A DNA stretch of 64,000 nt from IMG/VR virus record IMGVR_UViG_3300030376_006203, positions 32,001 through 96,000 of that record; one strand, 5' to 3'. This document shows, piece after piece, positions 1-64,000 of the stretch. The position numbers were made by a program, and so were the translations under genes. This stretch comes from a virus. Its lineage: Duplodnaviria; Caudoviricetes. Numbering within the stretch: position 1 is the first letter of the stretch; the number at the start of each line of letters is the position of its first letter. The notes below the pieces were generated by a model that worked only from the letters and a program-made list of their open reading frames with translations, was not told the origin of the DNA and did not search any database.

Positions 1-174
1 ACCTATTATGAAAAATGGATATACTATTCTCATATCTGGGTCTGTGGCGTTTAGTGCCAAAGTCATACTAGCAATAATATTTACGACTGTGCTGATCATT
101 TCTAACCAAAAGCATAATTTATCTTGCTGGTAAGATTCTTTGAAGTAACCGATTATTTTATTTGTCTCGGCCAA
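1..174 (-). CDS. membrane protein, truncated at window edge
   Basis: Read manually: TTG start at 174, ...YFKESYQQDKLCFWLEMISTVVNIIASMTLAL...IVYPFFIIG; hydrophobic and open to position 1. Confidence 0.5.
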   Translation of the reverse strand, partial: MAETNKIIGYFKESYQQDKLCFWLEMISTVVNIIASMTLALNATDPDMRIVYPFFIIG

Positions 175-418
175 CTGCAATAATTAAATTTTCTAATGAA
201 TCAAAATCATCTGAATATTTGTGCCATTCACCTTTATGAGCAATTTTAATTGCTTTATTAATAAGTGCTGGTTTGATTTCTAATTCTTCTGCTACTGCTT
301 TCACAGTGTCTTTTAATCCAGAGTTTAAATCTTCTACTTCAGAAAGTACGTTTGCACCTTCATCTATAATCCTCTTTAACTTTGCTTGTTCTTCTGGACC
401 GTATGTTCTGCCTGCCAT
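158..418 (-). CDS. T4 DsbA-like / GapR-like dsDNA-binding protein
   Basis: 86 aa helical protein, KDTVKAVAEELEIKPALINKAIKIAHK resembles T4 dsbA. Confidence 0.6.
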   Translation of the reverse strand: MAGRTYGPEEQAKLKRIIDEGANVLSEVEDLNSGLKDTVKAVAEELEIKPALINKAIKIAHKGEWHKYSDDFDSLENLIIAVGRDK

Positions 419-429
419 TTTATTCTCCT

Positions 430-1023
430 TTATATTTTACTATGGTCTATACCTGAGTAGTCTCCGTAACTTCCTGTTTCGTGTGCTACTTTCAGATAAT
501 CAATCATGTTTTCTGGTGTTGATTCTACATATGGGTCGTCATCTGTGCCTTCATTGTTTATGCCAGGCTCTTGCCACCATTTTTCTACTACACCGTCATT
601 TACAACTGCCATGTATCTCCAACTTCTATTTCCGAAGCCTAAATGGTTTTTACCTATAAGCATACCCATAAATCTTGTAAAGTTTCCAGAACCATCTGGA
701 ATCATTTTTACGTTTTCAATATTCATTCTGTCTGCCCATGCGTTCATTACAAATGAATCATTTACTGACACACAATAAATTTCGTCTATTCCCATGCCTT
801 TAATACTATTGTACTCTTTTTCGAAACCTGGAAGTTGTTGACTTGAACAAGTTGGAGTAAATGCTCCTGGTAAACTAAAAATTACTACTCTTTTACCTTT
901 GAAATATGAATCAGTTGTTGCGTTATGCCATTCTCCACCTATAGCACAACCGTTGTCAGTTTCAACAGCGTCACCTGTTCTCACTCTGAATGTTACTTTT
1001 GGAATTTTAAATCCTTCTATCAT
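430..1023 (-). CDS. peroxiredoxin (Prx5/redoxin family)
   Basis: VVIFSLPGAFTPTCS peroxidatic motif, VSVNDSFVMNAW, RSWRY. Confidence 0.93.
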   Translation of the reverse strand: MIEGFKIPKVTFRVRTGDAVETDNGCAIGGEWHNATTDSYFKGKRVVIFSLPGAFTPTCSSQQLPGFEKEYNSIKGMGIDEIYCVSVNDSFVMNAWADRMNIENVKMIPDGSGNFTRFMGMLIGKNHLGFGNRSWRYMAVVNDGVVEKWWQEPGINNEGTDDDPYVESTPENMIDYLKVAHETGSYGDYSGIDHSKI

Positions 1024-1059
1024 AAAATACTTTACCTTTTTTAAAAATTAATAATGCTT

Positions 1060-1088
1060 ATTGTACTTAATTTTTATGATAAAGTCAA
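1060..1088 (-). promoter_or_regulatory. sigma70-type promoter for peroxiredoxin
   Basis: TTGACT-17 nt-TACAAT. Confidence 0.65.
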
Positions 1089-1090
1089 GA

Positions 1091-1744
1091 CTATTTTTTG
1101 GCTGGACTGTCTTTTTCTTCGTAGAAGAAATCGTTTGTATCACCAAAAGTCACTGTGCTTTCGTTTTCACAGAAAAACTCTTTGGTGCTGACTTGGAAGT
1201 CTGGTCTTTTTAGTTCTGATGGAGTAAGTGATTGTTCATACCAAAGCATTCTATTGTTTGGTTGTGCGAAGTATTGACCATTTATTAGTCTACCAAAATT
1301 GTGTTGTTTGTGTTCGCTTGGTACTTCAGAAACTCCTGTATTCACAGTGTTTGGATCACCGTGACAGGCATCTATTGTGAAAAGATATTCACCTTTCATT
1401 CTACCACCGCCTTTAAGCATTATTTCAACATCACAATTCTTAAGCATTGATTTAGTCCACACTTGAATATTGCTACTGAAACTGTCCCATAGTTCTAGTG
1501 TACCGAGTGGTAATTGTTCTTCTTCTTTGATGTCTTTACGCCATACAAATGCGGATAAAGGAAACTTGTCGAAACAAGCACCATACTCTGGTAGGTATGC
1601 TTCGAACATTAATGCTCTACCTTGTACTGATTTTACAGCAAGAATCACTGCTTCTGCAAATTCGCCGTGGCCTCTTTCAAGGTCGTGTAAGTATTCTTTA
1701 CGAACCCAACATTTTGTATATGGAATATTTGCAACAAAATTCAA
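1091..1744 (-). CDS. conserved phage hypothetical protein
   Basis: 217 aa ORF, strong SD AGGAGGAGG before TTG start, ATAAATA late-promoter motif at 1774-1780. Confidence 0.75.
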   Translation of the reverse strand: MNFVANIPYTKCWVRKEYLHDLERGHGEFAEAVILAVKSVQGRALMFEAYLPEYGACFDKFPLSAFVWRKDIKEEEQLPLGTLELWDSFSSNIQVWTKSMLKNCDVEIMLKGGGRMKGEYLFTIDACHGDPNTVNTGVSEVPSEHKQHNFGRLINGQYFAQPNNRMLWYEQSLTPSELKRPDFQVSTKEFFCENESTVTFGDTNDFFYEEKDSPAKK

Positions 1745-1939
1745 GACACAACCTCCTCCTTGTTAATATAGTGTATTTATTTAAAATTGTATCTTGTGGT
1801 GATTAAACTGTCTTGTGACTGTTTCTGATAGTCCATCCATAAAAGTTTACTTTACTGGCAACTTTCATGTAGAACCTTGTAATGTCCTTTTTGACTGGCA
1901 TCAAGTATGGTACATTTCTTTGTCTGTTTCTTTTGATCA

Positions 1940-2344
1940 TTATTTTTTCTTCTTTTTAGTGGCAACATTGATTGCTTTACCACGTCTATCTGGGTTTGGA
2001 TCTTTTCTACGTTTTCTACGAGCCGCAGATGCTCTGCCTTTTTTGCCTAATGCGTATGCTTTTTTGGCAGGTAAACATTTAGGCTTACCTTCTCCATCTG
2101 ATTTACCGCCACATGAACCTCTGATTTTACCACCAGGACCCATGCGGACCCATTTTTGTTTGAACCATTTTTTAAGATTTTCGTCTAAGGATTCGTCTAG
2201 TAGTATATCGTGACAGTTTACACAGAAGTCTATGTGTTCTCTTTTAACACAGTTGGGTACTCTTTTTCCGAACATGGTCTTCATGCCCTTCTTTTCGTAA
2301 CCTTTCCAACAACGTGTTCCTTCTAGGATTTCGTTTACCTTCAT
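1940..2344 (-). CDS. putative internal head protein with basic Cys-pair mini-domains
   Basis: Likely start MKVNEILEG at 2344; RCWKGY..PNCVK and LKKWFKQKWV..PKCLP modules typical of marine T4-like phages. Confidence 0.65.
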   Translation of the reverse strand: MKVNEILEGTRCWKGYEKKGMKTMFGKRVPNCVKREHIDFCVNCHDILLDESLDENLKKWFKQKWVRMGPGGKIRGSCGGKSDGEGKPKCLPAKKAYALGKKGRASAARRKRRKDPNPDRRGKAINVATKKKKK

Positions 2345-3156
2345 TACTTTTTCTTGCTGTTGCCCCAATTAGCCGCGCCTTTTTTACGACACTGTACTAG
2401 AGCACCAGAGGCGTATGCCGAAGGCCAAACTTTGTATCTTGCTTTTACTTTGTGATAGCAGGCATCTTGCTTCTCTGCTAATTTTTCGAATTCTTCTTCT
2501 GTGATTGGTTTACCAACAAAATCTTCTAGAACTGCTTCAGTCTTTTTTTTTGAAGATTCTTTTAATTTGTTTTGTAATTTATTTGATAATGATTCTTTGT
2601 AGTCTTCTGTTTTACAATCTGGATGACAATTACAATTTGGTGTGCAGTTTCCTCCACAAGCACAATTCTCATCACAATTACAAGCCATTGATTCTTTAAC
2701 TTGTTCAACTGCTGGTTGTACTGCTTCTGCTGACTCACTTGATGAAATCATTTCGTATTCCATATAGTGTTTTACAGAACTCAAGTAGTCTGCCGCTTTT
2801 GTAATCTTAGCCGCTACCCAACCTTCTAAGCCTTGTTCTTCTGAAACATTTTTTAACAATTCATGAAGTTTAATTGAATACTTTGCCGCTTTGTATAAAT
2901 CTGATCTTGCCATTTGTACTTCATGATCCATCTCGGCTTTTTGTGCCATTAATGCTAGATCTTCTTGTACAGATTCTTTTTTCTTTTTGTTGTGTTGATC
3001 TTTAATTTTTCCTATTTCTTCAGCACTTGCGCCTTTACCTGCCGCACTTTGAATTTTTTTCATACCATCTTTGCCGTATTTTTTAACACCGGCTTTGTAC
3101 ATAATTCCGCTTTCGTCTGTTTCTTGGTCTTTTTTAATTAAATCTGAATGTTTCAT
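2344..3156 (-). CDS. putative internal head (poly)protein
   Basis: Modules DHEVQMARSDLY, a Cys-rich stretch and KQDACYHKVKARYKVWPSAYASGALVQCRK; GATAAATA promoter 5 nt before ATG. Confidence 0.65.
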   Translation of the reverse strand: MKHSDLIKKDQETDESGIMYKAGVKKYGKDGMKKIQSAAGKGASAEEIGKIKDQHNKKKKESVQEDLALMAQKAEMDHEVQMARSDLYKAAKYSIKLHELLKNVSEEQGLEGWVAAKITKAADYLSSVKHYMEYEMISSSESAEAVQPAVEQVKESMACNCDENCACGGNCTPNCNCHPDCKTEDYKESLSNKLQNKLKESSKKKTEAVLEDFVGKPITEEEFEKLAEKQDACYHKVKARYKVWPSAYASGALVQCRKKGAANWGNSKKK

Positions 3157-3161
3157 AATAA

Positions 3162-3169
3162 TATTTATC
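3162..3169 (-). promoter_or_regulatory. T4-type late promoter (GATAAATA)
   Basis: Variant of T4 TATAAATA that recurs before many genes in the window. Confidence 0.65.
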
Positions 3170-3395
3170 TTTTAATTGGAGCACCAAATAATGATGTTCC
3201 TTTCATATCTAAAGCATTATCAGTTGGTTTCTGCATTTTTGCTTTTGGTGGTTTAGCAGAAGCACCTTTTTTGCCATAGGCATCACGTGCTTTTTTATCA
3301 CCTATCGCTATGTGTGGATTAGCCACTGTGGCTATATTGCCCGCCGATGTAGCGCCTGCTGAAGCAACTTCTGATATGATGTCTCTGATACGCAT
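3165..3395 (-). CDS. small putative internal head protein
   Basis: MRIRDIISE-VASAGATSAGNIATVANP; start refined to 3395. Confidence 0.6.
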   Translation of the reverse strand: MRIRDIISEVASAGATSAGNIATVANPHIAIGDKKARDAYGKKGASAKPPKAKMQKPTDNALDMKGTSLFGAPIKR

Positions 3396-3399
3396 AATG

Positions 3400-3582
3400 T
3401 TATTTACCACCTTTGTGTAGATTCTTCACACGTTTGGATGTGCTGTATTTGGCGTGAGGTACTTTGAGGTTCTTTTTGCCGTATATGTCGCCCACTTTGT
3501 GCGTGTATACAAGTTGGGCAGGATCCAAACCATAATGGTAGTCCACACGGGCCTCCACTATTTTGAAATCCTTATAACGCAT
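3400..3582 (-). CDS. small basic putative internal head protein
   Basis: MRYKDFKIVE-A then Lys-rich body; start refined to 3582. Confidence 0.55.
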   Translation of the reverse strand: MRYKDFKIVEARVDYHYGLDPAQLVYTHKVGDIYGKKNLKVPHAKYSTSKRVKNLHKGGK

Positions 3583-3677
3583 ACTACTTGAACTTTGCTT
3601 TGATTTTGTCCACAAGCAAACTTACTTTAGAACAAGTGTACCAAGTTTTTAACTTTTTCTTTGCTTTTTTCCACATA

Positions 3678-3920
3678 TTACAATAAGTTTTTAAGGTTTA
3701 ATATACCGTTGTCAATAATTGCTCTTTCATCAAGACTACCACCGGCACCTACTTCGCCTTCACCTGATCTCAATGCGTCTAAGCCTTCTATGTATTTTTC
3801 TTCTGTGATATCACCAGCCTCAAATCTTGTTTTCAAAGACAATACTGAAGAAGCAGTCTCCTTAACCCAACCTGATCTAGAATCACGAGCATTCACTAAT
3901 CTATCTAAAAATTCAGCCAT
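3678..3920 (-). CDS. hypothetical protein
   Basis: Start MAEFLDRL after AAGGA SD and CATAAATA motif. Confidence 0.55.
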   Translation of the reverse strand: MAEFLDRLVNARDSRSGWVKETASSVLSLKTRFEAGDITEEKYIEGLDALRSGEGEVGAGGSLDERAIIDNGILNLKNLL

Positions 3921-3946
3921 TTTGTTTCCTTTTTGTTTGTGTGTAT

Positions 3947-4261
3947 TTATGCTTTTTTGCGTCCTGACTTCATATTCGCACACCAGTGGTACATTTTGCC
4001 CTTTTCACCACCATGCTTCTTGGCTTTTGCCCTTAATGAAGTTACTGATCCTGAACAACTAGCACCTGCTTTTTTTACTCTACCTGGACGTGATTTTCCT
4101 TTTACTTTGCCATCAGCAAAGTTTTCGTTGGCTTTATTGTTACCAACATTCTTAAAACCATATCTATTGTTAGGGCCATATCCTTTTTTATGAATAAGTC
4201 CCATGGGTTTTGCCGTGTGAGGCATTACTCTATTGCGTTCTATAATATCTATTATCTTCAT
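3947..4261 (-). CDS. basic putative internal head protein
   Basis: MKIIDIIE N-terminus; ENFADGKVKGKSRPGR..SC..HWCANMKSG module. Confidence 0.6.
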   Translation of the reverse strand: MKIIDIIERNRVMPHTAKPMGLIHKKGYGPNNRYGFKNVGNNKANENFADGKVKGKSRPGRVKKAGASCSGSVTSLRAKAKKHGGEKGKMYHWCANMKSGRKKA

Positions 4262-4983
4262 CTCAGTCTAGGTGGACGACCTTTTTTGTCTATTTTAAAT
4301 CCAAATTTTGCCGCTTGTCTTTGTGTTTCGCCAGGCTTAACATCAGCGGTTGTATTTTGTTTTGTAATAATTCCAACACCTTCTTTTTTAGATTGTTGTT
4401 GTTTTGTGTAAGTTTCCAATGCTGATTTAACTTTGCTTAATGAATCTCTATTTGCTTGATACAATATACCAAATCCGCCAGCCTGTTGCCAACGTTGAAT
4501 ATTGATAGGTCTATCGTCAATTAAAATGTTTGGTACTTTTGTTTGCTTGTTTACAGCATACGATTCTTTTCTGCCAGTGATAATTGTTTCAGCAGGCTGT
4601 TCAATATTGTTACTAATCCAAACTTTTTTATATTTTGCTGAATTGGCATTATCGCCTCTTAATGGTGAAGAACAAATTGAAAAAGTTCCACCTGTAAAAT
4701 CTTTAACCATTTTTATTAATTGATCAGCAGATGGAAATTTAGGTAATGTTTCAAAGAAATTAGTTCCTGTAATTTTCTGTATAACCTCAGATTTTAAATC
4801 TTTAGTTCTATCAGAAGTAAGTTCCTTCCAGTGCTTTACACCGTACAGTTTTTCAAGACCACCGAAGAAGTCAGCCATCACTCCGTCCATGTCCAAATAT
4901 ACAATTGGTTTCTTTTCCATATCTTCATTATACAACTTTTTGTTGTATTTGTCAATATTGGATTCTAAGTCCAAAATACGCAT
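4258..4983 (-). CDS. HAD-family 5'(3')-deoxyribonucleotidase
   Basis: VYLDMDGVMADF (HAD motif I), ILIDDRPINI (motif IV). Confidence 0.85.
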   Translation of the reverse strand: MRILDLESNIDKYNKKLYNEDMEKKPIVYLDMDGVMADFFGGLEKLYGVKHWKELTSDRTKDLKSEVIQKITGTNFFETLPKFPSADQLIKMVKDFTGGTFSICSSPLRGDNANSAKYKKVWISNNIEQPAETIITGRKESYAVNKQTKVPNILIDDRPINIQRWQQAGGFGILYQANRDSLSKVKSALETYTKQQQSKKEGVGIITKQNTTADVKPGETQRQAAKFGFKIDKKGRPPRLR

Positions 4984-6992
4984 TAATTGAAACCTAAATG
5001 TGTGACTTCCGGATATTTTGATTTGATTTTTCTAGCAAGTTCATTGTGTAGTTTTACTTGCTGATTCATATAACCTTCAGGTTTACCACCTGAAATCATT
5101 GTAGGACCATCTGGATTTTTATCTACTGTTGTTGGTTCTTCTGGTGATGGTTTACCAATATTCTTTTTTAACCATTGTGTTGATACACCAATAAATTCGT
5201 CAATTGGTACAGCACTCATGTCTTCAAAGTCAGCAGGATAACCTAATGCTGATAAAAATTGTCGCATACTAGCATTACTCAAATAAGGAGTATCTAACTC
5301 TTTGTCTTTTGCCCATGCCATTGGAAATTCAAAAACAGTTGTTTTTTCTCCATCTAATTCTTTTTCAGTTTTAAAATAAGGGATCATTGAAGCACCTTCT
5401 TTAACTGAATCTTCATTATCAATAGAAGCCGCTACTGGTTCAGGTTGTTGTCCAATTTGCTGTGTTGGTTCTTGATCAGGACTTAAATTTACTTTACCAA
5501 GTTCAACAGCAACTTTATTTAAATTTCCTTTTAATGTGCCTGCTGATATTTTTGATCCTGGCGCAAACATTTTCTTCAAATCTCCTTGAGCATCCATTCT
5601 TTTAAATGCATCAGGATGTTTAGGCGCCACATATTTTCTTAGATATGCTACAACTAAATCTGCAGGATATCCTTGAGATACATCTGTTTGATTTAAACCT
5701 ACCACTGTGTTGATGTCTTTGAATAAAGTCTGCATCTGAACTTTTGCTTGATCATCTGCTTGTACTTTTGCCGCTGTTGCTGGATCATACAATGCTTTCA
5801 CTTGATCCGGAACAATTTTTCTACCTGCCGCTTTTAAAGTGTCTAACCAACCTTCATCTAAATAAGTTCCTTCGTTTACTGATTCGTTGCTTATGCCGTG
5901 TGATGCTAATACTATACTCATCGCATCTGCTAGTCCTACTTTTTCTTTCATGTTCATTTGTTTTATATCACTAGTGTCACCGTGATCATTAAAAACTTTT
6001 ATGTATGTGTCTATGTCTGCTGGATCAAATCCTGCTTTGTTTAAAATATCTTCACTTCTATAATCTAAGTCTTCAGTTGTTGGTTTATTCATTGTGATAG
6101 TAAACTTATCACCTTCAAAGTCTACATCTTTACCTGTAATTAATTTGTACATTTTAGCCAACAGTCTATTGTCGTACTCTGGTCTTCCGTGTCCTTTTTG
6201 CGGTTCTTTAATTTTGTCTGCTAACATTTGAACAAATGCTGATTTGTCTAAACGCATTTCACCTTCGTTAGTGTCTTGTGACATACCTTTATTTTTTCTG
6301 TTTACATAGTAGTCACTCATTTTGCCATAGCCATGTCTCCAAGCCATTTGACGCAATCTTGTGTCATCAAAATCTTTGAATCTGTCTGCTAGTTCTTTGT
6401 CTGACATATGAGCAAGTTTTTCTTTGTGTTTGATAATACTTGCTGGCATTCTTTCAGCAACTTTTGTTTGATGATCTTCCCAAAAATCTCCAGCCATGTC
6501 AATCACATTATTGTAAGTGTCAACAAATTCTTCCATGTCCATTGATTGTGCATCATCCGCCATGTGTTTGTATTGTTGTATGTCAACTATTCCATATAGT
6601 TTGTCAAAACTTTTAATATGTGGATAATGACCTTCTTCAATAGAATTTTCTGTTCTTAATGCTGATCTTTGAAATCCTTTTGCTAAAAATTCTTTTTCAC
6701 GTTCTGCTGGGATCATTATAGTCTTACCATCTTTGTGAACGTACAAAGTCTTGCCCATGGCACCCATTCTTTTCATATCGGTAGCCTGTACGCCATCTTC
6801 TGATTTTGGTAAGTTTTTATCTGCCCAGGCATCTAGAGCCGCTTTACGTTTCATGAAGTTTAATTTTCCAACTTGAGCATACTGTTTAGGATCTTTTTGT
6901 ATGTCCTGTAAGGCTTTCATCAATTCACGATAGTGTGCTTCGTCTCTTGGCTCTACGTATTTGAACTCTCTTAAAAAATCTATTAACTTCAT
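4983..6992 (-). CDS. large multi-module putative internal head polyprotein
   Basis: MKLIDFLRE N-terminus; many [ILV]-x-E linkers (SIEE, VAE, VNE, LDE, VKE). Confidence 0.6.
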   Translation of the reverse strand: MKLIDFLREFKYVEPRDEAHYRELMKALQDIQKDPKQYAQVGKLNFMKRKAALDAWADKNLPKSEDGVQATDMKRMGAMGKTLYVHKDGKTIMIPAEREKEFLAKGFQRSALRTENSIEEGHYPHIKSFDKLYGIVDIQQYKHMADDAQSMDMEEFVDTYNNVIDMAGDFWEDHQTKVAERMPASIIKHKEKLAHMSDKELADRFKDFDDTRLRQMAWRHGYGKMSDYYVNRKNKGMSQDTNEGEMRLDKSAFVQMLADKIKEPQKGHGRPEYDNRLLAKMYKLITGKDVDFEGDKFTITMNKPTTEDLDYRSEDILNKAGFDPADIDTYIKVFNDHGDTSDIKQMNMKEKVGLADAMSIVLASHGISNESVNEGTYLDEGWLDTLKAAGRKIVPDQVKALYDPATAAKVQADDQAKVQMQTLFKDINTVVGLNQTDVSQGYPADLVVAYLRKYVAPKHPDAFKRMDAQGDLKKMFAPGSKISAGTLKGNLNKVAVELGKVNLSPDQEPTQQIGQQPEPVAASIDNEDSVKEGASMIPYFKTEKELDGEKTTVFEFPMAWAKDKELDTPYLSNASMRQFLSALGYPADFEDMSAVPIDEFIGVSTQWLKKNIGKPSPEEPTTVDKNPDGPTMISGGKPEGYMNQQVKLHNELARKIKSKYPEVTHLGFN

Positions 6993-7198
6993 TTCTTTCT
7001 GCTCCTAAACTGTACTGGTCCTGTCATATATGGTTTAGAAAACCATAATTTAAACCAGTCAGGATCTCCTGGTTTTAAGCCTAATTTTCTTTCTTTTTTC
7101 TTTAAAGCGGTTGCCGTAGCACTAATATTTTCACCCATAGAATCTTCGTTGTATGGTTTATAGATGCCTGCCAAACGTTTTAAATCGTCTATGTTCAT
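6989..7198 (-). CDS. small hypothetical (head-associated) protein
   Basis: MNIDDLKRLAGI; KPGDPDWFKLWFS motif. Confidence 0.6.
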   Translation of the reverse strand: MNIDDLKRLAGIYKPYNEDSMGENISATATALKKKERKLGLKPGDPDWFKLWFSKPYMTGPVQFRSRKK

Positions 7199-7200
7199 AT

Positions 7201-7776
7201 TTATACTGTCACAGGATCTAATTGTAGTCCTGTTCTCACCTGGTTATACATTTCTTCTGCTGTTTTAGGGTCTATAGGGACAGCATTAATAAATGTTCTT
7301 TTGTCCCCACGTGCCGCTAAATCACGCATTTTTGAAGCACTCATGCCTTCTAATCCTTGTGCGTCAGGATCTCTTTCACCTGCACTTACTACTTTGATAG
7401 AATTAAAATTGTAATCTCTGCCATTGTACTTGTTTAATAATTCATTGAATTCATTTACTCTATCAGAACCTGCCACATATATTATATCTGTGTAACCCAT
7501 TTGTTCCAACTTCTGCATTGCTTGTACCCACGTTCTTACTGCTTTGTCTCCAACCTTAATCATTGGAAACATTTTTTGAGCAAAGGTTAATTTTTGTGAA
7601 AATGATAATGGATCTGTTTTTGCGTTTTGAGTATGCGTAATAAAGATAAAAGGATCACCAGGCTGTGCTTTGATAACTTCCCCAATTTTTTTATGTCCTG
7701 CTGTTGGTGGATTCATTCTGCCAAAGGCAAAAACAGCGGTTTTACTAGGTGCTTCTAAAATCTCCGTGATTAGCAT
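7201..7776 (-). CDS. cytidyltransferase-like (HxGH-superfamily) nucleotidyltransferase
   Basis: FGRMNPPTAGH, VAGSDR, GMSASKMR. Confidence 0.85.
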   Translation of the reverse strand: MLITEILEAPSKTAVFAFGRMNPPTAGHKKIGEVIKAQPGDPFIFITHTQNAKTDPLSFSQKLTFAQKMFPMIKVGDKAVRTWVQAMQKLEQMGYTDIIYVAGSDRVNEFNELLNKYNGRDYNFNSIKVVSAGERDPDAQGLEGMSASKMRDLAARGDKRTFINAVPIDPKTAEEMYNQVRTGLQLDPVTV

Positions 7777-8084
7777 TACTGCTCCTCATTTTCTTTTTCG
7801 GCATCCATCATTCTTTGCATTAACAAATTTTTATCTTCTGGAGTAATTTGATCTGCTATTTGTTTTGGAATTTTGTATTTCATGCAGTATTCTTTGATGC
7901 ATGAATCTATTAAAGGCATAACTGCTTCATTATCGCCAGTTTGTTTACACTTGTTCATTGTAGGATAATAATTTTTTCTGTAAAAATCATCATCATTCAT
8001 CATGTAGAAATAAACGTCATCCATTAGATCATAATCTAATTTAGGTTCTTTTTCTATATGATTAAATTCAGTTAGTCTTACCAT
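7776..8084 (-). CDS. hypothetical protein
   Basis: 102 aa ORF translationally coupled to neighbours. Confidence 0.6.
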   Translation of the reverse strand: MVRLTEFNHIEKEPKLDYDLMDDVYFYMMNDDDFYRKNYYPTMNKCKQTGDNEAVMPLIDSCIKEYCMKYKIPKQIADQITPEDKNLLMQRMMDAEKENEEQ

Positions 8085-8665
8085 TTTCTACAACTCCAAT
8101 ATCTTGCTTTTGTTCTAGGTCCTGGATTAGCACAGTTGTGTCTTGCTCTAAAACTTCTACGTCTAGCAGGATTAGATTTTTTAATTCTCATATTAGGATC
8201 ACCAAAGTTTACTTTTTTAATGTTTTTTGTTTTTGGATCTCTCACATACACTTTAAACTTTTTTACATCACCCTGCATTGGCTTGCCTAATTTTACTTTA
8301 CGTCCTCTGTATTCTGCTTCGTCTAATGAATCATCTTCATCAAACCACATATCACCATATGCTTCAAAAAAGTCATCACCTTCGTATGTTTCTTCACTTG
8401 GATCATTGTCACTTACTTCTAACACAAAGTCTTCAAGACCTTGTTCTTTGTAAAGTAATTCTATATCCTCTGCTAAATCATCTGATTCAACTTGTTCTAG
8501 TTGTCTGTGTAATTCAACAGTTAATACGTGCTGACCATCTACATTTTCGAAAGTCACATATTTCGTTTCATCTTCTAGTAAGCCAATTGTGCTTAAATTT
8601 ACTGCTGTGTTGATTTCATCCTCTGTAAAAGGAGTGTCTTTAATTATGTTAAAATAGTGATGCAT
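8078..8665 (-). CDS. acidic N-domain plus basic C-terminal module protein
   Basis: LDE-AEYRGRKVKLGKP..KKVNFGD..RRSFRARHNC..YWSCRKW module. Confidence 0.65.
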   Translation of the reverse strand: MHHYFNIIKDTPFTEDEINTAVNLSTIGLLEDETKYVTFENVDGQHVLTVELHRQLEQVESDDLAEDIELLYKEQGLEDFVLEVSDNDPSEETYEGDDFFEAYGDMWFDEDDSLDEAEYRGRKVKLGKPMQGDVKKFKVYVRDPKTKNIKKVNFGDPNMRIKKSNPARRRSFRARHNCANPGPRTKARYWSCRKW

Positions 8666-8669
8666 AGTT

Positions 8670-9023
8670 TTAATGATTTAATAATATTGAGTTAATTGTT
8701 CCATCTGTGTAAGTTATATGTGCTCTTACCCACACAAAATTTCCTGTAAAGTTAAAAACAAAAGCACCATCTTTGCCTGCTGTTGTACTGTCATATGTAG
8801 TGCCATCTACATCAAACCAATCAGCATCTGCTGGAGTAGTTGCTAGTGTGCCTTGTATTTTAATTGTGCCTGCAACACCGTTAACATTCATTTGAACAGT
8901 GTGAAAACCATCAGATCTACCGTAGTATCCATCACCTTTAAACTTTTCACCCACAACTGTTTCAACCGTGCTATCGCCCGGATGCGTAGTTGCTGGTAGT
9001 ATTATTTCGCTTGTTGCTGGCAT
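8670..9023 (-). CDS. putative virion beta-sandwich protein
   Basis: 117 aa, FNFTGNFVWVRA; CTAAATA late motif 7 nt upstream. Confidence 0.55.
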   Translation of the reverse strand: MPATSEIILPATTHPGDSTVETVVGEKFKGDGYYGRSDGFHTVQMNVNGVAGTIKIQGTLATTPADADWFDVDGTTYDSTTAGKDGAFVFNFTGNFVWVRAHITYTDGTINSILLNH

Positions 9024-9057
9024 ATGTGTATATTTAGCCTATTGGGCGGTTTGATGT

Positions 9058-11307
9058 TTAGGCTTGTTTCTCAAGCAATTTAACACCGTCGCCTATGTCT
9101 AGTGCTAGTTTTTTATCTTTTACTGTGACCTTAACTACACCACCGTTTTTAAGCGATCCAAACAGTAGTTCTTTTGAAAGATCCTTTTTAATTTTGTTAT
9201 CAATCAATCTCTGCATAGGTCTAGCACCCATTTTGTCATCATAGCCATGCTCAACCAAATAGTCGATTGCTTCATCTGTAAGTTCTAAAGCAACATCTTT
9301 TTCTTTTAATTGTGTTTTTAAATCTAGCATAAATTTGCCCACAATTTTAATTAATACTTCTTTAGCAAGTTTTTTGAATACAACTGTGCCATCTAATCTA
9401 TTTCTAAATTCAGGAGCAAAGAAACGTTTCATATCTTTATCATCATATTCTACATCTTTAACTGCGTTGAAACCCATTACGTTTTTGTCTGCTTGATCGG
9501 CACCTAAATTAGTTGTTAGTATCAAACATATATTTTTAGCACTGGCTGTTTTACCATTGTTTCCTTGTATAGAACCTTCATCCATTATTTGTAATAATAT
9601 TTGTGAAACATCAGGGTGTGCTTTTTCTACTTCGTCTAATAGCAACACACAGTTTGGATATTCTTGTAATTTTGTAACTAACAGTCCTGTGTTTTCTTCA
9701 AACCCTACATAACCTGGAGGTGAGCCTATTAGTTTAGCCACTGCGTGTTTCTCTTGATATTCTGACATATCAAATCTTACAAGTTTAACACCTAATTGTT
9801 CTGCCAACTGTTTTGCTGTTTCAGTTTTACCACATCCTGTTGGACCCATAAACACAAATGAACCTATAGGTTTATTATCACGTTTCAAGCCTGCTTGAGC
9901 AACTAACACTTTATCAACAACCATATCTATTGCTTCATCTTGTCCGTAAACATTTGCTTTCATGTTTTTAGATAGATTTGCTAGGTTACTAGATTCTTTT
10001 TCAGCAATTGATTCTACAGGCATTTTAACCAATTTAGATAATTCATATTGAATAGATTCATCATTTACTGTTCTATCTGATTGCTTTTCTTTTAGATTAA
10101 ATCTAGAACAAGCCAAGTCTATCAAGTCAATTGCTTTATCAGGCAATTTTTTATCTGTTTGATATTTTATACTTAATTTTACTGCGGCTGTGATAGCATC
10201 ATCAGTAATTGTCGCATTATGAAAGTCTTCGTAATACTTTTTAAGTCCTTGTAAAATTTCTAGTGTTGTTTCTTTGTTTGGTTCATCTACAGTAATTCTA
10301 GCAAAACGTCTCATTAATGCTCTGTCTTTTTCAAAATACTTTCTGTATTCTTCCCAAGTTGTAGAAGCAACAACTTTAAGTTCACCTTTAGTCAACACAG
10401 GTTTCAATAAGTTTGCTAAATCATTGGCAGTGTTTCCACCACCGCCTGCACCTGCTCCTGATATATTGTGTGCTTCATCTATAAAGCAAATTGCTTTGCC
10501 TTTTTTCTTCAAACCATTAAGAACCATTTTGAATCTTTCTTCAAAATCACCTCTGTATTTAGAACCAGCCAACATTGCTCCAATATCTAAATTGTAAACT
10601 TCATATCCTTTTAAAAATTCAGGACAAGTTTCATTTACTATATTGAATGCTAAACCTTCTGCTATTGCTGTTTTACCTACGCCAGGATCACCAACAAGTA
10701 TCACATTGTTTTTCATTCTTCTTCCAATAGTAAGTGCTATTTGATTTAGTTCATCTATTCTGCCAATTACAGGATCTATTTTTTTCTTTTTAACTTCAGC
10801 ATTCAAATTAGATGTATATTTGTTTAATGCTCTTTTAGTTTCAGTTTGATCAACTTCATCTTCAAATATTTCTTCTATTTCACTATGTAGGTAGTCCATA
10901 AATTTTTCTTTATCAACTTTTGCTTGTACAAGGAAATAATATGCCCAACTTTTTGTTTCACTCATTAAACTTAAAAATACATCTGTTAAGTCTATATTTG
11001 TTCTACCACTGAATAAAACTTGCGTGAATGCTCTGTTTAGCACTCTTTCAACACTAATAGTTTTTTTAGGCTTGTATTTGGCAACTGATAATTTAATGCC
11101 ATCTAGTTTATGATCAAGATATGTAATCAGATGTGTTTTTAAATTATCCACATCAGTGCCGTAACCTTTTAATATATTACAGAATTTTTCATCTTCGCAC
11201 ATAGAAAACAGCATATGTTCAAGAGTAACATATTCGTGCTTGTATGACTTGGATAAATTTACTGCTCTATCAAATACACTTTGTAAAGCACCACTAGGTT
11301 CAACCAT
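9058..11307 (-). CDS. clpA: ATP-dependent Clp protease ATPase subunit ClpA
   Basis: Clp N-domain (HEYVTLEH), two Walker A motifs GDPGVGKT and GPTGCGKT, RFDMSEY, GSPPGYVG, MGF ClpP-docking loop, no ClpB middle domain. Confidence 0.93.
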   Translation of the reverse strand: MVEPSGALQSVFDRAVNLSKSYKHEYVTLEHMLFSMCEDEKFCNILKGYGTDVDNLKTHLITYLDHKLDGIKLSVAKYKPKKTISVERVLNRAFTQVLFSGRTNIDLTDVFLSLMSETKSWAYYFLVQAKVDKEKFMDYLHSEIEEIFEDEVDQTETKRALNKYTSNLNAEVKKKKIDPVIGRIDELNQIALTIGRRMKNNVILVGDPGVGKTAIAEGLAFNIVNETCPEFLKGYEVYNLDIGAMLAGSKYRGDFEERFKMVLNGLKKKGKAICFIDEAHNISGAGAGGGGNTANDLANLLKPVLTKGELKVVASTTWEEYRKYFEKDRALMRRFARITVDEPNKETTLEILQGLKKYYEDFHNATITDDAITAAVKLSIKYQTDKKLPDKAIDLIDLACSRFNLKEKQSDRTVNDESIQYELSKLVKMPVESIAEKESSNLANLSKNMKANVYGQDEAIDMVVDKVLVAQAGLKRDNKPIGSFVFMGPTGCGKTETAKQLAEQLGVKLVRFDMSEYQEKHAVAKLIGSPPGYVGFEENTGLLVTKLQEYPNCVLLLDEVEKAHPDVSQILLQIMDEGSIQGNNGKTASAKNICLILTTNLGADQADKNVMGFNAVKDVEYDDKDMKRFFAPEFRNRLDGTVVFKKLAKEVLIKIVGKFMLDLKTQLKEKDVALELTDEAIDYLVEHGYDDKMGARPMQRLIDNKIKKDLSKELLFGSLKNGGVVKVTVKDKKLALDIGDGVKLLEKQA

Positions 11308-11791
11308 TTACAAATCCTTTTAATATTTTTTCTTGTTTCTTTTTTGCCATTTCCAAACGCATTTTTGAAACTCTTTGATCAAAGGTAATGCCTTGAAGAT
11401 GGTCGTATTCATGTAAAAATACTCTTGCATGAAAACCTTCTAACTTAATTATACATTCTTTTTGCTGTGTGTCAAGGTATTTTACGCCTATAATATCAGG
11501 TCTTTTTACTTTCATAAACAGTCCTGGAAAACTTAAACACCCTTCCATCATTTCAACTTTATTTGTGCTTACTTCTGTAATCATAGGATTAATTATTGTC
11601 ATAGGTTTGTCTTCACCCATAATAAAAATTTGGGCATCCAATCCTACTTGATTAGCCGCTAATCCTACACCTTCATATTTTTTCATTATATCAAACATTT
11701 CGGTAGAAATTTTTTCTGCGTCCATAGTATTGAAATCGAAATCCTTTACTTTCTTTTCTAAAAATTCATCAGGTGCTTTAATTAATTTCAT
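11300..11791 (-). CDS. def: peptide deformylase
   Basis: [18 protein letters not shown] motifs. Confidence 0.95.
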
Positions 11792-12626
11792 TTTTAATCC
11801 TTGTTAATGTTTCTACCCATTCTGCCTTGCTTACTGACGGTATATCTGCTTGAATTGTCAAATATATATTTCCTCGTCTTCCGCCTCTTGTAGGCAAGCC
11901 TTGTTCACTAATACTTAATACAGTGCCAGGTTGTGTGCCTTTAGGAATTGATATTGCCAAATTTCTTCCTTCAAGTGTTGTGATTGTGTGTTTTGTTCCT
12001 AACATTAGGTCAAATACATTTACTCTTTCAATACAATGTAAGTTCACTCCATCTCTTGAATACTTTGCGTGAGGTCTAATTTTTACTCTAACAAGTAGAT
12101 CTCCTCTAGGTAAATGCTTTTGTAAATCATCTCCTAATGATGGAAATTTTATTGTGCTGTTGTTTGCTACTCCTTTTGGTAAACTTAAATTAACACTTTG
12201 CTCACGACCATTTGTCAGTCTATATGAAGCAACTAGTTCTTTGCCTTTTAAAACATCTTCCAACTCAATCTGTGCTTCTATTATGATGTCTCTATTTTTT
12301 CTTGGCTGTTGTTGTCTTCTTCCGAATGGACTTCCTCCTCCGAAAAATTGATTGAACACATCACCTATATCTTGTGGAAAGTCATCAGTTCTAAATTCAT
12401 ATGATCTATGTCCGCCTTGATTAGCATTTGGAGTCGAACCAAATCTATCATAATAGGATTTCTTTTGCGGATCTTTTAAAGTATCATATGCCTCATTTAA
12501 TTTTTGAAATTGAGCACTGTCGCCACCTTTATCAGGATGGTGTTTCATGGCTTGCTTTTTGTATGCTTTTTTAATTTCTGCCTCAGATGCGTTTCTATTC
12601 ACGCCTAATGTTTTATATAAATCCAT
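11778..12626 (-). CDS. dnaJ: DnaJ-class co-chaperone (type II, no Zn finger)
   Basis: J domain with HPD, G/F-rich linker, DnaJ C-terminal domains. Confidence 0.9.
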
Positions 12627-12677
12627 AGTGCTTATATAGTAATTCTTTTTATAATGTCAAGTGTATTTAATGTTTTG

Positions 12678-13565
12678 TTATTCATAGTCAAACAGTTTTT
12701 CAAAATTTGTATCTTCACAATGTTCTTTAATTCTTTTTTCAGCAATATCTACATAATGTTGATTGCTGTCAACACCTACAAAATTACGTTGTTCTTGAAT
12801 TGCTCCTATACCTGTTGATCCTGATCCCATGTATGGGTCTAGCACAATACCATTTTTAGGAGTGTATATTCTAACTAGATATCTCATTAAACTTATTGGC
12901 TTAGGTGTTGGGTGGTCATTGTACTCACCTCTTTCTTTACGTGTGGCTCTAGGAGCATAAAAATATTTTTGATGTTCTGGATTGTCAAGTACGCCTATTA
13001 TATTACTTGGATATCTACCTTTTGGATTAGCATCTTCTTTTTCAATCTGTGTACCTTTTGCTTTTTCTACTTCTGAACCAAATGCTCTACGTTTGCTACC
13101 ACCTTTAATCCATCCTTTGGGTGGAGCACCATCCCATGGTACTCTCGCATTGTCGACATCAATTTTGCCAGTAGTCCATTTTTCTTGATTCTTTTCAATT
13201 GATCCTTCTAAAGGTTTTTGTCCTACAAAGATAGGTTCATGAGCAGGTTTAAGTCTATTTGTTTTTGCCATCTTGGTTGTGACCATCCATACAATCATAT
13301 CCATAGGTCTGAATCCAGCCTCTTCAACATTCACAGCCATTCTATGATAAAATTCTGGAGCACAGAAACTTAAAACAAATGCTCCTGGTTTTAGTGTTCT
13401 ATAAACTTCACGCCAAGTATCAACAGGCGGAACATTATGATCCCAACCCACTCCAGCAATTTCCATTCCATAAGGCGGATCTGTAATACAAGAATCATAT
13501 GTGTTATCAGCAACTGTCTTCAAAAAGTCGCAATTATCTTTACAGAATAAATTGTATTTTTCCAT
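12678..13565 (-). CDS. DNA N6-adenine/N4-cytosine methyltransferase (beta class)
   Basis: TDPPY, HPTPKP, VLDPYMGSGSTG. Confidence 0.92.
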   Translation of the reverse strand: MEKYNLFCKDNCDFLKTVADNTYDSCITDPPYGMEIAGVGWDHNVPPVDTWREVYRTLKPGAFVLSFCAPEFYHRMAVNVEEAGFRPMDMIVWMVTTKMAKTNRLKPAHEPIFVGQKPLEGSIEKNQEKWTTGKIDVDNARVPWDGAPPKGWIKGGSKRRAFGSEVEKAKGTQIEKEDANPKGRYPSNIIGVLDNPEHQKYFYAPRATRKERGEYNDHPTPKPISLMRYLVRIYTPKNGIVLDPYMGSGSTGIGAIQEQRNFVGVDSNQHYVDIAEKRIKEHCEDTNFEKLFDYE

Positions 13566-13571
13566 ACCTAT

Positions 13572-13600
13572 ATTATAAAGGAAATTGCCAAAAAAGTCAA
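13572..13600 (-). promoter_or_regulatory. sigma70 promoter, leaderless start
   Basis: TTGACT-17-TATAAT, ATG 6 nt downstream. Confidence 0.75.
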
Positions 13601-13603
13601 TGA

Positions 13604-13945
13604 TTATTTTGGAATCTTTTTGCTAGACCCAGTGTACAAACCAAACCATGCCGCGCCGGCACCAACAACAATTGATATCAAACCTGATTGTTCCATTGTA
13701 GGACTTGGTAACGCCATATACCAAATTACGCATTTATAAAGCAAGATGATGTATGTTGTAATAAACACTCTTGGAAAAATTCTCCAACTGTCTACTGCTC
13801 TTGCTAGATGAATAAGTTTGGCGTAAGGATTAGGTCCTAGGTCTTTTACTGAAGTGTCTACTTCTAATTCGACTGATACTTTTTTCTTTGCTGTTTCTTT
13901 ATCTGCTGGTACTACCAGTTTATCTTCTTTTAATTGTTCAGCCAT
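13604..13945 (-). CDS. two-TM membrane protein (holin candidate)
   Basis: WRIFPRVFITTYIILL and GLISIVVGAGAAWFGLY hydrophobic segments, basic tail, end of the lysis region. Confidence 0.5.
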   Translation of the reverse strand: MAEQLKEDKLVVPADKETAKKKVSVELEVDTSVKDLGPNPYAKLIHLARAVDSWRIFPRVFITTYIILLYKCVIWYMALPSPTMEQSGLISIVVGAGAAWFGLYTGSSKKIPK

Positions 13946-14535
13946 TATTTTACTCCTGGAATTTTACTGTTTCTTTTTCTGTGACCATTCCAAGCAACAA
14001 AGCCACCAATTCTTAATGACCAGTATGCTAATCTATTCATTGTGTAGAAACCATTCACTATGATGTTGATGTCTCTGAAAATTTCATCTGCTCTTTTTTG
14101 TGTAAGTTCACCCATTGTATCTTTTTTATTTGCTTTCAACAATGTTTTATATTTGTAAGCATAGTCATGAACAAGTCCACCAATTAATAATACGCCTACT
14201 GGTGAAAAGAAAGTTCTTAAAAATTTAGGAATACTTGCTCCATCAAATTGGAATCCTGCTGGGATCACATATTCTTCACCATCTATATTGTATTTCCAAT
14301 CTTTTGTAAGTTCCCAATTTCTTGTAGATAGCAACCACATTACAATACCTTTCCAGAAACCTTTGCCTTTTGTTTTTATTGCTATAGGTTTAAGTTCTGG
14401 GAAGCCTTTAAAATTAAATTTTAAATTTGTTTTTGCTCTTTTGTCTGTAAAGTTTATAATTGCGGCAACAATTACCACAGCGATTAATACTGTCCATTGC
14501 CAAAATTTCATTGCTAGTGCTATAATAAATTCCAT
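13945..14535 (-). CDS. DUF1353-family protein with N-terminal TM
   Basis: VIPAGFQFDGASIP..VHDYAY..ADEIF. Confidence 0.8.
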   Translation of the reverse strand: MEFIIALAMKFWQWTVLIAVVIVAAIINFTDKRAKTNLKFNFKGFPELKPIAIKTKGKGFWKGIVMWLLSTRNWELTKDWKYNIDGEEYVIPAGFQFDGASIPKFLRTFFSPVGVLLIGGLVHDYAYKYKTLLKANKKDTMGELTQKRADEIFRDINIIVNGFYTMNRLAYWSLRIGGFVAWNGHRKRNSKIPGVK

Positions 14536-14566
14536 ATATCTCCTGTTTCTTTATAGTAGTATTTAT

Positions 14567-14776
14567 CTACTTTAAAATAATTGCTTTGATTGACTTTTCA
14601 CCCATGTATATCTCTGTCTCGGCTTCGCCTTTCCAACATTGATATTTTACACTGGCGCTGTATTGTCTCTCTGCTTGTCTTTTACCTCTTAGGCATTTTG
14701 CCATGTTTTCCTGAATACGGTGTTCTTTTATCTCACCATTCACAAACATTAATAAGGCTACAACTGATTCTATCAT
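14567..14776 (-). CDS. small exported/Cys-pair hypothetical protein
   Basis: MIESVVALLMF..CLRGKR..YQC. Confidence 0.6.
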   Translation of the reverse strand: MIESVVALLMFVNGEIKEHRIQENMAKCLRGKRQAERQYSASVKYQCWKGEAETEIYMGEKSIKAIILK

Positions 14777-14985
14777 ATGCTTTCTTTCCTTTCACAACCC
14801 ACTTCTAAATGTACAACTGTAAGATAACCATCTTCGTCAGTTAACATATCTCTAGTAGACTTTTCTTTTATCACAGCCGCTTGTTGACATTCCAATTTTG
14901 TTTCAAATGTTCTTGACGGATTTTCATACATAACATTACACTCCATCATTGTTACAGCACATATTATTGCGTACATCTGCCACAT
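14773..14985 (-). CDS. small hypothetical protein
   Basis: 70 aa, four Cys, coupled to neighbours. Confidence 0.55.
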   Translation of the reverse strand: MWQMYAIICAVTMMECNVMYENPSRTFETKLECQQAAVIKEKSTRDMLTDEDGYLTVVHLEVGCERKESI

Positions 14986-15437
14986 TAGTGTTTTCCATTC
15001 CCGTTCTGATACACAATCTCTCTGTCTGCATCTTTTAACTTCTCAATGTTTTCTTGTGCCTTTTCCATTTGTTTTGATAGGAACTCTATGTTAATTTTGT
15101 TGTTAGCCATGTCATCAAGATGCTGTTGCATTCTGTCCACGGTTTTATAAAGATCCTCAATCAACATGAACTGTTCTATGTCCTGTGAACTTTGACCTAA
15201 CTCACCTCTTGGATATTTGATTCTAAACTCTGTGTTTTGTTTCACTTCGTTGTGCAGTCTTTCATCTTCAGCCGTTACATCTTTTTCTATTAACACTGTT
15301 TGAGTTTCTAATTTGTTCAGTCTTTCAATGACACCAAAGTATGCCCATACTCCAAGCGCCACTGCTGACACAATGGCTATCAAGTTTTTCATTGGCATAC
15401 TGATTGCTGTTTGATCACTTATATCTAATCTTTTCAT
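14985..15437 (-). CDS. membrane-anchored coiled-coil protein
   Basis: N-terminal TM followed by heptad-rich region. Confidence 0.65.
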   Translation of the reverse strand: MKRLDISDQTAISMPMKNLIAIVSAVALGVWAYFGVIERLNKLETQTVLIEKDVTAEDERLHNEVKQNTEFRIKYPRGELGQSSQDIEQFMLIEDLYKTVDRMQQHLDDMANNKINIEFLSKQMEKAQENIEKLKDADREIVYQNGNGKH

Positions 15438-15826
15438 TGTTCCGTTCCTTCTTCGTAATATTTTTTATATTCTTCCAACAAGTTGTTTGTTTCTTGTAAC
15501 TTTTGTCTTATTTGAGCAAAGTTTCTTGCTAGAACTTGGAAGTCCTTGTCTGTAATTCCAAACAACACAGGATCTATTCCTGCTTCTTCAAGTTTTTTGA
15601 ATACTTCCTCTGCATTCTCACTTGTGATGATGTGCCAGTAAATCTCTTCCATTTGTAATGGTGTTGGCATAGGAAAGTTTAATTTTTCTCTAGGCTGTTC
15701 TACAGAGAATATTTTAATTTTCTTTTCGCCACCTATACTGCATCCTGATAATAACATACATACCATCAATGGTACTGCTACTATCCATGCTAATCTATAA
15801 GTTTTATCTTTATTGGAATGGGACAT
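15434..15826 (-). CDS. putative o-spanin (Rz1-like lipoprotein)
   Basis: Signal peptide with lipobox LLSGC, directly downstream of the i-spanin candidate. Confidence 0.6.
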   Translation of the reverse strand: MSHSNKDKTYRLAWIVAVPLMVCMLLSGCSIGGEKKIKIFSVEQPREKLNFPMPTPLQMEEIYWHIITSENAEEVFKKLEEAGIDPVLFGITDKDFQVLARNFAQIRQKLQETNNLLEEYKKYYEEGTEQ

Positions 15827-16286
15827 AATTTGGATTTGCTAGTGCTGGGCACTCTGGGTTAATTTGTGATTTCAAAGTTGCTTTTAATTCTTCTTCCGTG
15901 TGTTCGGCACCTGATGCCAACTCTATACATCTTGCCGCATTCTTACCACCACCATTCACAATACGTTCAATGGCTTTGGTTCTTTCTAATGCTAGTTTGC
16001 CGATGTCTCTATTTTTCTTTGTAAATCTTTTATCTAAGTCTTGTAAATCTTTTTTGAATGTATTAATCAACACATTAAGTTTCTTATTGCTTTCCATTAT
16101 TGCTGTAAAGTCTTTTTTCTGTTGTTCCAACACCTTGTTCTGTTCTTCAACTGCTGATTCAAGTTTAATTTGATTGGCTTTTAGAGTGGCATTGTCTGCT
16201 CTTAATTTCATCACATAGATACCAGCACCTGCTATACCTGTGATTAGCAGAATTGTGATCATCATTTTTATTTGACCAAATATCAT
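15810..16286 (-). CDS. putative i-spanin (Rz-like)
   Basis: N-terminal TM, long coiled coil, C-terminal Cys residues. Confidence 0.6.
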   Translation of the reverse strand: MIFGQIKMMITILLITGIAGAGIYVMKLRADNATLKANQIKLESAVEEQNKVLEQQKKDFTAIMESNKKLNVLINTFKKDLQDLDKRFTKKNRDIGKLALERTKAIERIVNGGGKNAARCIELASGAEHTEEELKATLKSQINPECPALANPNYVPFQ

Positions 16287-16444
16287 TCTGTTTCTAACTC
16301 TCCACTTCTGTTGTGTCTACACACTTCAATCTTATATTCTTCTGAACCTTCTGAAGCATACCTACGTTCTGTTCTATATAGGATTTTACCTTCATGGCTC
16401 TCATAGCCACAATTCAGACAATATGACTGTTTTTCCTGTTTCAT
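16283..16444 (-). CDS. small Cys/His protein
   Basis: Manual ORF MKQEKQSYCLNCGYESH..IEVCRH, 53 aa; GATAAATA at 16455-16462. Confidence 0.5.
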   Translation of the reverse strand: MKQEKQSYCLNCGYESHEGKILYRTERRYASEGSEEYKIEVCRHNRSGELETE

Positions 16445-16453
16445 AAACTACTA

Positions 16454-16963
16454 CTATTTATCAAAAGCCACATTGCCACTAATCACCAATCTTTGGTCAT
16501 CAATGTTGGGCATCGCTTCGTGAGGGAGGGCACCGGGAAAAATCACACATCTGCCCTTTTTTGGCTTTACTTTGTAATGATTGTGGTCAATGTATGGGTA
16601 GCCAAAATTATAAAATACTGTTTCTGCTGAATTTTCATTACAATCCACATAATAAACAAATGACCATTCATTTTTTAAAGGACTGTGAATGTGTACTCTG
16701 TGAGAGTGTCCTTCATTGTAGTGTTGAATCCATATATGTTTTAATCTGAAAGCCGTGTATCCATGCATTATTCCAACTTCTTTCCAAAAGTCTTTTACAG
16801 CAGGAACCAGCAATTTTGCTAATTGCTCTTGATTTTCTTCGAAAAAAGATGTGTGATGTTCTTTGACGTCTTGTAAATTTTTTTCTTTACAATAGTTTTC
16901 TAATGCTTCGTTTGGTTCTAAGTCTTCTATGTGAAATGCTGTGATAAATTGCTGAGTCTTCAT
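16454..16963 (-). CDS. 2OG-Fe(II) oxygenase-like protein
   Basis: HIH..WSFVYY..IFPGALPHE..RLVISGN. Confidence 0.8.
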   Translation of the reverse strand: MKTQQFITAFHIEDLEPNEALENYCKEKNLQDVKEHHTSFFEENQEQLAKLLVPAVKDFWKEVGIMHGYTAFRLKHIWIQHYNEGHSHRVHIHSPLKNEWSFVYYVDCNENSAETVFYNFGYPYIDHNHYKVKPKKGRCVIFPGALPHEAMPNIDDQRLVISGNVAFDK

Positions 16964-17421
16964 TCTATTAAACCAGGCTTGTAAACTGTTTTGCCATTTT
17001 CTTTCATGGCTGTGAGACTTTGTTTTCTATTGCCCTCACCTATATAACTTACATGAACCCAACCTGAGTCAGGTATACCTGGAGTATAAAATTCTAATAT
17101 TAATTGATCGTAATCTAAATTATCTTCGATGAACTTTGCCACGTCATAGTTAGATGTGCCTGGACATTCAATATCTACTGCTTCACCTTTACAGTGTTGA
17201 GATCTTTCAGAACCACCAATTGCCTTGTTAAGTTCCGGGCCTCTGTATCCTGAATTGATTACTGTGACACCAAATTGATCTCTAACTTTCTGTACAACAT
17301 TTTCAAAAAGTGCAGTAGCCTTACCTAGATGCTCATCACCTGGCGTATTATCAATACCCATTCTGGTTGCTGTTTGGCTTTTTGTGTATTCTTGTAAAGT
17401 AAAATTTTTAGATAGTCTCAT
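16960..17421 (-). CDS. peptidase M15A endolysin (Zn peptidase)
   Basis: SGYR..LNKAIGG..SQHCKGEAVD..WVHVS. Confidence 0.88.
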   Translation of the reverse strand: MRLSKNFTLQEYTKSQTATRMGIDNTPGDEHLGKATALFENVVQKVRDQFGVTVINSGYRGPELNKAIGGSERSQHCKGEAVDIECPGTSNYDVAKFIEDNLDYDQLILEFYTPGIPDSGWVHVSYIGEGNRKQSLTAMKENGKTVYKPGLIE

Positions 17422-18133
17422 ATTTTTTCTCCAGTATTACGCAGTGTCCTTTGTTTTCAAATACCAATTTTGTTCCGTATTTGGTAATGTTATAATCTCC
17501 TACGTACTTACTTAAGAAAATAATTTCCGGAAAGGCTTCAATTTGGATCGAGTCTTCAATGCTTTCAAGTATTTGTGTCTTGTAACCAACATTAACAAAT
17601 TCAAATACCAAAGTGTCTGCATACTTTTTGGTTAATATGACATTGTTACCTTCCATGAATACTTCATCTACGTAACTGTCAGCAAAGAAATTTTTGTAGT
17701 TTTCCATGTGCGTTTCATTAGTTTTAATATCATACGCACCTGGGTCTAAAGGTAAATGTTCGTTGATGCTGGATTCATCTGCTGTATGACTTCTAAAGTT
17801 CTTGTAATATCTAAAACGTAAATCTTCTTGATTGCTAATTTTTTTTACACCATCTAAAATTTCTAAGATTTGATTTGGCGATTTTTTAGAACGTTCTATT
17901 TCAACAAATACTCTGTACTTGCCATCAGATTGTTCTCCTGAAGTTTTATCTGCGTCTAGTACAAAATCATAACCTGTTTCAATAAACTTAACTAAATCTT
18001 TAGCAGGTTGATCACCTTTTACAGCAAAACTTAATGTCACTATGTCTGAGTCTTCACCCATTTTTGATTTGTAAGAATCAATTTCAAAAACGTTGTCGAT
18101 TGTGTATTCTAAATCGTGCTGTCTTAAACCCAT
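17408..18133 (-). CDS. conserved phage hypothetical protein
   Basis: 241 aa ORF, EIDSYKSKMG..LDAD motif. Confidence 0.7.
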   Translation of the reverse strand: MGLRQHDLEYTIDNVFEIDSYKSKMGEDSDIVTLSFAVKGDQPAKDLVKFIETGYDFVLDADKTSGEQSDGKYRVFVEIERSKKSPNQILEILDGVKKISNQEDLRFRYYKNFRSHTADESSINEHLPLDPGAYDIKTNETHMENYKNFFADSYVDEVFMEGNNVILTKKYADTLVFEFVNVGYKTQILESIEDSIQIEAFPEIIFLSKYVGDYNITKYGTKLVFENKGHCVILEKKYETI

Positions 18134-18645
18134 TATAAACCTTCCGGCGCTATTTCATCTGAGGCTTCAACTGCCTGACTGCCATCAACTATTTCAGCAT
18201 TAGCAGGTTCTTTGTTGTATTCTTGTTCTATTTCGTAACCACTGTAAATTGTTCTAATCAAATCTTTAGGCATTCTTATAGTTACTAACCAAATTGGCAT
18301 TTGGTCTAATTTTCCTTTTTTAGTGCCTGGTCTAAAATCATCTGATTGTAAAACTCTTCTTGGGTACACATAAACATCTTTTTTGTAGAATACTTTACAT
18401 CCATAATCAGTAAGTCTTTTACCGCCTTCAGGATCTGGCATTTTATCTCTAGGCCACATAAACGTTGCTGTAACAAAATGTCTTAATATTTCAGGTCCGT
18501 CTGCTAATTCGCCATCCATCCAGTTATCATACACATATAGATTTAATTCATCTAATACACGTTCAAAATCCTTTAAAATAGTGAATGCTGTGTCGTTATC
18601 GTACACATTTTCTATAGTTTTAATGACGTCTTTTATGTCTTGCAT
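18133..18645 (-). CDS. conserved phage hypothetical protein
   Basis: 170 aa ORF; GATAAATA at 18666-18673. Confidence 0.7.
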   Translation of the reverse strand: MQDIKDVIKTIENVYDNDTAFTILKDFERVLDELNLYVYDNWMDGELADGPEILRHFVTATFMWPRDKMPDPEGGKRLTDYGCKVFYKKDVYVYPRRVLQSDDFRPGTKKGKLDQMPIWLVTIRMPKDLIRTIYSGYEIEQEYNKEPANAEIVDGSQAVEASDEIAPEGL

Positions 18646-18770
18646 TGCTAGATACCTTTTTTATGTATTTATCATAAGGACAAACTTATGTGAGCATTTA
18701 TGTCTCCATCATTGTGCCGTAAATATTAGTATGCAAACAAATATTTTGCTTAATAAACAAAGGAGTGCTA

Positions 18771-19484
18771 ATGGGTAAAAAAACGTCCAGAAAGCGCCAG
18801 AACAGGACAAACGTCCTACCAATCAAACGATACCTTCCAGAAAAACCACAAGATGTTAAGATAGTTCCTAGAAACGTGAATCAGGAGTCTTATCTTCTTA
18901 AGTTGCTCAACCCAAACAAAGACATTGTGTTTGGTGTAGGACCAGCAGGTACTGGAAAGACTTTGATTGCTGTTCAGGTTGCTATCAAAATGTTCAAAGA
19001 AAAACAAGTCAATAAGATAGTGGTTACACGTCCAGTCGTAAGTGTGGACGAAGATATAGGTTTCCTTCCAGGTAATTTAGAAGAAAAAATGGCTCCTTGG
19101 ACCATACCTATATTTGATGTATTCAAATTATATTTTACAACAGCAGATATACAAAATATGTTGTATGAAGGTGTAATTGAAATATCACCGTTGGCTTTTA
19201 TGCGAGGAAGGACTTTTCATAATTGTTACATAGTGGCAGATGAAATGCAGAACGCCTCTGCAAACCAAATGAAGATGTTATTAACGAGGATCGGAAGTCG
19301 AAGCAAACTAGCAGTAACTGGAGATCTCGCTCAGACAGATAGACCAAATGACAATGGCTTGTCTGACTTCATTGGGAAACTGAATCGGAGATCAAGTGAC
19401 TTGATAGGTTTAGTTAACTTTGGAAAAACTGACGTACAAAGGCACGAAGCAGTCAAAGAAGTATTAGATATTTACGGAGACTGA
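18771..19484 (+). CDS. phoH: PhoH-like ATPase
   Basis: GPAGTGKT, GFLPG, AFMRGRTF, DEMQN, TGDLAQTD; SD AGGAG. Confidence 0.95.
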   Translation: MGKKTSRKRQNRTNVLPIKRYLPEKPQDVKIVPRNVNQESYLLKLLNPNKDIVFGVGPAGTGKTLIAVQVAIKMFKEKQVNKIVVTRPVVSVDEDIGFLPGNLEEKMAPWTIPIFDVFKLYFTTADIQNMLYEGVIEISPLAFMRGRTFHNCYIVADEMQNASANQMKMLLTRIGSRSKLAVTGDLAQTDRPNDNGLSDFIGKLNRRSSDLIGLVNFGKTDVQRHEAVKEVLDIYGD

Positions 19485-19810
19485 TTTATAGTAACATCTT
19501 GATTTCTACGTATAATGTGGAAACCAAATGCTGTACAACTTATTCCACTGGTTTCGCCAGGTTGAAGTCCGTCTAGGTAAATCATAAAATCTTTATCCAT
19601 CTGATTTCTTTTTATAACACCTAGGTCACCACCGTTGGCTTTACCACTTGGACAATCGCTGAACATTTTTGCGGCTTGTTCAAAGGTTAATTCTTTGTCT
19701 AATAATTTTTTTTGAATATCAGCAATTAAAAATAATGCTTCTTCTCTAGACACATTACGTTGACTTCTTGTTGCGTCTTCATGTGCTATTAATATGTGAC
19801 TACATCTCAT
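19472..19810 (-). CDS. parvulin-type peptidyl-prolyl isomerase
   Basis: CSHILI, FSDCPSG..GGDLG, FGFHII. Confidence 0.9.
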   Translation of the reverse strand: MRCSHILIAHEDATRSQRNVSREEALFLIADIQKKLLDKELTFEQAAKMFSDCPSGKANGGDLGVIKRNQMDKDFMIYLDGLQPGETSGISCTAFGFHIIRRNQDVTINQSP

Positions 19811-20468
19811 TTTTTAAATACTTCCAACTATTTGGAAACTCCTTGTTACAAATATTATGTATTTGATTTGCGATATGCCTTGTTTCTTCTTGAGTATCTT
19901 TAGCACATCTTAAATTACACACTCTAGCAAAAGCATACAAAGTACCAGACCATATCCATTCAGTCATCATACTTTGTGGCAGTACCATACGTGCTTGTTC
20001 TGGTGCTATACCTTTTCCTATTAAAGAATTATATATTATTTTACACTGTTCCATGGTCATATCTAATCTATGTTTTTCGTTTGAATCAATAGAAACTGTA
20101 CCATCGGAACCTTGTTTAGAATTTTGTGGTCTACCTCTCCATTCTTTTGGTTCATATAATTCAGGTTCGTAATCTACATAACGTCTACTAATCTCATTCC
20201 ATACTAAACCTACTTGATGTTTTACTAATTGTCTAGCAACAAATATTGGAGCCTTTATTCTAAATTGTAAACTAGCATGAGCAAATGGTGACCAGTGATT
20301 ATGTTTTGCTAGATACTTAATAAGTTTTTCGTCCTTTTCAGAAAGTGCTCCTTCAGTTGGACCTGCTGGAGTAATACTTTCCCATTCTGATTCTTTGCTG
20401 TAAGAAACTCTAGCGGCATTAACCACAGATAAGTCACTGCCCATTTTGTCTACAAGTTCTACTTTCAT
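19800..20468 (-). CDS. thyX: FAD-dependent thymidylate synthase
   Basis: VNAARVS, HWSPF, ARQLVKH..WNEISRRY, EQARMVLP. Confidence 0.95.
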   Translation of the reverse strand: MKVELVDKMGSDLSVVNAARVSYSKESEWESITPAGPTEGALSEKDEKLIKYLAKHNHWSPFAHASLQFRIKAPIFVARQLVKHQVGLVWNEISRRYVDYEPELYEPKEWRGRPQNSKQGSDGTVSIDSNEKHRLDMTMEQCKIIYNSLIGKGIAPEQARMVLPQSMMTEWIWSGTLYAFARVCNLRCAKDTQEETRHIANQIHNICNKEFPNSWKYLKNEM

Positions 20469-21145
20469 TGTCTTATTGCCTCCCTTAATTTTGATTTAGG
20501 AATATCTACCATACGTTTATCACACACTTTAGTTATAATACAAACATCACAGTCAGGATTTCTTGAAACGCATTGTTTCTTTGCGTGTGTTATCAGCCAC
20601 ATATGAGCACCATATTTGTATTTTGATGGCGTAGTATCATTGACTGTAATAGATGCTTTGCCTTCATCTAAACTGTCTGCCCAACCCAGTCTCCATAACA
20701 ATCTAAACACATGAGTATCTACTGCTATGTGCGGTTCACCAAATACAAAACGCATTACAATATCAGAACTTTTTCTACCAACTCCAGGTAAGGTCATAAG
20801 TTCTTTTTGTGTTTGTGGAACCTTGCCATTAAATTTTTCTAGAAGCATTTTGCTTGTGGCAAGTATATTCTTTGATTTTGCGTTATGTAATCCTGCTGGT
20901 CTTATTGCTTCTATTATTTCTTCTCTTGAAAGTTTAATCATGTCTTCAGGTGTATCAGCAAGACTAAACAATTGATTACAAGCGATTGCTGTTCGTTTAT
21001 CCTGACTTTGTGCTGACAGCATCACTCCTATTAAACTTGTATATGCTTTGCTGTAAATTTTTGATTTAGGTTTTTTGTTAGAATAGTAATGATATTTAGA
21101 AGCAAGTTTTTCGTATATGTAATCTATTTCGAATGCTGATTTCAT
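20465..21145 (-). CDS. nth: endonuclease III (HhH-GPD glycosylase with Fe-S loop)
   Basis: LSAQ, LPGVGRK, VDTHV, C-x6-C-x2-C-x5-C. Confidence 0.92.
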
Positions 21146-21465
21146 TTGCCCTTAAAATATTTTTCAAGTTTGTTTGCTTCGCCTGAATGTTTTTCATAAC
21201 CTGGCATTGGTTCTTTTTGTGTATCTAAAACTGTCCATGCTTCTGACCATTTTTTATTAAATTCAACCCAACCTTCTCCTTCTGGATCTGAATCAGGCTT
21301 TATAGCGTCTTCTGGACATTCAGGTTCACATACTCCACAATCAATACATTCGTCCGGGTTGATAACAAGCATATTTTCTCCCTCATAGAAGCAATCTACA
21401 GGGCATACTGACACACAGGTAGTATGTTTACACATCAAACACTTGTCGTTAACAACATAAGTCAT
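21142..21465 (-). CDS. fdxA: 7Fe ferredoxin FdxA
   Basis: [33 protein letters not shown]. Confidence 0.92.
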
Positions 21466-21473
21466 ATTGTTAT

Positions 21474-22388
21474 TTAGATATTTTGTAATTTAATCATTGT
21501 TGCCGCAAGATTGATCTCAGGATCAGCCACTAATGTGTGATCAACAAGTCCTTGTTTGACTACAAGTATTGCTTTTTCTTGTCTTGCTTCATCACCAAAC
21601 AATGAAATATTATCATACAACCATTTGTAGATATCTTCTATTTCATCTGGACGTGCTTGAGAACATACAAGTTTTCTTGCTTCTGTGATCTTGCCTTGCT
21701 TAAACAATTCTGTCATTTCAAGTTTATAGTCTGCTTCAGACTTATCTGATTTTGCTGGAGCAACCAACGTACCATCTTGCGAATTCATTTGAACTGTGTT
21801 GATACATTTTCTTAAATCAGGATATGTTGCTTTTACATAAGTGTCTAGTATATCTAAATCAGGAGTAACGCCTTCATCCATTAATATTTTTGCCACCCTT
21901 GTTGTAAATTCTGTTTGATCAATACGTTCAATATGAAAACCTTGACATCTTGAATGTAGTGCTGGAATAATTCTATTAGGATAGTTACAAGTCAATATGA
22001 ATCTGCTTGTTGTATGATACTCTTCCATCACACCACGTAGTGCCGCTTGGGCATTTGGCGATAGATAATCTGCCTCATCTAACAACACAATCTTAAAATC
22101 TCCAAATGGAATCATTTGTACAAAATTTATAATTGTGTTTCTTATATCATCTACTGAATTTGTTCTACTTGCGTTGATTTCCAGTATGTCCAAATCATTA
22201 ATTTCTAATTCATTGAACAATACTTTTGCCAATGTTGTTTTACCTATACCTGCGTTACCACTGAATAGCAAGTGCGGAATAGTTTTTTCTTTAATCCAAG
22301 ATTCAACTTGTTTACGTTGATGATCATCTCTAAAAACATATTCACTTACAGTCTTAGGACGATATTTTTCTACCCAAAGTTCTTTCAT
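21474..22388 (-). CDS. sliding-clamp loader subunit (T4 gp44/RFC-like)
   Basis: [23 protein letters not shown] motif. Confidence 0.93.
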
Positions 22389-22578
22389 AATACCACCGTT
22401 AAAATAATTAATATTAATCCCACTGCCCCAAGGAAATATCCTGGTGCGTGTAATAATGGAATGCGTTCAATAAAAAGAAAAAGTTTTTTCATACCATTGG
22501 TACCCAATACATTATTGCGACTATTATTATACTTGTTATTGCTATTGCTGTCAAGAGTGGACCCATTATTTTTTCCTT

Positions 22579-22896
22579 TTAGTTGTTGTCGTTAAAGTCA
22601 TCATATAAACTATATTTGGCAGTAAGTTCTTCTCCTGCCTTAATTGGTTTACACGTCATTAAATATTTTACAGGCAATTGATGCCAAAATCCTTTTACAT
22701 TTTTACAATTAGGTTCGTCAGAATGATTATAAAATGCTCCTAAGGCAGTTCTAATCGCTCCATGTGGAAAGTTTTTATTTAGAATGTGAACAATACCTAG
22801 TATGACATCAGCCTCAAAGTCTTTGGTTGCGAACACACCTAATCCCTGCACATTAGACTCTTTAATTGTAATCCCATCAGGCAACGGTTTATACAC
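22579..22896 (-). CDS. SET-domain protein (putative lysine methyltransferase)
   Basis: GLGVFA, NHSDEPN, IKAGEELTAKY; likely GTG start at 22896. Confidence 0.85.
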   Translation of the reverse strand: MYKPLPDGITIKESNVQGLGVFATKDFEADVILGIVHILNKNFPHGAIRTALGAFYNHSDEPNCKNVKGFWHQLPVKYLMTCKPIKAGEELTAKYSLYDDFNDNN

Positions 22897-22898
22897 TA

Positions 22899-23066
22899 TT
22901 AATCTCTCCTCATATATTCTTGACCCATACCACTCATAATCAATAATATATAAAGCACGGGCCATCCCCATCCTGTGATAGTTCCTGTCAAATGCAGTGT
23001 CATTAACACAATACCAGTGACCCCGGTTGTGTTTAATCCTTTAGATTGTATTACTGGAAGTTTCAT
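22899..23066 (-). CDS. small membrane protein
   Basis: Manual ORF MKLPVIQSKGLNTTGVTGIVLMTLHL..WPVLYILLIMSG, 55 aa; leaderless after TTGACA-17-TATACT. Confidence 0.6.
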   Translation of the reverse strand: MKLPVIQSKGLNTTGVTGIVLMTLHLTGTITGWGWPVLYILLIMSGMGQEYMRRD

Positions 23067-23104
23067 TCTTACAGTATATGCGGTATACTGTGATTTGTCA
23101 AGTG

Positions 23105-23485
23105 TTAATCAGCCAAATGTACTTGTTCGTTGTCAACTCTTCTGGACAACACATCTTTTGGTTTTTCTTTGGAAGTTCCTAAAACGGATTCTGCTTCAAC
23201 AATACGGACAACTGTTTTGACATCGTTGTCATCCTGCATTGTTATACCTCGGCTCCATCTACCATGTTCAACCAAAATCCAATCACCAATTTCGTAATCG
23301 TCATCATTCTTGTGACCTTTGGCAATTACCCTTCCCCATCTTGGGTGGATACCTCTTGTTTGACCATCATCAGATGAAATTATAATTCCGCCAGCGGTTT
23401 TTTGCTCGCCGAATTCCATATCGGTAACAAGTACTCTGTTATGGATTGGAGTGAGTGTGCCTTTGTAGATGCTATACGCGGACAT
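23105..23485 (-). CDS. groES: GroES-like co-chaperonin
   Basis: PIHNRVLV..EQKTAGGIII..GRVIAKG..IGDWIL. Confidence 0.85.
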   Translation of the reverse strand: MSAYSIYKGTLTPIHNRVLVTDMEFGEQKTAGGIIISSDDGQTRGIHPRWGRVIAKGHKNDDDYEIGDWILVEHGRWSRGITMQDDNDVKTVVRIVEAESVLGTSKEKPKDVLSRRVDNEQVHLAD

Positions 23486-23835
23486 TACTGTTCTTTTTTA
23501 ACAAAATTTCCGTCTGCGTCTTCAACCCAATCTTCTTTAGAAGTTTCTTCTGCTGGTGCTTCAGCAACTGGTTCTTCTACAACTGGTTGTTCCACAGGCT
23601 GTTCAGTTTTTTCTTTATGAGCAACTGTTCCAGGATGATCTCTATAATAATCTGCTAAAACGTCTTCTCTTTTCTTAACAATTTTACCACCTGGTCCTAA
23701 TTCATCACCTCTAGCATTTACTTTGGCATTGCCAACTGCTGGAGTTAATTCATTTCTTTTTCTCAAAAGATCCATGTCTACGGTTTTACCCTGCATAGTC
23801 TTATAAACTTTTTTGCCTGTTTGTTTTACTGCCAT
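23485..23835 (-). CDS. conserved phage hypothetical protein
   Basis: AVGNAKVNARGDELGPGG; late motif at 23859-23866. Confidence 0.7.
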   Translation of the reverse strand: MAVKQTGKKVYKTMQGKTVDMDLLRKRNELTPAVGNAKVNARGDELGPGGKIVKKREDVLADYYRDHPGTVAHKEKTEQPVEQPVVEEPVAEAPAEETSKEDWVEDADGNFVKKEQ

Positions 23836-23861
23836 TTTCTATTCTCCTATTATATGTGTAT

Positions 23862-24383
23862 TTATCTAATGAATTCCTTCCAGTCTAGTCGATACTGGAT
23901 CGAATCAATTTTATGGATGCCTAGTAGATACAATACATAACTTGCTACCGAACTGCCTCTGCCTACACCCCACACAATCTTGTTTTCTTTCATAAATGTT
24001 ACCAAAAAGTGTAAAAACTTCAGCAAATTCAAATGTCCTAGTTCTTTGAACTTGCCTAATTCTTCAGCAACTCTTTGTTTTGCTTCTGGAGTATCAGGAC
24101 ATTGAGTATCCAAAAATTTTTCTATGTCAAACTGTTTGTAACTGTTTGGCATGAACCATTCTGATTGTAAAAGATTATCAAAATCATTTAGACCGATATC
24201 TAATGGCTCATAAAATTTTAATTGTTGCCCATCACCTGTTTCTTTTATAGACTGATTAAATTGTTCAGACTCTGAATTTTTTTCTACATATACTTTAAAC
24301 AGTGTATCCAATTTGCCTTTGTATATAAGATCCATACAATCCTCAATACCATACTTAGGCAAACCTAAAGCGTCAATTTTCAT
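23862..24383 (-). CDS. stand-alone fragment of DNA polymerase III alpha (DnaE)
   Basis: RVAEEL..WGVGRGSSVASYVLYLLGIHKID; ends before the PDxD motif. Confidence 0.8.
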   Translation of the reverse strand: MKIDALGLPKYGIEDCMDLIYKGKLDTLFKVYVEKNSESEQFNQSIKETGDGQQLKFYEPLDIGLNDFDNLLQSEWFMPNSYKQFDIEKFLDTQCPDTPEAKQRVAEELGKFKELGHLNLLKFLHFLVTFMKENKIVWGVGRGSSVASYVLYLLGIHKIDSIQYRLDWKEFIR

Positions 24384-24389
24384 AAGTGT

Positions 24390-24418
24390 ATTATATGTGA
24401 ATTATATCAAAAAGTCAA
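24390..24418 (-). promoter_or_regulatory. sigma70 promoter, leaderless start
   Basis: TTGACT-17-TATAAT, ATG 6 nt downstream. Confidence 0.75.
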
Positions 24419-24421
24419 TGA

Positions 24422-24655
24422 TTAATCTACTTTGATCAAATCGTCGATGTCTGTGCCAGAATTTTTGGATATTTCTTGTTGTTCTTTGTACCAACGCATT
24501 TTAAGTTCTTCTGTGTAATCCATAATGAACATATTGATTTGGTTTCGTACTTGTGGATTTGTTGCTCTTAAATATTTGGTACGCAACTCTGTGAGTTTAT
24601 TTTCTAATTCTTGAGTTGGAATGTCTTTGTAGTCTTTGCCCAATGGGTGAAACAT
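24422..24655 (-). CDS. hypothetical protein
   Basis: 77 aa helical ORF. Confidence 0.6.
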   Translation of the reverse strand: MFHPLGKDYKDIPTQELENKLTELRTKYLRATNPQVRNQINMFIMDYTEELKMRWYKEQQEISKNSGTDIDDLIKVD

Positions 24656-24661
24656 AAAATA

Positions 24662-25216
24662 TTAACTGAATTGACCAATATATCTGGCAAATACAGTTGC
24701 TCCGTTATCGTAAGTATAAAATTCAACTACCAAAGGATTTGTTGTACTATCAACTGTGAATGGTGTTGGAAAGCCTGTTGCTGTTTTTATTGTTCCACCA
24801 TTAGTGGCCCAAGTAACAGTTCTATCTCCACCTGCTTTAACAACTTGAACAACTACACTTTCTAAAGCATTTGCTTGATTACTCCAATCAGCCAATGTCA
24901 ATGTTACGTTTGCTCCAACAACAATAGTTTGAAAATTACCATTTGATAAACTTATATTTTGGCTTGTTGATACTGTTCCAGCGTCATGGCTTTTTGTAAA
25001 GTTTCCTTTGAATAAAGCACCATTTACTTCATTGCCGGCGAAGTTATTATCGCTGTTTAGTTTTGCTGTGTTTGTTTCTAATGCTGTAATTTCTGTTTTT
25101 GCTGTGGCAAAATTTGTTTTAATTGTAGAAAAATTATCTCTAAAACCTTGGCTGTTGTTGTCCTGTCCTGCGACTGGATATGTTGCGTCTATGCTTGTTG
25201 AATCTATTGTGCTCAT
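24662..25216 (-). CDS. virion structural (baseplate/fibre-associated) protein
   Basis: YPVAGQDNNSQGFRDNF N-terminus, Thr/Asn/Gly-rich, late motif at 25235. Confidence 0.65.
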   Translation of the reverse strand: MSTIDSTSIDATYPVAGQDNNSQGFRDNFSTIKTNFATAKTEITALETNTAKLNSDNNFAGNEVNGALFKGNFTKSHDAGTVSTSQNISLSNGNFQTIVVGANVTLTLADWSNQANALESVVVQVVKAGGDRTVTWATNGGTIKTATGFPTPFTVDSTTNPLVVEFYTYDNGATVFARYIGQFS

Positions 25217-25242
25217 ATTTTTATGTCCTACTCATATTTATC

Positions 25243-28200
25243 TTATACATTATAATGATAGTTAGGAAAGAGTATGTATTGGTCGGCACTATTGCCCTCT
25301 GTTCCTTCTACCACGTATCTATCAATTTCAAAATTTATATTTTTGATATCAAATCCACTGTTTTTGACTGCTAGGGCAATGCTTTGGCTAGTTCCTGGCT
25401 TACAATAACATAATGGCACTGCTGTTGTGTAACCTAATGCTGTGTTGCTGTCTTGTGCAGTACGCATCCAAAGAGGTAAAAGACCTCCTTCAGTAACTCC
25501 TAGTGCTTTGATATTATCTCTCATGTTAGAAATATTGCTTATGTATCTTAACTCATCATCACTCATACTTGCTTTTAATAAATCACTATCGACTTTTATA
25601 ACAGAATTCTTTGGTCTGAATCTAAAAGGATCACCATTGATTTGTTCTACTGTTCCAACCACTAAATCAGGACCTGACTGCATATCTATTTTTAATTCTC
25701 CATTAGGCACATCTACTAATAATCTACCAGTCCTAGCAAATATTTCTAAACTTGTTCCTACACCTGAAACAGATAAAGATGAATTTGCTTGAGCAAAAAT
25801 AGTGTAAGCAGAACCTCCCACATTTAATTTTGTTGAATCATCTGTAACTTCTATTTGTGTTTGATTTATTTTAATTGTACTTTGTGGTTTTATCTTTAAT
25901 GATTTCCTAGTATCATTTTTATTTAAATCTCTTACATCAATTATATCAGCATAAACTAATTCATAAGCAATGTCGTTCGTGCCAGGGTATTTGGCTACTG
26001 CTGTTTTAATATCTCCAAAATTAAATTTACATCTTTTGTGATTTTTAGATACTGCTGTAACATAGTTGGCAACAGATTTCTTTTCAATTCCTGAATAAAC
26101 TAACATCTTCATGTTTTTCTGTAATCCAAACATAGGATCATTTGGTCTATAAATTTTATCTATAGCAAAAATATTTGTGTTACTGATAAAGTCTTTAAAA
26201 TAACTTCTTTGTGAGGATTTAAGTAAAGGTTGTGCGTATAAATCTGTAAAAGTTTTTGTAACATTTGTATCAATAGCCAGTGTAAATGTTCTTTCAACAC
26301 TGCTAAATCCAAATCTATCTTGTGCTCTTACAGTAAATGAATAACTTTCATCCACAGTTGTAGTTCCACCGTCTAAAGTTAATAGGTTATTATCAAAAGA
26401 AGTAATACCTGGTAAACTGTTTTCGCTGTACAATCTAACATTGCCAACTATTTCTCCATCCAATGATAAACTCAATCCTGGAGGAAGTGTGCCACCTGTT
26501 AAAAGATATTTCATTTTGGCATCTGCGACTGTGCTGGTTGCTTCTAATTTTAAATGACTTGTTAGATTTGCTTTTAATGTGCCTAATGAAGTTGCAGTTG
26601 TCCATGTAATTGTGCTGTCAACTTCTCCTAATACTTTGACTGTGAAAGTTTTTGTTGCTGTAGGTTCAGTATCTGTACTGTTTAACAAAAAGTTTTTAGA
26701 TTCAGGTATATCTTTGAATGCCGCAATACTGATATTTTGTTCGTTTACAAAACTATCCACAAGAGGAATATTCAATACAAGTTTTTCCATTGCTGTGGCA
26801 TTGGCTATACCTTGTAGTGCAGGTTCACCTTCTGCTAATAATGATTGTATATCTGAAATTTCATATTCACTAGAACCAATTCTTAATGTTCTCCCTTTAT
26901 ATTTGTCTTTAGATATTCTGTTGTAAACAAATATTTCATTGTTTGCTCTTGTTATAGGAAGTTGTGCTCCGGTTCTTTTCAATTCAATAGGATCATAAAC
27001 AGTGCCAGTATAAACTTTTAAATCATTGGCAGTTAAATTTCTGTTCAAAGTTAACAAATCATAATCTTGATCTGTGCCATCTACACCTAACACTGTGTAT
27101 TCTTCACTGTTGATTGTAATTTTTTCTCCAACTAAACTTTCTAAATCGTCTAATCCATCTGCTTGTCCCACAGGTAACTTTTGAATTTTTAATTTGTCCC
27201 CGCCTTGTTGTTGATCTTCATAAGGAGTAATAACCACAGTAACAAGGTCACTACCTATATTGGCTCTGACAGCACTTACTGTGAATTTATATTCTTTGCT
27301 CACAGCAGGTTGGTAAGGAACTCTGCCTGCTATTTCTCCAGTCAAAGCATCCAGTGTCATTCCTGGCGGAATAATTGATTCTGAATTATCGTTATTTGTA
27401 TTTTCAAGTATGTAACTGACTTTTCCAGGCACTGTGTTTGGATCATACAGTTCTAAAAATATTGTAACGTAGTTGTTGGCTCTTTTAAAACCTAAGTCAG
27501 ATGGTGTTAACCATTGCGGAGTTCTTAAAAATGTGCCATCTGATGTGAATACACCCGTACCCACCTGCATGATAGTATTGTCTGCTCTTAAGAAATCATC
27601 ACCTACAACAAATATTTTGAATTCTCTACTTATTGTGGAATCTCCATCAGTTACATTAACTGTAAAATTATAATAACGATTTAATTTTCGTTGATTTCTA
27701 TTCTGTACTTGCTGATTGTACAAGTCTGAAAACTCTTGTACATCAAAATAAAAACTTTTATTAGCAATTGATCCTTGTAATCCAAAATCAAATGGAGCCG
27801 ATGCGTAGTCATTTGAATCATAATATCCTGTGCTAGATAAAATGTCTAGTGCTAATATAGGATCTACTACTCCTGAAATTTTTCCAGTTGAACTTAATGA
27901 CAATCCAGGAGGTAATTCACCTCCACCTTCTGGAATGTAAAATTCTAATGTTGTATTTGCACTCAAATCAGCATCTTCAGCCTCTAATTGAAAATCTACA
28001 AATGAACTATCTAAAATGAATAGTTGTGAATCTTGTCCAATTGGAAGTGTACCTGCTGGAGTGATCCAAGTAGGTGCGTCTGGACCTTCGATATTTACTG
28101 TGAATGTTCTATCTTGAATTCTAGTATCATGCTTGGCTCTTAAACAAAATTCATATTGAGTAGAACGTGAAACTTGAAATGGTGTTCCTATTAAATTAGA

Positions 28201-28347
28201 ACCTTCTAATCTTAATCCAGGAGGTATTGTGCCTGCTATTGTGGTAATTGTGTCTGCTCCTGAAACTGGTAATGTGATTGTTGTTGGTACTCTTTCTTGA
28301 TATGTACCTAAATTAAATCCCGTCTGAACTGTCCATAAATCATGCAT
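25243..28347 (-). CDS. baseplate wedge-like protein with Ig-like (He_PIG) repeats
   Basis: Repeated LPPGLSL..G.I.G motifs, 1034 aa, late motif at 28356. Confidence 0.7.
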   Translation of the reverse strand: MHDLWTVQTGFNLGTYQERVPTTITLPVSGADTITTIAGTIPPGLRLEGSNLIGTPFQVSRSTQYEFCLRAKHDTRIQDRTFTVNIEGPDAPTWITPAGTLPIGQDSQLFILDSSFVDFQLEAEDADLSANTTLEFYIPEGGGELPPGLSLSSTGKISGVVDPILALDILSSTGYYDSNDYASAPFDFGLQGSIANKSFYFDVQEFSDLYNQQVQNRNQRKLNRYYNFTVNVTDGDSTISREFKIFVVGDDFLRADNTIMQVGTGVFTSDGTFLRTPQWLTPSDLGFKRANNYVTIFLELYDPNTVPGKVSYILENTNNDNSESIIPPGMTLDALTGEIAGRVPYQPAVSKEYKFTVSAVRANIGSDLVTVVITPYEDQQQGGDKLKIQKLPVGQADGLDDLESLVGEKITINSEEYTVLGVDGTDQDYDLLTLNRNLTANDLKVYTGTVYDPIELKRTGAQLPITRANNEIFVYNRISKDKYKGRTLRIGSSEYEISDIQSLLAEGEPALQGIANATAMEKLVLNIPLVDSFVNEQNISIAAFKDIPESKNFLLNSTDTEPTATKTFTVKVLGEVDSTITWTTATSLGTLKANLTSHLKLEATSTVADAKMKYLLTGGTLPPGLSLSLDGEIVGNVRLYSENSLPGITSFDNNLLTLDGGTTTVDESYSFTVRAQDRFGFSSVERTFTLAIDTNVTKTFTDLYAQPLLKSSQRSYFKDFISNTNIFAIDKIYRPNDPMFGLQKNMKMLVYSGIEKKSVANYVTAVSKNHKRCKFNFGDIKTAVAKYPGTNDIAYELVYADIIDVRDLNKNDTRKSLKIKPQSTIKINQTQIEVTDDSTKLNVGGSAYTIFAQANSSLSVSGVGTSLEIFARTGRLLVDVPNGELKIDMQSGPDLVVGTVEQINGDPFRFRPKNSVIKVDSDLLKASMSDDELRYISNISNMRDNIKALGVTEGGLLPLWMRTAQDSNTALGYTTAVPLCYCKPGTSQSIALAVKNSGFDIKNINFEIDRYVVEGTEGNSADQYILFPNYHYNV

Positions 28348-28377
28348 GATATAGGTATTTATCGAGTTTTAAAATGC

Positions 28378-29055
28378 TTAGATAGAACCAAAGTCAATAC
28401 CAGTTGCTGTAGGCGACGCTATTGTGCCCATATTCACTGGATTGAATGATTCAAGCCACTGTAACAAGTTGTTTACAGGGTTTTGTACACCACCAAAGTC
28501 AAAACCAACTAGACTGTCTAAGTCATCAATGTCCACACCTTTTACTAAACCATTAAAATTGTTACCTGTAATTGTGCCAACGTTGATCATATTGTTACCA
28601 TCAGCGTCAAGTGTTGCTGATAGAGTTGGTGAAGTTTCATTTGCTAGTGCTGAATTAATTGTTATATTTTGTCCTGATCCTGATGTTGTTGTACCACCTG
28701 TACCATTAACAGTAATTTGACCTTGTGATCCTATTGGATTCAAAGAACCTACATCAGTTGTGAATAAAATACTGACTATACCTGAAGATGTAATTGTAAT
28801 TTGATTATTGTCAGCACTTAAAACAACATTAGGTCCTGCTTTTAAATTTTTGAAAACTAAATTATCGTTTGATTTTTCAGCAAACACACCTTTTGTTGTA
28901 CCATCATCTGCTAGTCTGTTTGATGCTGTTGTGTTTTCTGCCTGACGAGCATCTAATTCGGTGAAGTTGTTGTTAACCTTTACAAAGGCTTCTCTCAGAT
29001 CATCACCTGTGCCGTCGTTTGCTAGTGTTCCTATGTTGATTGTGCTAATTGCCAT
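28378..29055 (-). CDS. tail fibre/baseplate connector protein
   Basis: T4 gp9/gp10-like N-terminus INIGTLANDGTGDDLREAFVKVNNNFTEL. Confidence 0.75.
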   Translation of the reverse strand: MAISTINIGTLANDGTGDDLREAFVKVNNNFTELDARQAENTTASNRLADDGTTKGVFAEKSNDNLVFKNLKAGPNVVLSADNNQITITSSGIVSILFTTDVGSLNPIGSQGQITVNGTGGTTTSGSGQNITINSALANETSPTLSATLDADGNNMINVGTITGNNFNGLVKGVDIDDLDSLVGFDFGGVQNPVNNLLQWLESFNPVNMGTIASPTATGIDFGSI

Positions 29056-29063
29056 ACTAATAT

Positions 29064-30740
29064 TTATCCTATGTTAAAAGGCTTTTGTCCGTGCATCGGA
29101 AAGTATGCTACCCTATTTGGACTGCCATGTATAGTTGTATTTGTTGTGTAATCATCAGTGTTGCCTGTATCATTAAGATTAGCAACAGCATTTGATTCAA
29201 AATATGTTTTAACCTGTCCAGGTGTCCATTGCGGTTGTGCTTGAAGTAAACAACCAATCATGCCACACATTTGTGGAGCCGCCATTGATGTTCCTGAATA
29301 TTTGGCTTGTCTATAAGATGAATTAGCAAAGTATGTTGAGCCTTGATTATTTGGTTGAGCACTAATAATATATCTTCCTGCTGTGTAAATGTTTACACCT
29401 GGACCTGATTGACTGAATGTAGTTTTCTTATCTTTGTATCCCAGTTCAGTGAATACATCACTGTTTTCCAATGCACCAACCATAAATCCTTCATTTAAAT
29501 CTCCTGCCGGATTATCCTCAGTTGCATTTGGACCACTCAAAGTGTTTCCACCTTCATTTACTGATGGCGAACCTCCTCTGTGATAGTATAGATAATATGT
29601 TGACGCACCAACACCGATAGTGATATAGTTGTCGTAATCAACACCACCTGGTATATCCATTTTCATTGAATCATTTCCTGCGGCACAACACACATGAATT
29701 CCATTGTTGATCAATGTTTCTACATCAGCATCATTAGAAGCAAATTTTCTTGGAAACCCATATGTAGATGAACCTTGAAATTCTCCTATCAAGCCACGAT
29801 TTTGTAGTGCGGCATATGTTGTATCTGTGTGAGCAGTGCCTCTGTATCTTCCACCAGTAATAGGATATCCTGTTCCACCTTCTTGAAATTGAACTTCATT
29901 AGGAGTAACACCTGTATTAATATACCAAACATATCCAAAACTCATATTAACCACTGTGGGTTTACCTGTATAAGCGGCGTCATTCACATCATTCTTTTTG
30001 TTGTGCCAACCTATCAATGCGTCTACGGTGTTATCCCAAGATATGCTGTTTCCTGAATTAGCATAAAGAGTAATATTATAAATGTCTGAATTTTTACACC
30101 AACCGAATGTTTTACCAGCCATTGTGCCAATACAGTGTGTGCCATGACCATTTGTGTCTGTGTAAAAATTAGCAGGTTGTGAAAAACCAACTCCGCTGAT
30201 TGCTGACCAATCAACTTGTTTTAATCTTGTTGTTCCGTTAACATCTTCCCATTCTGGGTGACCAACTTGAATTCCTGTGTCCACAATAACTTGATCCACA
30301 TTTGTACCGTCTAGAACATAATCATAAGTTCCACCTGGATCGCCTGTGCCACCAGCAAAAGTGTTTGTCAAATTTATGTGTCTTAATAGACCCCAATTGT
30401 CTTGACTACCTGATGAAGTTGATGTACGGTTAAAATTTCCATCTTGAAAAGCAAAAGGTTTTATATCAGGTATTTCATCTACTGCTTGTACTGATATTAT
30501 TCTTGAATCATTTCTTAATCTCATTGCTTCGCTTAAAGAAAGATTGTAATGTGTATTTCTTGGATTGATTGCTCTTTCTTTAACAACGTCACACTGTCTA
30601 TCAGGAATAATACTTGAATCTACTGCGTCATTAGTAGATGTGTCATTGATCAGTTCATTGTGAACTGTGCGCCAATCAACATCTTTTTTAACTGTGACTA
30701 TATATTCTCTAATTTGATTTAAATCTGTACCTATCATCAA
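29064..30740 (-). CDS. subtilisin-like S8 serine protease
   Basis: Catalytic triad motifs IVDTG, GHGTHC, SGTSMAAP; AAGN oxyanion motif. Confidence 0.92.
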   Translation of the reverse strand: MMIGTDLNQIREYIVTVKKDVDWRTVHNELINDTSTNDAVDSSIIPDRQCDVVKERAINPRNTHYNLSLSEAMRLRNDSRIISVQAVDEIPDIKPFAFQDGNFNRTSTSSGSQDNWGLLRHINLTNTFAGGTGDPGGTYDYVLDGTNVDQVIVDTGIQVGHPEWEDVNGTTRLKQVDWSAISGVGFSQPANFYTDTNGHGTHCIGTMAGKTFGWCKNSDIYNITLYANSGNSISWDNTVDALIGWHNKKNDVNDAAYTGKPTVVNMSFGYVWYINTGVTPNEVQFQEGGTGYPITGGRYRGTAHTDTTYAALQNRGLIGEFQGSSTYGFPRKFASNDADVETLINNGIHVCCAAGNDSMKMDIPGGVDYDNYITIGVGASTYYLYYHRGGSPSVNEGGNTLSGPNATEDNPAGDLNEGFMVGALENSDVFTELGYKDKKTTFSQSGPGVNIYTAGRYIISAQPNNQGSTYFANSSYRQAKYSGTSMAAPQMCGMIGCLLQAQPQWTPGQVKTYFESNAVANLNDTGNTDDYTTNTTIHGSPNRVAYFPMHGQKPFNIG

Positions 30741-30743
30741 TCA

Positions 30744-33509
30744 TTACGAGACAATGGATCTATCACTGACTCTTCTCCAATTTGAACCATCATAGAATGC
30801 CGGTATAGCGCCGCTTGTTTCGTCAGTACAATACACCATACTTCCAGCGGATGCCACGAAAGTGTTTAATTCTGATACTGTTTTAGATAGTAATCTAAAT
30901 GGCACATCTGATTTTACTTCTCCTGCTCCACTTGCCGCATCTAATGTGATTGTTGTAGGTGAAGTGATTGAATAAGTTCCAACTAAATTGCTTGGAGGAG
31001 CGATACTACTTGCTTCAATGTTTGTTACTGATAAAGTATCTGTGCCACTGTTATATGTGAATGCTGAATCTCCACCAAATGCACCATTATTGTTAAACTG
31101 CACTTGAGTGTTTGCTCCGCCTGGAGTTCCGCCACCACCGCCACCACCTGTGTAACTGATAGTGATTAATCCATTATTAATAGTTGTTGATATATCTGTA
31201 CCACCTTGGAAAGTAAGTTCATCAACTGCCGAAGCCGCCATGTATGGAGTGCCTGAATCAGCATTAATAGTTTCGAATAAATTTTGATTTGTGGCTGGAT
31301 TTGTATTTGTTATTGTTAATATGTTTCCAGCAATTGCAGTTTGTATTCCAGATAAAGGATCACCATTGATTGTAAATGTATCAGTGGCACTTGATGCTGT
31401 GGCACTGCCTGTTTCTGCATCGATAGTTGAGAATAAATTTTGTGTTGAACCTGAAGAATTAATTGTAACAGATTTTCCTGTATTGTCTGTTGTTAATGTT
31501 GTGTTTGTGCCTGCCACAAAAGTTAATACACCATTTACTGAAGCAGTGGTTACATCTGTTTGTCCTGAAACTCTAACAGTGTTGAAAATATTTTGATCTA
31601 CATTTGGTGAAGTGTTTGTTACTGTGACAGATTTGCTTGTATTATTCATTCCAAATGATACACCGCCGCCACTTACAAAATTTAATGTTGTTGAATCACT
31701 GTTTGCTTGAATTGTTGTGTCGTCATCTGGCGAAGCCACTGAACTGAATAAGTTTTGATCAACATTTGGTGCTGAGTTTGTGATAGTTACTTGATCACCT
31801 GAAGCATCACCTGTGACAGTAATACCTGTGCCAGCCGCAAATGATAGAGTGTCTGTTGTTGTGTCTGCGGAAATTGTTACGCCACCTGCTAATACATTCT
31901 GGAAAATATTTTGATCAACATTTGGATTGCTGTTGGTGATTGTGATTAAATCATTTGAAGCAGTCATTGTGATACCATTTCCTGTTTGGAAATTTAATGT
32001 ATCAACATTTGAATTTGCTGTTGTAGAACCACCTGATGGTGTAATAGCAAAAGTTTTGTAAGCAAAGTTATCTGATGTGTTGAAATTGTTATTGCTACCT
32101 GTGTAAGCAATTTGTAATTCGCCAGCGACAACATTGGTTGAAATATCAGTGCCGCCAATTATTTTTAAAGTGTCTGTGACAGAAGATGCTGTGATTGTAT
32201 CATCTGAATCATCTGCTACTCTATAAAATATGTTTTGATCAACGTTCGGAGCATCATTTGTGATTGTAACTTGATCAACTGCTCCACCTGGACCTGAACC
32301 TGTGCCTGTTGCTGTAACACTTATTCCTGAACCACCGCCTATGTATAATACATCATTTGGATCGTCTGCTATCAGTTCCACATTGTTGCCAGGAGTACCT
32401 ATAGCAACTATTTCAAAATTGTTTGCTTCGCCACCAACGTTACCTGTGTAATTTATTTCTAATGTGCTACCTACTATGTTTGTAGAAATTGATGAACCAC
32501 CTACAATGTTGAAAGTGTCTGTTGTTGTCCCGGCTGTTTTACTTCCTGAGTCTGAACCAAAAGTTTGGAAAATATTTTGTTCTGTGACACTGCTGTCTAT
32601 TTGAATTGTGTCATTGCTGGCATTAGGTGTAATCACTATGCCTTGTCCTGCAACTAAAGTTAATGTATCACTTGTAGAATCTGCTACCACATCAGTAACG
32701 CCAACTTTTATAGTACCAAAAGCATTTGCCAATGTTTGTGTGTTATTAATTGTAAGTGAATTTTCGTCTGTGCGTGTAACAGAAATATTTGTTCCTGGTT
32801 GAATTTTAACATCATCTGTAGCACCTGCTGAACTCTGCAGTCTAATTACAATGTCACTGTCTCCATCCTGAGCACTTGAAATGCCGTAGGTTGTATCAGT
32901 GTCCGTACTTGTGAATGTTAATGAATTTGAATCTCTTGTGATACCTACATTTGTACCAGCAACCAAAGTGATATCTTGTATCGCATCTGTGCTGTCTCTT
33001 AATCTAATTTTTTTACTGTTTACATCATCGCCATCTGCACCTGTTAATGTGTAAGTGGTATTTCCATCTGCTACTCCACCGCCTCCACCTGAATGACTGA
33101 TAGTTAAAACATCCGTTCCGTTTTCTTCTGTAAGTGCTGTTGTAACATCACCTGAACCTTGAATTTTTAATGTGTTGCCTGGCAATATTGTTCTTGCCAC
33201 AGAATCATCTGCTGTGATGATTAATCCGCCACCACCTTGAATGGTAACATTTCCACCACCACCGCCACCTTGTCCCAATAAACTTTGTGTGTCTGTTAAT
33301 TCAGATATGTCTGCTGGTATTGTGGGTGCCCCTTGTAGTTCACTGTATTGAAGTGTGAATGGTTGACTGTTGATAGTGATGCTTTGAGTTTGAATTGCAT
33401 TTACACCAACTAGATTAGAATTAGTAAGATCAAGATTATCATTGATCGGTAATTCTTTTATCTTATTGCCGTCTGTTGTGTCTACTACTAGTGGTATTCT
33501 GTTTGCCAT
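30744..33509 (-). CDS. repeat-rich tail fibre protein
   Basis: About ten ~50-aa repeats (NVDQNIF/QNLF..ADS..DTL.F.GG.GI), poly-Gly hinges. Confidence 0.75.
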   Translation of the reverse strand: MANRIPLVVDTTDGNKIKELPINDNLDLTNSNLVGVNAIQTQSITINSQPFTLQYSELQGAPTIPADISELTDTQSLLGQGGGGGGNVTIQGGGGLIITADDSVARTILPGNTLKIQGSGDVTTALTEENGTDVLTISHSGGGGGVADGNTTYTLTGADGDDVNSKKIRLRDSTDAIQDITLVAGTNVGITRDSNSLTFTSTDTDTTYGISSAQDGDSDIVIRLQSSAGATDDVKIQPGTNISVTRTDENSLTINNTQTLANAFGTIKVGVTDVVADSTSDTLTLVAGQGIVITPNASNDTIQIDSSVTEQNIFQTFGSDSGSKTAGTTTDTFNIVGGSSISTNIVGSTLEINYTGNVGGEANNFEIVAIGTPGNNVELIADDPNDVLYIGGGSGISVTATGTGSGPGGAVDQVTITNDAPNVDQNIFYRVADDSDDTITASSVTDTLKIIGGTDISTNVVAGELQIAYTGSNNNFNTSDNFAYKTFAITPSGGSTTANSNVDTLNFQTGNGITMTASNDLITITNSNPNVDQNIFQNVLAGGVTISADTTTDTLSFAAGTGITVTGDASGDQVTITNSAPNVDQNLFSSVASPDDDTTIQANSDSTTLNFVSGGGVSFGMNNTSKSVTVTNTSPNVDQNIFNTVRVSGQTDVTTASVNGVLTFVAGTNTTLTTDNTGKSVTINSSGSTQNLFSTIDAETGSATASSATDTFTINGDPLSGIQTAIAGNILTITNTNPATNQNLFETINADSGTPYMAASAVDELTFQGGTDISTTINNGLITISYTGGGGGGGTPGGANTQVQFNNNGAFGGDSAFTYNSGTDTLSVTNIEASSIAPPSNLVGTYSITSPTTITLDAASGAGEVKSDVPFRLLSKTVSELNTFVASAGSMVYCTDETSGAIPAFYDGSNWRRVSDRSIVS
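31150..32800 (-). repeat. tandem degenerate ~150-nt coding repeats
   Basis: PNVDQN(I/L)F occurs 4 times plus QNLF/NAF/NNF variants. Confidence 0.7.
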
Positions 33510-33531
33510 TTTTTGCCCCTTGTATCTATAT

Positions 33532-34407
33532 TTATCCGGTTGGTGCTGTGTTCTTATATGGGTGACTGACAGGTAAATTACTTGTTAATCCCCATTTGTG
33601 AGCAAGATAACCTTCTGCTTTTTCTATGTAAAATTTGTTGCCACTGCCAAGGCCAGGTAAACCTTGTGACACCATAAATTCAAACAGTTTACCGCCAAAG
33701 GTTTGACTGCCTCTGTTTCTGAATATGTTCATTCCTGCTGTGGTTTTAATACTGTTGTCGTAATCTGTTTCTGGTGTGAAGGCGTTGTTACCGTTCACTC
33801 TTACACCAATTTCACCGTGCGATTTGTCAAAGTAACATAATATCATAAAGTTAGTATTTGGTTGGATAGGTGTCTGGGCAGTAAAGTCTATCAAGTTACC
33901 TGCGTTACTGCTGATCCTGTTTGAACTCAAACCATCAAGATCCAGTTCACCTTCAAAATCGTTTACATTACCTGCACTGATGGCATAATCTCTGTTAGGC
34001 GTTTCTGTGGTATCAAAACTCCATATTGAATCCTTGCTGTTGTTCACACTGGCAATAGTGCCTGCGAATGCGGCCCAATGGTTACCACCGTTGGCAATCG
34101 CAAAAGAACCTGTGCTGAGATATTCATTTGAAGCGTGATCAAACACAATGATTTGTTTGTTGTCTTCTGTGCCCTGTTGTGGATCGTTGTTGATGTCGAT
34201 GACAACTCCTGAATTTCCAGAAGCATCAATGATATTTGTTAATGCGTTAGTGCCTCCGGCTGGCGAAATAGTGGTTGTTGAGGTATCGCTTGGATTGAGC
34301 CACATTCTTAGATCGTTTTCTAACATTGAAGGAGACCAATCACGAGTGAAAGCACTTGCTCTACGTCCTGCGAAAAAACTACCTGTTGCGGTTCCTATTA
34401 GAGGCAT
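33532..34407 (-). CDS. concanavalin A/LamG-like lectin domain virion protein
   Basis: WSPS..LRMWL..beta-rich body..EGYLAHKWGL..LP..HPYK C-terminal motif. Confidence 0.65.
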   Translation of the reverse strand: MPLIGTATGSFFAGRRASAFTRDWSPSMLENDLRMWLNPSDTSTTTISPAGGTNALTNIIDASGNSGVVIDINNDPQQGTEDNKQIIVFDHASNEYLSTGSFAIANGGNHWAAFAGTIASVNNSKDSIWSFDTTETPNRDYAISAGNVNDFEGELDLDGLSSNRISSNAGNLIDFTAQTPIQPNTNFMILCYFDKSHGEIGVRVNGNNAFTPETDYDNSIKTTAGMNIFRNRGSQTFGGKLFEFMVSQGLPGLGSGNKFYIEKAEGYLAHKWGLTSNLPVSHPYKNTAPTG

Positions 34408-36188
34408 TATACTCCTCCAAATGATACCATTTGTCCTAGCACAACATATGAACTACTGACTTTTAATATTGTGAATGAGAAACTGTCTACACCGTTGGCT
34501 GTTCCTGTTGGCGCATTGTTGTTTTGCCATACGATAGTTTGTGCCGCACCACCAATTTGAACTGCTGTGATTTCGTGTGCTGTGTTACCTTGATCAATAA
34601 CTATTGTAAGGTTTGTTGCGTGTCCTGATGCCAAACCTAAATTTGTAAAGTTTGCTGTGATGTCTCCTGCTGTACTAGTGTGATAGAACATATGACCATC
34701 TGCACAATCATGAGCAACAACACCTGATTGACCTGTCAGTGCGTTGTATGATTCTTCAACACCTGCTGTGAACATTGTGCGTCCTTTGAGGTTAACACTT
34801 GTACCATTGCTTTCATTACCAATCAGTACGTCACCTATACCACTTGATTGACCTATATTGATTTGACCGTTGTTGGTTGAATCAAGTATCACATAGTTGC
34901 TAGCCTGTACGGTAACATTTCCACCTGTTGTAGTTAAACTGAGTGCGTATGGATTGATTGTAAAAGTACCTGAGTGTGTAAGACTGAATCCGGAAATAAC
35001 TGGACCACCTGCTATTTCAATATTGTCTTGGAATGATATCTGTGTGCTGTCGTCTGATCCAATCTGTGTGCCAGCAAAAGTTAAACCACCCACTGTACCA
35101 GTAGTTGATGTTAAATTTCCTGTAATGGTAATATCACCATTGCCTGTGATATCGTTGTTGTTTAAATCTAATGAGCCACCTAGTTGTGGAGTTGTATCCT
35201 GAAGGATATCTGTAATTCCACCACCACTCACAGTGTCAAATTCTAAAGCATTTTCACCAGCATTTACTTTGACAAATTTTCCTGCTTGTCCTGAAAAGTT
35301 TGCTGGAGTATCTGATAATGAAGCAAAAGCCTGTGCTGGTACTGAAGTCAAGTAACCTGAATCATTTGTGAATGTACTAATATTTGTTGGTGCTCCTGTC
35401 AAGTCAGCATATGCACCTGAAAACAAAGTTGGTTTGCCTGTTAAATCAGCATACGCACCAGAGAACAAAGATGGTGTGTTTGTAAAGTTATTGTAATCTA
35501 AATAGTAACTGGCATTTTGTCCACCTAAAGTTGTTGCTGTAATTCCAGTTAATGCTGATCCATCAATTGCCGGAAGAGCACCTGTAAGTGTTGTTGCGTT
35601 CAATGTGCCATTTACACTGTCAACTAATAATGTTGAGTCTGCCGCAACAATGTCTATTGAATGTGTTGAACCACTTGTCAATACTGAACTTGAAATAGCA
35701 TTGTCTACTTCAGTTTTTGTATAAGCATCTGAGATTCCATATCCTGATAATGTTGTTGGCTTACTTGTTAAATCTGCAAACGCACCTGAAAATAAAGTTG
35801 GCTTACCAGTTAAATCTGCATATGCACCTGAAAATAATGTAGGAGTGTTTGTAAAATTGTTATAGTCTAGATAATAACTTGCGTTCTGTCCACCAAATGT
35901 AGTTGTTGTGATTCCTGTCAATGCTGAACCATCTATTGCCGGCAGTGCACCGGATAAATTTGCTGAAGGTATTGTGCTGTTTATTCCATCAACCAGTAAT
36001 GTTGAATCGTCACCAAACACAGAACCTTTGATATCACCAGTTGTTACTGTGACACCACCTGTTTCAAGATTAGTTACTTTAAGAGAAAGTTCTGCGAAGT
36101 TATCATTAATCTTATCAAAGGCGGTTCTTAATGGTTCACCGTCACCCTTGTTTGGACTTGTACCAATATTGATAATTTGAATTGCCAT
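34407..36188 (-). CDS. tail fibre protein
   Basis: gp9/gp10-like N-terminus, LFSGAYADLTGKPT repeats, DTTPQLGGSLDLN motif. Confidence 0.8.
   Translation of the reverse strand: MAIQIINIGTSPNKGDGEPLRTAFDKINDNFAELSLKVTNLETGGVTVTTGDIKGSVFGDDSTLLVDGINSTIPSANLSGALPAIDGSALTGITTTTFGGQNASYYLDYNNFTNTPTLFSGAYADLTGKPTLFSGAFADLTSKPTTLSGYGISDAYTKTEVDNAISSSVLTSGSTHSIDIVAADSTLLVDSVNGTLNATTLTGALPAIDGSALTGITATTLGGQNASYYLDYNNFTNTPSLFSGAYADLTGKPTLFSGAYADLTGAPTNISTFTNDSGYLTSVPAQAFASLSDTPANFSGQAGKFVKVNAGENALEFDTVSGGGITDILQDTTPQLGGSLDLNNNDITGNGDITITGNLTSTTGTVGGLTFAGTQIGSDDSTQISFQDNIEIAGGPVISGFSLTHSGTFTINPYALSLTTTGGNVTVQASNYVILDSTNNGQINIGQSSGIGDVLIGNESNGTSVNLKGRTMFTAGVEESYNALTGQSGVVAHDCADGHMFYHTSTAGDITANFTNLGLASGHATNLTIVIDQGNTAHEITAVQIGGAAQTIVWQNNNAPTGTANGVDSFSFTILKVSSSYVVLGQMVSFGGV
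35389..36010 (-). repeat. internal duplication in tail fibre gene (two ~250-nt copies)
   Basis: DSTLLVD..GALPAIDGSALTGIT..GGQNASYYLDYNNFTNTP.LFSGAYADLTGKPTLFSGA.ADLT present twice. Confidence 0.85.
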
Positions 36189-39100
36189 TATACTCTACCT
36201 ACCACTGCTTCTATAACACCTTCTCCGGCATCTGTTTTGTTTTCTAATGCTTTACCTATCACTGTGCCTACTTTAGGATCAGTGCTTCTTGTAGCAAATC
36301 CTTTTGTGCTTGAACTTACCAACATATCACCTTTTTGTACAACACCAACAACTTTAACAGGAGTTCTTCCTGTCAATGCCACTGCTGTTACATTTTCACC
36401 TTCCAGTGAAGTATTCATTAAGTGTGCTGGATTTTCAGAAACAACACCTGCGACTCTTGTGTCGTCTCTTAATGATGTTGTGGTTACTTCTGCGTCACCA
36501 CCAAATATTAAAACTGTTCCCACTTCGTACTGATTGTCAGCAAGATAATTCTCAGCCAAGTCAGCATATTGAGCCTGCGTTGCTGTACCATCAAAAATTT
36601 CTGCGTATACATTTTTAAATCGTTTGCCAGATGATGAACCAATATCAATGTTATTATTTCCTGGAATTAAACCTTGTGCTGTTGCTATCACAGGAACAAC
36701 ACCATCTGCCACAAGTGCTATTTGACCTTCTGTAGATTCATCTAATCCTACAATGTATGGATTATCATTTCCTAATGCTATACCTGTAAAGTTAGCACCT
36801 TTACCTTCTGACTCAATATATTTTGTGTAGATGTAAGTTGAAGCCAATGCAGGATCTGTGTTTTGTGCTGATCCATTATCATTGCTTGGTGATGCTGAAG
36901 CATCTGCTCCGCCAAAACTAAATCTATTACCTGTAAATGTGTGTTGTGTATTATCTGTGTTAGAACCAATTACACCGTATGCTAAAACTCCACCTGGTGT
37001 AGAAACTTGAAGTGTAGAAGCAGAAGTGTCAAACACTAATGTGCCATCTAATGCTAATGAACTAACATCAAGTTGTCCGTTTGTATCAGTTTTAACAATA
37101 CTGTTGCCTTCACCTGTTTGTGAAACATTTGTGTAAGCATAAGTTGTAGCACCTGTTTTGATTAAAGCACTTCCTGGATCTGCCGCAACACCTACTTCTG
37201 CTACAAAATCTCCATCTTCTAAACCGCCACCAACTCCAACAATAGTAGAGAAAGCAACTGCCTCAGGAGCACCTGTACCTGCTGTTGACCTACCAAATGC
37301 AAATGAATTTGCCAGTTCAGGTAAGTCTGCTAAATCTACAGAAGCACTTTTTAATGTTACCCAACCGTTAGTAACTGTAAAGTCACCTGCATCAAAACTT
37401 GCTAAACCTAAATCTGCTTGAGTAATACCTGTGTCATTGGCTCTTGTTGTTGCCGCCTGCATTGCCAATTTACTTTGACTGATTGCCGCTGTTGGCGATA
37501 CATCTGCGTTTATGATTGAATCAGCATTAAGTTGGAAATTAATTGTTGTTTCAGAATTTGTTCTTGTGGCACTAACTGTGATATCTGATCCTGCATCTTC
37601 AACGCCGTTTCCAATTTCATAGATACCAGCATTAATCACATTGGCTGTGACACCAGAACCATTATCAATTAAATCATTTGTGTTAAAATCTGTACCACTT
37701 GTTAAATTGTAACTGATTCTTGTTGCTAGTCCATAACCTGGAACATTTTCTTGAATTAAATCATAGATTACACCAGTTGCGCCTGAGTTTGAACCAGTGA
37801 TTGTCATACCACCTGCAAACAGTCCACCGTTTGCTGGAGTTGTGAAAATTCTTCTAGCACCATTGTAAACTAATAATTGTCCTGCTGATGTTGGAGCAAG
37901 AATGTTTACATCTCTATTGTCAACTAATTCATCTGTGTCATAATTAACTTGGTCAACATAAGATTTTGTTGCCGCGTCTTGATCCACACCTGGATCTTGT
38001 AAATTTTGTATTTTAAATCCACCTGCTGAAATATTATCTGTGAATGGAGTTGAACCATCTCTTGCTAAAGCACCAGCACCAATTGGGTTACTTACTAATT
38101 GTCCTTGATGATCAAAATGTAATCTTCTGTTTACATATCCTCTAACAGCCGACTCAGTTGGCACTGTGTCAGATGAATTATCTGTCATTGCTGTGTCAGA
38201 TGAAAATTCTGCTACAACAACACCACGTTTAAATCCAATACCATCCAAGTTACTCAAAGCAATTGATGCCGAGAATGTTACAGAACCAGTACCTTGGTCA
38301 ACTGTGAAGAATTTACCAACACGGAAGAAACCGTCTTGGTCAGTTGACACGTAGAACACACGTCCTTTGCCACGTTCATCTACTTCGTATGCTTGAACTG
38401 GTGCTTGAGGATCACCATAAATTACATTCGGATAGTTTGTTGTGTTGAAACCACCTGTACCTATATCTAAGAAATCATGTCCAGTTGCTCTACAAGTTGA
38501 TATAGAAACTGTTAAAGTTCCTGTTTCGCCTGCGGCAAGGTTTGCTCTCAAGTTTACACTTTGATTTAATCTGTATACTGAACTGTGTAGACCTGTGCCA
38601 ATTGGAGTAGCATTTATATCATTTACATCCACAAGAGAAATTGTAGCATAAGTTGTTCTGTCTGTGTATCCTGTAATTCTGTGAACTTTACCATCCCAAC
38701 CAAATATCATGTCACCAGCATTTAATCTATTAATGTCTGATTGTTGTGTTAAAACATCAATAGCAATTACCACGTCACCCGGTGTATTACCCATTGTTGT
38801 TCCTGTGCCAGCATATGTGTTGTTGACTGCTTCAGTCATGTTAACATTCATTTTAACTGTGTCGAATGGAGAATCCATTCCAATGATTGCTTCATCATTT
38901 GCTAGAGCATTTCCAACCGAATCATTTGTTTGGAAAGAAACACTTCTGTAAACAGCATCTGTGTATTCATCAAACACAATCGCTGTTGATGGTCTTGTAG
39001 GTGAAACATCTTCTAAATCTTCAAACTTAAATGATCTAGATGATCTAACAGTTACAACTTGATCTGCTGTAAGAGCCTGTTTCAATCCACTTGTTGCTGT

Positions 39101-42100
39101 GTTGTCTGATCCACCTGTTCCTAAATTAACTTTGTAAACTGTGCCATCTCTTGTGGCTGGTTGACTTGGAGCCACTGTTGTTTCAATGTTTGTGACTTCA
39201 TATCTCACAATACCTGTTGAGCCACCGTGGTCAATTTCTACTTCTGAATTACTGTATGGTAAGAAATCAAAATCATATAGATATATTGCTGTTGATGAAG
39301 GTGGTTGAGCAAAATCTACTGTGCCATCATTAAACACAATGGCAGTTTGTGTCATGTTATCACTTAATGTGATGTTATCAATTTTTTCGTTTGGATTTGA
39401 ACCTTCAGCAACTAATCCATAATCACCATTTGCTGATGAACAGTTCAACGCACGAATTTGACCACCATCGTTGGCGTACATCGCTATGTGATTGTAATAA
39501 GTGAAAGTAGATACTTGTTCCGACAAACCTCCGTTTGTAGCAACAACACCATAACCTAAATCGTTAATCTGTACAAAGTCATTGGCAAGTAGAGATCTGT
39601 TACCTGCTGTTTGTACAATAATGTTGTAAGGTGTTGCGTATGTGCCATCCCAACCAGCACCGCTATTAGAACTTGCCGCTAATAAAAGTGTTGCTGTACC
39701 TAAACTTTGGTCATAATTTGTAATTGCCGCAACTTGATATCTTGCACCGTTTATATAGAAAGGTGCTGGCATTTGTGGTTTACGTAAAAATAAACCTGTG
39801 CCTGCCGCGGAAGTAACTTCAATACTGAATGCTGTATTAACTCCAGTGACTGCCATTTCAACGTTACCAGCATAACCATCAATGTACATACCACCTCTGA
39901 ATGATTTAGCATTAACACTTTGTGAAAATGAAGAAGCAGTTTGTGTGTATGGAGATTTTGTAAGCACTTGTCCATTTGGATCTAATACTTCAGCAAATCC
40001 ACCGTGTGCTTGGAACGTGATGTTTCTAACAACACTGGCATCGTTCATTAAGAACACATCCATTGCTCTGTTGTTTTTTGCTGTGTTATAAGCAGGATCA
40101 TTTGCTGGAACAGAAGTGTTAATTGGTTTTGTTACATCTTCAGCATAATGATATCCATATTCTTGTGTTCCTATTGTTAAACCATCAAAGGTTGTGTTTC
40201 TATAGAAATAAACATTTGCCCAAGGTGATTGTGAAACAGCATCTAAAGGTCGGATAATTGTTCTTCTAAATTCATCTCCTTTGATTGATGTGTTAGCAGG
40301 AATCTTAATAGGCATATGTTCTTCATATATGCCTGATTCTACTCTAATTGTAATCTGTTTATTTTTAACTTTATTTCCAAATTCTAATTCTTCACCAACT
40401 GTAAATACTTTTGGCTCACGTAAAAACATTGTAACTGTGTCGTCTGATCCACCTGCTGTTACAGAAACTATTTCACCTTTTGCTCCTGAAGTTTTACCAA
40501 CAATTATTTTACCTGGAACTAAATCTTTGTTGTTTGGTTGATTTTGATCAACATAACCTGTATTGCCATTTGAAATTGTTATTGTGTATGTGCTTCCATC
40601 AACTGATGATACAATATAATTGTAATCTTGAATAATACCTTTTACAATTTCAAATTTAGCATTCGCAGAATCTTTTCCTGATTGTGGAACAACTTTTGTA
40701 ATATCAATTGTTTGTGTTAAAACTTCTGGATATACTTTGTTGCCTAATGGACAACTCCAAGTAATATTGGCAACCTGTACAACATCACCAACCTGTGCAC
40801 CATGTCCTGTTCCTGTTGTGACTGTTACTATACCTGAATTGTTATCGTAAGTGGCTGTTGTAATGTTTACTGTGTTACCACCGAACGTAACTGTACCACC
40901 ACTCACATAAGTGTGAACGTAATTGTTTGCACCTGCGAATATTGTGAAAGTGTTTGAACTAAATGAATCTGAACGAACAGCAAATTTTCCTTGATACGTT
41001 GTTGCTGGTGCTGTGTTTGTTAAAATACTATTAACAATTAACCCTTGAGCAAAATTAATGGCACCCAATGTTTCAGTCAATTGTTGATTGATTGCTTTTA
41101 AACCACTATTGCTGTTGTAATATCTTTTACCTGCTTGAATAGATTGTGTGTTTGCTGTTAGTCCACTTAATACATCAATGACCACAGCATCTTGAATTAA
41201 TCCTACATCTCTTTTACAAGTTGCTATATTATATGTAAAGTTAGGATATGTGGCATTAACAAAAGCCACAGTTTCGTTTGTGATATAATCTTTGTTTGCC
41301 GCCATTAAAAATTCTAATTGCGTTTGATTTGAAGAACTTGTGATGCCTTCTGTTGTAACAGTAGAATTACCTGCGCCACTATTGAATGTTACTGTTTGTG
41401 CATATGGACCTGCTTCAAATGGTGCAGTATCAATAATTTGTTCTGCTCTTTCAGCCGCTTTAGAAATTGTTTTGTAAGCATAAGCCAATGATCTACCGTA
41501 TTTGTCTGCAGGTACTCCCTGCATTGTGTCATCACCATCTTGGCTTACAAATAAATTTGTTGTTGAAGCATATGATGTTGTGTCAACATAATATTTTGTT
41601 GCCGCTTGTAAATCATCAATGCCATTAGGTGTTCCGCCACCTGCTAAATCACCTGGATGATCATTTAGGTATAGTGCGCCAGTCATTTGGTCACCTTGAC
41701 GTCTTACTGCTGAAGTTCTTTGTATTGCTTCAGTTCCAAGATAATTTCCTGATAGTGAACTGTTATACGCACCATCTGTAATTGTTTGTGTTCCTGTTCC
41801 CCCTGAAACTGTAATTTTTATTCTTGTAGCATCATTATCATTTGTTGCTTCAGCGGCTGAGGCGTGTAAAGAAATTGTGTTGTCATCAATAAATCTAATG
41901 TAGTAAGATACTCCAGTTGATACATTGTTCGCATCATTGCCTGTTGAATTGTAAATGAATGGTAAACCGTTTGATGTTGTTGTAAAACCATGTGAAGGAA
42001 TATTTAAATTTCCACTTACATATGCTGTGATTGTTTTTACATACTCTGTTGCGTTTGCAGGTTCTGGTCTTACTCTTATCTCACCACCTACTCCACCAAC

Positions 42101-42583
42101 ACCTGAACTTCTTAAATATCTTCTGTCTGCGTAACCTTTATCAATCACAAGATCATCTAAAGTGATTGCTGTTCCATGTGTGCTGTTAAAATCATCTACT
42201 GCTGTTTGGCTTACACCAACATTTCCAATTGCATATGCATTGGCATTTAATGGACCACCCATGTCAGGATCAGTGTCTGTGCTTAAATCAATTGAACTGA
42301 CTGTAAGTAAAAGATTGTTTGGATCTGTAAAATCTACTGAAATACCTGTTCCAGATATTCCTTTCATCTCAATGGCTGTTCCAGCCGAATTGGATATAGG
42401 AATTTTGTTTGCTCCTAATTGATCAGGTGTATCACTTAATGATGTAAAACCTATCTGTCCACCTTGACCAAATACAGCATAAAGTTCTGTAAAATTTTCA
42501 TTGGATTTGTTGAACGCATCTCTGATACTATCGCCTGTACCGTCGTTCCCTTCTATACCAATATTAATAAACTGTTTAGCCAT
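36188..42583 (-). CDS. very large tail fibre/structural protein (2131 aa)
   Basis: gp9/gp10-like N-terminus, AATKYYVD/AATKSYVD fibre motifs, beta-helix-like core, C-terminal AQYADLAE..VALTGRTPVKV domain. Confidence 0.8.
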   Translation of the reverse strand: MAKQFINIGIEGNDGTGDSIRDAFNKSNENFTELYAVFGQGGQIGFTSLSDTPDQLGANKIPISNSAGTAIEMKGISGTGISVDFTDPNNLLLTVSSIDLSTDTDPDMGGPLNANAYAIGNVGVSQTAVDDFNSTHGTAITLDDLVIDKGYADRRYLRSSGVGGVGGEIRVRPEPANATEYVKTITAYVSGNLNIPSHGFTTTSNGLPFIYNSTGNDANNVSTGVSYYIRFIDDNTISLHASAAEATNDNDATRIKITVSGGTGTQTITDGAYNSSLSGNYLGTEAIQRTSAVRRQGDQMTGALYLNDHPGDLAGGGTPNGIDDLQAATKYYVDTTSYASTTNLFVSQDGDDTMQGVPADKYGRSLAYAYKTISKAAERAEQIIDTAPFEAGPYAQTVTFNSGAGNSTVTTEGITSSSNQTQLEFLMAANKDYITNETVAFVNATYPNFTYNIATCKRDVGLIQDAVVIDVLSGLTANTQSIQAGKRYYNSNSGLKAINQQLTETLGAINFAQGLIVNSILTNTAPATTYQGKFAVRSDSFSSNTFTIFAGANNYVHTYVSGGTVTFGGNTVNITTATYDNNSGIVTVTTGTGHGAQVGDVVQVANITWSCPLGNKVYPEVLTQTIDITKVVPQSGKDSANAKFEIVKGIIQDYNYIVSSVDGSTYTITISNGNTGYVDQNQPNNKDLVPGKIIVGKTSGAKGEIVSVTAGGSDDTVTMFLREPKVFTVGEELEFGNKVKNKQITIRVESGIYEEHMPIKIPANTSIKGDEFRRTIIRPLDAVSQSPWANVYFYRNTTFDGLTIGTQEYGYHYAEDVTKPINTSVPANDPAYNTAKNNRAMDVFLMNDASVVRNITFQAHGGFAEVLDPNGQVLTKSPYTQTASSFSQSVNAKSFRGGMYIDGYAGNVEMAVTGVNTAFSIEVTSAAGTGLFLRKPQMPAPFYINGARYQVAAITNYDQSLGTATLLLAASSNSGAGWDGTYATPYNIIVQTAGNRSLLANDFVQINDLGYGVVATNGGLSEQVSTFTYYNHIAMYANDGGQIRALNCSSANGDYGLVAEGSNPNEKIDNITLSDNMTQTAIVFNDGTVDFAQPPSSTAIYLYDFDFLPYSNSEVEIDHGGSTGIVRYEVTNIETTVAPSQPATRDGTVYKVNLGTGGSDNTATSGLKQALTADQVVTVRSSRSFKFEDLEDVSPTRPSTAIVFDEYTDAVYRSVSFQTNDSVGNALANDEAIIGMDSPFDTVKMNVNMTEAVNNTYAGTGTTMGNTPGDVVIAIDVLTQQSDINRLNAGDMIFGWDGKVHRITGYTDRTTYATISLVDVNDINATPIGTGLHSSVYRLNQSVNLRANLAAGETGTLTVSISTCRATGHDFLDIGTGGFNTTNYPNVIYGDPQAPVQAYEVDERGKGRVFYVSTDQDGFFRVGKFFTVDQGTGSVTFSASIALSNLDGIGFKRGVVVAEFSSDTAMTDNSSDTVPTESAVRGYVNRRLHFDHQGQLVSNPIGAGALARDGSTPFTDNISAGGFKIQNLQDPGVDQDAATKSYVDQVNYDTDELVDNRDVNILAPTSAGQLLVYNGARRIFTTPANGGLFAGGMTITGSNSGATGVIYDLIQENVPGYGLATRISYNLTSGTDFNTNDLIDNGSGVTANVINAGIYEIGNGVEDAGSDITVSATRTNSETTINFQLNADSIINADVSPTAAISQSKLAMQAATTRANDTGITQADLGLASFDAGDFTVTNGWVTLKSASVDLADLPELANSFAFGRSTAGTGAPEAVAFSTIVGVGGGLEDGDFVAEVGVAADPGSALIKTGATTYAYTNVSQTGEGNSIVKTDTNGQLDVSSLALDGTLVFDTSASTLQVSTPGGVLAYGVIGSNTDNTQHTFTGNRFSFGGADASASPSNDNGSAQNTDPALASTYIYTKYIESEGKGANFTGIALGNDNPYIVGLDESTEGQIALVADGVVPVIATAQGLIPGNNNIDIGSSSGKRFKNVYAEIFDGTATQAQYADLAENYLADNQYEVGTVLIFGGDAEVTTTSLRDDTRVAGVVSENPAHLMNTSLEGENVTAVALTGRTPVKVVGVVQKGDMLVSSSTKGFATRSTDPKVGTVIGKALENKTDAGEGVIEAVVGRV

Positions 42584-42926
42584 TTACTTTTTCCATATCA
42601 AATTGAATGCTTTCACCACAACCACAAGCACTCTTTGTATTTGGATTTCTGATTTCAAATTGTGAACCAAATACTTCGTTAACATAATCAATCTCAGTTC
42701 CAAATAAAAACATAACACTATGGCTGTCTATCACTAAATTTCCACCATCAACTTGGATTAATTCATCTGCGTCTTCAATTTGTGATTCATCCGCAAAACT
42801 CCAATCATAGGAAAATCCAGCACACCCACCGCCTTTAATACCCAATCTTACAGCATATTTGCTGTTGTTTTCGCACAATGTTTTTACTTGCTTCTTTGCC
42901 GTGCTTGTAAGTGTTAAAATAGCCAT
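42576..42926 (-). CDS. iscA: IscA/HesB Fe-S cluster carrier
   Basis: GGGCAGFSY, NPN..ACGCGES. Confidence 0.92.
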   Translation of the reverse strand: MAILTLTSTAKKQVKTLCENNSKYAVRLGIKGGGCAGFSYDWSFADESQIEDADELIQVDGGNLVIDSHSVMFLFGTEIDYVNEVFGSQFEIRNPNTKSACGCGESIQFDMEKVNG

Positions 42927-42988
42927 GTTTTTGTGTTCTGTTTTGTTGTATTTATTGAAAATTTACAAATGCTAATGTAAATACCTGT

Positions 42989-43276
42989 ATGTATCTAGGA
43001 GAAAAAACACAAATATCAATCACAGAAAGAGTGAGCAAACTTGGTGTAAAACACAAATGCAAACGCACAAAGACGTTTCATGTTTTAAAGTGTGATGTGT
43101 GTGCCAATGAATTTATGAGGCCGAAAGGCAAAGTTGAAAAAAAGCGTCTATCTACTTTTTATAAACACGTGTGTTCTGAATGCGACCCAAAACGTTTTGC
43201 TCAACAACAAGGTGTAAAACAAAGACAGGTTTTGGGTATGAACGCATCCAGTGACATTCCTATCAGTAAATTGTGA
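42989..43276 (+). CDS. basic CxxC..CxxC zinc-binding protein
   Basis: CDVC and CSEC; TAAATA 5 nt before ATG. Confidence 0.65.
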   Translation: MYLGEKTQISITERVSKLGVKHKCKRTKTFHVLKCDVCANEFMRPKGKVEKKRLSTFYKHVCSECDPKRFAQQQGVKQRQVLGMNASSDIPISKL

Positions 43277-43450
43277 TTACTCTGATTTCCAGATAGTCCA
43301 ACCACCATACACAATTGCCGCATAAGCAACAATCGAAGCGATTGGTTTAAAAATTAAAAATGAAATTCCTGCCGCAATCAAAAGAGCACCATCTAGTGTT
43401 GTTCTTTCTTTGATTCTAGCATTAACCCATTTTTGTACTTGATTAATCAT
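43277..43450 (-). CDS. small membrane protein
   Basis: Manual ORF MINQVQKWVNARIKERTTLDGALLIAAG..WTIWKSE with AGGAG SD. Confidence 0.65.
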   Translation of the reverse strand: MINQVQKWVNARIKERTTLDGALLIAAGISFLIFKPIASIVAYAAIVYGGWTIWKSE

Positions 43451-43463
43451 ATCGTCTCCTTTT

Positions 43464-44018
43464 TTAAGATTGTAGTCTTAAATTAATTGACTCCCAATTA
43501 ATTATCCTCATCATGCCCTCTATGTATTTTTTCTTGGCATCCTTGGCAGGAACATAATCCGAAAATGAATGTTCCCACATATCCACAGGCATTAAGATGT
43601 CTGTTTTGTATGATTGATTTGGTGTAGTTTTGATATTACCGTTTTTGGCAACATACACCCAACCAGAACCTTGTATGGTCATGGCTGATCTAATTAATTC
43701 TTTTTTGAAAGCATCAAATGTTTTGTGCTTGGATTCTATTAATGTTTTGATTTCGCCAGTTGGTTTATTTCCTGGACGAGGTGCTTGTAACTGTAACCAA
43801 AACATATTGTGAAGTTTTGCTCCACCGTAATTAAAATCTGCGTCACCTTCACCATCGTTGTATCTTCTGACATATGCTTTAGTCAATACATTGTAATGAT
43901 AATCTATGTTTGCTTCAGATAGCACCGGTGAAAGGTCTTTCATTTTGAAAGGTAGTTTAACCACTTCTAATTTTGATTCTCTATTTTTTTTGGATTCAGT
44001 TATGTGTTCTAGTTTCAT
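43464..44018 (-). CDS. sod: Fe/Mn superoxide dismutase
   Basis: YHY, LHNMFW, GSGW, DMWEH: all four metal ligands present. Confidence 0.9.
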   Translation of the reverse strand: MKLEHITESKKNRESKLEVVKLPFKMKDLSPVLSEANIDYHYNVLTKAYVRRYNDGEGDADFNYGGAKLHNMFWLQLQAPRPGNKPTGEIKTLIESKHKTFDAFKKELIRSAMTIQGSGWVYVAKNGNIKTTPNQSYKTDILMPVDMWEHSFSDYVPAKDAKKKYIEGMMRIINWESINLRLQS

Positions 44019-44032
44019 AACGATATTTATCG

Positions 44033-45079
44033 TTATACAATGCCTAGTTCCACAGCCTGATTGTGTAGTTGTTCTGCCGCTTGATTCTTCATCTTGGCTT
44101 CAACTTGTATATCTAGTTCTGGCAAGAAAGTCAGTGCCCATTCATTTACTTTTTTGTTGGGCAACATTTCTGAGTGTGCCCGTAATTTTTGTTTCTTACA
44201 ACCTTTGCTTAATAGTGTCTCCATGTCATGAAAATCATTGTGCATATCCTCGGCATTTGGATAAGCAGGAGTCAACCATTCATCTCTTGAATAAGAATAG
44301 TGCATGGTAGGTCTTACACCACGCCATGAATCTATTACTCTTTTAACTCTGTCGTCATTGGCTTGTAGATATTCTCCTGTACGCACCCAATGATGATGTA
44401 TGTCCAATACCAACGCACAATGTTTTTCTAATTCTAAAGAGGATTCCAATCCCCAACCCATCTCATCATTCTCAATAGTGATCAAGTTTCTTGCTTCTGG
44501 TGAAAGTCTTGGTAATGCTTTTATGATACCTGCAGGTCCTTGTCTACCTGAGATGTGTACATTTATCTTACAACCATCTTGGAAAGTTTTGCCAAACCCC
44601 ATCCAACGTGCCATGTTCACATGATATTCAAATTCGTCTATACTTCTGTCAACAATGTCTGGAGTTTCACTTGCCAACACTGTGAATTGTCCAGGGTGGA
44701 AACTTACTTTTACATCATGCTTTCTAGCAAGATCACCTGCCTCTGCGAAATGCTTTTCACAATATTTTATTATTTCAGGTTTGTCCCAATAGTATCTCCA
44801 GTCTTCTTGTGTTGCTACTGGCAATATGGGAGATGAAATTCTACACATACGTCTGCTCTTAGGCAGTGTGGAAACTTTCAAGATTAAATTTTTAATACCG
44901 TCTATGTTGTGTTTGAATACAAAATCTAATTTTGCTTCTGCTTCGTCTTTGTGTTCGTTAAGCCAACGCACAGTTGTTGAACGTGTGTTCATTGGTCTTT
45001 CAATTTCTTCTAATTGTTTCTTTTTAAGAGTTCTATCATGGTGGAACCATTGACAGCAGAATCCAATACGTCTAGTCAT
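44033..45079 (-). CDS. uvsE: UV-damage endonuclease UvsE/UVDE
   Basis: RISS, SFHPGQFTVL, IENDE, LDIHHH, AHS, VEAK. Confidence 0.92.
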   Translation of the reverse strand: MTRRIGFCCQWFHHDRTLKKKQLEEIERPMNTRSTTVRWLNEHKDEAEAKLDFVFKHNIDGIKNLILKVSTLPKSRRMCRISSPILPVATQEDWRYYWDKPEIIKYCEKHFAEAGDLARKHDVKVSFHPGQFTVLASETPDIVDRSIDEFEYHVNMARWMGFGKTFQDGCKINVHISGRQGPAGIIKALPRLSPEARNLITIENDEMGWGLESSLELEKHCALVLDIHHHWVRTGEYLQANDDRVKRVIDSWRGVRPTMHYSYSRDEWLTPAYPNAEDMHNDFHDMETLLSKGCKKQKLRAHSEMLPNKKVNEWALTFLPELDIQVEAKMKNQAAEQLHNQAVELGIV

Positions 45080-45084
45080 GTCTT

Positions 45085-45113
45085 ATTATAGCAAATATTT
45101 TGGTATGTGTCAA
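45085..45113 (-). promoter_or_regulatory. sigma70 promoter, leaderless start
   Basis: TTGACA-17-TATAAT, ATG 5 nt downstream. Confidence 0.8.
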
Positions 45114-45114
45114 A

Positions 45115-45690
45115 CTAAACATACATGGTATTGAATGAAATTGTTATTCTTTTATCTGTTTGATTTTGATTAGTATAGTGTTCTAACCAACTAGGGAACA
45201 AATATAACGCACCTTGTTCACAAGGAACTTCTACATTTTTAACATTATACTCTGTGTTTTGTACAAAAAATTCGTGCATTCTATACGGGTCAATAGGACT
45301 TCTAAAATTTAATCCAGCACTGTCTTTATCTGACTTAACGTAATATGCCGCACTTAAAATACTTACTTCGTGTCTGTGTAAATTTACACTTTGTCCTTTT
45401 TGTAGAACATTGAACCAACTCATACTGATTTTTACATTGTTGCCAAGTCCTACTTTTTCACAATACACATCAACTGCTTTTTGAAAATCTGCTTTTAAGT
45501 CTTTTAAGTCTTCGTGGTCTAGAATGTGTTTATCACTTTTCATATAACTGCTTTGAGCACCAGACACTAATTGATGTGGTGCTGTTTCCCAAGATTCAAT
45601 TAGTTCTAAAAGTTTATCATTGTCCTTGTGTTTTGAAAAATCAAATTTAAGAACAGGAGTTGGAAACATATTTGCTATGTTGTAATTCAT
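45115..45690 (-). CDS. 2OG-Fe(II) oxygenase-like protein
   Basis: FPTP, SWFN, HRH, LFPSWLEH, RITISFN. Confidence 0.85.
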   Translation of the reverse strand: MNYNIANMFPTPVLKFDFSKHKDNDKLLELIESWETAPHQLVSGAQSSYMKSDKHILDHEDLKDLKADFQKAVDVYCEKVGLGNNVKISMSWFNVLQKGQSVNLHRHEVSILSAAYYVKSDKDSAGLNFRSPIDPYRMHEFFVQNTEYNVKNVEVPCEQGALYLFPSWLEHYTNQNQTDKRITISFNTMYV

Positions 45691-46400
45691 TTCCAGTTCT
45701 CCTTACACCAAGGGTCTTGGCAAGTTTTAGGTTGTGGGTCTCCGTGAAATACAGCAATTGATGTTTGAGGGTGTATCTTTGGTACACCAGGAGATATAAA
45801 ATCTTTAACACCATCTTTGTTTCGTACCATAGGTGGTTTGCCTCTCATTTCCCATTTGTAACTCATTACCCATTCATCGGGCCAAAAATTAAAATCATTT
45901 TTCACTTGAGCATACAACCAATCTTGGTCTCCATGGAATCTACGCACAGGTGCCGCAGGATTTTTTATGAAGTCTCTGTAAATTTGTGGGTGTTGTCCTA
46001 TGTTCCATCTCACCACACTGCTGTTGAATCTATTCCATTTAGGATTATTACATCTATTAAAGTCTCTTATCACACAAAACTCATTTGGTTTGTATGTAAA
46101 AAGTCTGTCAATACTTCTAAAAACAATCACATCAAGATCCATATATAAAATTGTACCTTGCGGATCTTCCAAAGGTAAACTGGGATTGAATAATAAAGGT
46201 TTATGCCACCAACCATTGACACCATAACTTTGAGGTATTGGCATCACTCTCACTGTGCTGTTTAATCCTTTAGGGTCTTCTGTAAAACAAACAAATTCAA
46301 ATGGAAGTGTGCAGTATCTACGCACCATCTGTTCCAGTGTATTCACATACTCTGGACCATACTTGTTACCCCATTTTAAACAAACAATGTAATTGATCAT
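45687..46400 (-). CDS. glycosyltransferase (GT-A-like)
   Basis: CLKWGNKY, GWWHK, YMDLD (DxD), NSS, GDQDW, VFHGDP. Confidence 0.75.
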   Translation of the reverse strand: MINYIVCLKWGNKYGPEYVNTLEQMVRRYCTLPFEFVCFTEDPKGLNSTVRVMPIPQSYGVNGWWHKPLLFNPSLPLEDPQGTILYMDLDVIVFRSIDRLFTYKPNEFCVIRDFNRCNNPKWNRFNSSVVRWNIGQHPQIYRDFIKNPAAPVRRFHGDQDWLYAQVKNDFNFWPDEWVMSYKWEMRGKPPMVRNKDGVKDFISPGVPKIHPQTSIAVFHGDPQPKTCQDPWCKENWK

Positions 46401-46849
46401 TATCCTTCATAGATTGCTGAATTGGCTCCATGCTCAGCACATTCAACTTTCACTACATAACAACGATTGTCTGTTGCTTCACGTATAAGTTTGTCTGCAA
46501 AGTTAAAGGCGTGTTCCGCAAATTTTTCTGCTCCAACTCCATCAAACATTCTGATGTCTGCCAAGTCAAGTGCTTCAAGTTCTTTAAATTTTTCTAAATG
46601 TGGATCATTAACATCTAAACAAAGTTTGTGATCAAATGAATCTGTCAGCCATGCCTTAAGAGGTTTCAATCCTCCAAAGTCCACTGCCCAGTTTTTGTTG
46701 TCTAATTTATCACAACCAAATGTAAATGTAAATGCTAGACTGTATCCATGTAAAAAATGACAATGCGAATGATCTGCGTTAGGTTGTCTGAACACTGCTG
46801 ATAAGCCAATGTTGTGTCCATAATGTTTTGTACTATAATGTTTGCTCAT
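46400..46849 (-). CDS. queD: 6-carboxytetrahydropterin synthase QueD / PTPS family
   Basis: HCHFLHGYS, VDFGGLK, FDHK, GAEKFA, C-terminal E..NSA. Confidence 0.8.
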   Translation of the reverse strand: MSKHYSTKHYGHNIGLSAVFRQPNADHSHCHFLHGYSLAFTFTFGCDKLDNKNWAVDFGGLKPLKAWLTDSFDHKLCLDVNDPHLEKFKELEALDLADIRMFDGVGAEKFAEHAFNFADKLIREATDNRCYVVKVECAEHGANSAIYEG

Positions 46850-46910
46850 ATTTTTCTCCTGTTGTAACGGCGGAGTATTTAAAGAGGGTCGACGTTGTTA
46901 AAGTCCTCAT
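46850..46910 (-). ncRNA. candidate cis-regulatory RNA (preQ1-I-like) upstream of queD
   Basis: GAGG/CCUC stem, 17-nt loop, UUUAAAUA tail, AACG/CGUU pseudoknot option, CUCC anti-SD against GGAG. Confidence 0.45.
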
Positions 46911-46913
46911 TGT

Positions 46914-47507
46914 TTAAATTATAATGTTTTTTTCCAAGTCTGTCAATGGAATAATTTTTAAATTTGGTATTTTCTTCCATTCTTCTGGTATAGGAAAGTT
47001 TTCTTCAACATAATAATTAAATGTGTGTTTGTCATAATGTTCAAATATTTTTTGATTTTGATATATCCAATAACTAGGATCAACTTGCCTTTTTGAACTG
47101 ACATCGTAAGATTTGGTATTTTTGTACACATTGTTCACATATCCTTCTATGCCAAATAAATCAAATCCAACAATATGAATTAATTCTGTAGCAGAATATT
47201 TAACAGCCACCAATAAAGCAAATTGCCCAGTTCCCCAATGCCAAGGATCATCTTGTCTTAATTTCCCTACATAAGGCACATCAGGCACAGGAAACACACC
47301 AAAGTCTTCATTCCAATCATGTCTTGTGTACACACAACTCTGTTGAGTGTTTGAATGATTTATTGCTTCACGCACCATTCTTTTGTCGCAACACACTAAA
47401 TGGTCAACTTTTCTATCTCTAAAAATGGCGTTACAGCCGACAGTTGGCAGTTTGTATGAATCTATATCTAAATCTATTCGACTCTCACCATTTCCAATTA
47501 CTAACAT
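46914..47507 (-). CDS. putative sugar-transferase-like protein (DUF115/GT-like fold)
   Basis: LVIGNGESR, GCNA, HIVGFDL. Confidence 0.6.
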   Translation of the reverse strand: MLVIGNGESRIDLDIDSYKLPTVGCNAIFRDRKVDHLVCCDKRMVREAINHSNTQQSCVYTRHDWNEDFGVFPVPDVPYVGKLRQDDPWHWGTGQFALLVAVKYSATELIHIVGFDLFGIEGYVNNVYKNTKSYDVSSKRQVDPSYWIYQNQKIFEHYDKHTFNYYVEENFPIPEEWKKIPNLKIIPLTDLEKNIII

Positions 47508-47523
47508 ATTAAATACCTTTATA

Positions 47524-47961
47524 ATGAACAGTTCTATTTACACAGATGTGGTCGAGTGGATGGCTAAAATTGTAAAACCACAAAAAGCATTAGGCAACAT
47601 ATCTATTTGTCCATATGCTAAAAAGGCGTCATGGGCCATCGTTGAATGTGAAAATATGAAGATAGATGTAGAACAATGTCACCAAGAGGTCACTATTTTC
47701 GTGTTACCAAAATCTATGAGCAAAGCCAAACTTGAATCTTATGCTTTAGATTTAAAAAAGAAATATCCTACATTTGTATTCTTACCTGATCATAAACAGG
47801 CAAATACTAAACTTAAAAATGTATCTACAGGCAATGGCAAACACAATTTATTATTAGTTCAACGTAGAAAAAAATTAGATGGTGCTAGAAAGAATCTTGC
47901 TAAAGGCAAATACTATGATAATATGTCTGAAGATTACAAAAAGAAATTGTTCAGTTATTAA
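47524..47961 (+). CDS. hypothetical protein (DUF1415-like CPYA motif)
   Basis: ICPYAKKA; TAAATA at 47510-47515; start refined to ATG 47524. Confidence 0.6.
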   Translation: MNSSIYTDVVEWMAKIVKPQKALGNISICPYAKKASWAIVECENMKIDVEQCHQEVTIFVLPKSMSKAKLESYALDLKKKYPTFVFLPDHKQANTKLKNVSTGNGKHNLLLVQRRKKLDGARKNLAKGKYYDNMSEDYKKKLFSY

Positions 47962-48272
47962 CGTTTCTTCTTTTTAAGATATTCTTTTTTAATAGATTTT
48001 AATTCAACAAGCACTTCAGCAAATCTTTTATTAGCACTATTCAACAGTCTAAATATATCTCTTACCGCATAGATTACCCACCACCACCATGTAAAGGCAG
48101 TAATGGCAAAGAGTAATGCTATTGCTGATACAAGATAAGATACCCAAGAAGTGAAATCAAATGCTAGTGTGATACACAAAATCATCAGAGCGGTTAATGG
48201 TCCAACTCTTCCGAGCCATGCCCAAATGCCTACTGAATTTTTTATTGAGAAATATTTCCGAAACTTTTCCAT
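47958..48272 (-). CDS. two-TM membrane protein
   Basis: Two hydrophobic helices, WWWW, basic tail. Confidence 0.6.
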   Translation of the reverse strand: MEKFRKYFSIKNSVGIWAWLGRVGPLTALMILCITLAFDFTSWVSYLVSAIALLFAITAFTWWWWVIYAVRDIFRLLNSANKRFAEVLVELKSIKKEYLKKKKR

Positions 48273-49123
48273 TCGCCTGGTGTACCTGTTAAAATACAGA
48301 TCCAACCGACCACACTGCCTGCTACTGGATTAGAATTCCAAACAATATCACCTTTGGCATGAGCACCTACTGTAGGTACATCATCTGCTACACTGAAACG
48401 TTTGCCTTCTAATCTTACAGGTCCTGCTACTTCAAAACTAGCATCATCTCTGATGTTGTTAACACCAACAGCAAGTTTGCCGTGAATTTTAACTTTTTTG
48501 TCTGTGCCACCTTGTGTCCCGATTGTAACGTCTCCGTTAGCACCTACCACAATTCTGTCTGTGCTATCTGTTTGTATTCTTAAGTCATGTGTTGTGTAAG
48601 TTCCAATTTCAGCATCAACTTCATTTGGTTGAACTCTATATTCAACGTAATTAGATGCTACTGAAAATTGACCGTTACCTGCTTCAATACCAACACCTAA
48701 TCTACTCATTCCTGAATTCCAGAAAATAAATTGATCAACATTCATATCACCGTTGACTGCTAAACCATTAAGCACACCAACTGATCTTAAATTTGAATTT
48801 CTTACTGTTGGTCCTAATTCTTCTGATGAAAGAACCAATGTGTTGTCTATTGAATAATGAGCATCTCTGTGTAAGTCTAAAGTGTTTGAACTCCACAATC
48901 TATCTGGATTTGCTTGGAAGTTCAACATTTTTGTATTGCCGAATCCACTCCATTGTAAGCCTTTTCCGTAGATAGGTGTTTTATCTGAACCAGCGAAGTT
49001 GATTGTTTTGCTTGAATTAACTACACTTTCGTCAGCAGATGCGTGAACACTTAGGTTTTCTATTGCGTCACCCAGTGTTACTAAACCGTTTTTAATTGAA
49101 ATTATATCGTCTCTTATGCTCAT
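48242..49123 (-). CDS. putative virion/fibre protein
   Basis: SNLRSVGVLNGLAV, C-terminal KGDIVWNSNP..GWIC..GTPGEW; late motif at 49131. Confidence 0.65.
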   Translation of the reverse strand: MSIRDDIISIKNGLVTLGDAIENLSVHASADESVVNSSKTINFAGSDKTPIYGKGLQWSGFGNTKMLNFQANPDRLWSSNTLDLHRDAHYSIDNTLVLSSEELGPTVRNSNLRSVGVLNGLAVNGDMNVDQFIFWNSGMSRLGVGIEAGNGQFSVASNYVEYRVQPNEVDAEIGTYTTHDLRIQTDSTDRIVVGANGDVTIGTQGGTDKKVKIHGKLAVGVNNIRDDASFEVAGPVRLEGKRFSVADDVPTVGAHAKGDIVWNSNPVAGSVVGWICILTGTPGEWKSFGNISQ

Positions 49124-49133
49124 ACACAGTTAT

Positions 49134-49976
49134 TTATCTAACTGCTCTTAACAAAATGACTTCAGAATTAACTCGACCATTCAGTTTGATGCCCATAGTT
49201 TTAATAGCATCAAATACTTCTATCACTTTTTTAGGCCCTGAATTAGCAAATTCTTTCAACTGCTCTTCGGGTTTTCTGAGTGTTTTTTGTATGCTGTTTT
49301 CTTCATCAAATCCTTTGATCGAAGTGCCTTTCACCATCAATCCTGTGCCTGGTCTATTCATGCCACGTGGGTCAAGCACTTTTGCTATGTAATGCCCTAA
49401 CTTCCTGGTCTTGGTATTGTAAACCCAAACCTGTTCAGCATATATTATTTCAGCAGGATCTATACTTTCAAGATTTGCTTTTTCATCATTCTTTTTAAAC
49501 TGCATTTTTGCCACCAACTGCTCCGGAGATTTTTCTTTCTTTTTGCGTGGTTTACGATTAGCATTAGCAATAGCAATCATTCGATCACAGGCTTCAAATA
49601 TATTGTCAAATGCTTTGATACCTTTTTGAATTGTTTCATTATCAACATCTTCATATGACTCCAACAGTTGACGTTCTTCAGAATCGTTGTCTTCTTCATC
49701 TGTTATTTCTTTAAATTTTAAATTCTTTGAACGTAGTATTAAAAGGTCTTTGTATTCTTTGTATTGTGGTTCATACATTTCCATTATTTTTCTAGCATGA
49801 ACTCCACCTACCTGTTGCTTTTTAAACACATCTACTAATTTAAACTTGTCAGGATTAAATTTTTCAGGAGACGTCACGTATCTATCCAACCAAATTTCGA
49901 TTGGTTCTAGGATTTCATGAACCCTTTTTTGAATTCTTTCTTGTATTGTTGGCTTTTTTATTTCTATATTTTCCAT
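49134..49976 (-). CDS. conserved T4-like phage hypothetical protein
   Basis: WVYNTKTRKL..KGTSI..KTLRKP..NGRVN. Confidence 0.75.
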   Translation of the reverse strand: MENIEIKKPTIQERIQKRVHEILEPIEIWLDRYVTSPEKFNPDKFKLVDVFKKQQVGGVHARKIMEMYEPQYKEYKDLLILRSKNLKFKEITDEEDNDSEERQLLESYEDVDNETIQKGIKAFDNIFEACDRMIAIANANRKPRKKKEKSPEQLVAKMQFKKNDEKANLESIDPAEIIYAEQVWVYNTKTRKLGHYIAKVLDPRGMNRPGTGLMVKGTSIKGFDEENSIQKTLRKPEEQLKEFANSGPKKVIEVFDAIKTMGIKLNGRVNSEVILLRAVR

Positions 49977-50013
49977 GGTACTATAACTGCTATATAGTCT
50001 CTTGATGGAAAAA

Positions 50014-50244
50014 TCAAGTCTTATTCTTTCTTTTCTTTTCTAAAAGTATCTGTTTTGGTGTTTTTGATCCTGGTGAAAGTTTCATTATTCTTAAGCCAAA
50101 CAGTTTCTTTTTGCCTTTTGAAGTTCGTATTACTGGCTGTCCATGTTCGTCAGTTTCAATGTCCAACACTGTGGCTTGAACGTTTCTAAACCTACCTACT
50201 TCTACTTTATCACCCACTTTGATGTCTATTGTGAAACTTTTCAT
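50014..50244 (-). CDS. small KOW/SH3-like basic protein
   Basis: IKVGDKVEVGRF..DEHGQP. Confidence 0.55.
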   Translation of the reverse strand: MKSFTIDIKVGDKVEVGRFRNVQATVLDIETDEHGQPVIRTSKGKKKLFGLRIMKLSPGSKTPKQILLEKKRKNKT

Positions 50245-50315
50245 AGTCTTGGACCTCTCCATCCTGTTAATAATACAAGAAGTGTGAACACTGTGGCAAA
50301 TACAATTAATTCCAT

Positions 50316-50900
50316 TTATCTTATAAAAGTATTAAAACTAATACTAATCCTTTCTTGATCTTTTAATTGTTGTTCTACTGAATGCTCTACAAAACTTGGA
50401 AACAGATACAGTGTTCCCATTTTTGGAACAAAACTTTTTGTGCGACTTGTAAAGGTAGGATTGATTGATCCTCTCCAGGGCCAATTACTCACTTTGTTTT
50501 GATCGTGAAATGTAATTCTAGCATCATCTTTATTTGCCTTAACATAATATATACCACTAATGACATCTGGTATATGATTGTGATTGCCATGACTGCTGTA
50601 TTTTCTGTTGATATTAAACCAACTGCCAGTCATATTGGCATAACCTTCCATGCCCATATCTTTAATGGCTTCAACAACACTCTCCATCACAAAGTTTTTA
50701 AGTTCAATACACTCATCATAATCTAAAATATTGTTTATAGGCCCATAACTGGTATAGCCTTCTTTAGTGTATTTTATATTATCATTAGGATTGTTCTTTT
50801 CAATTTCTTTAAACATAGGCACAATTTTTTCTTTGAATTCATTTGCTTTATCAAATTCAAATTGCCATACAGGTACAGGAAATATTTCATGTCTAATCAT
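50316..50900 (-). CDS. 2OG-Fe(II) oxygenase-like protein
   Basis: FPVP, SWFN, HNH, SGIYY, LFPSFVEH, RISISFN. Confidence 0.85.
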   Translation of the reverse strand: MIRHEIFPVPVWQFEFDKANEFKEKIVPMFKEIEKNNPNDNIKYTKEGYTSYGPINNILDYDECIELKNFVMESVVEAIKDMGMEGYANMTGSWFNINRKYSSHGNHNHIPDVISGIYYVKANKDDARITFHDQNKVSNWPWRGSINPTFTSRTKSFVPKMGTLYLFPSFVEHSVEQQLKDQERISISFNTFIR

Positions 50901-51304
50901 TCGTGTTCTCCTCCTGGATCGTCAGGATCAAATTCAACCCTTGTACCATCAATGCCAATCATTCCACCTCTTGCTCTGCCACCTGAATGATAGCCATCAA
51001 ATTTATAATCAATATATCTTTTACTTGCTCCATGGAATTGTTTGAATGTAAAGTATGACGCAAATATTATCGCAACGTGTCCACCAAACCATCCTAACCA
51101 TATATCAACTCTCATCATTCCCCATATGTAAATGGTAAAGGCAGTGGACCAAATAAAACTTAAAGTAAGGAGTAATTGTAATCTCACTGTCTTAGGTAAT
51201 GCTCTTAGGTCATTCTTTGAGTCGTTAAACAGAACAGTGGCAACGTCTATTGCCCAATTACGCAATCTATTACACCAACCACACTGACTAAAACTGTAAT
51301 TCAT
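50897..51304 (-). CDS. membrane protein
   Basis: Two TM segments, DDPGGEHE C-terminus; start refined. Confidence 0.6.
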   Translation of the reverse strand: MNYSFSQCGWCNRLRNWAIDVATVLFNDSKNDLRALPKTVRLQLLLTLSFIWSTAFTIYIWGMMRVDIWLGWFGGHVAIIFASYFTFKQFHGASKRYIDYKFDGYHSGGRARGGMIGIDGTRVEFDPDDPGGEHE

Positions 51305-51305
51305 G

Positions 51306-51497
51306 TTATCTGAAAAATTTCTTGAACTTGTCAATACTATTTGATAACGGTCCATACACCCTTTCTATAAAATCGATATGTTTGGTTAGACGCTTGTCCA
51401 AATCATCAATCTTATTGTTGAGTTGTTTCATCTCTTTCAAGAAAACTTTTTTATTGTCCGCCATCGCTTTCTTTATAATATCTACTTCTTTAGTCAT
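51306..51497 (-). CDS. small coiled-coil protein
   Basis: LTKHIDFIERVY. Confidence 0.55.
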   Translation of the reverse strand: MTKEVDIIKKAMADNKKVFLKEMKQLNNKIDDLDKRLTKHIDFIERVYGPLSNSIDKFKKFFR

Positions 51498-51646
51498 TTT
51501 TAATATTCTTTACTAATTTTAATTGTTCTAATAGTTTAAGTTTTTTTTGCTCTTTAATCAATTGGTTTTGAATTTTAGTCTGTGCTTCTAGTAAACCAGT
51601 CACCTTACCTAATTGAGCCATATGCTCAAATGAATTATATTTCTTT

Positions 51647-51799
51647 TTACTCATCTTTAACCTTTCTGATCATTGTTGCTTTTCTAGGCCACAATTGATT
51701 CTGTATATGTTCCTCATCAAAACCCTGCATTCTTTTTAGTTTGCCATTTACTTTTACACTAAACATATATGGAGGACCATTCCAGGGAGTTAGTTTCAT
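51647..51799 (-). CDS. small hypothetical protein
   Basis: MKLTPWNGPP after AGGA SD. Confidence 0.5.
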   Translation of the reverse strand: MKLTPWNGPPYMFSVKVNGKLKRMQGFDEEHIQNQLWPRKATMIRKVKDE

Positions 51800-51824
51800 A
51801 TTTTCGTATCCTACTGCTATCACT

Positions 51825-53159
51825 TTAGATTTTCTCGCCAATTTCAAATCCTCTGAATCTCATAAATCTTGGAAATCTCAATGAGTATTCTGTTTCACTG
51901 TCTTGGTTCTTTGTGACAGCATCTGCTCTCACTTCTACAATCTGACCAATTAATTCATCTTTGTGTTGCCAAAACTTATCTCTATTGTCATCACTCAATC
52001 CAGAACCAACATTAGTTTTAATCATTTTGCCATCATCTTCACCTTCGCAAATCAAAGCACCCAATTTGCCAACATTTCTTCCTGTGCCTTCTTCTGTTGC
52101 TTTCACTGTCAAACTTACTTCAATAAATGGTTTCAATTTTAACCAAGCATGACTTCTTTTACATTCATAAGGAGCATTGATATCTTTAATCATAATACCC
52201 TCATATCCTCCCTGTACGGCCCTTTTATTCACCTCTGTATAAGTCGTTTGCCCTTCGGGTGTGTCTAAGTTCACAATTTCATGGTCCAGCACTGTAACGG
52301 CGTCTAAATGGGTCTTGTGTTGTTCATACCATGCTTTTAACATCTGCGTTCTTAAAGTTTGTGTCTTATCCCAACTGCCTTTTTTAAAATCTTCTAATGG
52401 TAAGAAATCAAACAAATGAAGCACTGCGTCTTTGGCATTGCCTCCTTCTTTCCTATGGACCTGTTTCATAAGGTCTTGAAAGTTCTCACTCATAACTTCA
52501 CCATCTAATACAACTGGGTATGGTGGAGGACTATTTTTTACAACTGCTGATATCTGTTCTTGTATGTGTCCAAAGTTTGTAAACTCTTTACCATTTCTGC
52601 TGAACATATCAACTTTGCCATCTGGATACACAATGGTAACAACTCTTACACCATCCAGTTTAACTTCTAACATCTTCTCACCCACCAACTTCTTTTCATG
52701 GTTTGTACTGTCATGGGCAAGTTGGCAAGTAAACACGGGCACCATGTACTTGCCATACTTGTTCTTTTTTGCTACGGAGTTCACAGTTTTTTCTGAAACA
52801 CCGCAACGCAAATCTTTAATCAATATTCTTCTATAGAAACCATTCCATTGTTCTGCTGTCGCTGAACTCATCACAAGATTAATGGCATCTCTTGCCGCGT
52901 GTCCTGTTAATTCTCTTGCGTGTAATTTTTCAGCAAGGTCTTTGAACACTTCCCATTTACAACCTTGTGCAGAAATAACATCATCTTTGGTTGGCACTTG
53001 CTTGACTCCAAATGTGTATAGTTTGTCCAAACACATTCTTAAGCCTTCAAAGAATTCATCCAATCCTTCATTCATTGCTTCTAGCAATATCTTCTCTTTT
53101 GCTAGTCTGCTATTATCTGCTTCTAGTTTAGCAATAACTTCTTGTGGTTGTGTTCTCAT
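51825..53159 (-). CDS. lig: ATP-dependent DNA ligase
   Basis: EVKLDGVR (motif I), LDGE, EGIMIK, WLKLKP, SLRFPRF. Confidence 0.95.
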   Translation of the reverse strand: MRTQPQEVIAKLEADNSRLAKEKILLEAMNEGLDEFFEGLRMCLDKLYTFGVKQVPTKDDVISAQGCKWEVFKDLAEKLHARELTGHAARDAINLVMSSATAEQWNGFYRRILIKDLRCGVSEKTVNSVAKKNKYGKYMVPVFTCQLAHDSTNHEKKLVGEKMLEVKLDGVRVVTIVYPDGKVDMFSRNGKEFTNFGHIQEQISAVVKNSPPPYPVVLDGEVMSENFQDLMKQVHRKEGGNAKDAVLHLFDFLPLEDFKKGSWDKTQTLRTQMLKAWYEQHKTHLDAVTVLDHEIVNLDTPEGQTTYTEVNKRAVQGGYEGIMIKDINAPYECKRSHAWLKLKPFIEVSLTVKATEEGTGRNVGKLGALICEGEDDGKMIKTNVGSGLSDDNRDKFWQHKDELIGQIVEVRADAVTKNQDSETEYSLRFPRFMRFRGFEIGEKI

Positions 53160-53327
53160 ATCAGTTTCACCAAAATGTATATTTGTAGACACAACACCGC
53201 AATAGGAACGATTGTTCTAATCAATTCCATTGTGTGATTGTACTCGTCTAATTTTCTTTCCAATTTGTTTCTTTTTGCTTTTTTCATTGTACTAATTTTA
53301 TTATCTTTTACCATAATTGTCAATCTC

Positions 53328-54332
53328 CTATACTGGTTTCAGCACGGTGCTTTTAGCCATATCTTTCCAATTTTCTGGAAATGCTTTTGCCAAATCAGCA
53401 ATTTTAAGCACTGTTCTTAAACTTATTTCTCTTAATTGTCTTTTATACTCATCAATGAAAGCAACAATAGATTGTTCAGTTTCATTTGGTAAAGCATATG
53501 ACTTTAACATACCATCAGTAACGATTTGTTTAATTCTCAAAATCTTCTCTCTAATAGTATCAATTGTTAAATCTATGTAATGACATCTAGATTCTAATGC
53601 TTCTAAATGGTCTCTTAACTTTTTACTCTTTACATTATCAAATTTAATGTTTGTGATAAAAATTACAGAACCTGCGAATTCAAAAGTATCAGGCACACCC
53701 TCTCTTCTTAACATATGGGAGTCTGTGTTCCAACATATCTTTCTAGTTTTTTTAGAATCCAATGCCGCCTTAAGTATGTTCAAACTTAAATCGTCTAGTA
53801 AAATACTATCACAGTCATCAAATACCAATACATTGTCAGCATCTGAAAAGTTGTATAATTTACAATATAAGCCAATTGGCGACATAGCACCTTTTACAAC
53901 TTCATATTTGGGTCTAGTATTACCTAGTGTACTCACAACGCCATATCTGTCAAGCACTTGCTCAACTCCATAACTTTTACCAACTCCTGGAGGTCCTGAA
54001 ACAATCATTGCTCTCACATCACCTTTTTTACAAGCCTTAGTCATGCTGTCTAGTATGTTGAATCTTTTTCTCATTCTTTCAACTGTCTCAGCATCACTTT
54101 CCTCTTTAGGTTGTTCAGGAGCCGAATCTCTCAATTGATTCTCGTTCTCAACATTTATTCTGATTTGTTTTTTAGTAGCACCTGGAAACTTTTCCAAGTC
54201 ATCTATTTTCACAGTAATGAATCCACCTTCTTTGTGTGGATGTGGTTGATAACCTTTTACAACTTGGAATGTTTGATTTTCTACAGTTTTGTTTCTGTAA
54301 GTGCCTTCTAGTAAGTATATTGTGTTTTTCAT
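53328..54332 (-). CDS. AAA+ ATPase
   Basis: SGPPGVGKS, VLVFDDCD, ITN, SRC. Confidence 0.85.
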   Translation of the reverse strand: MKNTIYLLEGTYRNKTVENQTFQVVKGYQPHPHKEGGFITVKIDDLEKFPGATKKQIRINVENENQLRDSAPEQPKEESDAETVERMRKRFNILDSMTKACKKGDVRAMIVSGPPGVGKSYGVEQVLDRYGVVSTLGNTRPKYEVVKGAMSPIGLYCKLYNFSDADNVLVFDDCDSILLDDLSLNILKAALDSKKTRKICWNTDSHMLRREGVPDTFEFAGSVIFITNIKFDNVKSKKLRDHLEALESRCHYIDLTIDTIREKILRIKQIVTDGMLKSYALPNETEQSIVAFIDEYKRQLREISLRTVLKIADLAKAFPENWKDMAKSTVLKPV

Positions 54333-54376
54333 TTGTGCCCTTTTCTGTTGCCTTAATTAATTTGCCTTATTTTATT

Positions 54377-54405
54377 ATTATAGTTTCTGCTAACCAAAAA
54401 GTCAA
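54377..54405 (-). promoter_or_regulatory. early sigma70-type promoter
   Basis: TTGACTTTTTGGT..17..TATAAT. Confidence 0.75.
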
Positions 54406-54408
54406 GCA

Positions 54409-54870
54409 TTAATCTGCTCGACTTTCACTGATTACATTTAAACCATATTGTTCTTCTAATACCTTAGCAAAGGCATCACAAGCCGTTTCTTTGATGTCCA
54501 AAGATTGACAGTGTCTCCACTTATGGTTCTCTGGCATAATATCGTAGTAGGATACTCTCCAACCACCTCTATAACCATTGCTACCAATACCTTGTTTCTT
54601 TAACCAACCAACAAATTTACCTTGTGCTGGTCTGATTGTGATGTTAGCAAATCCACAATACATAGGTTCTTCTTTACCTTCCATATATGTGTCAACGGCA
54701 TCAACAGCCGCCTCTTTGGCTATACCCCACATCTTCATTGGTTCTACTTTTGCGTTTACAAATTTAACTACTTGTTTTACATCTTCTTTTATCATGTTGT
54801 TTTTCCTTTTGTTAAGTTTATTAAAGTGTTGATACATTTTGTTCAATTGTTTTTCTATTAATTCGCTCAT
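54409..54870 (-). CDS. early hypothetical protein (alternative start 54795)
   Basis: YCGFA..QSLDIKE..SRAD C-terminus. Confidence 0.65.
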   Translation of the reverse strand: MSELIEKQLNKMYQHFNKLNKRKNNMIKEDVKQVVKFVNAKVEPMKMWGIAKEAAVDAVDTYMEGKEEPMYCGFANITIRPAQGKFVGWLKKQGIGSNGYRGGWRVSYYDIMPENHKWRHCQSLDIKETACDAFAKVLEEQYGLNVISESRAD

Positions 54871-55247
54871 TAAACTAACAATCTTTTTTGACCGTCCATA
54901 TAACAAGCACCAGTCCATTTTACAACGTACTCACCAAAAATGTTACCTCTTGGAGCATTCAAAGCCGGTAATGCCCAACTTGCCGCTTTTAAGATATCAC
55001 CCTTTTTGAACTCTACACCTTTAGAAGTTGTGAAGTCTTTACTTGCTATGAATGAATGTACTGAATTACTAGTACCAATCTTTGTCATAACCTTAATGTA
55101 TTTCTTGCCCGGTTTTACTGTGATACTTTCACAGAACTCTTTAACCATGTTATCTCTAACAGTTCTTTCTGTTTCTGTTTTTGGATTATTCCAACCAACA
55201 TAGTCTTTTTTAATGTTTTCAATGTAATTGTCTATTTGTGTTTTCAT
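54870..55247 (-). CDS. early hypothetical protein
   Basis: GKKYIKV..SVHSF..GDILKAASW..PRGNI motif common in large phages. Confidence 0.7.
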   Translation of the reverse strand: MKTQIDNYIENIKKDYVGWNNPKTETERTVRDNMVKEFCESITVKPGKKYIKVMTKIGTSNSVHSFIASKDFTTSKGVEFKKGDILKAASWALPALNAPRGNIFGEYVVKWTGACYMDGQKRLLV

Positions 55248-55277
55248 TTGTGCCTCTTTGTTTGTTGTTATAGTATT

Positions 55278-55307
55278 ATTATACAGCCAGAACTACCAAA
55301 AAGTCAA
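55278..55307 (-). promoter_or_regulatory. early sigma70-type promoter
   Basis: TTGACTTTTTGGT..18..TATAAT. Confidence 0.72.
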
Positions 55308-55349
55308 CCAAAAAGATAGGTCAAAAACGTCAAGGTTTATGCGGGTTTT

Positions 55350-55607
55350 TTAATCGTCGAATGCTTTTGCTTGGGGATTTTTGCTGAATTTACGCCAAAT
55401 CTTGTGTAAAGCATAGAACCAAACACCATTAATACTTGGTTCAATTAGTGCTACTGCGCCTGCTTCAAACAGACTGGCTCCAGTCATTACACTGACAACA
55501 CACATCGCAATAACGATATGTCCTAAGGTATAAATGATAGCCAGTGCTAAACTGCTAGTGCCTAGCAATTTTAATATATTAAAGATTCCTTGTTTAAATT
55601 CGCTCAT
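55350..55607 (-). CDS. DUF2061-like membrane protein
   Basis: YTLGHIVIA..EP..NGVWFY.LHKIW; leaderless after TTGACT-18-TATAAT. Confidence 0.65.
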   Translation of the reverse strand: MSEFKQGIFNILKLLGTSSLALAIIYTLGHIVIAMCVVSVMTGASLFEAGAVALIEPSINGVWFYALHKIWRKFSKNPQAKAFDD

Positions 55608-55653
55608 GCTTTATTATAACATCTAATGTTATGTAAAGTCAATACCTTATGTC

Positions 55654-55683
55654 AAAAAAAAAGGCGACCGAAGCCGCCTTTTT
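55654..55683 (-). terminator. intrinsic terminator (probably bidirectional)
   Basis: GGCGGC-TTCG-GTCGCC followed by T9 on the minus strand; A-tract on the other side. Confidence 0.9.
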
Positions 55684-55705
55684 AATCTAGTTAAAAACTA
55701 TACAA

Positions 55706-55969
55706 TTATAATTGTACACCTTTTGCTAATGCTTTGTATCCAAGACCTACTACCATTCTAGGTGCTTTACCTGTTCTGTATACTTTAACACCAGTTCTTT
55801 TGTTAGTGTTTAAGAACACAGGTAAACCTTTGAATCTTAATGCTTGAATTACTGCACCTGGGTTACCAGCACCAAATCTATTTTTAATAGCATTTGATGT
55901 TAATGCTTCACCGTTTAATAAAGCATTTTCTACTCTTTTTTGTATAGTCATAGTTTTAGTTTTAGCCAT
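55706..55969 (-). CDS. winged-helix DNA-binding protein (possible longer form from 56053)
   Basis: LLNGEALT..IKNRFG..NP..VIQALRFKG; AGAGGAG SD. Confidence 0.6.
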   Translation of the reverse strand: MAKTKTMTIQKRVENALLNGEALTSNAIKNRFGAGNPGAVIQALRFKGLPVFLNTNKRTGVKVYRTGKAPRMVVGLGYKALAKGVQL

Positions 55970-56108
55970 TGAGCTAACTCCTCTTCTGATTTTTGTCTTC
56001 TTCTGGACAGTATTCGTACCAGTCGAAAACATATTTTTTATTATGTCTAACATTAATATTAATATACATTCTTTTAAGGAAATAGTCAATAAGGTAGGTT
56101 TACCAAAA

Positions 56109-56702
56109 TTAGCCAAAAATACTCATGTCACAATCTAACACTGTGGCAACCAAGTGTACTCTGTCTTCTTCACCACCGTTGAAAGCATTATGGTACTTGG
56201 TATTGTCGGTAATCCATACACCACCATCTGCAGGCATATGATGAACTTCAGTATCGATACACATACGAGCACCAAAATTTGTAACAATTGGTATGTGGAG
56301 TCTAGGTTCTGGATCTCTATGCCAACTCAAAGTTGTTCTTGGCAGTTTCCAAAGCAACCTAATCCTACCAAGTTTATACTTTTTGGTAAGTGCTTCGTAC
56401 ATCTCTTTGAAATATGTGTCTTTGAATAGCGAAACAAATTCTGAATATTGTGCTTCGTCTATCACTTCTTCTCTTTGAACTTCTTGATAAGTGCTGTCTG
56501 GTTTAGTCCAGTACAGTCCTCTTACATTACCACCTGTGATTGAATTTGGATCATTTGGTATTTGTGTAAGGCAGATAGCATTTATATCTCTTTCACCTAA
56601 CGGCGACTGTCTTGCTACTCTTGAATCAACTTCTGCTAATGCTGACTGCATTTTGGCAACATCGAATTTTAATGTTGGATCTCTGTAAAATCCTTTTGGC
56701 AT
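56109..56702 (-). CDS. Asp/Asn beta-hydroxylase-like 2OG-Fe(II) dioxygenase
   Basis: RIRLL..LSWHRD..RLHIPIVTN..HNAFNGG..RVHLV. Confidence 0.8.
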   Translation of the reverse strand: MPKGFYRDPTLKFDVAKMQSALAEVDSRVARQSPLGERDINAICLTQIPNDPNSITGGNVRGLYWTKPDSTYQEVQREEVIDEAQYSEFVSLFKDTYFKEMYEALTKKYKLGRIRLLWKLPRTTLSWHRDPEPRLHIPIVTNFGARMCIDTEVHHMPADGGVWITDNTKYHNAFNGGEEDRVHLVATVLDCDMSIFG

Positions 56703-56703
56703 A

Positions 56704-58080
56704 TTAATCTCCGAATTTGATACCTTGTGCTAAAGGTAATGATTTTCCATAATTAATTGTGACTGTGCTTCTACGCATATATTGTTTCCAAGCATCAGAA
56801 CCAGACTCACGTCCGCCACCTGTGTCTTTCTCACCACCAAATGCTCCACCAATTTCTGCTCCACTAGGACCAATATTAATATTAACAATACCACAATCTG
56901 AACCAACTGCTGATGTAAATGTTTCTGCTTCTTGAACGTTGTCAGTAAAAATACACGAACTTAATCCTTGTGGCACTGCGTTATGAATATCAATTGCTTC
57001 ATCTAAATCTTGATATTTCATAGTGTAAAGTATTGGAGCAAATGTTTCAGTCTTAACCAAATCACATTGTTCTGTTGCTTCTACTATTGCAGGACGAACT
57101 GTACAACCTTCTACAACTTCACCACCATGAACTGTGTAACCTTTTGCTTTAGCCTGCTCTAATACCGAAAGCATTCTATCTGCTGACTCTTGGTTGATTA
57201 GCGGTCCTACCAAAGTTTCTTCTTTAAAGTTATCTCCCACTGGTAAACTTGAATAAGCAGACTTTAATTTTTCTAACAACACATCATATACAGATGTATG
57301 TACAATTAATCTTCTCAATGTGGTACATCTTTGTCCTGCTGTACCAACCGCACCAAACACAATACCTCTTACTGCTAAATCAATATTGGCGTGTTTGGAT
57401 ACAATCATACCATTGTTTCCACCTAGTTCATATAAACCTTTACCCATTCTTGCCGAAACTCTTGGAGCCAATGCTTTACCCATTGCTGTCGAACCTGTAG
57501 CACTTAACAAATTGATTCGTGAATCATCTGCCATCCATTCTGCTTCAGTTTTATCTCCGTCAACTACCTGTAATAAATCTTTAAATTTTGTATCAGGAAA
57601 GAAGCATTCGCTGATTGCTTTGTCCCATGCCTCTTTACAACTGTCTGTTACATTTTTTGCTTTGGGTGAACCTTTCCATACCACACTGTTTCCACATACC
57701 ATCGCTATACAATGATTCCATGCCCAAACGGCACAAGGAAAATTAAAGGCAGTAATTACACCTACAACACCTAATGGATTGTAAACTTCCTGTAATTTGT
57801 GTTCTGGTCTTTCACTCTGTATTGTTAATCCGTATAATTGTCTTGAAAGTCCTACTGCGAAATCACACATATCAATTGCTTCTTGTACTTCACCAATTGC
57901 TTCTGCGTGTATCTTTTTTGCGTCTTTCATAATGGCTGTACCAATCTTTTCAATGTCTTGTCTTAAATGATTGCCAAACACTCTGATAACTTCACCTCTT
58001 TTAGGTGCTGGTACAGTTCGCCATTCTTTTTGAATTGATTTTGCTCTTTCTATTATGCTGTCGTAATTATTTTTATTCAT
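56704..58080 (-). CDS. ALDH7-type aldehyde dehydrogenase (alpha-aminoadipate semialdehyde / P6C dehydrogenase)
   Basis: TAFNFP.AV, ATGST, ELGGNN, GTAGQRCT, GAEIGGAFGGEK.TGGGRESGSDAWKQYMRR; start refined to 58080. Confidence 0.9.
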   Translation of the reverse strand: MNKNNYDSIIERAKSIQKEWRTVPAPKRGEVIRVFGNHLRQDIEKIGTAIMKDAKKIHAEAIGEVQEAIDMCDFAVGLSRQLYGLTIQSERPEHKLQEVYNPLGVVGVITAFNFPCAVWAWNHCIAMVCGNSVVWKGSPKAKNVTDSCKEAWDKAISECFFPDTKFKDLLQVVDGDKTEAEWMADDSRINLLSATGSTAMGKALAPRVSARMGKGLYELGGNNGMIVSKHANIDLAVRGIVFGAVGTAGQRCTTLRRLIVHTSVYDVLLEKLKSAYSSLPVGDNFKEETLVGPLINQESADRMLSVLEQAKAKGYTVHGGEVVEGCTVRPAIVEATEQCDLVKTETFAPILYTMKYQDLDEAIDIHNAVPQGLSSCIFTDNVQEAETFTSAVGSDCGIVNINIGPSGAEIGGAFGGEKDTGGGRESGSDAWKQYMRRSTVTINYGKSLPLAQGIKFGD

Positions 58081-59098
58081 ATAGTTTCCCAAATTTATTG
58101 CTTGTAAATATTTCCAATGGAACATCTTCTTGTTTTTGAAATCCACTGCCAGATAATTTGCCTTCTGTGTAGGCTTGTACAACCGCACATACACCAGAAG
58201 CCGTTGTTCTTTGAATAGCATTCAAAGTTTTATCTCCGTATATTTTCTTTTGAAAAGTTCTTTCTTGTAATTTGCCATCTATCACGCCAATCACAGTAAT
58301 AAACATAACCACAACGTCTTTGGTTGTGTATGGGACTTCCTGATCAAACAAATCAATAAATTTTAATTTGTTGTGTTTTAGATTAAGGTCTTCTAATAAA
58401 AACTTCATATTAGAATGATGTCCAGGATATCTAATAGTCTTATAACTCATTGTCTTAACTTTGTCAGCAAATGTTTCACACATTGAAGCAACTCCGCCTG
58501 AAGTGTTGAATGCTTCATATTTGTTTCCATCTATGAATAAATGTTCCAATCCATCCAATGGTTGAACTTTAATCGCTTTGCCGTTTGAAATAACATCTAC
58601 ATCATTAATATATTCATTGATTAGACCTGAAGTTGACCATGTCAAATAATATGCCATACTGTTGGCTGTGTACATAGGCAACGCACCTACTCTCATTTTC
58701 ACTTTGTCTACTCTACTGAATTGTTTTATAAGATCCGATGCTATAATATTAACTGCTCCAGGAGCCAATCCACATTGTGGCATCATGAATGCTTCTGTTT
58801 TTAATCCTTTGATATGATCCGACACTGCGACATCTTCTGTAAGGTCAAAGTATGCTACATCATTTTCGGCACAGGCATCTGCTATTGATATATTAGCATC
58901 ATAAGAAGCACAACTAACAACTATGTCTTTGTCTTTAATAAACTCAGACAATGCGTGGTCATCATTGGCATCTATATGAATTGCATTTTGAATTTCGGTA
59001 TTTGAATCAACTAAAAAAACTTCATGCTTTTCTAATTTTAAGAAAGCACTTACTATACGTCCGATTTTTCCTGCTCCTACTACAACAATTTTTTTCAT
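58073..59098 (-). CDS. lysine 6-dehydrogenase / saccharopine dehydrogenase family
   Basis: GAGKIG, YFDLTED, CGLAPG, VGALP, TWS..GLINEY, EAFNTSGG, YKTIRYPGH. Confidence 0.88.
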   Translation of the reverse strand: MKKIVVVGAGKIGRIVSAFLKLEKHEVFLVDSNTEIQNAIHIDANDDHALSEFIKDKDIVVSCASYDANISIADACAENDVAYFDLTEDVAVSDHIKGLKTEAFMMPQCGLAPGAVNIIASDLIKQFSRVDKVKMRVGALPMYTANSMAYYLTWSTSGLINEYINDVDVISNGKAIKVQPLDGLEHLFIDGNKYEAFNTSGGVASMCETFADKVKTMSYKTIRYPGHHSNMKFLLEDLNLKHNKLKFIDLFDQEVPYTTKDVVVMFITVIGVIDGKLQERTFQKKIYGDKTLNAIQRTTASGVCAVVQAYTEGKLSGSGFQKQEDVPLEIFTSNKFGKLYE

Positions 59099-59101
59099 AA
59101 T

Positions 59102-59344
59102 TTATCTTCCTGTTTTACTTACAAATTTCTGTGGACCTTCAGTTATAAATTCGAGTCCGCTCATATTACCAATATAAACATTTTTTTCAATATTGTATTG
59201 TAATTGTAATTTAACTGTTTTTTGAAACACCACACTTAAGAACTGATTCTCTTTGAACGTGAGGATATTTGCTTCTACCTTTTGTCCATTTCTAGTGCAT
59301 TCAATAATACAATTATCATCGAAATGTATCGTTTCCATCGTCAT
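59102..59344 (-). CDS. hypothetical protein
   Basis: YIGNMSGLEF; start refined. Confidence 0.6.
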   Translation of the reverse strand: MTMETIHFDDNCIIECTRNGQKVEANILTFKENQFLSVVFQKTVKLQLQYNIEKNVYIGNMSGLEFITEGPQKFVSKTGR

Positions 59345-59546
59345 CCTTATTTTTATTTTTAAGTTGTTGAACTCTTTTGTAACTGATATAATAAATGAAA
59401 TCAACCCAAAGGACATTCATAAAATATCCTAGTAATGTCAGTCTCAATCCAAATAGGAAAGGTAACAAAAATATTGCCACCCACATAAAAAACAAATAGT
59501 GACTTATTCTTTCACCTGGCACTGACCAATACAGCCATTCATTCAT
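59316..59546 (-). CDS. membrane protein
   Basis: Two hydrophobic segments. Confidence 0.55.
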   Translation of the reverse strand: MNEWLYWSVPGERISHYLFFMWVAIFLLPFLFGLRLTLLGYFMNVLWVDFIYYISYKRVQQLKNKNKDDDGNDTFR

Positions 59547-59547
59547 A

Positions 59548-59745
59548 TTATAAAAAATTTCTTTTTAATTTCTGTGCTTTTTTAATATTAACTAATCTTT
59601 GTTTCGCTTTTTCTCTTTTTACTTCGCTTGGCTTTTGATAGTATTGTCTATCTTTTAACTCTTGAAAAACACCATCTCTTTTCATTTTCTTCTTCATTAC
59701 CCTTAATGCTTTTTCAACATTATTATTTCTAACTTCTATCTTCAA
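59548..59745 (-). CDS. rpsU: 30S ribosomal protein bS21
   Basis: VRNNNVEKALRVMKKK..ELKDRQYYQKPSE; GGAGG SD, TTG start. Confidence 0.92.
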   Translation of the reverse strand: MKIEVRNNNVEKALRVMKKKMKRDGVFQELKDRQYYQKPSEVKREKAKQRLVNIKKAQKLKRNFL

Positions 59746-59854
59746 TTTTCCTCCTGTTTCTGTTTTTAACCTTCGGTTACTCTAAATTAACTAAAATATA
59801 ACACTATTTGAGTATAAAGTCAACTACTTATTAAATATATTTGGAGATGTTAAA

Positions 59855-60028
59855 ATGGTTAAAAAATCTGACAGGGTTATCCGAAGAGAGCAGAAAAAAG
59901 CCAATAAACAGATCAAGAATCAGTCACGTCGTAAACCAAAAAGTGTGATTGAAGAACCTGAAAACGGTACAAGAACATTTCCAAAATCCCACATAATCAC
60001 CCTAGATGATCTGACTAAACCAGATTAA
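59855..60028 (+). CDS. small basic protein
   Basis: Manual ORF MVKKSDRVIRREQKKANKQ..ITLDDLTKPD; GGAG SD, TAAATA upstream. Confidence 0.5.
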   Translation: MVKKSDRVIRREQKKANKQIKNQSRRKPKSVIEEPENGTRTFPKSHIITLDDLTKPD

Positions 60029-60052
60029 GATAAATAGCACTTGTATTTTAGA

Positions 60053-60616
60053 TTATAAAATATGATCCGCTACTTTTAAATCCACTAATTGTTTTGCTGT
60101 GTAATATTGATCCGAAGGATTTTTTATAAATTTGGCATTAACTTCCTGCACACTCATTCCTGTTGCTTCACGTAGTATCTGCATACATCTTTGTTCACAG
60201 TTTCCATTTTCTTTCATCTGTGCTTTCATATCATGCATTTTGGAATCCATTGTGTCGGAGTGTTGATGATTCATTATGCCTGTGTTCTTACCAATGTAAC
60301 GTTCGCCTTGTTTACCACTGGCAAATATTAAGAAGCCTGCACTCATCACAGCACCAATGCCTATTGTAGAAACATTATGATGACTATTTTTCATCACATC
60401 AATTAATGCGAAAGATTCATACAAGTCTCCACCAACTGTGTTGATATACAAAACCAACTTACGTTTAGGTTTTTTCTGTAGATTGGCAGACAGTATCCAT
60501 TTGATTGCTTTGGCAATATTCTCTTCGTTTAACTCGCCGTTGAGATAATGAATGTCATTGTCAAAAAGACTGTTATCTGCTCTATCCTCTGCACTGTGAT
60601 TTTCGTATCTTTTCAT
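60053..60616 (-). CDS. clpP: ClpP protease proteolytic subunit
   Basis: LYINTVGG, MSAG (Ser), MNHQ (His), SDQY (Asp). Confidence 0.88.
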   Translation of the reverse strand: MKRYENHSAEDRADNSLFDNDIHYLNGELNEENIAKAIKWILSANLQKKPKRKLVLYINTVGGDLYESFALIDVMKNSHHNVSTIGIGAVMSAGFLIFASGKQGERYIGKNTGIMNHQHSDTMDSKMHDMKAQMKENGNCEQRCMQILREATGMSVQEVNAKFIKNPSDQYYTAKQLVDLKVADHIL

Positions 60617-60673
60617 AATATAGTGGTATTTATTTAAATTTTGTAATAACCATAAACTGCGTATTTAATGAGT

Positions 60674-61144
60674 TTATTTGAGCTCTTCTTGTGTCCAAGA
60701 TTGACTGGATAGTTCCGAATCTTCTGCCCATCTGATGAACAGTCCTAATTCTTTTCCATGTGCTTCTATTTCCCAAGGTTGATCCCAATAATTTGTCTGC
60801 TTGTTCACAGGGACATTTTGCCACTTGGTTTGTCCTGAACGGGACATATCTATCAATTCTCCTTTGGAGTATTGTTTCACATGAACCATCTCGTGAGCGA
60901 TAGTTTCCATGATCTTTCTTTTTGAACCAGTACTGTCTACTGTGATTGTAAATTCTTTTGGTCGGTGATTACTGTCATCGAAATCAACTTCACCAAGTAT
61001 TCCATCTTCCTTGTATAGAGTTTTGGAAAATTCTACGTCAATTGTTACTGAATCTTTTATCTTTAATTTGTTCGCACAATAATGAATCAGACTTTCTGTT
61101 AAATCAGTCACCTTCTTATTTGCCCCCGAGACCGTAACTAACAT
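60674..61144 (-). CDS. HEXXH zinc metalloprotein
   Basis: IAHEMVHVKQY..PWEIEA. Confidence 0.75.
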   Translation of the reverse strand: MLVTVSGANKKVTDLTESLIHYCANKLKIKDSVTIDVEFSKTLYKEDGILGEVDFDDSNHRPKEFTITVDSTGSKRKIMETIAHEMVHVKQYSKGELIDMSRSGQTKWQNVPVNKQTNYWDQPWEIEAHGKELGLFIRWAEDSELSSQSWTQEELK

Positions 61145-61308
61145 TATCCTTTTGCCAATTCCATAGCCAATTGTTTCAATTCATCCATTAAGAAGTTTAT
61201 TTCTTCTTCAGGCTTCTTATCTGCAACTGCTTTTTCTACTTCCATGCTCTTTGTTTTCATGGCAGTAAGTTTAATTTTTATATCTTGTATATTATGATAT
61301 TGTAACAT
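61144..61308 (-). CDS. small helical protein
   Basis: Manual 54-aa ORF, leaderless after TTGACA-17-TAATAT. Confidence 0.5.
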   Translation of the reverse strand: MLQYHNIQDIKIKLTAMKTKSMEVEKAVADKKPEEEINFLMDELKQLAMELAKG

Positions 61309-61347
61309 ACTTGTATATTAACACAAATACAAGTTGATGTCAATTAC

Positions 61348-62046
61348 CTATTTTTTGATTTTGGGAAATAAGGCGTCTGTACAGAAAAGTTCAACGTCTT
61401 CTTCTTTAAGTCCTAATGACTTCATTACCCTTGGAGTATGCGGATTTTGTTGTTGATTATGGCAATAGTAATTCTGTGCTTGAATGGTTTCTTCTTCATT
61501 TGCTGTGTTTTTGTAATCACCAATGGAATCAAAATAAACTTTTAAATTGGCTAATGCCATTTCCACAATGGCTTTGGATTCTTCTTCACTGCTGACATTT
61601 CCTGCCGCAACCATTGAACCACTGAATATGTTTAATGCCCATTGCGGTAATTCTCTTTTCTTACTAGGTACAAATTCTTCTACTGCTTCTTTAAACCAAT
61701 CTATCAAAGGATGTTCTTCGCCACCAGAACTTTTTGAAAAGTCATGAAAGGCTCCTGTCATTTTGTTTTTACCTGCTATAACATCAAATCCATATATAGG
61801 ACCGTTGTTATCCAAATTAGGAAAAATACACACGTGCATCATCCATAAACCTTTAGACTCTCTAGCATCTACCACATCTATATGGCAACGTCTACAATCT
61901 TCTGTTTGCCATACTCTATTAATCCAACCGTTATCAGGTTGATTAAATTGTGCCATGCCTTCTTCTTGAATTTCTTTACCTCTAGAATCAAATTCTTTTA
62001 TGATTTGTTCTTTACAGTCTATTAGTGTGTCCCAAATGATGCTCAT
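61348..62046 (-). CDS. pcyX: ferredoxin-dependent bilin reductase, PcyX/PcyA type
   Basis: RRCHIDVVD, WMMHVCIFP, PIYGFDVIAG, AFHDFS, RELPQWA..IFS, YCHNQQQNPHT; heme oxygenase upstream. Confidence 0.85.
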   Translation of the reverse strand: MSIIWDTLIDCKEQIIKEFDSRGKEIQEEGMAQFNQPDNGWINRVWQTEDCRRCHIDVVDARESKGLWMMHVCIFPNLDNNGPIYGFDVIAGKNKMTGAFHDFSKSSGGEEHPLIDWFKEAVEEFVPSKKRELPQWALNIFSGSMVAAGNVSSEEESKAIVEMALANLKVYFDSIGDYKNTANEEETIQAQNYYCHNQQQNPHTPRVMKSLGLKEEDVELFCTDALFPKIKK

Positions 62047-62258
62047 ATTAAATTTGAATCCGTGTGGTATATGAAAGGATCGTCTGTTTCTATACCTTTC
62101 AATGCTTTCACTCTTGTTTCTAAAGCATCTATTGTTGTATAGATGTGTCCTGTATCTGTTTCTTGAATTAAACTTTTAAAATATTTGATTTCGTCTTCTA
62201 GAACTTTTATTTTTATAAGATTACCAGGAAAGTCTTTGAATTTCTTTTTCCTAGGCAT
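62043..62258 (-). CDS. small hypothetical protein
   Basis: MPRKKK..DTGHIYTTI; start refined. Confidence 0.55.
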   Translation of the reverse strand: MPRKKKFKDFPGNLIKIKVLEDEIKYFKSLIQETDTGHIYTTIDALETRVKALKGIETDDPFIYHTDSNLI

Positions 62259-62787
62259 TGTGTAAATCTTTAAACAAGTCAGCGGCAAATTTGAAACACA
62301 GTCTGGCTTCATCTGCCATGCTGTCATCTGTTTTACTTCTGATTCTTTCTTTTACTTCTTTGATGTCTGCTCTACCAAACTCATACATTGTTCCGCTACC
62401 AGGTGCTCTTTTCTTAATCATTTGTCCACCTGATAAATCTCCCATGTGTCTAACATATATGTGAGCCATTAACTTTTTAGGATCATCTTTAATTGTTGCC
62501 ATGTGTTTAAGATATTCTTCTGTGCTAGGAGCAAGTTCTGGCATATCTTCTTTTTTCCATAATTCTTGAAAGTCTGCTAATATGGCAGGTGCTCTTCTAA
62601 TTTGCGGGAAGTCATTTAACAAACCATGTGACATCGCACAGGCTTCTAACAAATTGTATATTGCGTGTTGATTGTATAAAAATTCAGCATAAAGTTCCTC
62701 AGACATTTTGCCACTCATTAAAACTCTTACAAAGCCTTGTCTTTCTGCGTCTTGGTGTACTTCTTTTGTTAACTCTTTTAGTCCCAT
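62251..62787 (-). CDS. hemO: heme oxygenase
   Basis: LKELTKEVHQDAE, AHIYVRHMGDLSGGQ. Confidence 0.92.
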   Translation of the reverse strand: MGLKELTKEVHQDAERQGFVRVLMSGKMSEELYAEFLYNQHAIYNLLEACAMSHGLLNDFPQIRRAPAILADFQELWKKEDMPELAPSTEEYLKHMATIKDDPKKLMAHIYVRHMGDLSGGQMIKKRAPGSGTMYEFGRADIKEVKERIRSKTDDSMADEARLCFKFAADLFKDLHNA

Positions 62788-62930
62788 TAAAATCCTTCCG
62801 CAAACATTACCTTGGCATTTGGAAATCTTGCTTCAACTATTTGTTTGGCTTCTGAGGCAGTCCTGCCTTCTTCAGCAACTTTCATTGGTGCTTTGTTTTC
62901 CAGTGTTACCCAAAAGTAGTATTTGTTCAT
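62787..62930 (-). CDS. small hypothetical protein
   Basis: Manual 47-aa ORF MNKYYFWV..EAKQIVEARFP, coupled on both sides. Confidence 0.55.
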   Translation of the reverse strand: MNKYYFWVTLENKAPMKVAEEGRTASEAKQIVEARFPNAKVMFAEGF

Positions 62931-63232
62931 TCTTGTTCTATTTTTACTTGTAAAGGGAAACCTCTGTCTCTACTTTCGTTAGTGGCTTCTGTTCCTTTTT
63001 GTTCTGCTAATTCATATGTATATGTTCCGCAGACTGCTGAACCTTCTTTATGAATCTTTAGTGTTAGGTCTTTTGCTGTTTCTGGTTTGTGTTTGAATAT
63101 CTTTACCAATAACTCAATCACAAAATCCATTGGTGTGACTTCGTCATTCAATAAGATTACATGGTAATTCTTTGGAGTCTTTAATATTTGTTTTACTTTC
63201 GAGTCTACCTTTACTTCTAAATCTGTTGTCAT
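62927..63232 (-). CDS. clpS: ClpS N-degron adaptor
   Basis: YHVILLNDEVTPMDFV..IHKEGSAVCG.Y..E.AE.K..FPL. Confidence 0.92.
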   Translation of the reverse strand: MTTDLEVKVDSKVKQILKTPKNYHVILLNDEVTPMDFVIELLVKIFKHKPETAKDLTLKIHKEGSAVCGTYTYELAEQKGTEATNESRDRGFPLQVKIEQE

Positions 63233-63251
63233 TATACCTTCTTGTTTAAGT

Positions 63252-63273
63252 GGTAGGGTGTTGCCACCCTACC
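63252..63273 (-). other. stable GNRA-capped hairpin between hsp20 and clpS
   Basis: GGTAGGGTG-GCAA-CACCCTACC with no U-tract. Confidence 0.7.
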
Positions 63274-63283
63274 TATATTAAAA

Positions 63284-63727
63284 TTACTTAACTTCAATAG
63301 TTCTTGCTTTTTTACCTTCTGGAATTATACGTTCCATAGATATTTTCAATAAACCATCTTTAAGTTCTGCTCCCTTTACTTCTACATCATCAGCAATAGT
63401 AAATGATTTTGAAAACCATCTCTTGCTAATGCCTCTGTGAAGCATACCGTCCACGTCATTATCTTTGGCTTTTTCCTTAGATTTGACAGTCAACATATTG
63501 TCTTTGTATTCTACATCTATGTCGTCTTTTGAAAAACCTGCAAGTGCAAGTTCCACGTCATAAGTGTATTCACCAGTCTTCACTATGTTGTATGGTGGGA
63601 AGTTTGTAGCAACCATAGTATTGAAATTGTGATCATCAATCATTCTTTCAAAATGATCGAACACATTGTCGAATCCTACTGTTACTGGTCTTAATCGATT
63701 GAATATAGATAGTGCTTTATTTGTCAT
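63284..63727 (-). CDS. small heat-shock protein Hsp20 (IbpA-like)
   Basis: FPPYNI, ELALAGF, HRGIS.R.F, A.LKDGLL. Confidence 0.95.
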   Translation of the reverse strand: MTNKALSIFNRLRPVTVGFDNVFDHFERMIDDHNFNTMVATNFPPYNIVKTGEYTYDVELALAGFSKDDIDVEYKDNMLTVKSKEKAKDNDVDGMLHRGISKRWFSKSFTIADDVEVKGAELKDGLLKISMERIIPEGKKARTIEVK

Positions 63728-63790
63728 CGCTTTTCCTCCTTATTAAGCAAGTTAATTTAATGTAAGTCCTATCCAAGCAACTTACACTTT
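63728..63790 (-). promoter_or_regulatory. ROSE-like RNA thermometer in hsp20 5' UTR
   Basis: 5' hairpin UGUAAGU/ACUUACA, then CUUGCUU-AAU-AAGGAG with bulged G over the SD; GATAAATA at 63791-63798. Confidence 0.65.
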
Positions 63791-63841
63791 TATTTATCAC
63801 GTACTGTGATACTATATTATATAATAACTCATTAGGAAAAA

Positions 63842-64000
63842 TCAAGAGTCTAACCATATATTTTTTGTATCTTTTTTACCAAAATCTTTGCTTTGATACC
63901 CTTCCCTTACTTCAATTGTAAAAGATTTGCCTCTGGTATCTGCTGTAAGATGATATTCAAATCCATCATATTGAACATGGCATATTACGGGCCAACCTTC
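63842..64000 (-). CDS. hypothetical protein, C-terminal part (truncated at window edge)
   Basis: Open frame EGWPVICHVQYDG..KNIWLDS-stop. Confidence 0.5.
   Translation of the reverse strand, partial: EGWPVICHVQYDGFEYHLTADTRGKSFTIEVREGYQSKDFGKKDTKNIWLDS

Follow-up and report, generated by a model that had tools for sequence, protein, structure and literature searches.

A shared N-terminal peptide resembling the T4 capsid-targeting sequence on unrelated proteins of a large uncultured ocean phage

The DNA analysed here, a window of 64,000 nucleotides, belongs to a 148-kb record of a large uncultured ocean phage, a fragment that is about 41% complete and encodes 232 predicted proteins. Within it lies a run of ORFs on the minus strand, many of which share a short N-terminal tag (Table 1). 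All eight N-termini quoted from this run in a first-pass annotation were found (8/8), on the minus strand and at predicted starts. Most of these starts overlap or abut the preceding stop codon, an arrangement like that of operons with translational coupling. In orthologues from 9 related contigs the start sites are at the same place. The tag occupies 8-10 residues in the order Met, basic, hydrophobic, x, acidic, two hydrophobic positions, x, Glu. Most tags end in I/L/V-x-E at residues 8-10, hydrophobic-x-Glu being the cleavage motif of the T4 gp21 prohead protease; the ORF at 4258-4983 has no clean end of this kind, nor do some homologues of the cytidyltransferase, which end in Gln. The best proxy for the lineage is a 92%-complete relative, G004, whose polB is 65% identical.

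Table 1. ORFs and promoter-like motifs of the tag locus, in window coordinates
Feature	Position	Strand	Remarks
134-aa very basic protein (net charge +26), tag MKVNEILE	1940..2344	-	tag fused directly to Cys-basic mini-domain
270-aa ORF, partial tag (MKHSDL), chain of modules	2344..3156	-	
GATAAATA, late-promoter-like motif	3162..3169	-	6-13 nt upstream of ORF 2344-3156
76-aa basic ORF, tag MRIRDIISE	3165..3395	-	G004 orthologue: same module after internal V-K-E
60-aa basic ORF, tag MRYKDFKIVE	3400..3582	-	
80-aa acidic ORF, partial motif only, no full tag	3678..3920	-	conserved in relatives
CATAAATA, T4 late promoter-like motif	3944..3951	-	upstream of ORF 3678-3920
104-aa very basic protein (net charge +21), tag MKIIDIIE	3947..4261	-	
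241-aa NT5C/HAD 5'-3' deoxyribonucleotidase, tag MRILDLE	4258..4983	-	Pfam/PHROG family matches
669-aa mosaic protein, tag MKLIDFLRE	4983..6992	-	modules inserted, deleted or permuted among relatives
69-aa basic ORF, partial tag (MNIDDL)	6989..7198	-	
191-aa NMNAT-like cytidyltransferase, tag MLITEILE then Ala	7201..7776	-	Pfam and PHROG matches
102-aa acidic ORF, tag displaced one residue (MVRLTEF)	7776..8084	-	L005 orthologue: canonical tag
195-aa ORF, no tag	8078..8665	-	acidic N-terminal half rich in x-x-E; basic C-terminal module with Cys pair (phrog_7595)

The tag stands ahead of quite different proteins. In the cytidyltransferase, the nucleotidyltransferase domain begins at about residue 12; in the deoxyribonucleotidase, whose G004 orthologue is tagged too, a 24-residue extension precedes the enzyme domain. 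Counterparts of the 104-aa protein in two relatives have the final Glu of the tag fused directly to a conserved C-terminal module. A Pfam 'OAR motif' in the same protein is a 16-residue low-complexity match and was disregarded. The C-terminal Cys-basic module of ORF 2344-3156 is 74% identical to part of ORF160 of the cyanophage S-CREM2, a virion-detected protein, and the Cys-basic mini-domain of 1940-2344 also recurs inside ORF160. Upstream of two genes of the cluster, as of tail-fibre genes, stands the motif [GC]ATAAATA, which also occurs before nrdA-like and clpP genes and is thus not specific to structural genes. A megablast search of window positions 1-12000 against cultured phages gave no match.

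To count the tag we used the core pattern ^M[KR][ILVMFYA].[DE][ILVFM]. It matches 12 of the 232 N-termini of the record, compared with 0.53 expected from composition-preserving shuffles of the first 12 residues of each protein (maximum 4 matches in 2000 trials), and it matches internal Met positions in 2 of 1069 cases, a per-position background of 0.2%. Six matches lie in the window at 1940-6992, with two looser ones directly after them (7201-7776 and 7776-8084); a second cluster, outside the window (window-equivalent 83373-87951), comprises five more, and the last is at 103218. The fragment has 12-14 carriers in all. What the first-pass annotation had observed is confirmed; the replication, chaperone and tail genes, fibre proteins included, are free of the motif. 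We see next to no probability in the view that the pattern arises by chance or from codon bias at translation starts in an AT-rich genome; Met-Lys starts with A/T-rich codons are indeed common across the genome, but the shuffles rule out composition bias and the matches are concentrated in two loci. When a leave-one-out profile of the tag was run on G004, 29 of 410 N-termini scored above the 99% null, where 4 were expected. One G004 match to the pattern is a true Tat signal and was counted as a false positive. The tag itself is not a Sec/Tat signal peptide (by definition a basic N-region followed by a hydrophobic core of at least 7 residues, or else a twin-arginine motif), since positions 2, 5 and 8-9 are charged and a hydrophobic run is absent.

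The neighbouring tagged ORFs had been described as unrelated, and they are: without their first 12 residues they show no mutual BLASTP match at E<0.01, which rules out paralogy of the carriers. The codons of the tag differ at synonymous sites, so that the common signal lies in the amino acids and not in the DNA, and a DNA repeat is ruled out as its source. These differences bear equally on the notion that the tag is a relic of recombination, left by the shuffling of modules behind one ancestral gene start and now without function. Such a relic might be expected from the highly mosaic locus, where modules shift between ORFs and ORFs are split or fused among relatives, but the tag pattern of the cytidyltransferase is kept over its 120 closest homologues in many different spellings, that is, while residues change, and each lineage has its own tag dialect across unrelated genes. 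An identical cytidyltransferase is present in the protein database on a contig of 171 kb. Taken together, the synonymous variation, the kept pattern and the lineage dialects are signs of selection on the peptide, and we consider a functionless relic very unlikely.

A peptide under selection could also be read by another machine of the phage, ClpA/ClpP/ClpS or DnaK/DnaJ/GroEL, for timed degradation or folding. A dnaJ-def-clpA operon adjoins the locus directly upstream (window 9058-12626), a synteny kept in relatives, and G004 has, besides an untagged ClpS, a tagged ClpS paralogue that lies within its tag cluster. However, the residues that follow the terminal Glu, where the cut is presumed (G, V, A, R, S, F and A), were read as not being ClpS N-degrons, for which Leu, Phe, Tyr or Trp would have to be exposed. 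Tags of this kind are also found on homologous genes of T4-like phages and on a head-module gene between portal and protease, and homologues of the carriers occur in virions. A role in degradation or folding appears highly doubtful to us.

The first-pass annotation had likened the tag to the T4 capsid-targeting sequence with its Glu-specific protease site, a likeness that is upheld by profile transfer, by the gene at the gp67 position in relatives, by the junctions within mosaic proteins and by the virion homologues. [quoted passage not shown] With T4 N-termini taken from NC_000866, the profile built from the tags of this phage places gp24 at rank 1 of 89 T4 ORFs, IPII and IPIII at ranks 5-6 and IPI at rank 11; Alt scores poorly and is not recovered. 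The T4 propeptides, of 10-20 residues, are capsid-targeting sequences cut after Glu (PMC9026906, PMC3012670, PMC5694885). In T4 (IPI, IPII and IPIII, and the 10-residue propeptides of gp24 and Alt), as in this phage, a peptide of 8-10 residues stands at the N-terminus of unrelated, mostly basic proteins, with an acidic residue, two hydrophobic positions and a hydrophobic-x-Glu end common to both, and the carrier loci are hypervariable in both. In T4, a change of the final Glu to Asp prevents cleavage while leaving packaging intact. The charge also agrees, since a pI above 9 in 11 of the 14 tagged proteins, compared with 31% of the proteome, matches the basic internal proteins of T4. The dialect of this phage comes nearest to the gp24 propeptide and falls one residue short of the IPII/IPIII tag in length. 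The phage further differs from T4 in the larger number of its carriers, of which 41% of a genome encodes at least 14, and in their kinds, which extend to an NMNAT-like enzyme, a nucleotidase and mosaic proteins whose internal linkers are of the cleavage type.

In the phiKZ-like giants (SPN3US, phiKZ), too, a related prohead protease cleaves many head-internal proteins after Glu, but their propeptides are mostly longer than 100 residues, the motif at the cut is A/S-x-E, and a short common N-terminal tag is absent (PMC5694885). Literature searches combining the capsid-targeting sequence with cyanophage, marine or jumbo retrieved no description of such tags outside T4 and phiKZ-type phages, and the capsid-targeting sequence is not mentioned in Petrov 2010.

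By its T4-type polB and the gp21-type protease of its relatives, the phage is placed in the wider T4 superfamily. PF03420, the gp21-type protease family, is present in all 7 cultured relatives tested, namely 4 of the 4 jumbo phages nearest by polB and 3 Kyanoviridae, and the head module of G004 also includes the protease. In the 148-kb fragment we found no prohead protease, scaffold or capsid genes (PF03420 is absent from the whole record), and candidate ORFs at its left end proved in PHROG scans to be an HNH-endonuclease family member (phrog_1314) and an ATPase instead. No longer contig with head genes could be found for this lineage among its IMG/VR polB relatives, most of which are shorter than 50 kb; relatives of 108 kb and 49 kb both lack the prohead protease. 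In relatives the tag is linked to the head module. About 45-46 IMG/VR head modules of the jumbo clade have an ORF of 55-100 aa between portal and protease, and its first residues fit the strict motif in 24 loci and the relaxed motif in 19. The ORF that follows the portal gene of Vibrio phage 2.275.O begins MKLVELFE, and G004 has a tagged 67-aa ORF immediately after the major capsid gene. The small acidic portal-protease ORF of the jumbo relatives, which thus begins like the cargo, recalls the small prohead core protein gp67 of T4, although the name gp67-position refers to gene position alone, the N-terminus of T4 gp67 is looser, and the fragment is without such a gene.

Homologues of the carriers have been met in virions. 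The T4-like cyanophages S-SCSM1 and S-CREM2 have a homologous cytidyltransferase (32-38% identity) with a similar tag at the start of the enzyme, and in the same neighbourhood, the helicase-primase region, Cys-basic modules and a 5'-nucleotidase; their dialect differs in having Phe at position 4, and their proteins are often longer fusions. The NMNAT-like homologues are among the virion-detected proteins of both phages. Mass spectrometry detected ORF154 (homologue, E 3e-21) and ORF160 of S-CREM2 (PMC10665884), ORF91 of S-SCSM1 (38% identity, beginning MKSFLQFLKE) and nearly all of the syntenic helicase-primase cluster of the latter phage (PMC9602691). The two papers mention neither a targeting tag nor N-terminal processing, and their authors caution that non-structural proteins, where abundant, may be carried along when virions are purified (PMC9602691, PMC10665884). 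Mass spectrometry shows association with virions only, and head-shell proteins such as T4 gp24, which are not ejected, bear the same kind of propeptide; the carriers might accordingly be virion-associated with a peptide that is a mere protease-removed propeptide or assembly handle, or an address to a site other than the virion interior, and not a tag of ejected cargo. We hold this to be unlikely, as no shell, tail or baseplate folds occur among the carriers, which consist of soluble enzymes and small basic proteins, and the tail and fibre proteins of the phage go untagged.

The first-pass annotation had also proposed a large, modular cargo locus, a reading that is supported in part; the locus is not wholly tagged, the full tag being missing from 4 of its 13 ORFs (partial in 2344-3156, 6989-7198 and 3678-3920, none in 8078-8665). 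The 669-aa protein has repeated V-x-E linkers at its module junctions; its C-terminal domain, which follows S-V-K-E, is a free-standing tagged ORF in L005, and an inserted module has V-x-E linkers at either end. These junction cases were picked after inspection, and hydrophobic-x-Glu is a common motif, being short. To judge from the untagged and tagged ClpS of G004, the tag is portable.

We propose that the common N-terminus acts as a capsid-targeting sequence and propeptide of the T4 type, an explanation we regard as likely though by no means certain. Because the tag closely resembles the head-loading signal of T4, the phage probably pre-packs its capsid with the carriers, among them two nucleotide enzymes and small, probably DNA-binding proteins. 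The tagged genes would be expressed together with the structural genes, and the peptide of 8-10 residues would guide the protein that bears it to the prohead's scaffolding core, probably by imitating the N-terminus of the small core protein at the gp67 position. A prohead protease of the gp21 type (Peptidase S77) would then cleave after the Glu of the tag and at the hydrophobic-x-Glu linkers within mosaic proteins. The mature products, mostly small, very basic and probably DNA-binding peptides, along with the NMNAT-like nucleotidyltransferase and the 5'-nucleotidase, would be retained alongside the DNA in the head and probably accompany it into the host. For this phage, we infer targeting and cleavage, and by analogy ejection with the DNA.

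Should the tag function as it does in T4, it would provide a simple sequence rule that predicts which proteins the abundant uncultured jumbo phages of the sea deliver to the cell before any gene expression, and the predicted cargo would include the NMNAT-like enzyme that has repeatedly been found in cyanophage virions without explanation. The mosaicism would also be explained, since any module that comes to lie behind a tag or between cleavable linkers becomes cargo. Moreover, the cargo tag would be tied to the N-terminus of a head-core protein, suggesting how the targeting sequence of T4 is recognised. More tentatively, and with doubt on our part, a clade of ocean phages of about 330-360 kb may use one address peptide, taken from its own prohead-core protein, to load exchangeable cargo, including mosaic polyproteins diced at V-x-E by the head protease to yield small basic peptides, as a first-strike proteome delivered along with the DNA, in which the NMNAT-like enzyme is predicted to be of the NAD-salvage type. 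The cargo in question would be the at least 14 tagged proteins of the fragment and about 25-29 in the near-complete G004, where the tagged set includes the ClpS adaptor paralogue and a GH19 lysozyme-like protein.

The reading that we favour, with fair though not strong confidence, is that a tag of an already known kind, T4-type capsid targeting with a propeptide, is borne by a late-expressed cargo locus. That the proteins of this phage are packaged, cleaved and ejected we infer. The eight N-termini that the first-pass annotation had quoted as a shared tag were all present at predicted starts, most of which abut or overlap the preceding stop codon. Of the 232 N-termini of the record, 12 open with the core pattern (Met-[KR]-hydrophobic-x-[DE]-hydrophobic), against a mean of 0.53 and a maximum of 4 after shuffling of the first 12 residues (2000 trials); of the 1069 Met residues inside the proteins, just 2 begin such a match. 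Matches are grouped in the tag locus and a second cluster outside the window, with one lone match, and a leave-one-out profile adds the cytidyltransferase as a carrier. Once the tag is trimmed away, the proteins that bear it have no detectable similarity to one another, and synonymous positions differ among the tag codons, indicating that the signal lies in the amino acids and is borne by unrelated proteins. In this record the genes for replication, chaperones, Clp proteins and tail fibres are without it.

Features of the record, of its near-complete relative G004 and of T4 (positions beyond 64000 are window-equivalent; L handles are fetched loci)
Feature	Position	Strand	Fetched locus
Tag locus	1940-8084	minus	
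Cys-basic module ORFs	1940-2344; 2344-3156	minus	
76-aa protein	3165-3395	minus	
104-aa basic protein	3947-4261	minus	
5'-nucleotidase	4258-4983	minus	
669-aa mosaic protein	4983-6992	minus	L001-L006
NMNAT-like cytidyltransferase	7201-7776	minus	
dnaJ-like, peptide deformylase, clpA-like operon	9058-12626		
Tail-fibre-like proteins	28378-29055; 34407-36188; 36188-42583	minus	
396-aa acidic protein	81759-82949	minus	L015:17759-18949
Second tag cluster	83373-87951		
377-aa tagged protein	86818-87951	minus	L016:4818-5951
Lone pattern match	103218		
[GC]ATAAATA copies (examples)	3162-3169; 3944-3951; upstream of 25243-28347 and of 28378-29055		
Tagged ClpS, G004		minus	L183:6461-6871
T4 vs.6			L073:1558-1920

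Reviews describe the T4 propeptides of 10-20 residues as capsid-targeting sequences. For the IPIII tag, the residues that count are 4 and 7 in targeting and 8 and 10 in cleavage after Glu, and the internal proteins of T-even phages, diverse otherwise, have only the targeting sequence in common (PMC9026906, PMC3012670, PMC5694885). The T4 N-termini, taken from NC_000866, begin MKTYQEFIAE (IPII and IPIII), MAKINELLRE (gp24), MELITELFDE (Alt) and MLKEQLIAE (gp22). When 89 T4 ORFs were scored with a profile from this phage's tags, allowing a one-residue shift, gp24 came out on top, IPII and IPIII took ranks 5 and 6, and IPI rank 11; Alt was not recovered. The N-terminal peptide of T4 vs.6 scores equal to the IPII/IPIII tag under the same profile. 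We found no description of such tags in the literature on marine or jumbo T4-related phages.

The whole source, a single IMG/VR phage record of 148,056 bp with nearly all genes on the minus strand, is 41% complete (CheckV), and the full genome is therefore probably ~360 kb; the window spans bases 32001-96000 of it. Window 1-12000 had no nucleotide-level match to cultured phages (megablast). By DNA polymerase, the closest phages (45-49% identity) are the jumbo phages Phosso, Atu_ph07, Vibrio phage 2.275.O and the 121Q/Rak2 group, which are members of the wider T4 superfamily. The syntenic locus retains its tags in nine IMG/VR contigs, one of which (L005) has nine tagged genes. G004 (328 kb, 92% complete, polB 65% identical to that of the record) has 20 strict pattern matches among 410 genes, and, scored with the profile from the window's genome, 29 N-termini lie above the 99% null, against 4 expected. 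Both genomes have the tag on the nucleotidase, the 104-aa protein and the 76-aa protein, with a body identity of only 41-50%. Among database homologues of the cytidyltransferase, the nearest 120 retain the pattern in ~40 spellings.

The tag locus is a mosaic. The counterparts of the 669-aa protein in close relatives are between 388 and 844 aa long, with modules gained, lost or permuted, and repeated acidic (D/E)(D/E)(S/T)-V-x-E linkers lie at the junctions; three relatives have an inserted module with repeated V-x-E linkers on both flanks. The C-terminal domain of the 669-aa protein, preceded here by S-V-K-E, is in L005 a separate gene with a tag ending I-T-E. Likewise, the conserved module of the 104-aa protein directly follows the tag's Glu in two relatives and an internal A-N-E here, and the module of the 76-aa protein is preceded by I-S-E here and, in G004, by an internal V-K-E, the site itself lying within the alignment. 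These junctions would fit cutting by a Glu-specific protease, although the motif is short and the cases were chosen by eye. G004 also encodes an ordinary untagged ClpS and, in its tag cluster, a tagged ClpS paralogue (compared with window 62927-63232), a pairing that shows the tag to be portable. Other tagged ORFs of G004 include a GH19 lysozyme-like protein and one with a weak, below-cutoff PARP/ADP-ribosyltransferase-like match.

No prohead protease was found in the 148,056-bp fragment, and the left-end ORFs scanned were not head genes. All four cultured jumbo phages nearest to this one have the gp21-type protease (PF03420), as do three marine T4-like phages. In Vibrio phage 2.275.O, MKLVELFE opens an 80-aa ORF that lies, like gp67 in T4, between the portal and protease genes. 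Among 80 protease loci from IMG/VR, ~46 jumbo-clade loci have an ORF of 55-100 aa at this place; 24 of these ORFs start with the strict motif, 19 start with a relaxed form, and the remaining three have the motif at an internal Met, which may be the true start. In G004, a tagged 67-aa ORF directly follows the major capsid gene. Hence, in this clade, a gene of head morphogenesis regularly bears the motif, which suggests that cargo proteins may gain entry to the core by bearing the core protein's own N-terminal peptide.

In marine T4-like phages, the cytidyltransferase, nucleotidase and Cys-basic modules are part of one cluster between the helicase and primase genes, and the proteins likewise start with tag-like peptides. 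Mass spectrometry of purified S-CREM2 virions detected the cytidylyltransferase ORF154 and ORF160 (PMC10665884); the former is related to our cytidyltransferase (E 3e-21) and the latter contains both Cys-basic modules. S-SCSM1 ORF89-93, 95 and 97, in the helicase-primase region, are annotated as detected virion proteins (PMC9602691), and ORF91, an NMNAT 38% identical to ours, has a ten-residue start much like the T4 tag. Such enzymes are repeatedly found in cyanophage virions, where, the authors warn, co-purification is possible; neither paper mentions a targeting tag (PMC9602691, PMC10665884).

The pI exceeds 9 in 11 of 14 tagged proteins versus 31% of all proteins. The T4-late-promoter-like 8-mer [GC]ATAAATA has 32 copies in the record, on both strands, and lies within 80 nt upstream of 26 genes, including tail-fibre genes, two genes each of the tag locus and the second cluster, and also nrdA-like and clpP genes. 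The second cluster is headed, behind a GATAAATA motif, by a very acidic 396-aa protein (net charge -36), which has a short module in common with S-SCSM1 ORF92, a detected virion protein, and may be a core or scaffold-like partner. The tagged 377-aa protein of this cluster is a full-length DUF6267 member and also matches the N-terminal portion of phrog_455, a family in which the cytidyltransferase domain comes later. An operon of overlapping dnaJ-like, peptide deformylase and clpA-like genes lies immediately upstream of the tag locus, a neighbourhood retained in relatives. The three tail-fibre-like proteins have a common N-terminal module, INIGT...DGTGD..R.AF, which is distinct from the tag. 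It matches baseplate-connector and tail-fibre PHROGs at their start, and is probably a domain by which all three dock to the baseplate.

Follow-up and report, generated by a model that had tools for sequence, protein, structure and literature searches.

A conserved H-type pseudoknot in the leader of a phage queD-like gene is a strong candidate for a new riboswitch class

To our knowledge, riboswitches are rare in phages, and the known ones are borrowed from bacteria. In phage T4, the pseudoknot of the gene 32 leader is an autoregulatory operator that nucleates the binding of gp32 itself. The glutamine riboswitch of marine T4-like phages (Melnitz, Mosig; PMC9004378) is shared with bacteria. The preQ1-I riboswitches, which are classified into types I to III, with examples in B. 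subtilis queC, T. tengcongensis and E. coli, build the ligand pocket from a G-C pair atop the P1 helix, a C located just before the 3' strand of P1, and an A-rich L3 (reviewed in PMC11625349).

We analyzed the leader of a queD-like gene in a 64,000-nt stretch of a Caudoviricetes genome (hereinafter the window; positions 32,001 to 96,000 of the IMG/VR record IMGVR_UViG_3300030376_006203), for which a variant preQ-type riboswitch had been predicted from the sequence alone.

The queD leader and its genetic context

The leader spacer is 64 nt long (46850-46913; this and all other features described below are on the minus strand) and separates the stop codon of a 197-aa ORF from the AUG of an ORF of the PTPS/QueD family. 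The minus strand from 46913 to 46847 reads letter for letter as quoted in the original prediction, with the GAGG, CCUC, GGAG and AUG elements all in place. The upstream ORF (46914-47507), the stop codon of which (46916-46914) forms the upstream border of the spacer, finds a match in phrog_30607 and a weak one in a hypothetical protein from Pelagibacter phage HTVC008M, and has no Pfam family; a nucleotide search of the GenBank phages with the window region yielded no match. The gene downstream of the spacer, which is the regulated gene in our proposal, encodes 149 aa (46400-46849, start codon AUG at 46849-46847) and matches Pfam PF01242 (E 3e-14) and phrog_2389 (E 1e-37). The protein scores 35.6 bits against a QueD cut-off of 89.25 and, judging from these matches, is a divergent member of the PTPS/QueD superfamily.

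A sigma-70-type (early) promoter with 12 of 12 consensus matches precedes the leader. Its -35 hexamer, TTGACA (46941-46946), lies inside the 3' end of the 197-aa ORF and is separated by a 17-nt spacer from the -10 hexamer, TATAAT (46918-46923); the promoter sits within the last 30 nt of that ORF. The aptamer starts about 7-9 nt past this perfect promoter, and the predicted transcript start should be at about 46911, 1-3 nt ahead of the aptamer. Among the related leaders described below, 35 of 119 have a promoter with 11-12 of 12 matches, the -10 hexamer of which ends 6-16 nt before P1.

The queD-like gene is followed, in the same direction, by a glycosyltransferase-like ORF (237 aa, phrog_1962; 45687-46400) and a 2OG-Fe(II) oxygenase (45115-45690). 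The start of the first overlaps the queD stop and the start of the second overlaps the stop of the first, by 1 nt and 4 nt, respectively, so that both could be translationally coupled to queD. The region 3' of queD (43464-46400) further encodes the UV-damage endonuclease UvdE and an Fe/Mn superoxide dismutase. The same set of neighbors, the glycosyltransferase-like ORF and the oxygenase included, is seen again in 37-42 related loci and points to UV and oxidative stress as a theme of the genes around the pterin/deazapurine gene.

Covariation and parts of the pseudoknot

Folded singly, the window leader reaches a minimum free energy (MFE) of -9.1 kcal/mol, a value matched by 40 of 200 shuffles (z -0.72), so that the window taken alone proves nothing; the MFE structure consists of the GAGG/CCUC and CUCC/GGAG hairpins. 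A search of IMG/VR with the QueD-like protein gave 598 relatives, of which the best 80 were used, with 110 nt upstream listed for each. In most of these 80 loci, which were selected by QueD homology, the motif is located right after the promoter and ahead of the Shine-Dalgarno (SD) sequence, and about 175 distinct phage leaders share one H-type pseudoknot in which the P1 (5 bp) and P2 (4-7 bp) helices cross and both covary. Pair counts were taken on gap-free subsets of the leaders (A2 and A4), with the pseudoknot written in two bracket types and the rest scripted, because MAFFT misaligned the 5' strand of P1 in leaders of unequal length and cmalign scattered L1.

Standard pairs fill 94.5% of the cells in an alignment of 11 sequences and 94.2% in one of 38 distinct sequences, as opposed to 34-59% and 36-57%, respectively, in controls in which the 3' partners were slid by 1-3 columns. 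Both sides have changed in 7 of the 10 pairs (11 sequences) and in 8 of the 10 (38 sequences). The covariation score is 0.75 for the smaller alignment and 0.62 for the larger one, with at most 0.14 for the slid partners in both, and none of the 500 shuffles of either alignment attained the observed score. RNAalifold recovers P1 unguided, and the relatives carry P1 variants such as AGCGG/CCGCU, UGCGG/CCGCA, AGUGG/CCACU, ACCGG/CCGGU and AGAGG/CCUCU. The P2 helix has 48 different versions among 122 distinct leaders (for example, AACG/CGUU, GGCAU/AUGCC, GACGC/GUGUC, GACUU/AAGUC and UGAUAC/GUGUCA); its mean contiguous length is 4.34 bp, compared to 3.50 +/- 0.08 when loops and tails are permuted. 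Among the P2 pairs, 29 of 213 are G-U; because these would be A-C on the opposite strand, the structure belongs to the sense RNA. On this comparative evidence, the queD-leader element is a real, conserved and covarying H-type pseudoknot. Thus, the GAGG/CCUC and AACG/CGUU pairings proposed in the original prediction are the window versions of the P1 and P2 helices that covary across many phage contigs, and the covariation in queD leaders of related phages that was named there as a check is borne out.

A fold no better than those of shuffled sequences, together with an AUG at 46910-46908, would fit a GC-rich spacer present by chance, a DNA-level operator or a short leader peptide, all devoid of RNA structure. 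These readings are contradicted by the covariation, which includes many G-U pairs and applies to the sense strand only, and chance is further contradicted by the hundreds of instances of the motif. Against a peptide, L1 changes in length by steps other than multiples of three, and relatives do not conserve the upstream AUG. We regard this group of explanations as practically negligible.

In the window, the 5' strand of P1 is GAGG (46905-46908) and the 3' strand is CCUC (46884-46887), with pairs that covary among relatives (CG/UA/AU, AU/UA). U46909 is opposite U46883, so that P1 has 4 bp in the window and 5 bp in most relatives. The loop between the two strands, ACUUUAACAACGUCGAC, consists of L1 (ACUUUAAC, 46897-46904), the 5' strand of P2 (AACG, 46893-46896) and L2 (UCGAC, 46888-46892). 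L1 has two invariant bases, C46903 and U46902 (alignment positions C7 and U8), and otherwise varies in length; all 5 P2 pairs have changed on both sides across the relatives; in L2, the invariant bases are U46892, C46891 and C46888, the last of which occupies the place of the preQ1-I specificity cytosine and, by analogy, might play the same role (PMC11625349). The segment between CCUC and CGUU, UUUAAAUACUCCGC, comprises the A-rich L3 (UUUAAAUAC, 46875-46883), with invariant A46880, A46878 and A46876 (A28, A30 and A32 of the alignment), and an anchor, UCCGC (46870-46874), which is UCUGC in most relatives and in which U46874, C46873, G46871 and C46870 are invariant. The 3' strand of P2, CGUU (46866-46869), takes part in the P2 covariation and is followed by ACAACA, the SD sequence GGAG (46856-46859), and AAAAAU between the SD and the AUG. 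The motif consensus accordingly has an L1 that starts with N-C-U, a variable 5' strand of P2, L2 of the form UC(A/G)NC, an A-rich L3 ending in A-Y-U-C-Y-G-C, and a 3' strand of P2 complementary to the loop. Together with G46906, G46905, C46887 and C46886 of P1, the family has 16 invariant positions, all outside the helices or capping them, and the window has all 16.

Phage distribution, metabolic setting and predicted switch

A covariance model, R1, built from 11 leaders finds a single copy of the motif in the window (46862-46909, 25 bits) and likewise a single copy in each genome when extended to the entire 148-kb source record of the window and to five further phage records (220-357 kb, four of these estimated to be complete). 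A second R1 match in one of these genomes (G004, 18 bits) was dismissed as chance, and the other weak matches in the window and its genome (E 0.03-1) arise from partial similarity to the AACUCUGC word. The model scores variants with a short L3 (AAGG...CUAAU) poorly, and those were recognized by eye and by script. The motif is almost always found ahead of a QueD-like gene. In two pattern scans of IMG/VR, the second of these with UCCGC, the inner P1 pair was left unconstrained (N-N), and the two bases are complementary in 80 of 80 and 76 of 80 of the matches listed; a QueD homologue comes next in 80 of 80 and 73 of 80, respectively. Seven of the 80 UCCGC matches are GC-rich chance matches with no queD downstream.

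A stricter pattern was run against prokaryotes, with one genome per species (185,579 species), and produced 12 matches, of which 5 are again GC-rich chance matches with no queD downstream and 7 are real, all on short contigs of metagenome-assembled genomes (MAGs). Five of the seven contigs are syntenic with the window phage. These syntenic contigs are binned in MAGs named Rickettsiales MED657, Bacteroidetes YR_bin-4742 and Crocinitomicaceae, and the QueD of Rickettsiales MED657 is 85-87% identical to that of the window; the other two contigs come from MAGs named Nitrospira and Chitinophagales (loci L219-L227). The placement of these contigs in MAGs likely reflects binning contamination or hints at the hosts. 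The motif thus has a phage-only distribution, with no bacterial counterpart in the species scanned, and is widespread among T4-like and jumbo phages of marine and lake origin.

One contig (L023) carries two identical copies of the motif (2134-2178 and 2931-2975). The first copy precedes a 236-aa methyltransferase-like ORF, adjoining a B12-binding radical-SAM gene, and no other gene apart from queD was seen to follow the motif; we considered this ORF as a possible homologue of the 237-aa ORF downstream of queD in the window and found no homology. Three close relatives (L003-L005; L003:2880-3020) have the same promoter, a 94-98% identical QueD protein and a TTG start, and lack the aptamer. This is a natural presence/absence polymorphism, and hence the element is a discrete, dispensable module.

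FolE is encoded in all five related genomes (four estimated to be complete), and QueC and TGT/DpdA are absent from all five, so that preQ1 itself, one of the ligands suggested in the original prediction, is unlikely. The possibility that these genomes are devoid of 7-deazaguanine enzymes was ruled out by a gene for a divergent radical-SAM protein of about 300 aa that adjoins folE; its top five matches in NCBIfam are to QueE families without exception, with scores far under the cut-off. Upstream of the window in the same phage record, folE overlaps a 304-aa QueE-like radical-SAM gene, and a xanthine/HGPRT-like phosphoribosyltransferase (PRTase) gene is located 2.6 kb from this pair (G000:C1:14541-16122 and 18702-19208; loci L228 and L231). 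A xanthine/hypoxanthine-type PRTase is found nearby in 3 of the 5 genomes, and in G004, the gene order is folE, PRTase, motif, queD, QueE-like. In tubercidin synthesis, TubE ribosylates CDG (PMC6112128). The combination of FolE, QueD, QueE and a purine PRTase without QueC resembles the early part of that route (CDG + PRPP), which leads us to infer a CDG-derived nucleotide or a pterin as the product of the module.

The aptamer also appears to be wired to the ribosome-binding site. For 84 of 120 leaders, the longest helix between the 3' part of the aptamer and the ribosome-binding region joins the 3' strand of P2 with the start codon AUG and the codon after it (for example, GUCAUUG/CAAUGGC, AAGUCAUC/GAUGACUU and CCCAUA/UAUGGG); for 12 of the 120, the window among them, it joins the UCYGC anchor with the SD. 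The mean sequestering helix is 6.12 bp long, compared to 5.48 +/- 0.07 in permuted and 5.22 +/- 0.09 in shuffled controls, a modest excess of about 0.6 bp per leader over the permuted ones. In the window, the anti-SD element CUCC (46875-46872), which consists of C46875 and anchor bases, pairs with GGAG in the MFE structure, as had been proposed originally. The window is a member of the UCCGC subclass, and there the anti-SD helix covaries (ACUCC:GGAGU, CCUC:GAGG, UCUCUUU:AAAGGAG). In the free leader, the window SD has a predicted probability of 0.25 of being unpaired; barring the aptamer nucleotides from pairing raises this to 0.98, a gain that is partly built into the calculation. The CUCC:GGAG helix is only 4 bp long, and the second codon of the window gene, AGC, breaks the UACUC:GAGUA pairing of sister leaders; the window platform is therefore the weakest of the family. 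In 32 of 122 leaders, an extended -10-like element, TGnTAnAAT, is located between the aptamer and the SD; this subclass has a CCUAUGCUAUAAU...CAUAGG hairpin (for example, L023:2975-3000, L100 and L133), and the element could be a second promoter yielding aptamer-less transcripts.

In silico, then, the leaders contain a structure mutually exclusive with the aptamer: P2 and the anchor are unable to be in the knot and on the ribosome-binding site together, so that the folded, ligand-stabilized knot should release the site, which would amount to an ON switch. We propose that the first 45 nt or so of the early, sigma-70-driven queD-like mRNA form an H-type pseudoknot aptamer, composed of P1 (GAGG/CCUC), P2 (AACG/CGUU), the invariant unpaired bases of L1, L2 and L3, and UCYGC, with a putative ligand that would most likely be a small guanine-like heterocycle, a pterin or a 7-deazapurine, of the GTP -> H2NTP -> CPH4 -> CDG branch. 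In the free RNA, the 3' part of the aptamer would lie on the ribosome-binding site, via 46875-46872 and 46859-46856 in the window, and via the 3' strand of P2 on the AUG and codon 2 in most relatives. The ligand-stabilized knot would occupy the anti-ribosome-binding-site bases and open the site, such that queD would be translated, and the two overlapping downstream genes may follow by coupling. An ON switch on a biosynthetic gene implies that the ligand must be a precursor or a signal, a type of control that is less common than end-product repression, which counts against this reading. Rather than preQ1, the ligand would be a precursor or pool signal: guanine or GTP, dihydroneopterin triphosphate, or some related heterocycle. 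Taken as a whole, with presumed ligand binding, ligand identity, switching direction and transcript start, this explanation seems to us somewhat better than an even bet. A more specific version, in which a phage-only riboswitch class senses an intermediate of the path from GTP via dihydroneopterin triphosphate and CPH4 to 7-carboxy-7-deazaguanine, or the guanine pool, and turns QueD on, gating a FolE/QueD-like/QueE-like/PRTase route without QueC and DpdA that would lead to 7-deazapurine nucleotides by a tubercidin-like logic and not by base exchange in DNA, is offered tentatively, as possible rather than probable.

The leader could also function without a small molecule, as an operator bound by a phage protein, a stabilizer of the 5' end or a temperature-sensitive fold, with the pairing at the ribosome-binding site merely tuning basal translation. 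T4-like phages use leader pseudoknots and RNA-binding repressors, the element occupies the extreme 5' end of a presumed early mRNA, and some relatives manage without it, all of which would be compatible with such a role. However, the combination of 16 invariant loop bases with freely variable helices is the pattern of a small-molecule pocket and not that of a stabilizing hairpin, the motif is strictly linked to one metabolic gene and not to a gene for a nucleic-acid-binding protein, and the 3' part of the aptamer has become complementary to the ribosome-binding site by several independent solutions. A ligand-independent or protein-dependent leader therefore appears rather unlikely to us.

Comparison with preQ1-I and other leader RNAs

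The queD-leader motif resembles preQ1-I in its architecture. Both are small H-type pseudoknots with the order P1 5' - L1 - P2 5' - L2 - P1 3' - L3 - P2 3'. As in preQ1-I, a G-C pair tops P1 (G46905-C46887, invariant in all aligned leaders), an invariant C (C46888, preceded by A, U or C) lies directly before the 3' strand of P1, and L3 is A-rich; furthermore, the motif is a leader element, the gene behind it belongs to the GTP-to-7-deazaguanine route, and control is predicted here to act at the level of translation. The strand order shared with preQ1-I and the three landmarks suggest that the ligand has a guanine-like face.

With these features, a queD-like gene downstream, and FolE and a QueE-like enzyme encoded in the same genomes, the leader might be taken for a divergent true member of preQ1-I in which binding of preQ1 or preQ0 leads to repression of queD, as it does in bacteria. 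The family models give no indication of such membership. At the Rfam 15 gathering scores, no family is detected in the window or in 20 related loci, and at E<=10, the site in the window and in the best-scoring relative shows chance-level matches only, with no preQ1 class among these. The preQ1-I model itself (RF00522, gathering score 39 bits) does not match the site even at E<=10, either in the window or in the best relatives, and when run alone over the whole phage record, finds only chance sites elsewhere. Altogether, four testable defining features of true preQ1-I membership are lacking. Whereas preQ1-I has a conserved U or UU after the 5' strand of P1, L1 of the motif is longer and starts with N-C-U. 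The RF00522 consensus tail is AUAAAAAACUAAGG, and preQ1-I aptamers end in AAAAAACUA, the end of which forms P2; instead, the motif has an A-rich L3 of 9 nt, the invariant UCYGC and then a variable P2 strand. In preQ1-I, the SD is in the 3' strand of P2 or abuts it, yielding an OFF switch; in the motif, the SD is located 6-35 nt downstream, and the 3' part of the aptamer holds the complement of the SD or the AUG rather than the SD itself, hence the predicted ON logic. Finally, the motif is seen in phages only, in genomes that, lacking QueC and TGT/DpdA, would make neither preQ0 nor preQ1. We consider true preQ1-I membership very unlikely. Of the variant preQ-type riboswitch originally predicted at queD, the conserved pseudoknot of preQ1-I topology, the invariant C and the A-rich L3 stand, and the pterin intermediate suggested there is a possible ligand, in contrast to the assignment to the preQ1 family, which fails on the UCYGC insert, the anti-ribosome-binding-site wiring with its implied ON logic, and the lack of a match to RF00522 or any other Rfam model.

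In the full-text literature, we found no description of a queD, PTPS or pterin riboswitch in phages. The comparative data make the motif a strong candidate for a new riboswitch class that combines a preQ1-I-like fold with ON logic. Should it bind a metabolite, it would represent a new aptamer class on the smallest known riboswitch fold, with the opposite switching logic, and would imply that phages evolve their own metabolite sensors. The ligand would then reveal the product of the orphan FolE/QueD/QueE-like module, a matter of interest for phage DNA hypermodification and for 7-deazapurine nucleotide chemistry. Given its 45-nt aptamer and simple switch, the element might also find use in engineering as a compact ON part.

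Two other leader RNAs of T4-like phages invite comparison. Like the glutamine riboswitch, the queD-leader motif is a phage-encoded candidate found in marine T4-like myophages of streamlined heterotrophs, but the fold, the gene and the putative ligand are all different, and, unlike the glutamine riboswitch, the motif has no bacterial counterpart. The gene 32 mRNA of T4 likewise begins with an H-type pseudoknot, which influences translation; here, however, the gene encodes a metabolic enzyme, and the conservation is concentrated in the loops.

Follow-up and report, generated by a model that had tools for sequence, protein, structure and literature searches.

A putative lysine-oxidising gene pair of bacterial type beside a hydroxylase gene in an uncultured large marine phage

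Host-type metabolic genes of marine phages mostly concern photosynthesis, nucleotides, phosphate and sulfur. A survey of large marine phages merely tallies 'lysine degradation' auxiliary genes (PMC10732071). In the literature that we searched, no paper was found that names the pair of a lysine 6-dehydrogenase (LysDH) and an ALDH7-type aldehyde dehydrogenase as a phage pathway, in agreement with the original prediction that this is not known as a described phage auxiliary pathway. In the account given in PMC4334477, experimental data led to the re-annotation of Ruegeria SPO0234 as lysdh and SPO0235 as aasadh, and the lysdh-aasadh route yields 2-aminoadipate under high salt. The sole solved LysDH is that of P. 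horikoshii (PDB 3ABI; Yoneda et al. 2010, as cited in PMC10413350). In a model of the Geobacillus enzyme, Y238, T240 and R242 hold lysine by its alpha-amino and alpha-carboxyl groups. In the related carboxyspermidine dehydrogenase, a His-Glu-Glu triad is described as central (H228-E229-E230 of B. fragilis; PMC10413350). Among the 2-oxoglutarate hydroxylases, Cpz10 is the beta-hydroxylase of caprazamycin biosynthesis (PDB 7V4F/7V4M); it acts on a glycyluridine conjugate with a linked aminobutyrate, places a hydroxyl group on the side-chain beta-carbon of an alpha-amino acid and oxidises free methionine as well (PMC9814697). An Asp/Asn beta-hydroxylase-domain family has been reported as core to all pelagimyophages (PMC7029224).

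The window analysed here (the whole stretch of 64,000 nucleotides) derives from the 148-kb IMG/VR virus record IMGVR_UViG_3300030376_006203, whose completeness CheckV estimates at 41 %. The window has DNA and protein matches to Pelagibacter phages, and its source is a large, uncultured T4-like marine phage, kin of the pelagimyophages Mosig and HTVC008M but far bigger. The three tightly coupled genes of the original prediction were confirmed as co-oriented minus-strand open reading frames at 56109-59098, and they lie among their neighbours as follows.

62927..63232, minus strand: ClpS adaptor, context only (PF02617, E 1.5e-29)
60053..60616, minus strand: ClpP-like protease, context only and outside the claimed module (PF00574, E 1e-27)
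59548..59745, minus strand: phage ribosomal protein bS21, opening the tightly packed run (PF01165, E 7e-16; matches HTVC008M S21)
59102..59416, minus strand: conserved 104-aa gene (h104), 3-nt gap upstream of LysDH (no Pfam, NCBIfam or PHROG match)
58073..59098, minus strand: L-lysine 6-dehydrogenase-like enzyme, 341 aa, P0002 (PF03435 and PF16653; 3abi best PDB match)
56704..58080, minus strand: ALDH7-type 2-aminoadipate semialdehyde / P6C dehydrogenase, a short form of 458 aa that begins at Met48 (PF00171, NF050084)
56109..56702, minus strand: small Cpz10-type 2-oxoglutarate/Fe(II) hydroxylase, 197 aa, P0003 (PF05118; Cpz10 7v4f)
55706..56116, minus strand: conserved gene (h136) downstream of the hydroxylase, 8-nt overlap (phrog_4973, function not annotated)

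As called, the ALDH frame (56704-58221, 505 aa) overlaps the LysDH gene by 149 nt. Homology begins only at residue 48, and in five related contigs most substitutions within the overlap are silent when read in the LysDH frame (11:3 to 19:6), and most alter the amino acid when read in the frame of the ALDH extension (0:24 to 5:17). For these two reasons the overlap is an artefact of ORF calling, and the sequence comparison places the real ALDH start at the ATG at 58080 (Met48), giving 458 aa. This start and the LysDH stop share 8 nt (ATGAATAA), and a single nucleotide separates the ALDH from the hydroxylase. The packing is not peculiar to the three genes because the flanking h104 and h136 are equally tight. 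The 104-aa gene precedes LysDH in most syntenic viral contigs (47-93 % identity) and the phrog_4973 gene comes after the hydroxylase in most of them. The latter is followed by a 98-nt gap and by a promoter-like site at 55642-55613 (11/12), the best such site near bS21 being at 59823-59795 (10/12), in a promoter scan that was overall not above chance. The phage encodes ClpA-like, ClpS and ClpP-like genes; the ClpP-like gene is present only in this window and in contigs of the L005/L097 type.

The product of the first gene of the trio combines the N and C domains of saccharopine dehydrogenase, has a Rossmann GxGxxG (VVGAGKIG at residues 5-12) and is of compact size, its 341 aa falling within about 340-390 aa. 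Searched against the PDB with phmmer, it matched the P. horikoshii LysDH 3abi (E 2.4e-22) and 2axq (E 2e-4), with no further matches. Its AF2 model (pLDDT 82; below 50 at 143-160 and 233-257) superposes on 3abi with a VIA Z of 38.8 and an rmsd of 2.1 Å over 328 residues. For the sister families (carboxyspermidine dehydrogenase, saccharopine reductase/dehydrogenase and homospermidine synthase) the scores are 34.3 (carboxyspermidine dehydrogenase), 30.5 (saccharopine reductase) and 26.9, so that 3ABI, as compact as the phage protein, tops the ranking, 4.5 Z units over carboxyspermidine dehydrogenase. The motif YKTIRYPGH is invariant among the LysDH homologues, and T-x-R-x-PGH is common to the phage protein and 3ABI. 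The invariant Y219-x-T221-x-R223 is spaced like the modelled Y238/T240/R242 clamp of the Geobacillus enzyme, a likeness of motif spacing that may mark an equivalent clamp, no position being assigned to H181. The His-Glu-Glu tripeptide is absent from the 341-aa sequence, and by manual reading the likely equivalent place has PGHHS. Identity is 25-28 % to the sole solved LysDH and 41-46 % to the sampled alphaproteobacterial homologues. Sequence and model together support a lysine-6-dehydrogenase-like enzyme, nearest to 3ABI among the families compared, which, for the predicted lysine 6-/saccharopine dehydrogenase, favours the LysDH type.

The assignment of the second gene as an antiquitin-type ALDH also held. 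Its product matches PF00171 (E 5e-112) and the L-piperidine-6-carboxylate dehydrogenase family NF050084 (691.1 bits, E 8e-208, under the curated equivalog cut-off of 730), with the next NCBI family at 245 bits. The shortfall fits the absence of positions 1-15 at the N terminus of the model. Matches in the PDB are 6dbb, Pcd 6rtr, antiquitin 2jg7 and human ALDH7A1 (E 1e-128 to 1e-162). FNFP, ELGGNN, GEVQE and QRCTT are identical in the alignment with 2jg7, 6rtr and 6dbb, and the C-terminal ALDH7 motif GAEIGGAFGGEK..GGGRESGSD is conserved. We take these motifs to provide the catalytic Cys, the general-base Glu, the oxyanion Asn and the substrate-anchoring Glu and Arg of ALDH7, the Arg beside the Cys. 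The phage enzyme aligns with antiquitin and Pcd structures along its whole length, and lacks about 50 N-terminal residues that are found in all solved ALDH7 structures (alignments start at chain residues 56-81); the SAR86 homologues have the same short form. The phage ALDH is 53-56 % identical to bacterial ALDH partners of LysDH.

The third protein was predicted to resemble Asp/Asn hydroxylases. It does match PF05118 Asp_Arg_Hydrox (E 2.5e-9), and its closest structure is Cpz10, both by sequence (7v4f, E 1e-16, the best PDB match) and by comparison of its AF2 model (pLDDT 93.5; VIA Z 23.8, rmsd 1.6 Å, 166 of 168 residues). AspH and the proline 3- and cis-4-hydroxylases form the next structural tier (Z about 13.8). 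AspH acts on Asp/Asn in proteins; unlike AspH, the phage protein has no TPR or other extra domain. H128, D130, H171 and R181, corresponding to the HxD...H facial triad and the 2-oxoglutarate-binding Arg, are invariant in 54 homologues and are equivalent, by manual reading of the alignment, to H115, D117, H160 and R170 of Cpz10 (PMC9814697). All metal and 2-oxoglutarate ligands are present on a double-stranded beta-helix, and the enzyme looks active. No nucleoside-antibiotic genes were seen around its gene. Clustered at 90 % identity, the family gave at least 8,000 scored clusters, which places it among the most abundant phage enzymes of unassigned role in ocean metagenomes, and the structural model can guide substrate screening.

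In a comparison set of 80 bacterial LysDH loci, an ALDH7 gene adjoins the LysDH homologue at about 55, in either gene order, a pairing accounted for by the shared intermediate. Together with the identities of the two proteins and the Ruegeria route (as described in PMC4334477), this pairing agrees with the predicted two-step conversion via piperideine-6-carboxylate (P6C). The pair also recurs in viruses. A complete 328-kb relative with direct terminal repeats has both genes, about 250 kb apart. Five further viral contigs (L094-L098) carry a LysDH 68 % identical to that of the window next to an ALDH that is 82-89 % identical, and these identities indicate that the pair is maintained through recombination. 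A 242-kb contig (55 % complete) has the ALDH and the hydroxylase, LysDH being absent from the available part. The cassette genes are under strong purifying selection (dN/dS 0.03-0.08 overall, 0.03-0.07 for LysDH and 0.05-0.08 for the hydroxylase). Two metatranscriptome runs contain near-identical contigs that include the ALDH and run across both gene junctions, with DNA carry-over possible.

Bacterial-type genes in a viral record might stem from cellular contamination, or from an assembly that wrongly links phage DNA to a piece of bacterial sequence, and some IMG/VR contigs bearing relatives of the cassette are indeed rich in cell-like genes (SufS, SufB, DnaK, porin, L7/L12). We take the cassette not to be a chimera and hold this explanation to be extremely improbable. 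The cassette is flanked by viral genes (clamp loader, baseplate, endonuclease, ligase, bS21, ClpS/P), and the same junctions with phage genes on either side recur in many independent IMG/VR contigs from many samples. One 16-kb DNA contig spans the entire cassette stretch, although the public run that it comes from may itself be the source of this DNA. GC content is even over the whole window, the relative that has terminal repeats received a completeness score of 100 %, and the viral copies form a clade of their own, the nearest named cellular genome in the samples searched reaching at most 53 % (LysDH) and 57 % (ALDH). As expected of viral auxiliary metabolic genes, these metabolic genes of cellular type lie inside a viral genome with viral genes on both sides and are conserved among related viruses.

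A different doubt concerns the substrate. The ALDH7 enzyme might oxidise aldehydes in general or betaine aldehyde, and the LysDH-like enzyme might take a different amine, for instance a polyamine precursor. ALDH7 enzymes do accept other aldehydes, the phage ALDH scores under the NF050084 cut-off, carboxyspermidine dehydrogenases are the second structural match (Z 34) of its partner, and a separate viral clade has ALDH7 followed by ClpP with no adjoining LysDH. Against this, LysDH is the best match both by sequence and by structure, the tripeptide of carboxyspermidine dehydrogenase is missing, the bacterial pairing is strong, and the sole complete genome of the ALDH-ClpP type bears LysDH elsewhere. 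We therefore consider a function other than lysine oxidation quite unlikely.

The reading that we favour, and hold to be probably correct, is a two-gene lysine-oxidising auxiliary module of bacterial type beside an independent phage hydroxylase. What we infer for the module, from its substrates and direction to its products and physiological role, is as follows. The NAD(P)-dependent L-lysine 6-dehydrogenase would strip the epsilon-amino group from free L-lysine as ammonium, and the resulting 2-aminoadipate 6-semialdehyde would cyclise to P6C. The ALDH7-type dehydrogenase would then oxidise semialdehyde/P6C to L-2-aminoadipate, so that each lysine would yield two NAD(P)H and one NH4+. No later step is encoded in the available record (41 % of the genome by the CheckV estimate), and 2-aminoadipate would thus be the product unless host enzymes go on. 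In the infected cell the module would likely serve to gain reductant and ammonium from lysine, or to make 2-aminoadipate from it, and the lysine may come from host protein degraded by the ClpA/ClpS/ClpP set of the phage. The original prediction also named osmoprotection as a putative role. The hydroxylase would act independently, most likely on the amino-acid portion of a small molecule, and its position after the ALDH would reflect a gene order inherited in one clade and not a required third step.

It is conceivable that the three enzymes nonetheless form one pathway, in which lysine or something that the pair produces (P6C, pipecolate, 2-aminoadipate) serves as substrate of the hydroxylase and ends up as a hydroxylated lysine-derived metabolite. 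Within one well-supported viral ALDH clade (support 98), the hydroxylase gene adjoins the ALDH gene with order and strand unchanged, from 95 % down to 57 % ALDH identity and even at loci lacking LysDH. This clade-wide adjacency, the 1-nt gap and the RNA-library contigs across the junction leave room for a functional link. The amino-acid chemistry of Cpz10, the closest solved enzyme, with its beta-hydroxylation of side chains and oxidation of free methionine (PMC9814697), would suit such a step. The second structural tier includes free-imino-acid hydroxylases such as a pipecolate-bound proline cis-4-hydroxylase; AspH and proline 3-hydroxylase score equally well (Z about 13.8), so the tier gives no pointer to pipecolate. 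Were lysine itself the substrate, the hydroxylase could also function in phages without the pair. Nevertheless, the hydroxylase adjoins LysDH at none of the 80 bacterial loci and was not found in the pair-bearing SAR86 or Rhizobium genomes. The complete Mosig genome has an orthologue (Mosig_00118, 54 % identical over 94 % of the length) beside a phosphate-transporter gene, and a search of that genome found neither LysDH nor ALDH7. All three genes are dispersed in the complete 328-kb relative, the ALDH-ClpP clade has no adjoining hydroxylase, and in other phages the hydroxylase stands beside differing genes (radical SAM, glutamine-synthetase-like, Toprim-like). Hydroxylase and pair do not accompany each other wherever either occurs, and tight packing is common to all genes of the run. 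The link to lysine is unproven because the hydroxylase is a common phage gene that occurs also without the pair, and the dioxygenase as a pathway member is a part of the original prediction that was not supported. We regard a true three-enzyme pathway as doubtful. Its boldest form, a virus-specific route with beta-hydroxylation of lysine, 2-aminoadipate or the P6C/pipecolate ring by the Cpz10-type enzyme, leading to a hydroxylated non-protein amino acid in infected cells only, we think unlikely. If the route existed, its product might act as an osmolyte or signal or be built into other molecules, and bacteria, which never place the hydroxylase beside the pair, would be without this pathway.

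On the reading of a two-gene module beside an independent hydroxylase, very large ocean phages of an abundant group carry a conserved, selected and apparently transcribed amino-acid-oxidising pair, together with their own ClpA/ClpS/ClpP set. Infection would then convert host lysine to ammonium, NAD(P)H and 2-aminoadipate, giving viruses a direct hand in the nitrogen recycling of nutrient-poor surface water.

The pair of Ruegeria (Silicibacter) pomeroyi, SPO0234/SPO0235, consists of the same two adjacent families with the same proposed chemistry, and in the account of PMC4334477, which refers to Neshich et al. 2013, it is tied to salt stress and osmolyte formation. The Ruegeria pair is cellular whereas that of the phage is viral with a short 458-aa ALDH. 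The P. horikoshii LysDH PH1688 (3ABI) shares fold, size, GxGxxG and the T-x-R-x-PGH motif, and differs as an archaeal thermophile enzyme of only 25-28 % identity. Cpz10 shares the minimal jelly-roll over the full length and, by manual reading of the alignment, H115/D117/H160, R170, H123 and H172 are kept; it differs in belonging to a Streptomyces antibiotic cluster and in its identity of 24-27 %. The pelagimyophage gene Mosig_00118 likewise lies in a phage auxiliary-gene region, and unlike the window it has a phosphate-transporter neighbour in a genome without detected LysDH or ALDH7. HTVC008M shows only a weak PF05118 match (17 bits). The nearest cellular kin of the pair are those of the SAR86 cluster (e.g. 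CP097968.1; loci L008-L016), with 49-53 % identity for LysDH and 51-57 % for ALDH, in reversed order (ALDH first) and with no hydroxylase nearby. In both trees the SAR86 copies form a clade sister to or nested within the viral ones, with viral ALDHs on either side of the SAR86 clade. Long branches lead to the viral clade, so that neither recent transfer nor its direction is shown; the kinship and the bracketing raise the question of gene flow between phages and SAR86.

The three cassette ORFs follow one another head to tail, all on the window's minus strand. The ORFs and their domain matches agree with the genes originally predicted here, a LysDH/saccharopine dehydrogenase, an ALDH7 and an Asp/Asn-hydroxylase-like enzyme, and those descriptions are correct:

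58073-59098, minus strand: LysDH-like ORF, 341 aa, two saccharopine-dehydrogenase domains
56704-58221, minus strand: aldehyde dehydrogenase (ALDH) ORF, 505 aa as called, true start 58080
56109-56702, minus strand: hydroxylase ORF, 197 aa, Asp_Arg_Hydrox domain

As called, the ALDH ORF overlaps the LysDH gene by 149 nt, and its similarity to every ALDH7 starts only at residue 48. Read in the LysDH frame, most differences within the overlap in five related contigs are silent (silent:changing 11:3, 19:6, 17:5, 15:5 and 14:11), whereas in the frame of the ALDH extension most are protein-changing (1:13, 0:24, 5:18, 5:17 and 4:20). We therefore place the ALDH start at the ATG at 58080, giving 458 aa, and reject the 505-aa start on both grounds. 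The few tblastn alignments that reach into the extension (homologous loci L009, L013 and L015) seem to have run on by chance through AT-rich sequence. This ATG overlaps the LysDH stop within ATGAATAA, which is a classic coupling arrangement. The 458-aa protein is without the first ~50 residues present in all solved ALDH7 structures, and SAR86 homologues are equally short at the N-terminus. Tight packing is not limited to the cassette and runs from bS21 through a 136-aa gene; because the promoter scan (38 versus 38.7 in shuffles) and the terminator scan (5 versus 3.8) both gave counts not above shuffles, only gene packing suggests a transcription unit. Downstream of the cassette, most related contigs carry small conserved genes for DUF2061, a predicted membrane protein, and DUF7717 (in the window at 55350-55607 and 54870-55247, minus strand).

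The top solved relative of the LysDH-like protein by sequence is P. horikoshii PH1688 (3ABI; E 2e-22), identified as an L-lysine 6-dehydrogenase in PMC10413350, while saccharopine dehydrogenase is a far weaker match (E 2e-4). An AlphaFold model of the protein (pLDDT 82, with weak stretches at 143-160 and 233-257) superposes 328 residues on 3ABI at Z 38.8, with an rmsd of 2.1 A. Scores are lower for carboxyspermidine dehydrogenases (Z 34.3), saccharopine reductase (Z 30.5) and homospermidine synthase (Z 26.9), all three being longer proteins, and the His-Glu-Glu triad of carboxyspermidine dehydrogenase is absent from the 341-aa sequence. YKTIRYPGH is invariant in the family, and T-x-R-x-PGH aligns with 3ABI. 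The Y, T and R are spaced (Y-x-T-x-R) as Y238/T240/R242 are in the Geobacillus enzyme, by motif match rather than alignment; those residues have been modelled as holding the alpha-amino and alpha-carboxyl groups of lysine.

For the ALDH, the best curated family is L-piperideine-6-carboxylate (P6C) dehydrogenase at 691 bits, below the cut-off of 730, with the next family at 245. Bacterial Pcd, seabream antiquitin and human ALDH7A1 can each be aligned with it end to end (E 1e-128 to 1e-162), and the motifs FNFP, ELGGNN, GEVQE and QRCTT, together with the ALDH7-specific C-terminal motif, are identical to those of these relatives.

The original prediction had called for a survey of viral databases for the cassette and for confirmation of viral flanks, and the cassette with the same phage flanks is indeed found repeatedly in contigs of different samples, at 83-95 % protein identity plus more diverged sets. 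The source record is a 148-kb IMG/VR virus estimated by CheckV to be 41 % complete, which puts the whole genome at probably more than 300 kb; a 328-kb relative carrying terminal repeats is rated complete. Phage-type genes in the window include a clamp loader, baseplate-wedge connector, endonuclease, ligase and bS21. Near the cassette, the only GenBank phages to match at DNA or protein level are the Pelagibacter phages Mosig and HTVC008M and a metagenomic phage of 636 kb. One DNA contig spans the region; it comes from a public run that may itself be where this DNA was obtained. GC content is even. An assembly chimera or contamination is very unlikely given these recurring junctions, the spanning contig and the even GC.

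In two metatranscriptome runs of the same study, contigs nearly identical to this DNA cover the ALDH and span both gene junctions; DNA carry-over is possible in such contigs, and their depths cannot rank genes. Four RNA runs (X17-X20) contain small shares of the sequence words only. We discarded X17 as evidence for this phage, its contigs being diverged relatives at 90-95 % identity. The viral LysDH-ALDH7 pair is probably expressed.

In about 55 of the 80 bacterial loci fetched by LysDH family, LysDH has an ALDH7 neighbour that is 46-62 % identical to the phage ALDH, mostly downstream of LysDH and, in SAR86, upstream. Of 401 genomes sampled from the class of the Rhizobium genome, 62 have a LysDH homologue (32-46 % identity). 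LysDH homologues with 66-82 % identity are present on a 311-kb and a 234-kb contig. Viral proteins make up a single clade in the LysDH tree (16 sequences, support 99), sister to SAR86 (99), and the ALDH tree groups viral and SAR86 sequences together in one clade (support 100). Within the latter, the viral ALDH-ClpP group splits off first, leaving SAR86 as the sister of the hydroxylase-linked viral group; since this is a FastTree with a midpoint root, we do not infer the direction of transfer. The SAR86 ALDH7 sequences (loci L008-L016) are placed inside viral ALDH7 diversity, with reversed gene order and the same short ALDH, and genes may have passed either way between these phages and SAR86. 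None of the named cellular genomes searched carries a closer copy of the pair genes.

All three cassette genes show dN/dS of 0.03-0.08 against related contigs. The complete 328-kb relative retains both LysDH and ALDH7, about 250 kb apart. Its LysDH homologue (57 % identical; L154, G003:C1:30873-34883) lies directly before a family-B DNA polymerase gene, overlapping its start by 4 nt, far from an ALDH7-ClpP pair (near 286 kb) and from the hydroxylase (near 98 kb). At loci L094-L098 a LysDH just 68 % identical to that of the window stands beside an ALDH that is 82-89 % identical. L094, L095, L097 and L098 (the same contigs as L119, L120, L127 and L150) are mosaics in which the hydroxylase, too, is close (89-92 % identical), implying a recombination break near the LysDH/ALDH junction. 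Neither a P5C-reductase dimer domain nor HglS was found in the 148 kb of the source record, where the sole class I/II aminotransferase-family match is 5-aminolevulinate (ALA) synthase; with an estimated 41 % of the genome covered, this search says nothing about the whole.

The hydroxylase model is a complete, confident jelly-roll (pLDDT 93.5) that superposes on Cpz10 from end to end (Z 23.8, rmsd 1.6 A, 166/168 residues). Across 54 diverse homologues, H128, D130, H171 and R181 do not vary and H136 hardly does; as read from the sequence alignment, H128/D130/H171, R181, H136 and H183 correspond to Cpz10 H115/D117/H160, R170, H123 and H172. An ESM Atlas search returned PF05118 clusters only. The reactions described for Cpz10 are beta-carbon hydroxylation of an aminobutyrate side chain and oxidation of free methionine (PMC9814697), and by analogy our best guess for the phage enzyme would be a small-molecule amino-acid substrate. 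AspH and the proline 3- and cis-4-hydroxylases score ten Z units below Cpz10. A lead towards pipecolate was rejected as evidence, because at Z 13.8 the pipecolate-bound proline cis-4-hydroxylase scores no better than AspH or proline 3-hydroxylase.

Does the hydroxylase take part in the lysine route, as originally proposed? One viral ALDH clade (support 98) is defined by the ALDH-then-hydroxylase order, kept down to 57 % ALDH identity and even where LysDH is missing from the locus. However, the hydroxylase adjoins the pair in none of the 80 bacterial loci and was not found in SAR86 and Rhizobium genomes carrying the pair. The complete Mosig genome has a 54 % orthologue beside a phosphate-transporter gene, with neither LysDH nor ALDH7 found, and a 235-kb contig likewise has the hydroxylase with neither enzyme found within its 235 kb. 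Elsewhere it neighbours radical-SAM, glutamine-synthetase-like or unknown genes. Pelagimyophages have one to three PF05118 genes each, and their survey lists an Asp/Asn beta-hydroxylase among the genes core to all of them, with no mention of lysine genes (PMC7029224). A functional link therefore seems unlikely to us: we read the ALDH-hydroxylase adjacency as inherited gene order and the Cpz10-type hydroxylase as independent of the pair.

Several other gene arrangements were observed. Upstream of pair-less hydroxylases lie a glutamine-synthetase-like gene in one lineage (L113:3704-4753, a 71-codon ORF between) and a radical-SAM/SPASM gene about 1.2 kb away in another (L100:2399-3751). The viral clade L143-L149 has ALDH7 directly before a full ClpP and after NifU and Fe-S assembly genes. 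Contig L152 (IMGVR_UViG_3300020477_001008, 242 kb) has a run of SufS, ribosomal protein L7/L12, SufB, ALDH7, hydroxylase, a porin-like gene, Hsp20 and DnaK, unusually cell-like for a viral contig; LysDH was not found within its 242 kb. The window itself encodes a protein-degradation set of ClpA/B-like ATPase, ClpS, ClpP-like protease and Hsp20 (9058-11307, 62927-63232, 60053-60616 and 63284-63727, all minus). A few genes upstream of the cassette are a heme oxygenase and a ferredoxin-dependent bilin reductase (62251-62787 and 61348-62046, minus), and the ALA synthase is in the same phage record (G000:C1:133484-134521; L155:1480-2670, minus; TIGR01821, 544 bits), suggesting a viral heme-to-bilin line. 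Among bacteria, ALA synthase is typical of Alphaproteobacteria, which hints at an alphaproteobacterial host.

The original prediction knew of no described phage pathway of this kind, and we likewise found no describing paper: our literature search returned none joining saccharopine dehydrogenase with auxiliary metabolic genes, the pelagimyophage survey and its supplements (PMC7029224) do not mention the LysDH-ALDH7 pair, and a survey of large marine phages just tallies more such genes in the KEGG class 'lysine degradation' (PMC10732071). Judged by sequence, the pair is a real, conserved viral copy of the known bacterial LysDH and P6C-dehydrogenase route to 2-aminoadipate, and this two-enzyme reading is directly testable at the bench. 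The bacterial pathway itself is already known, as are viral auxiliary metabolic genes as a class. In Ruegeria pomeroyi, SPO0234 (lysdh) and SPO0235 (aasadh) were re-annotated on experimental data, and the route is favoured under high salt, with 2-aminoadipate as its product (PMC4334477).
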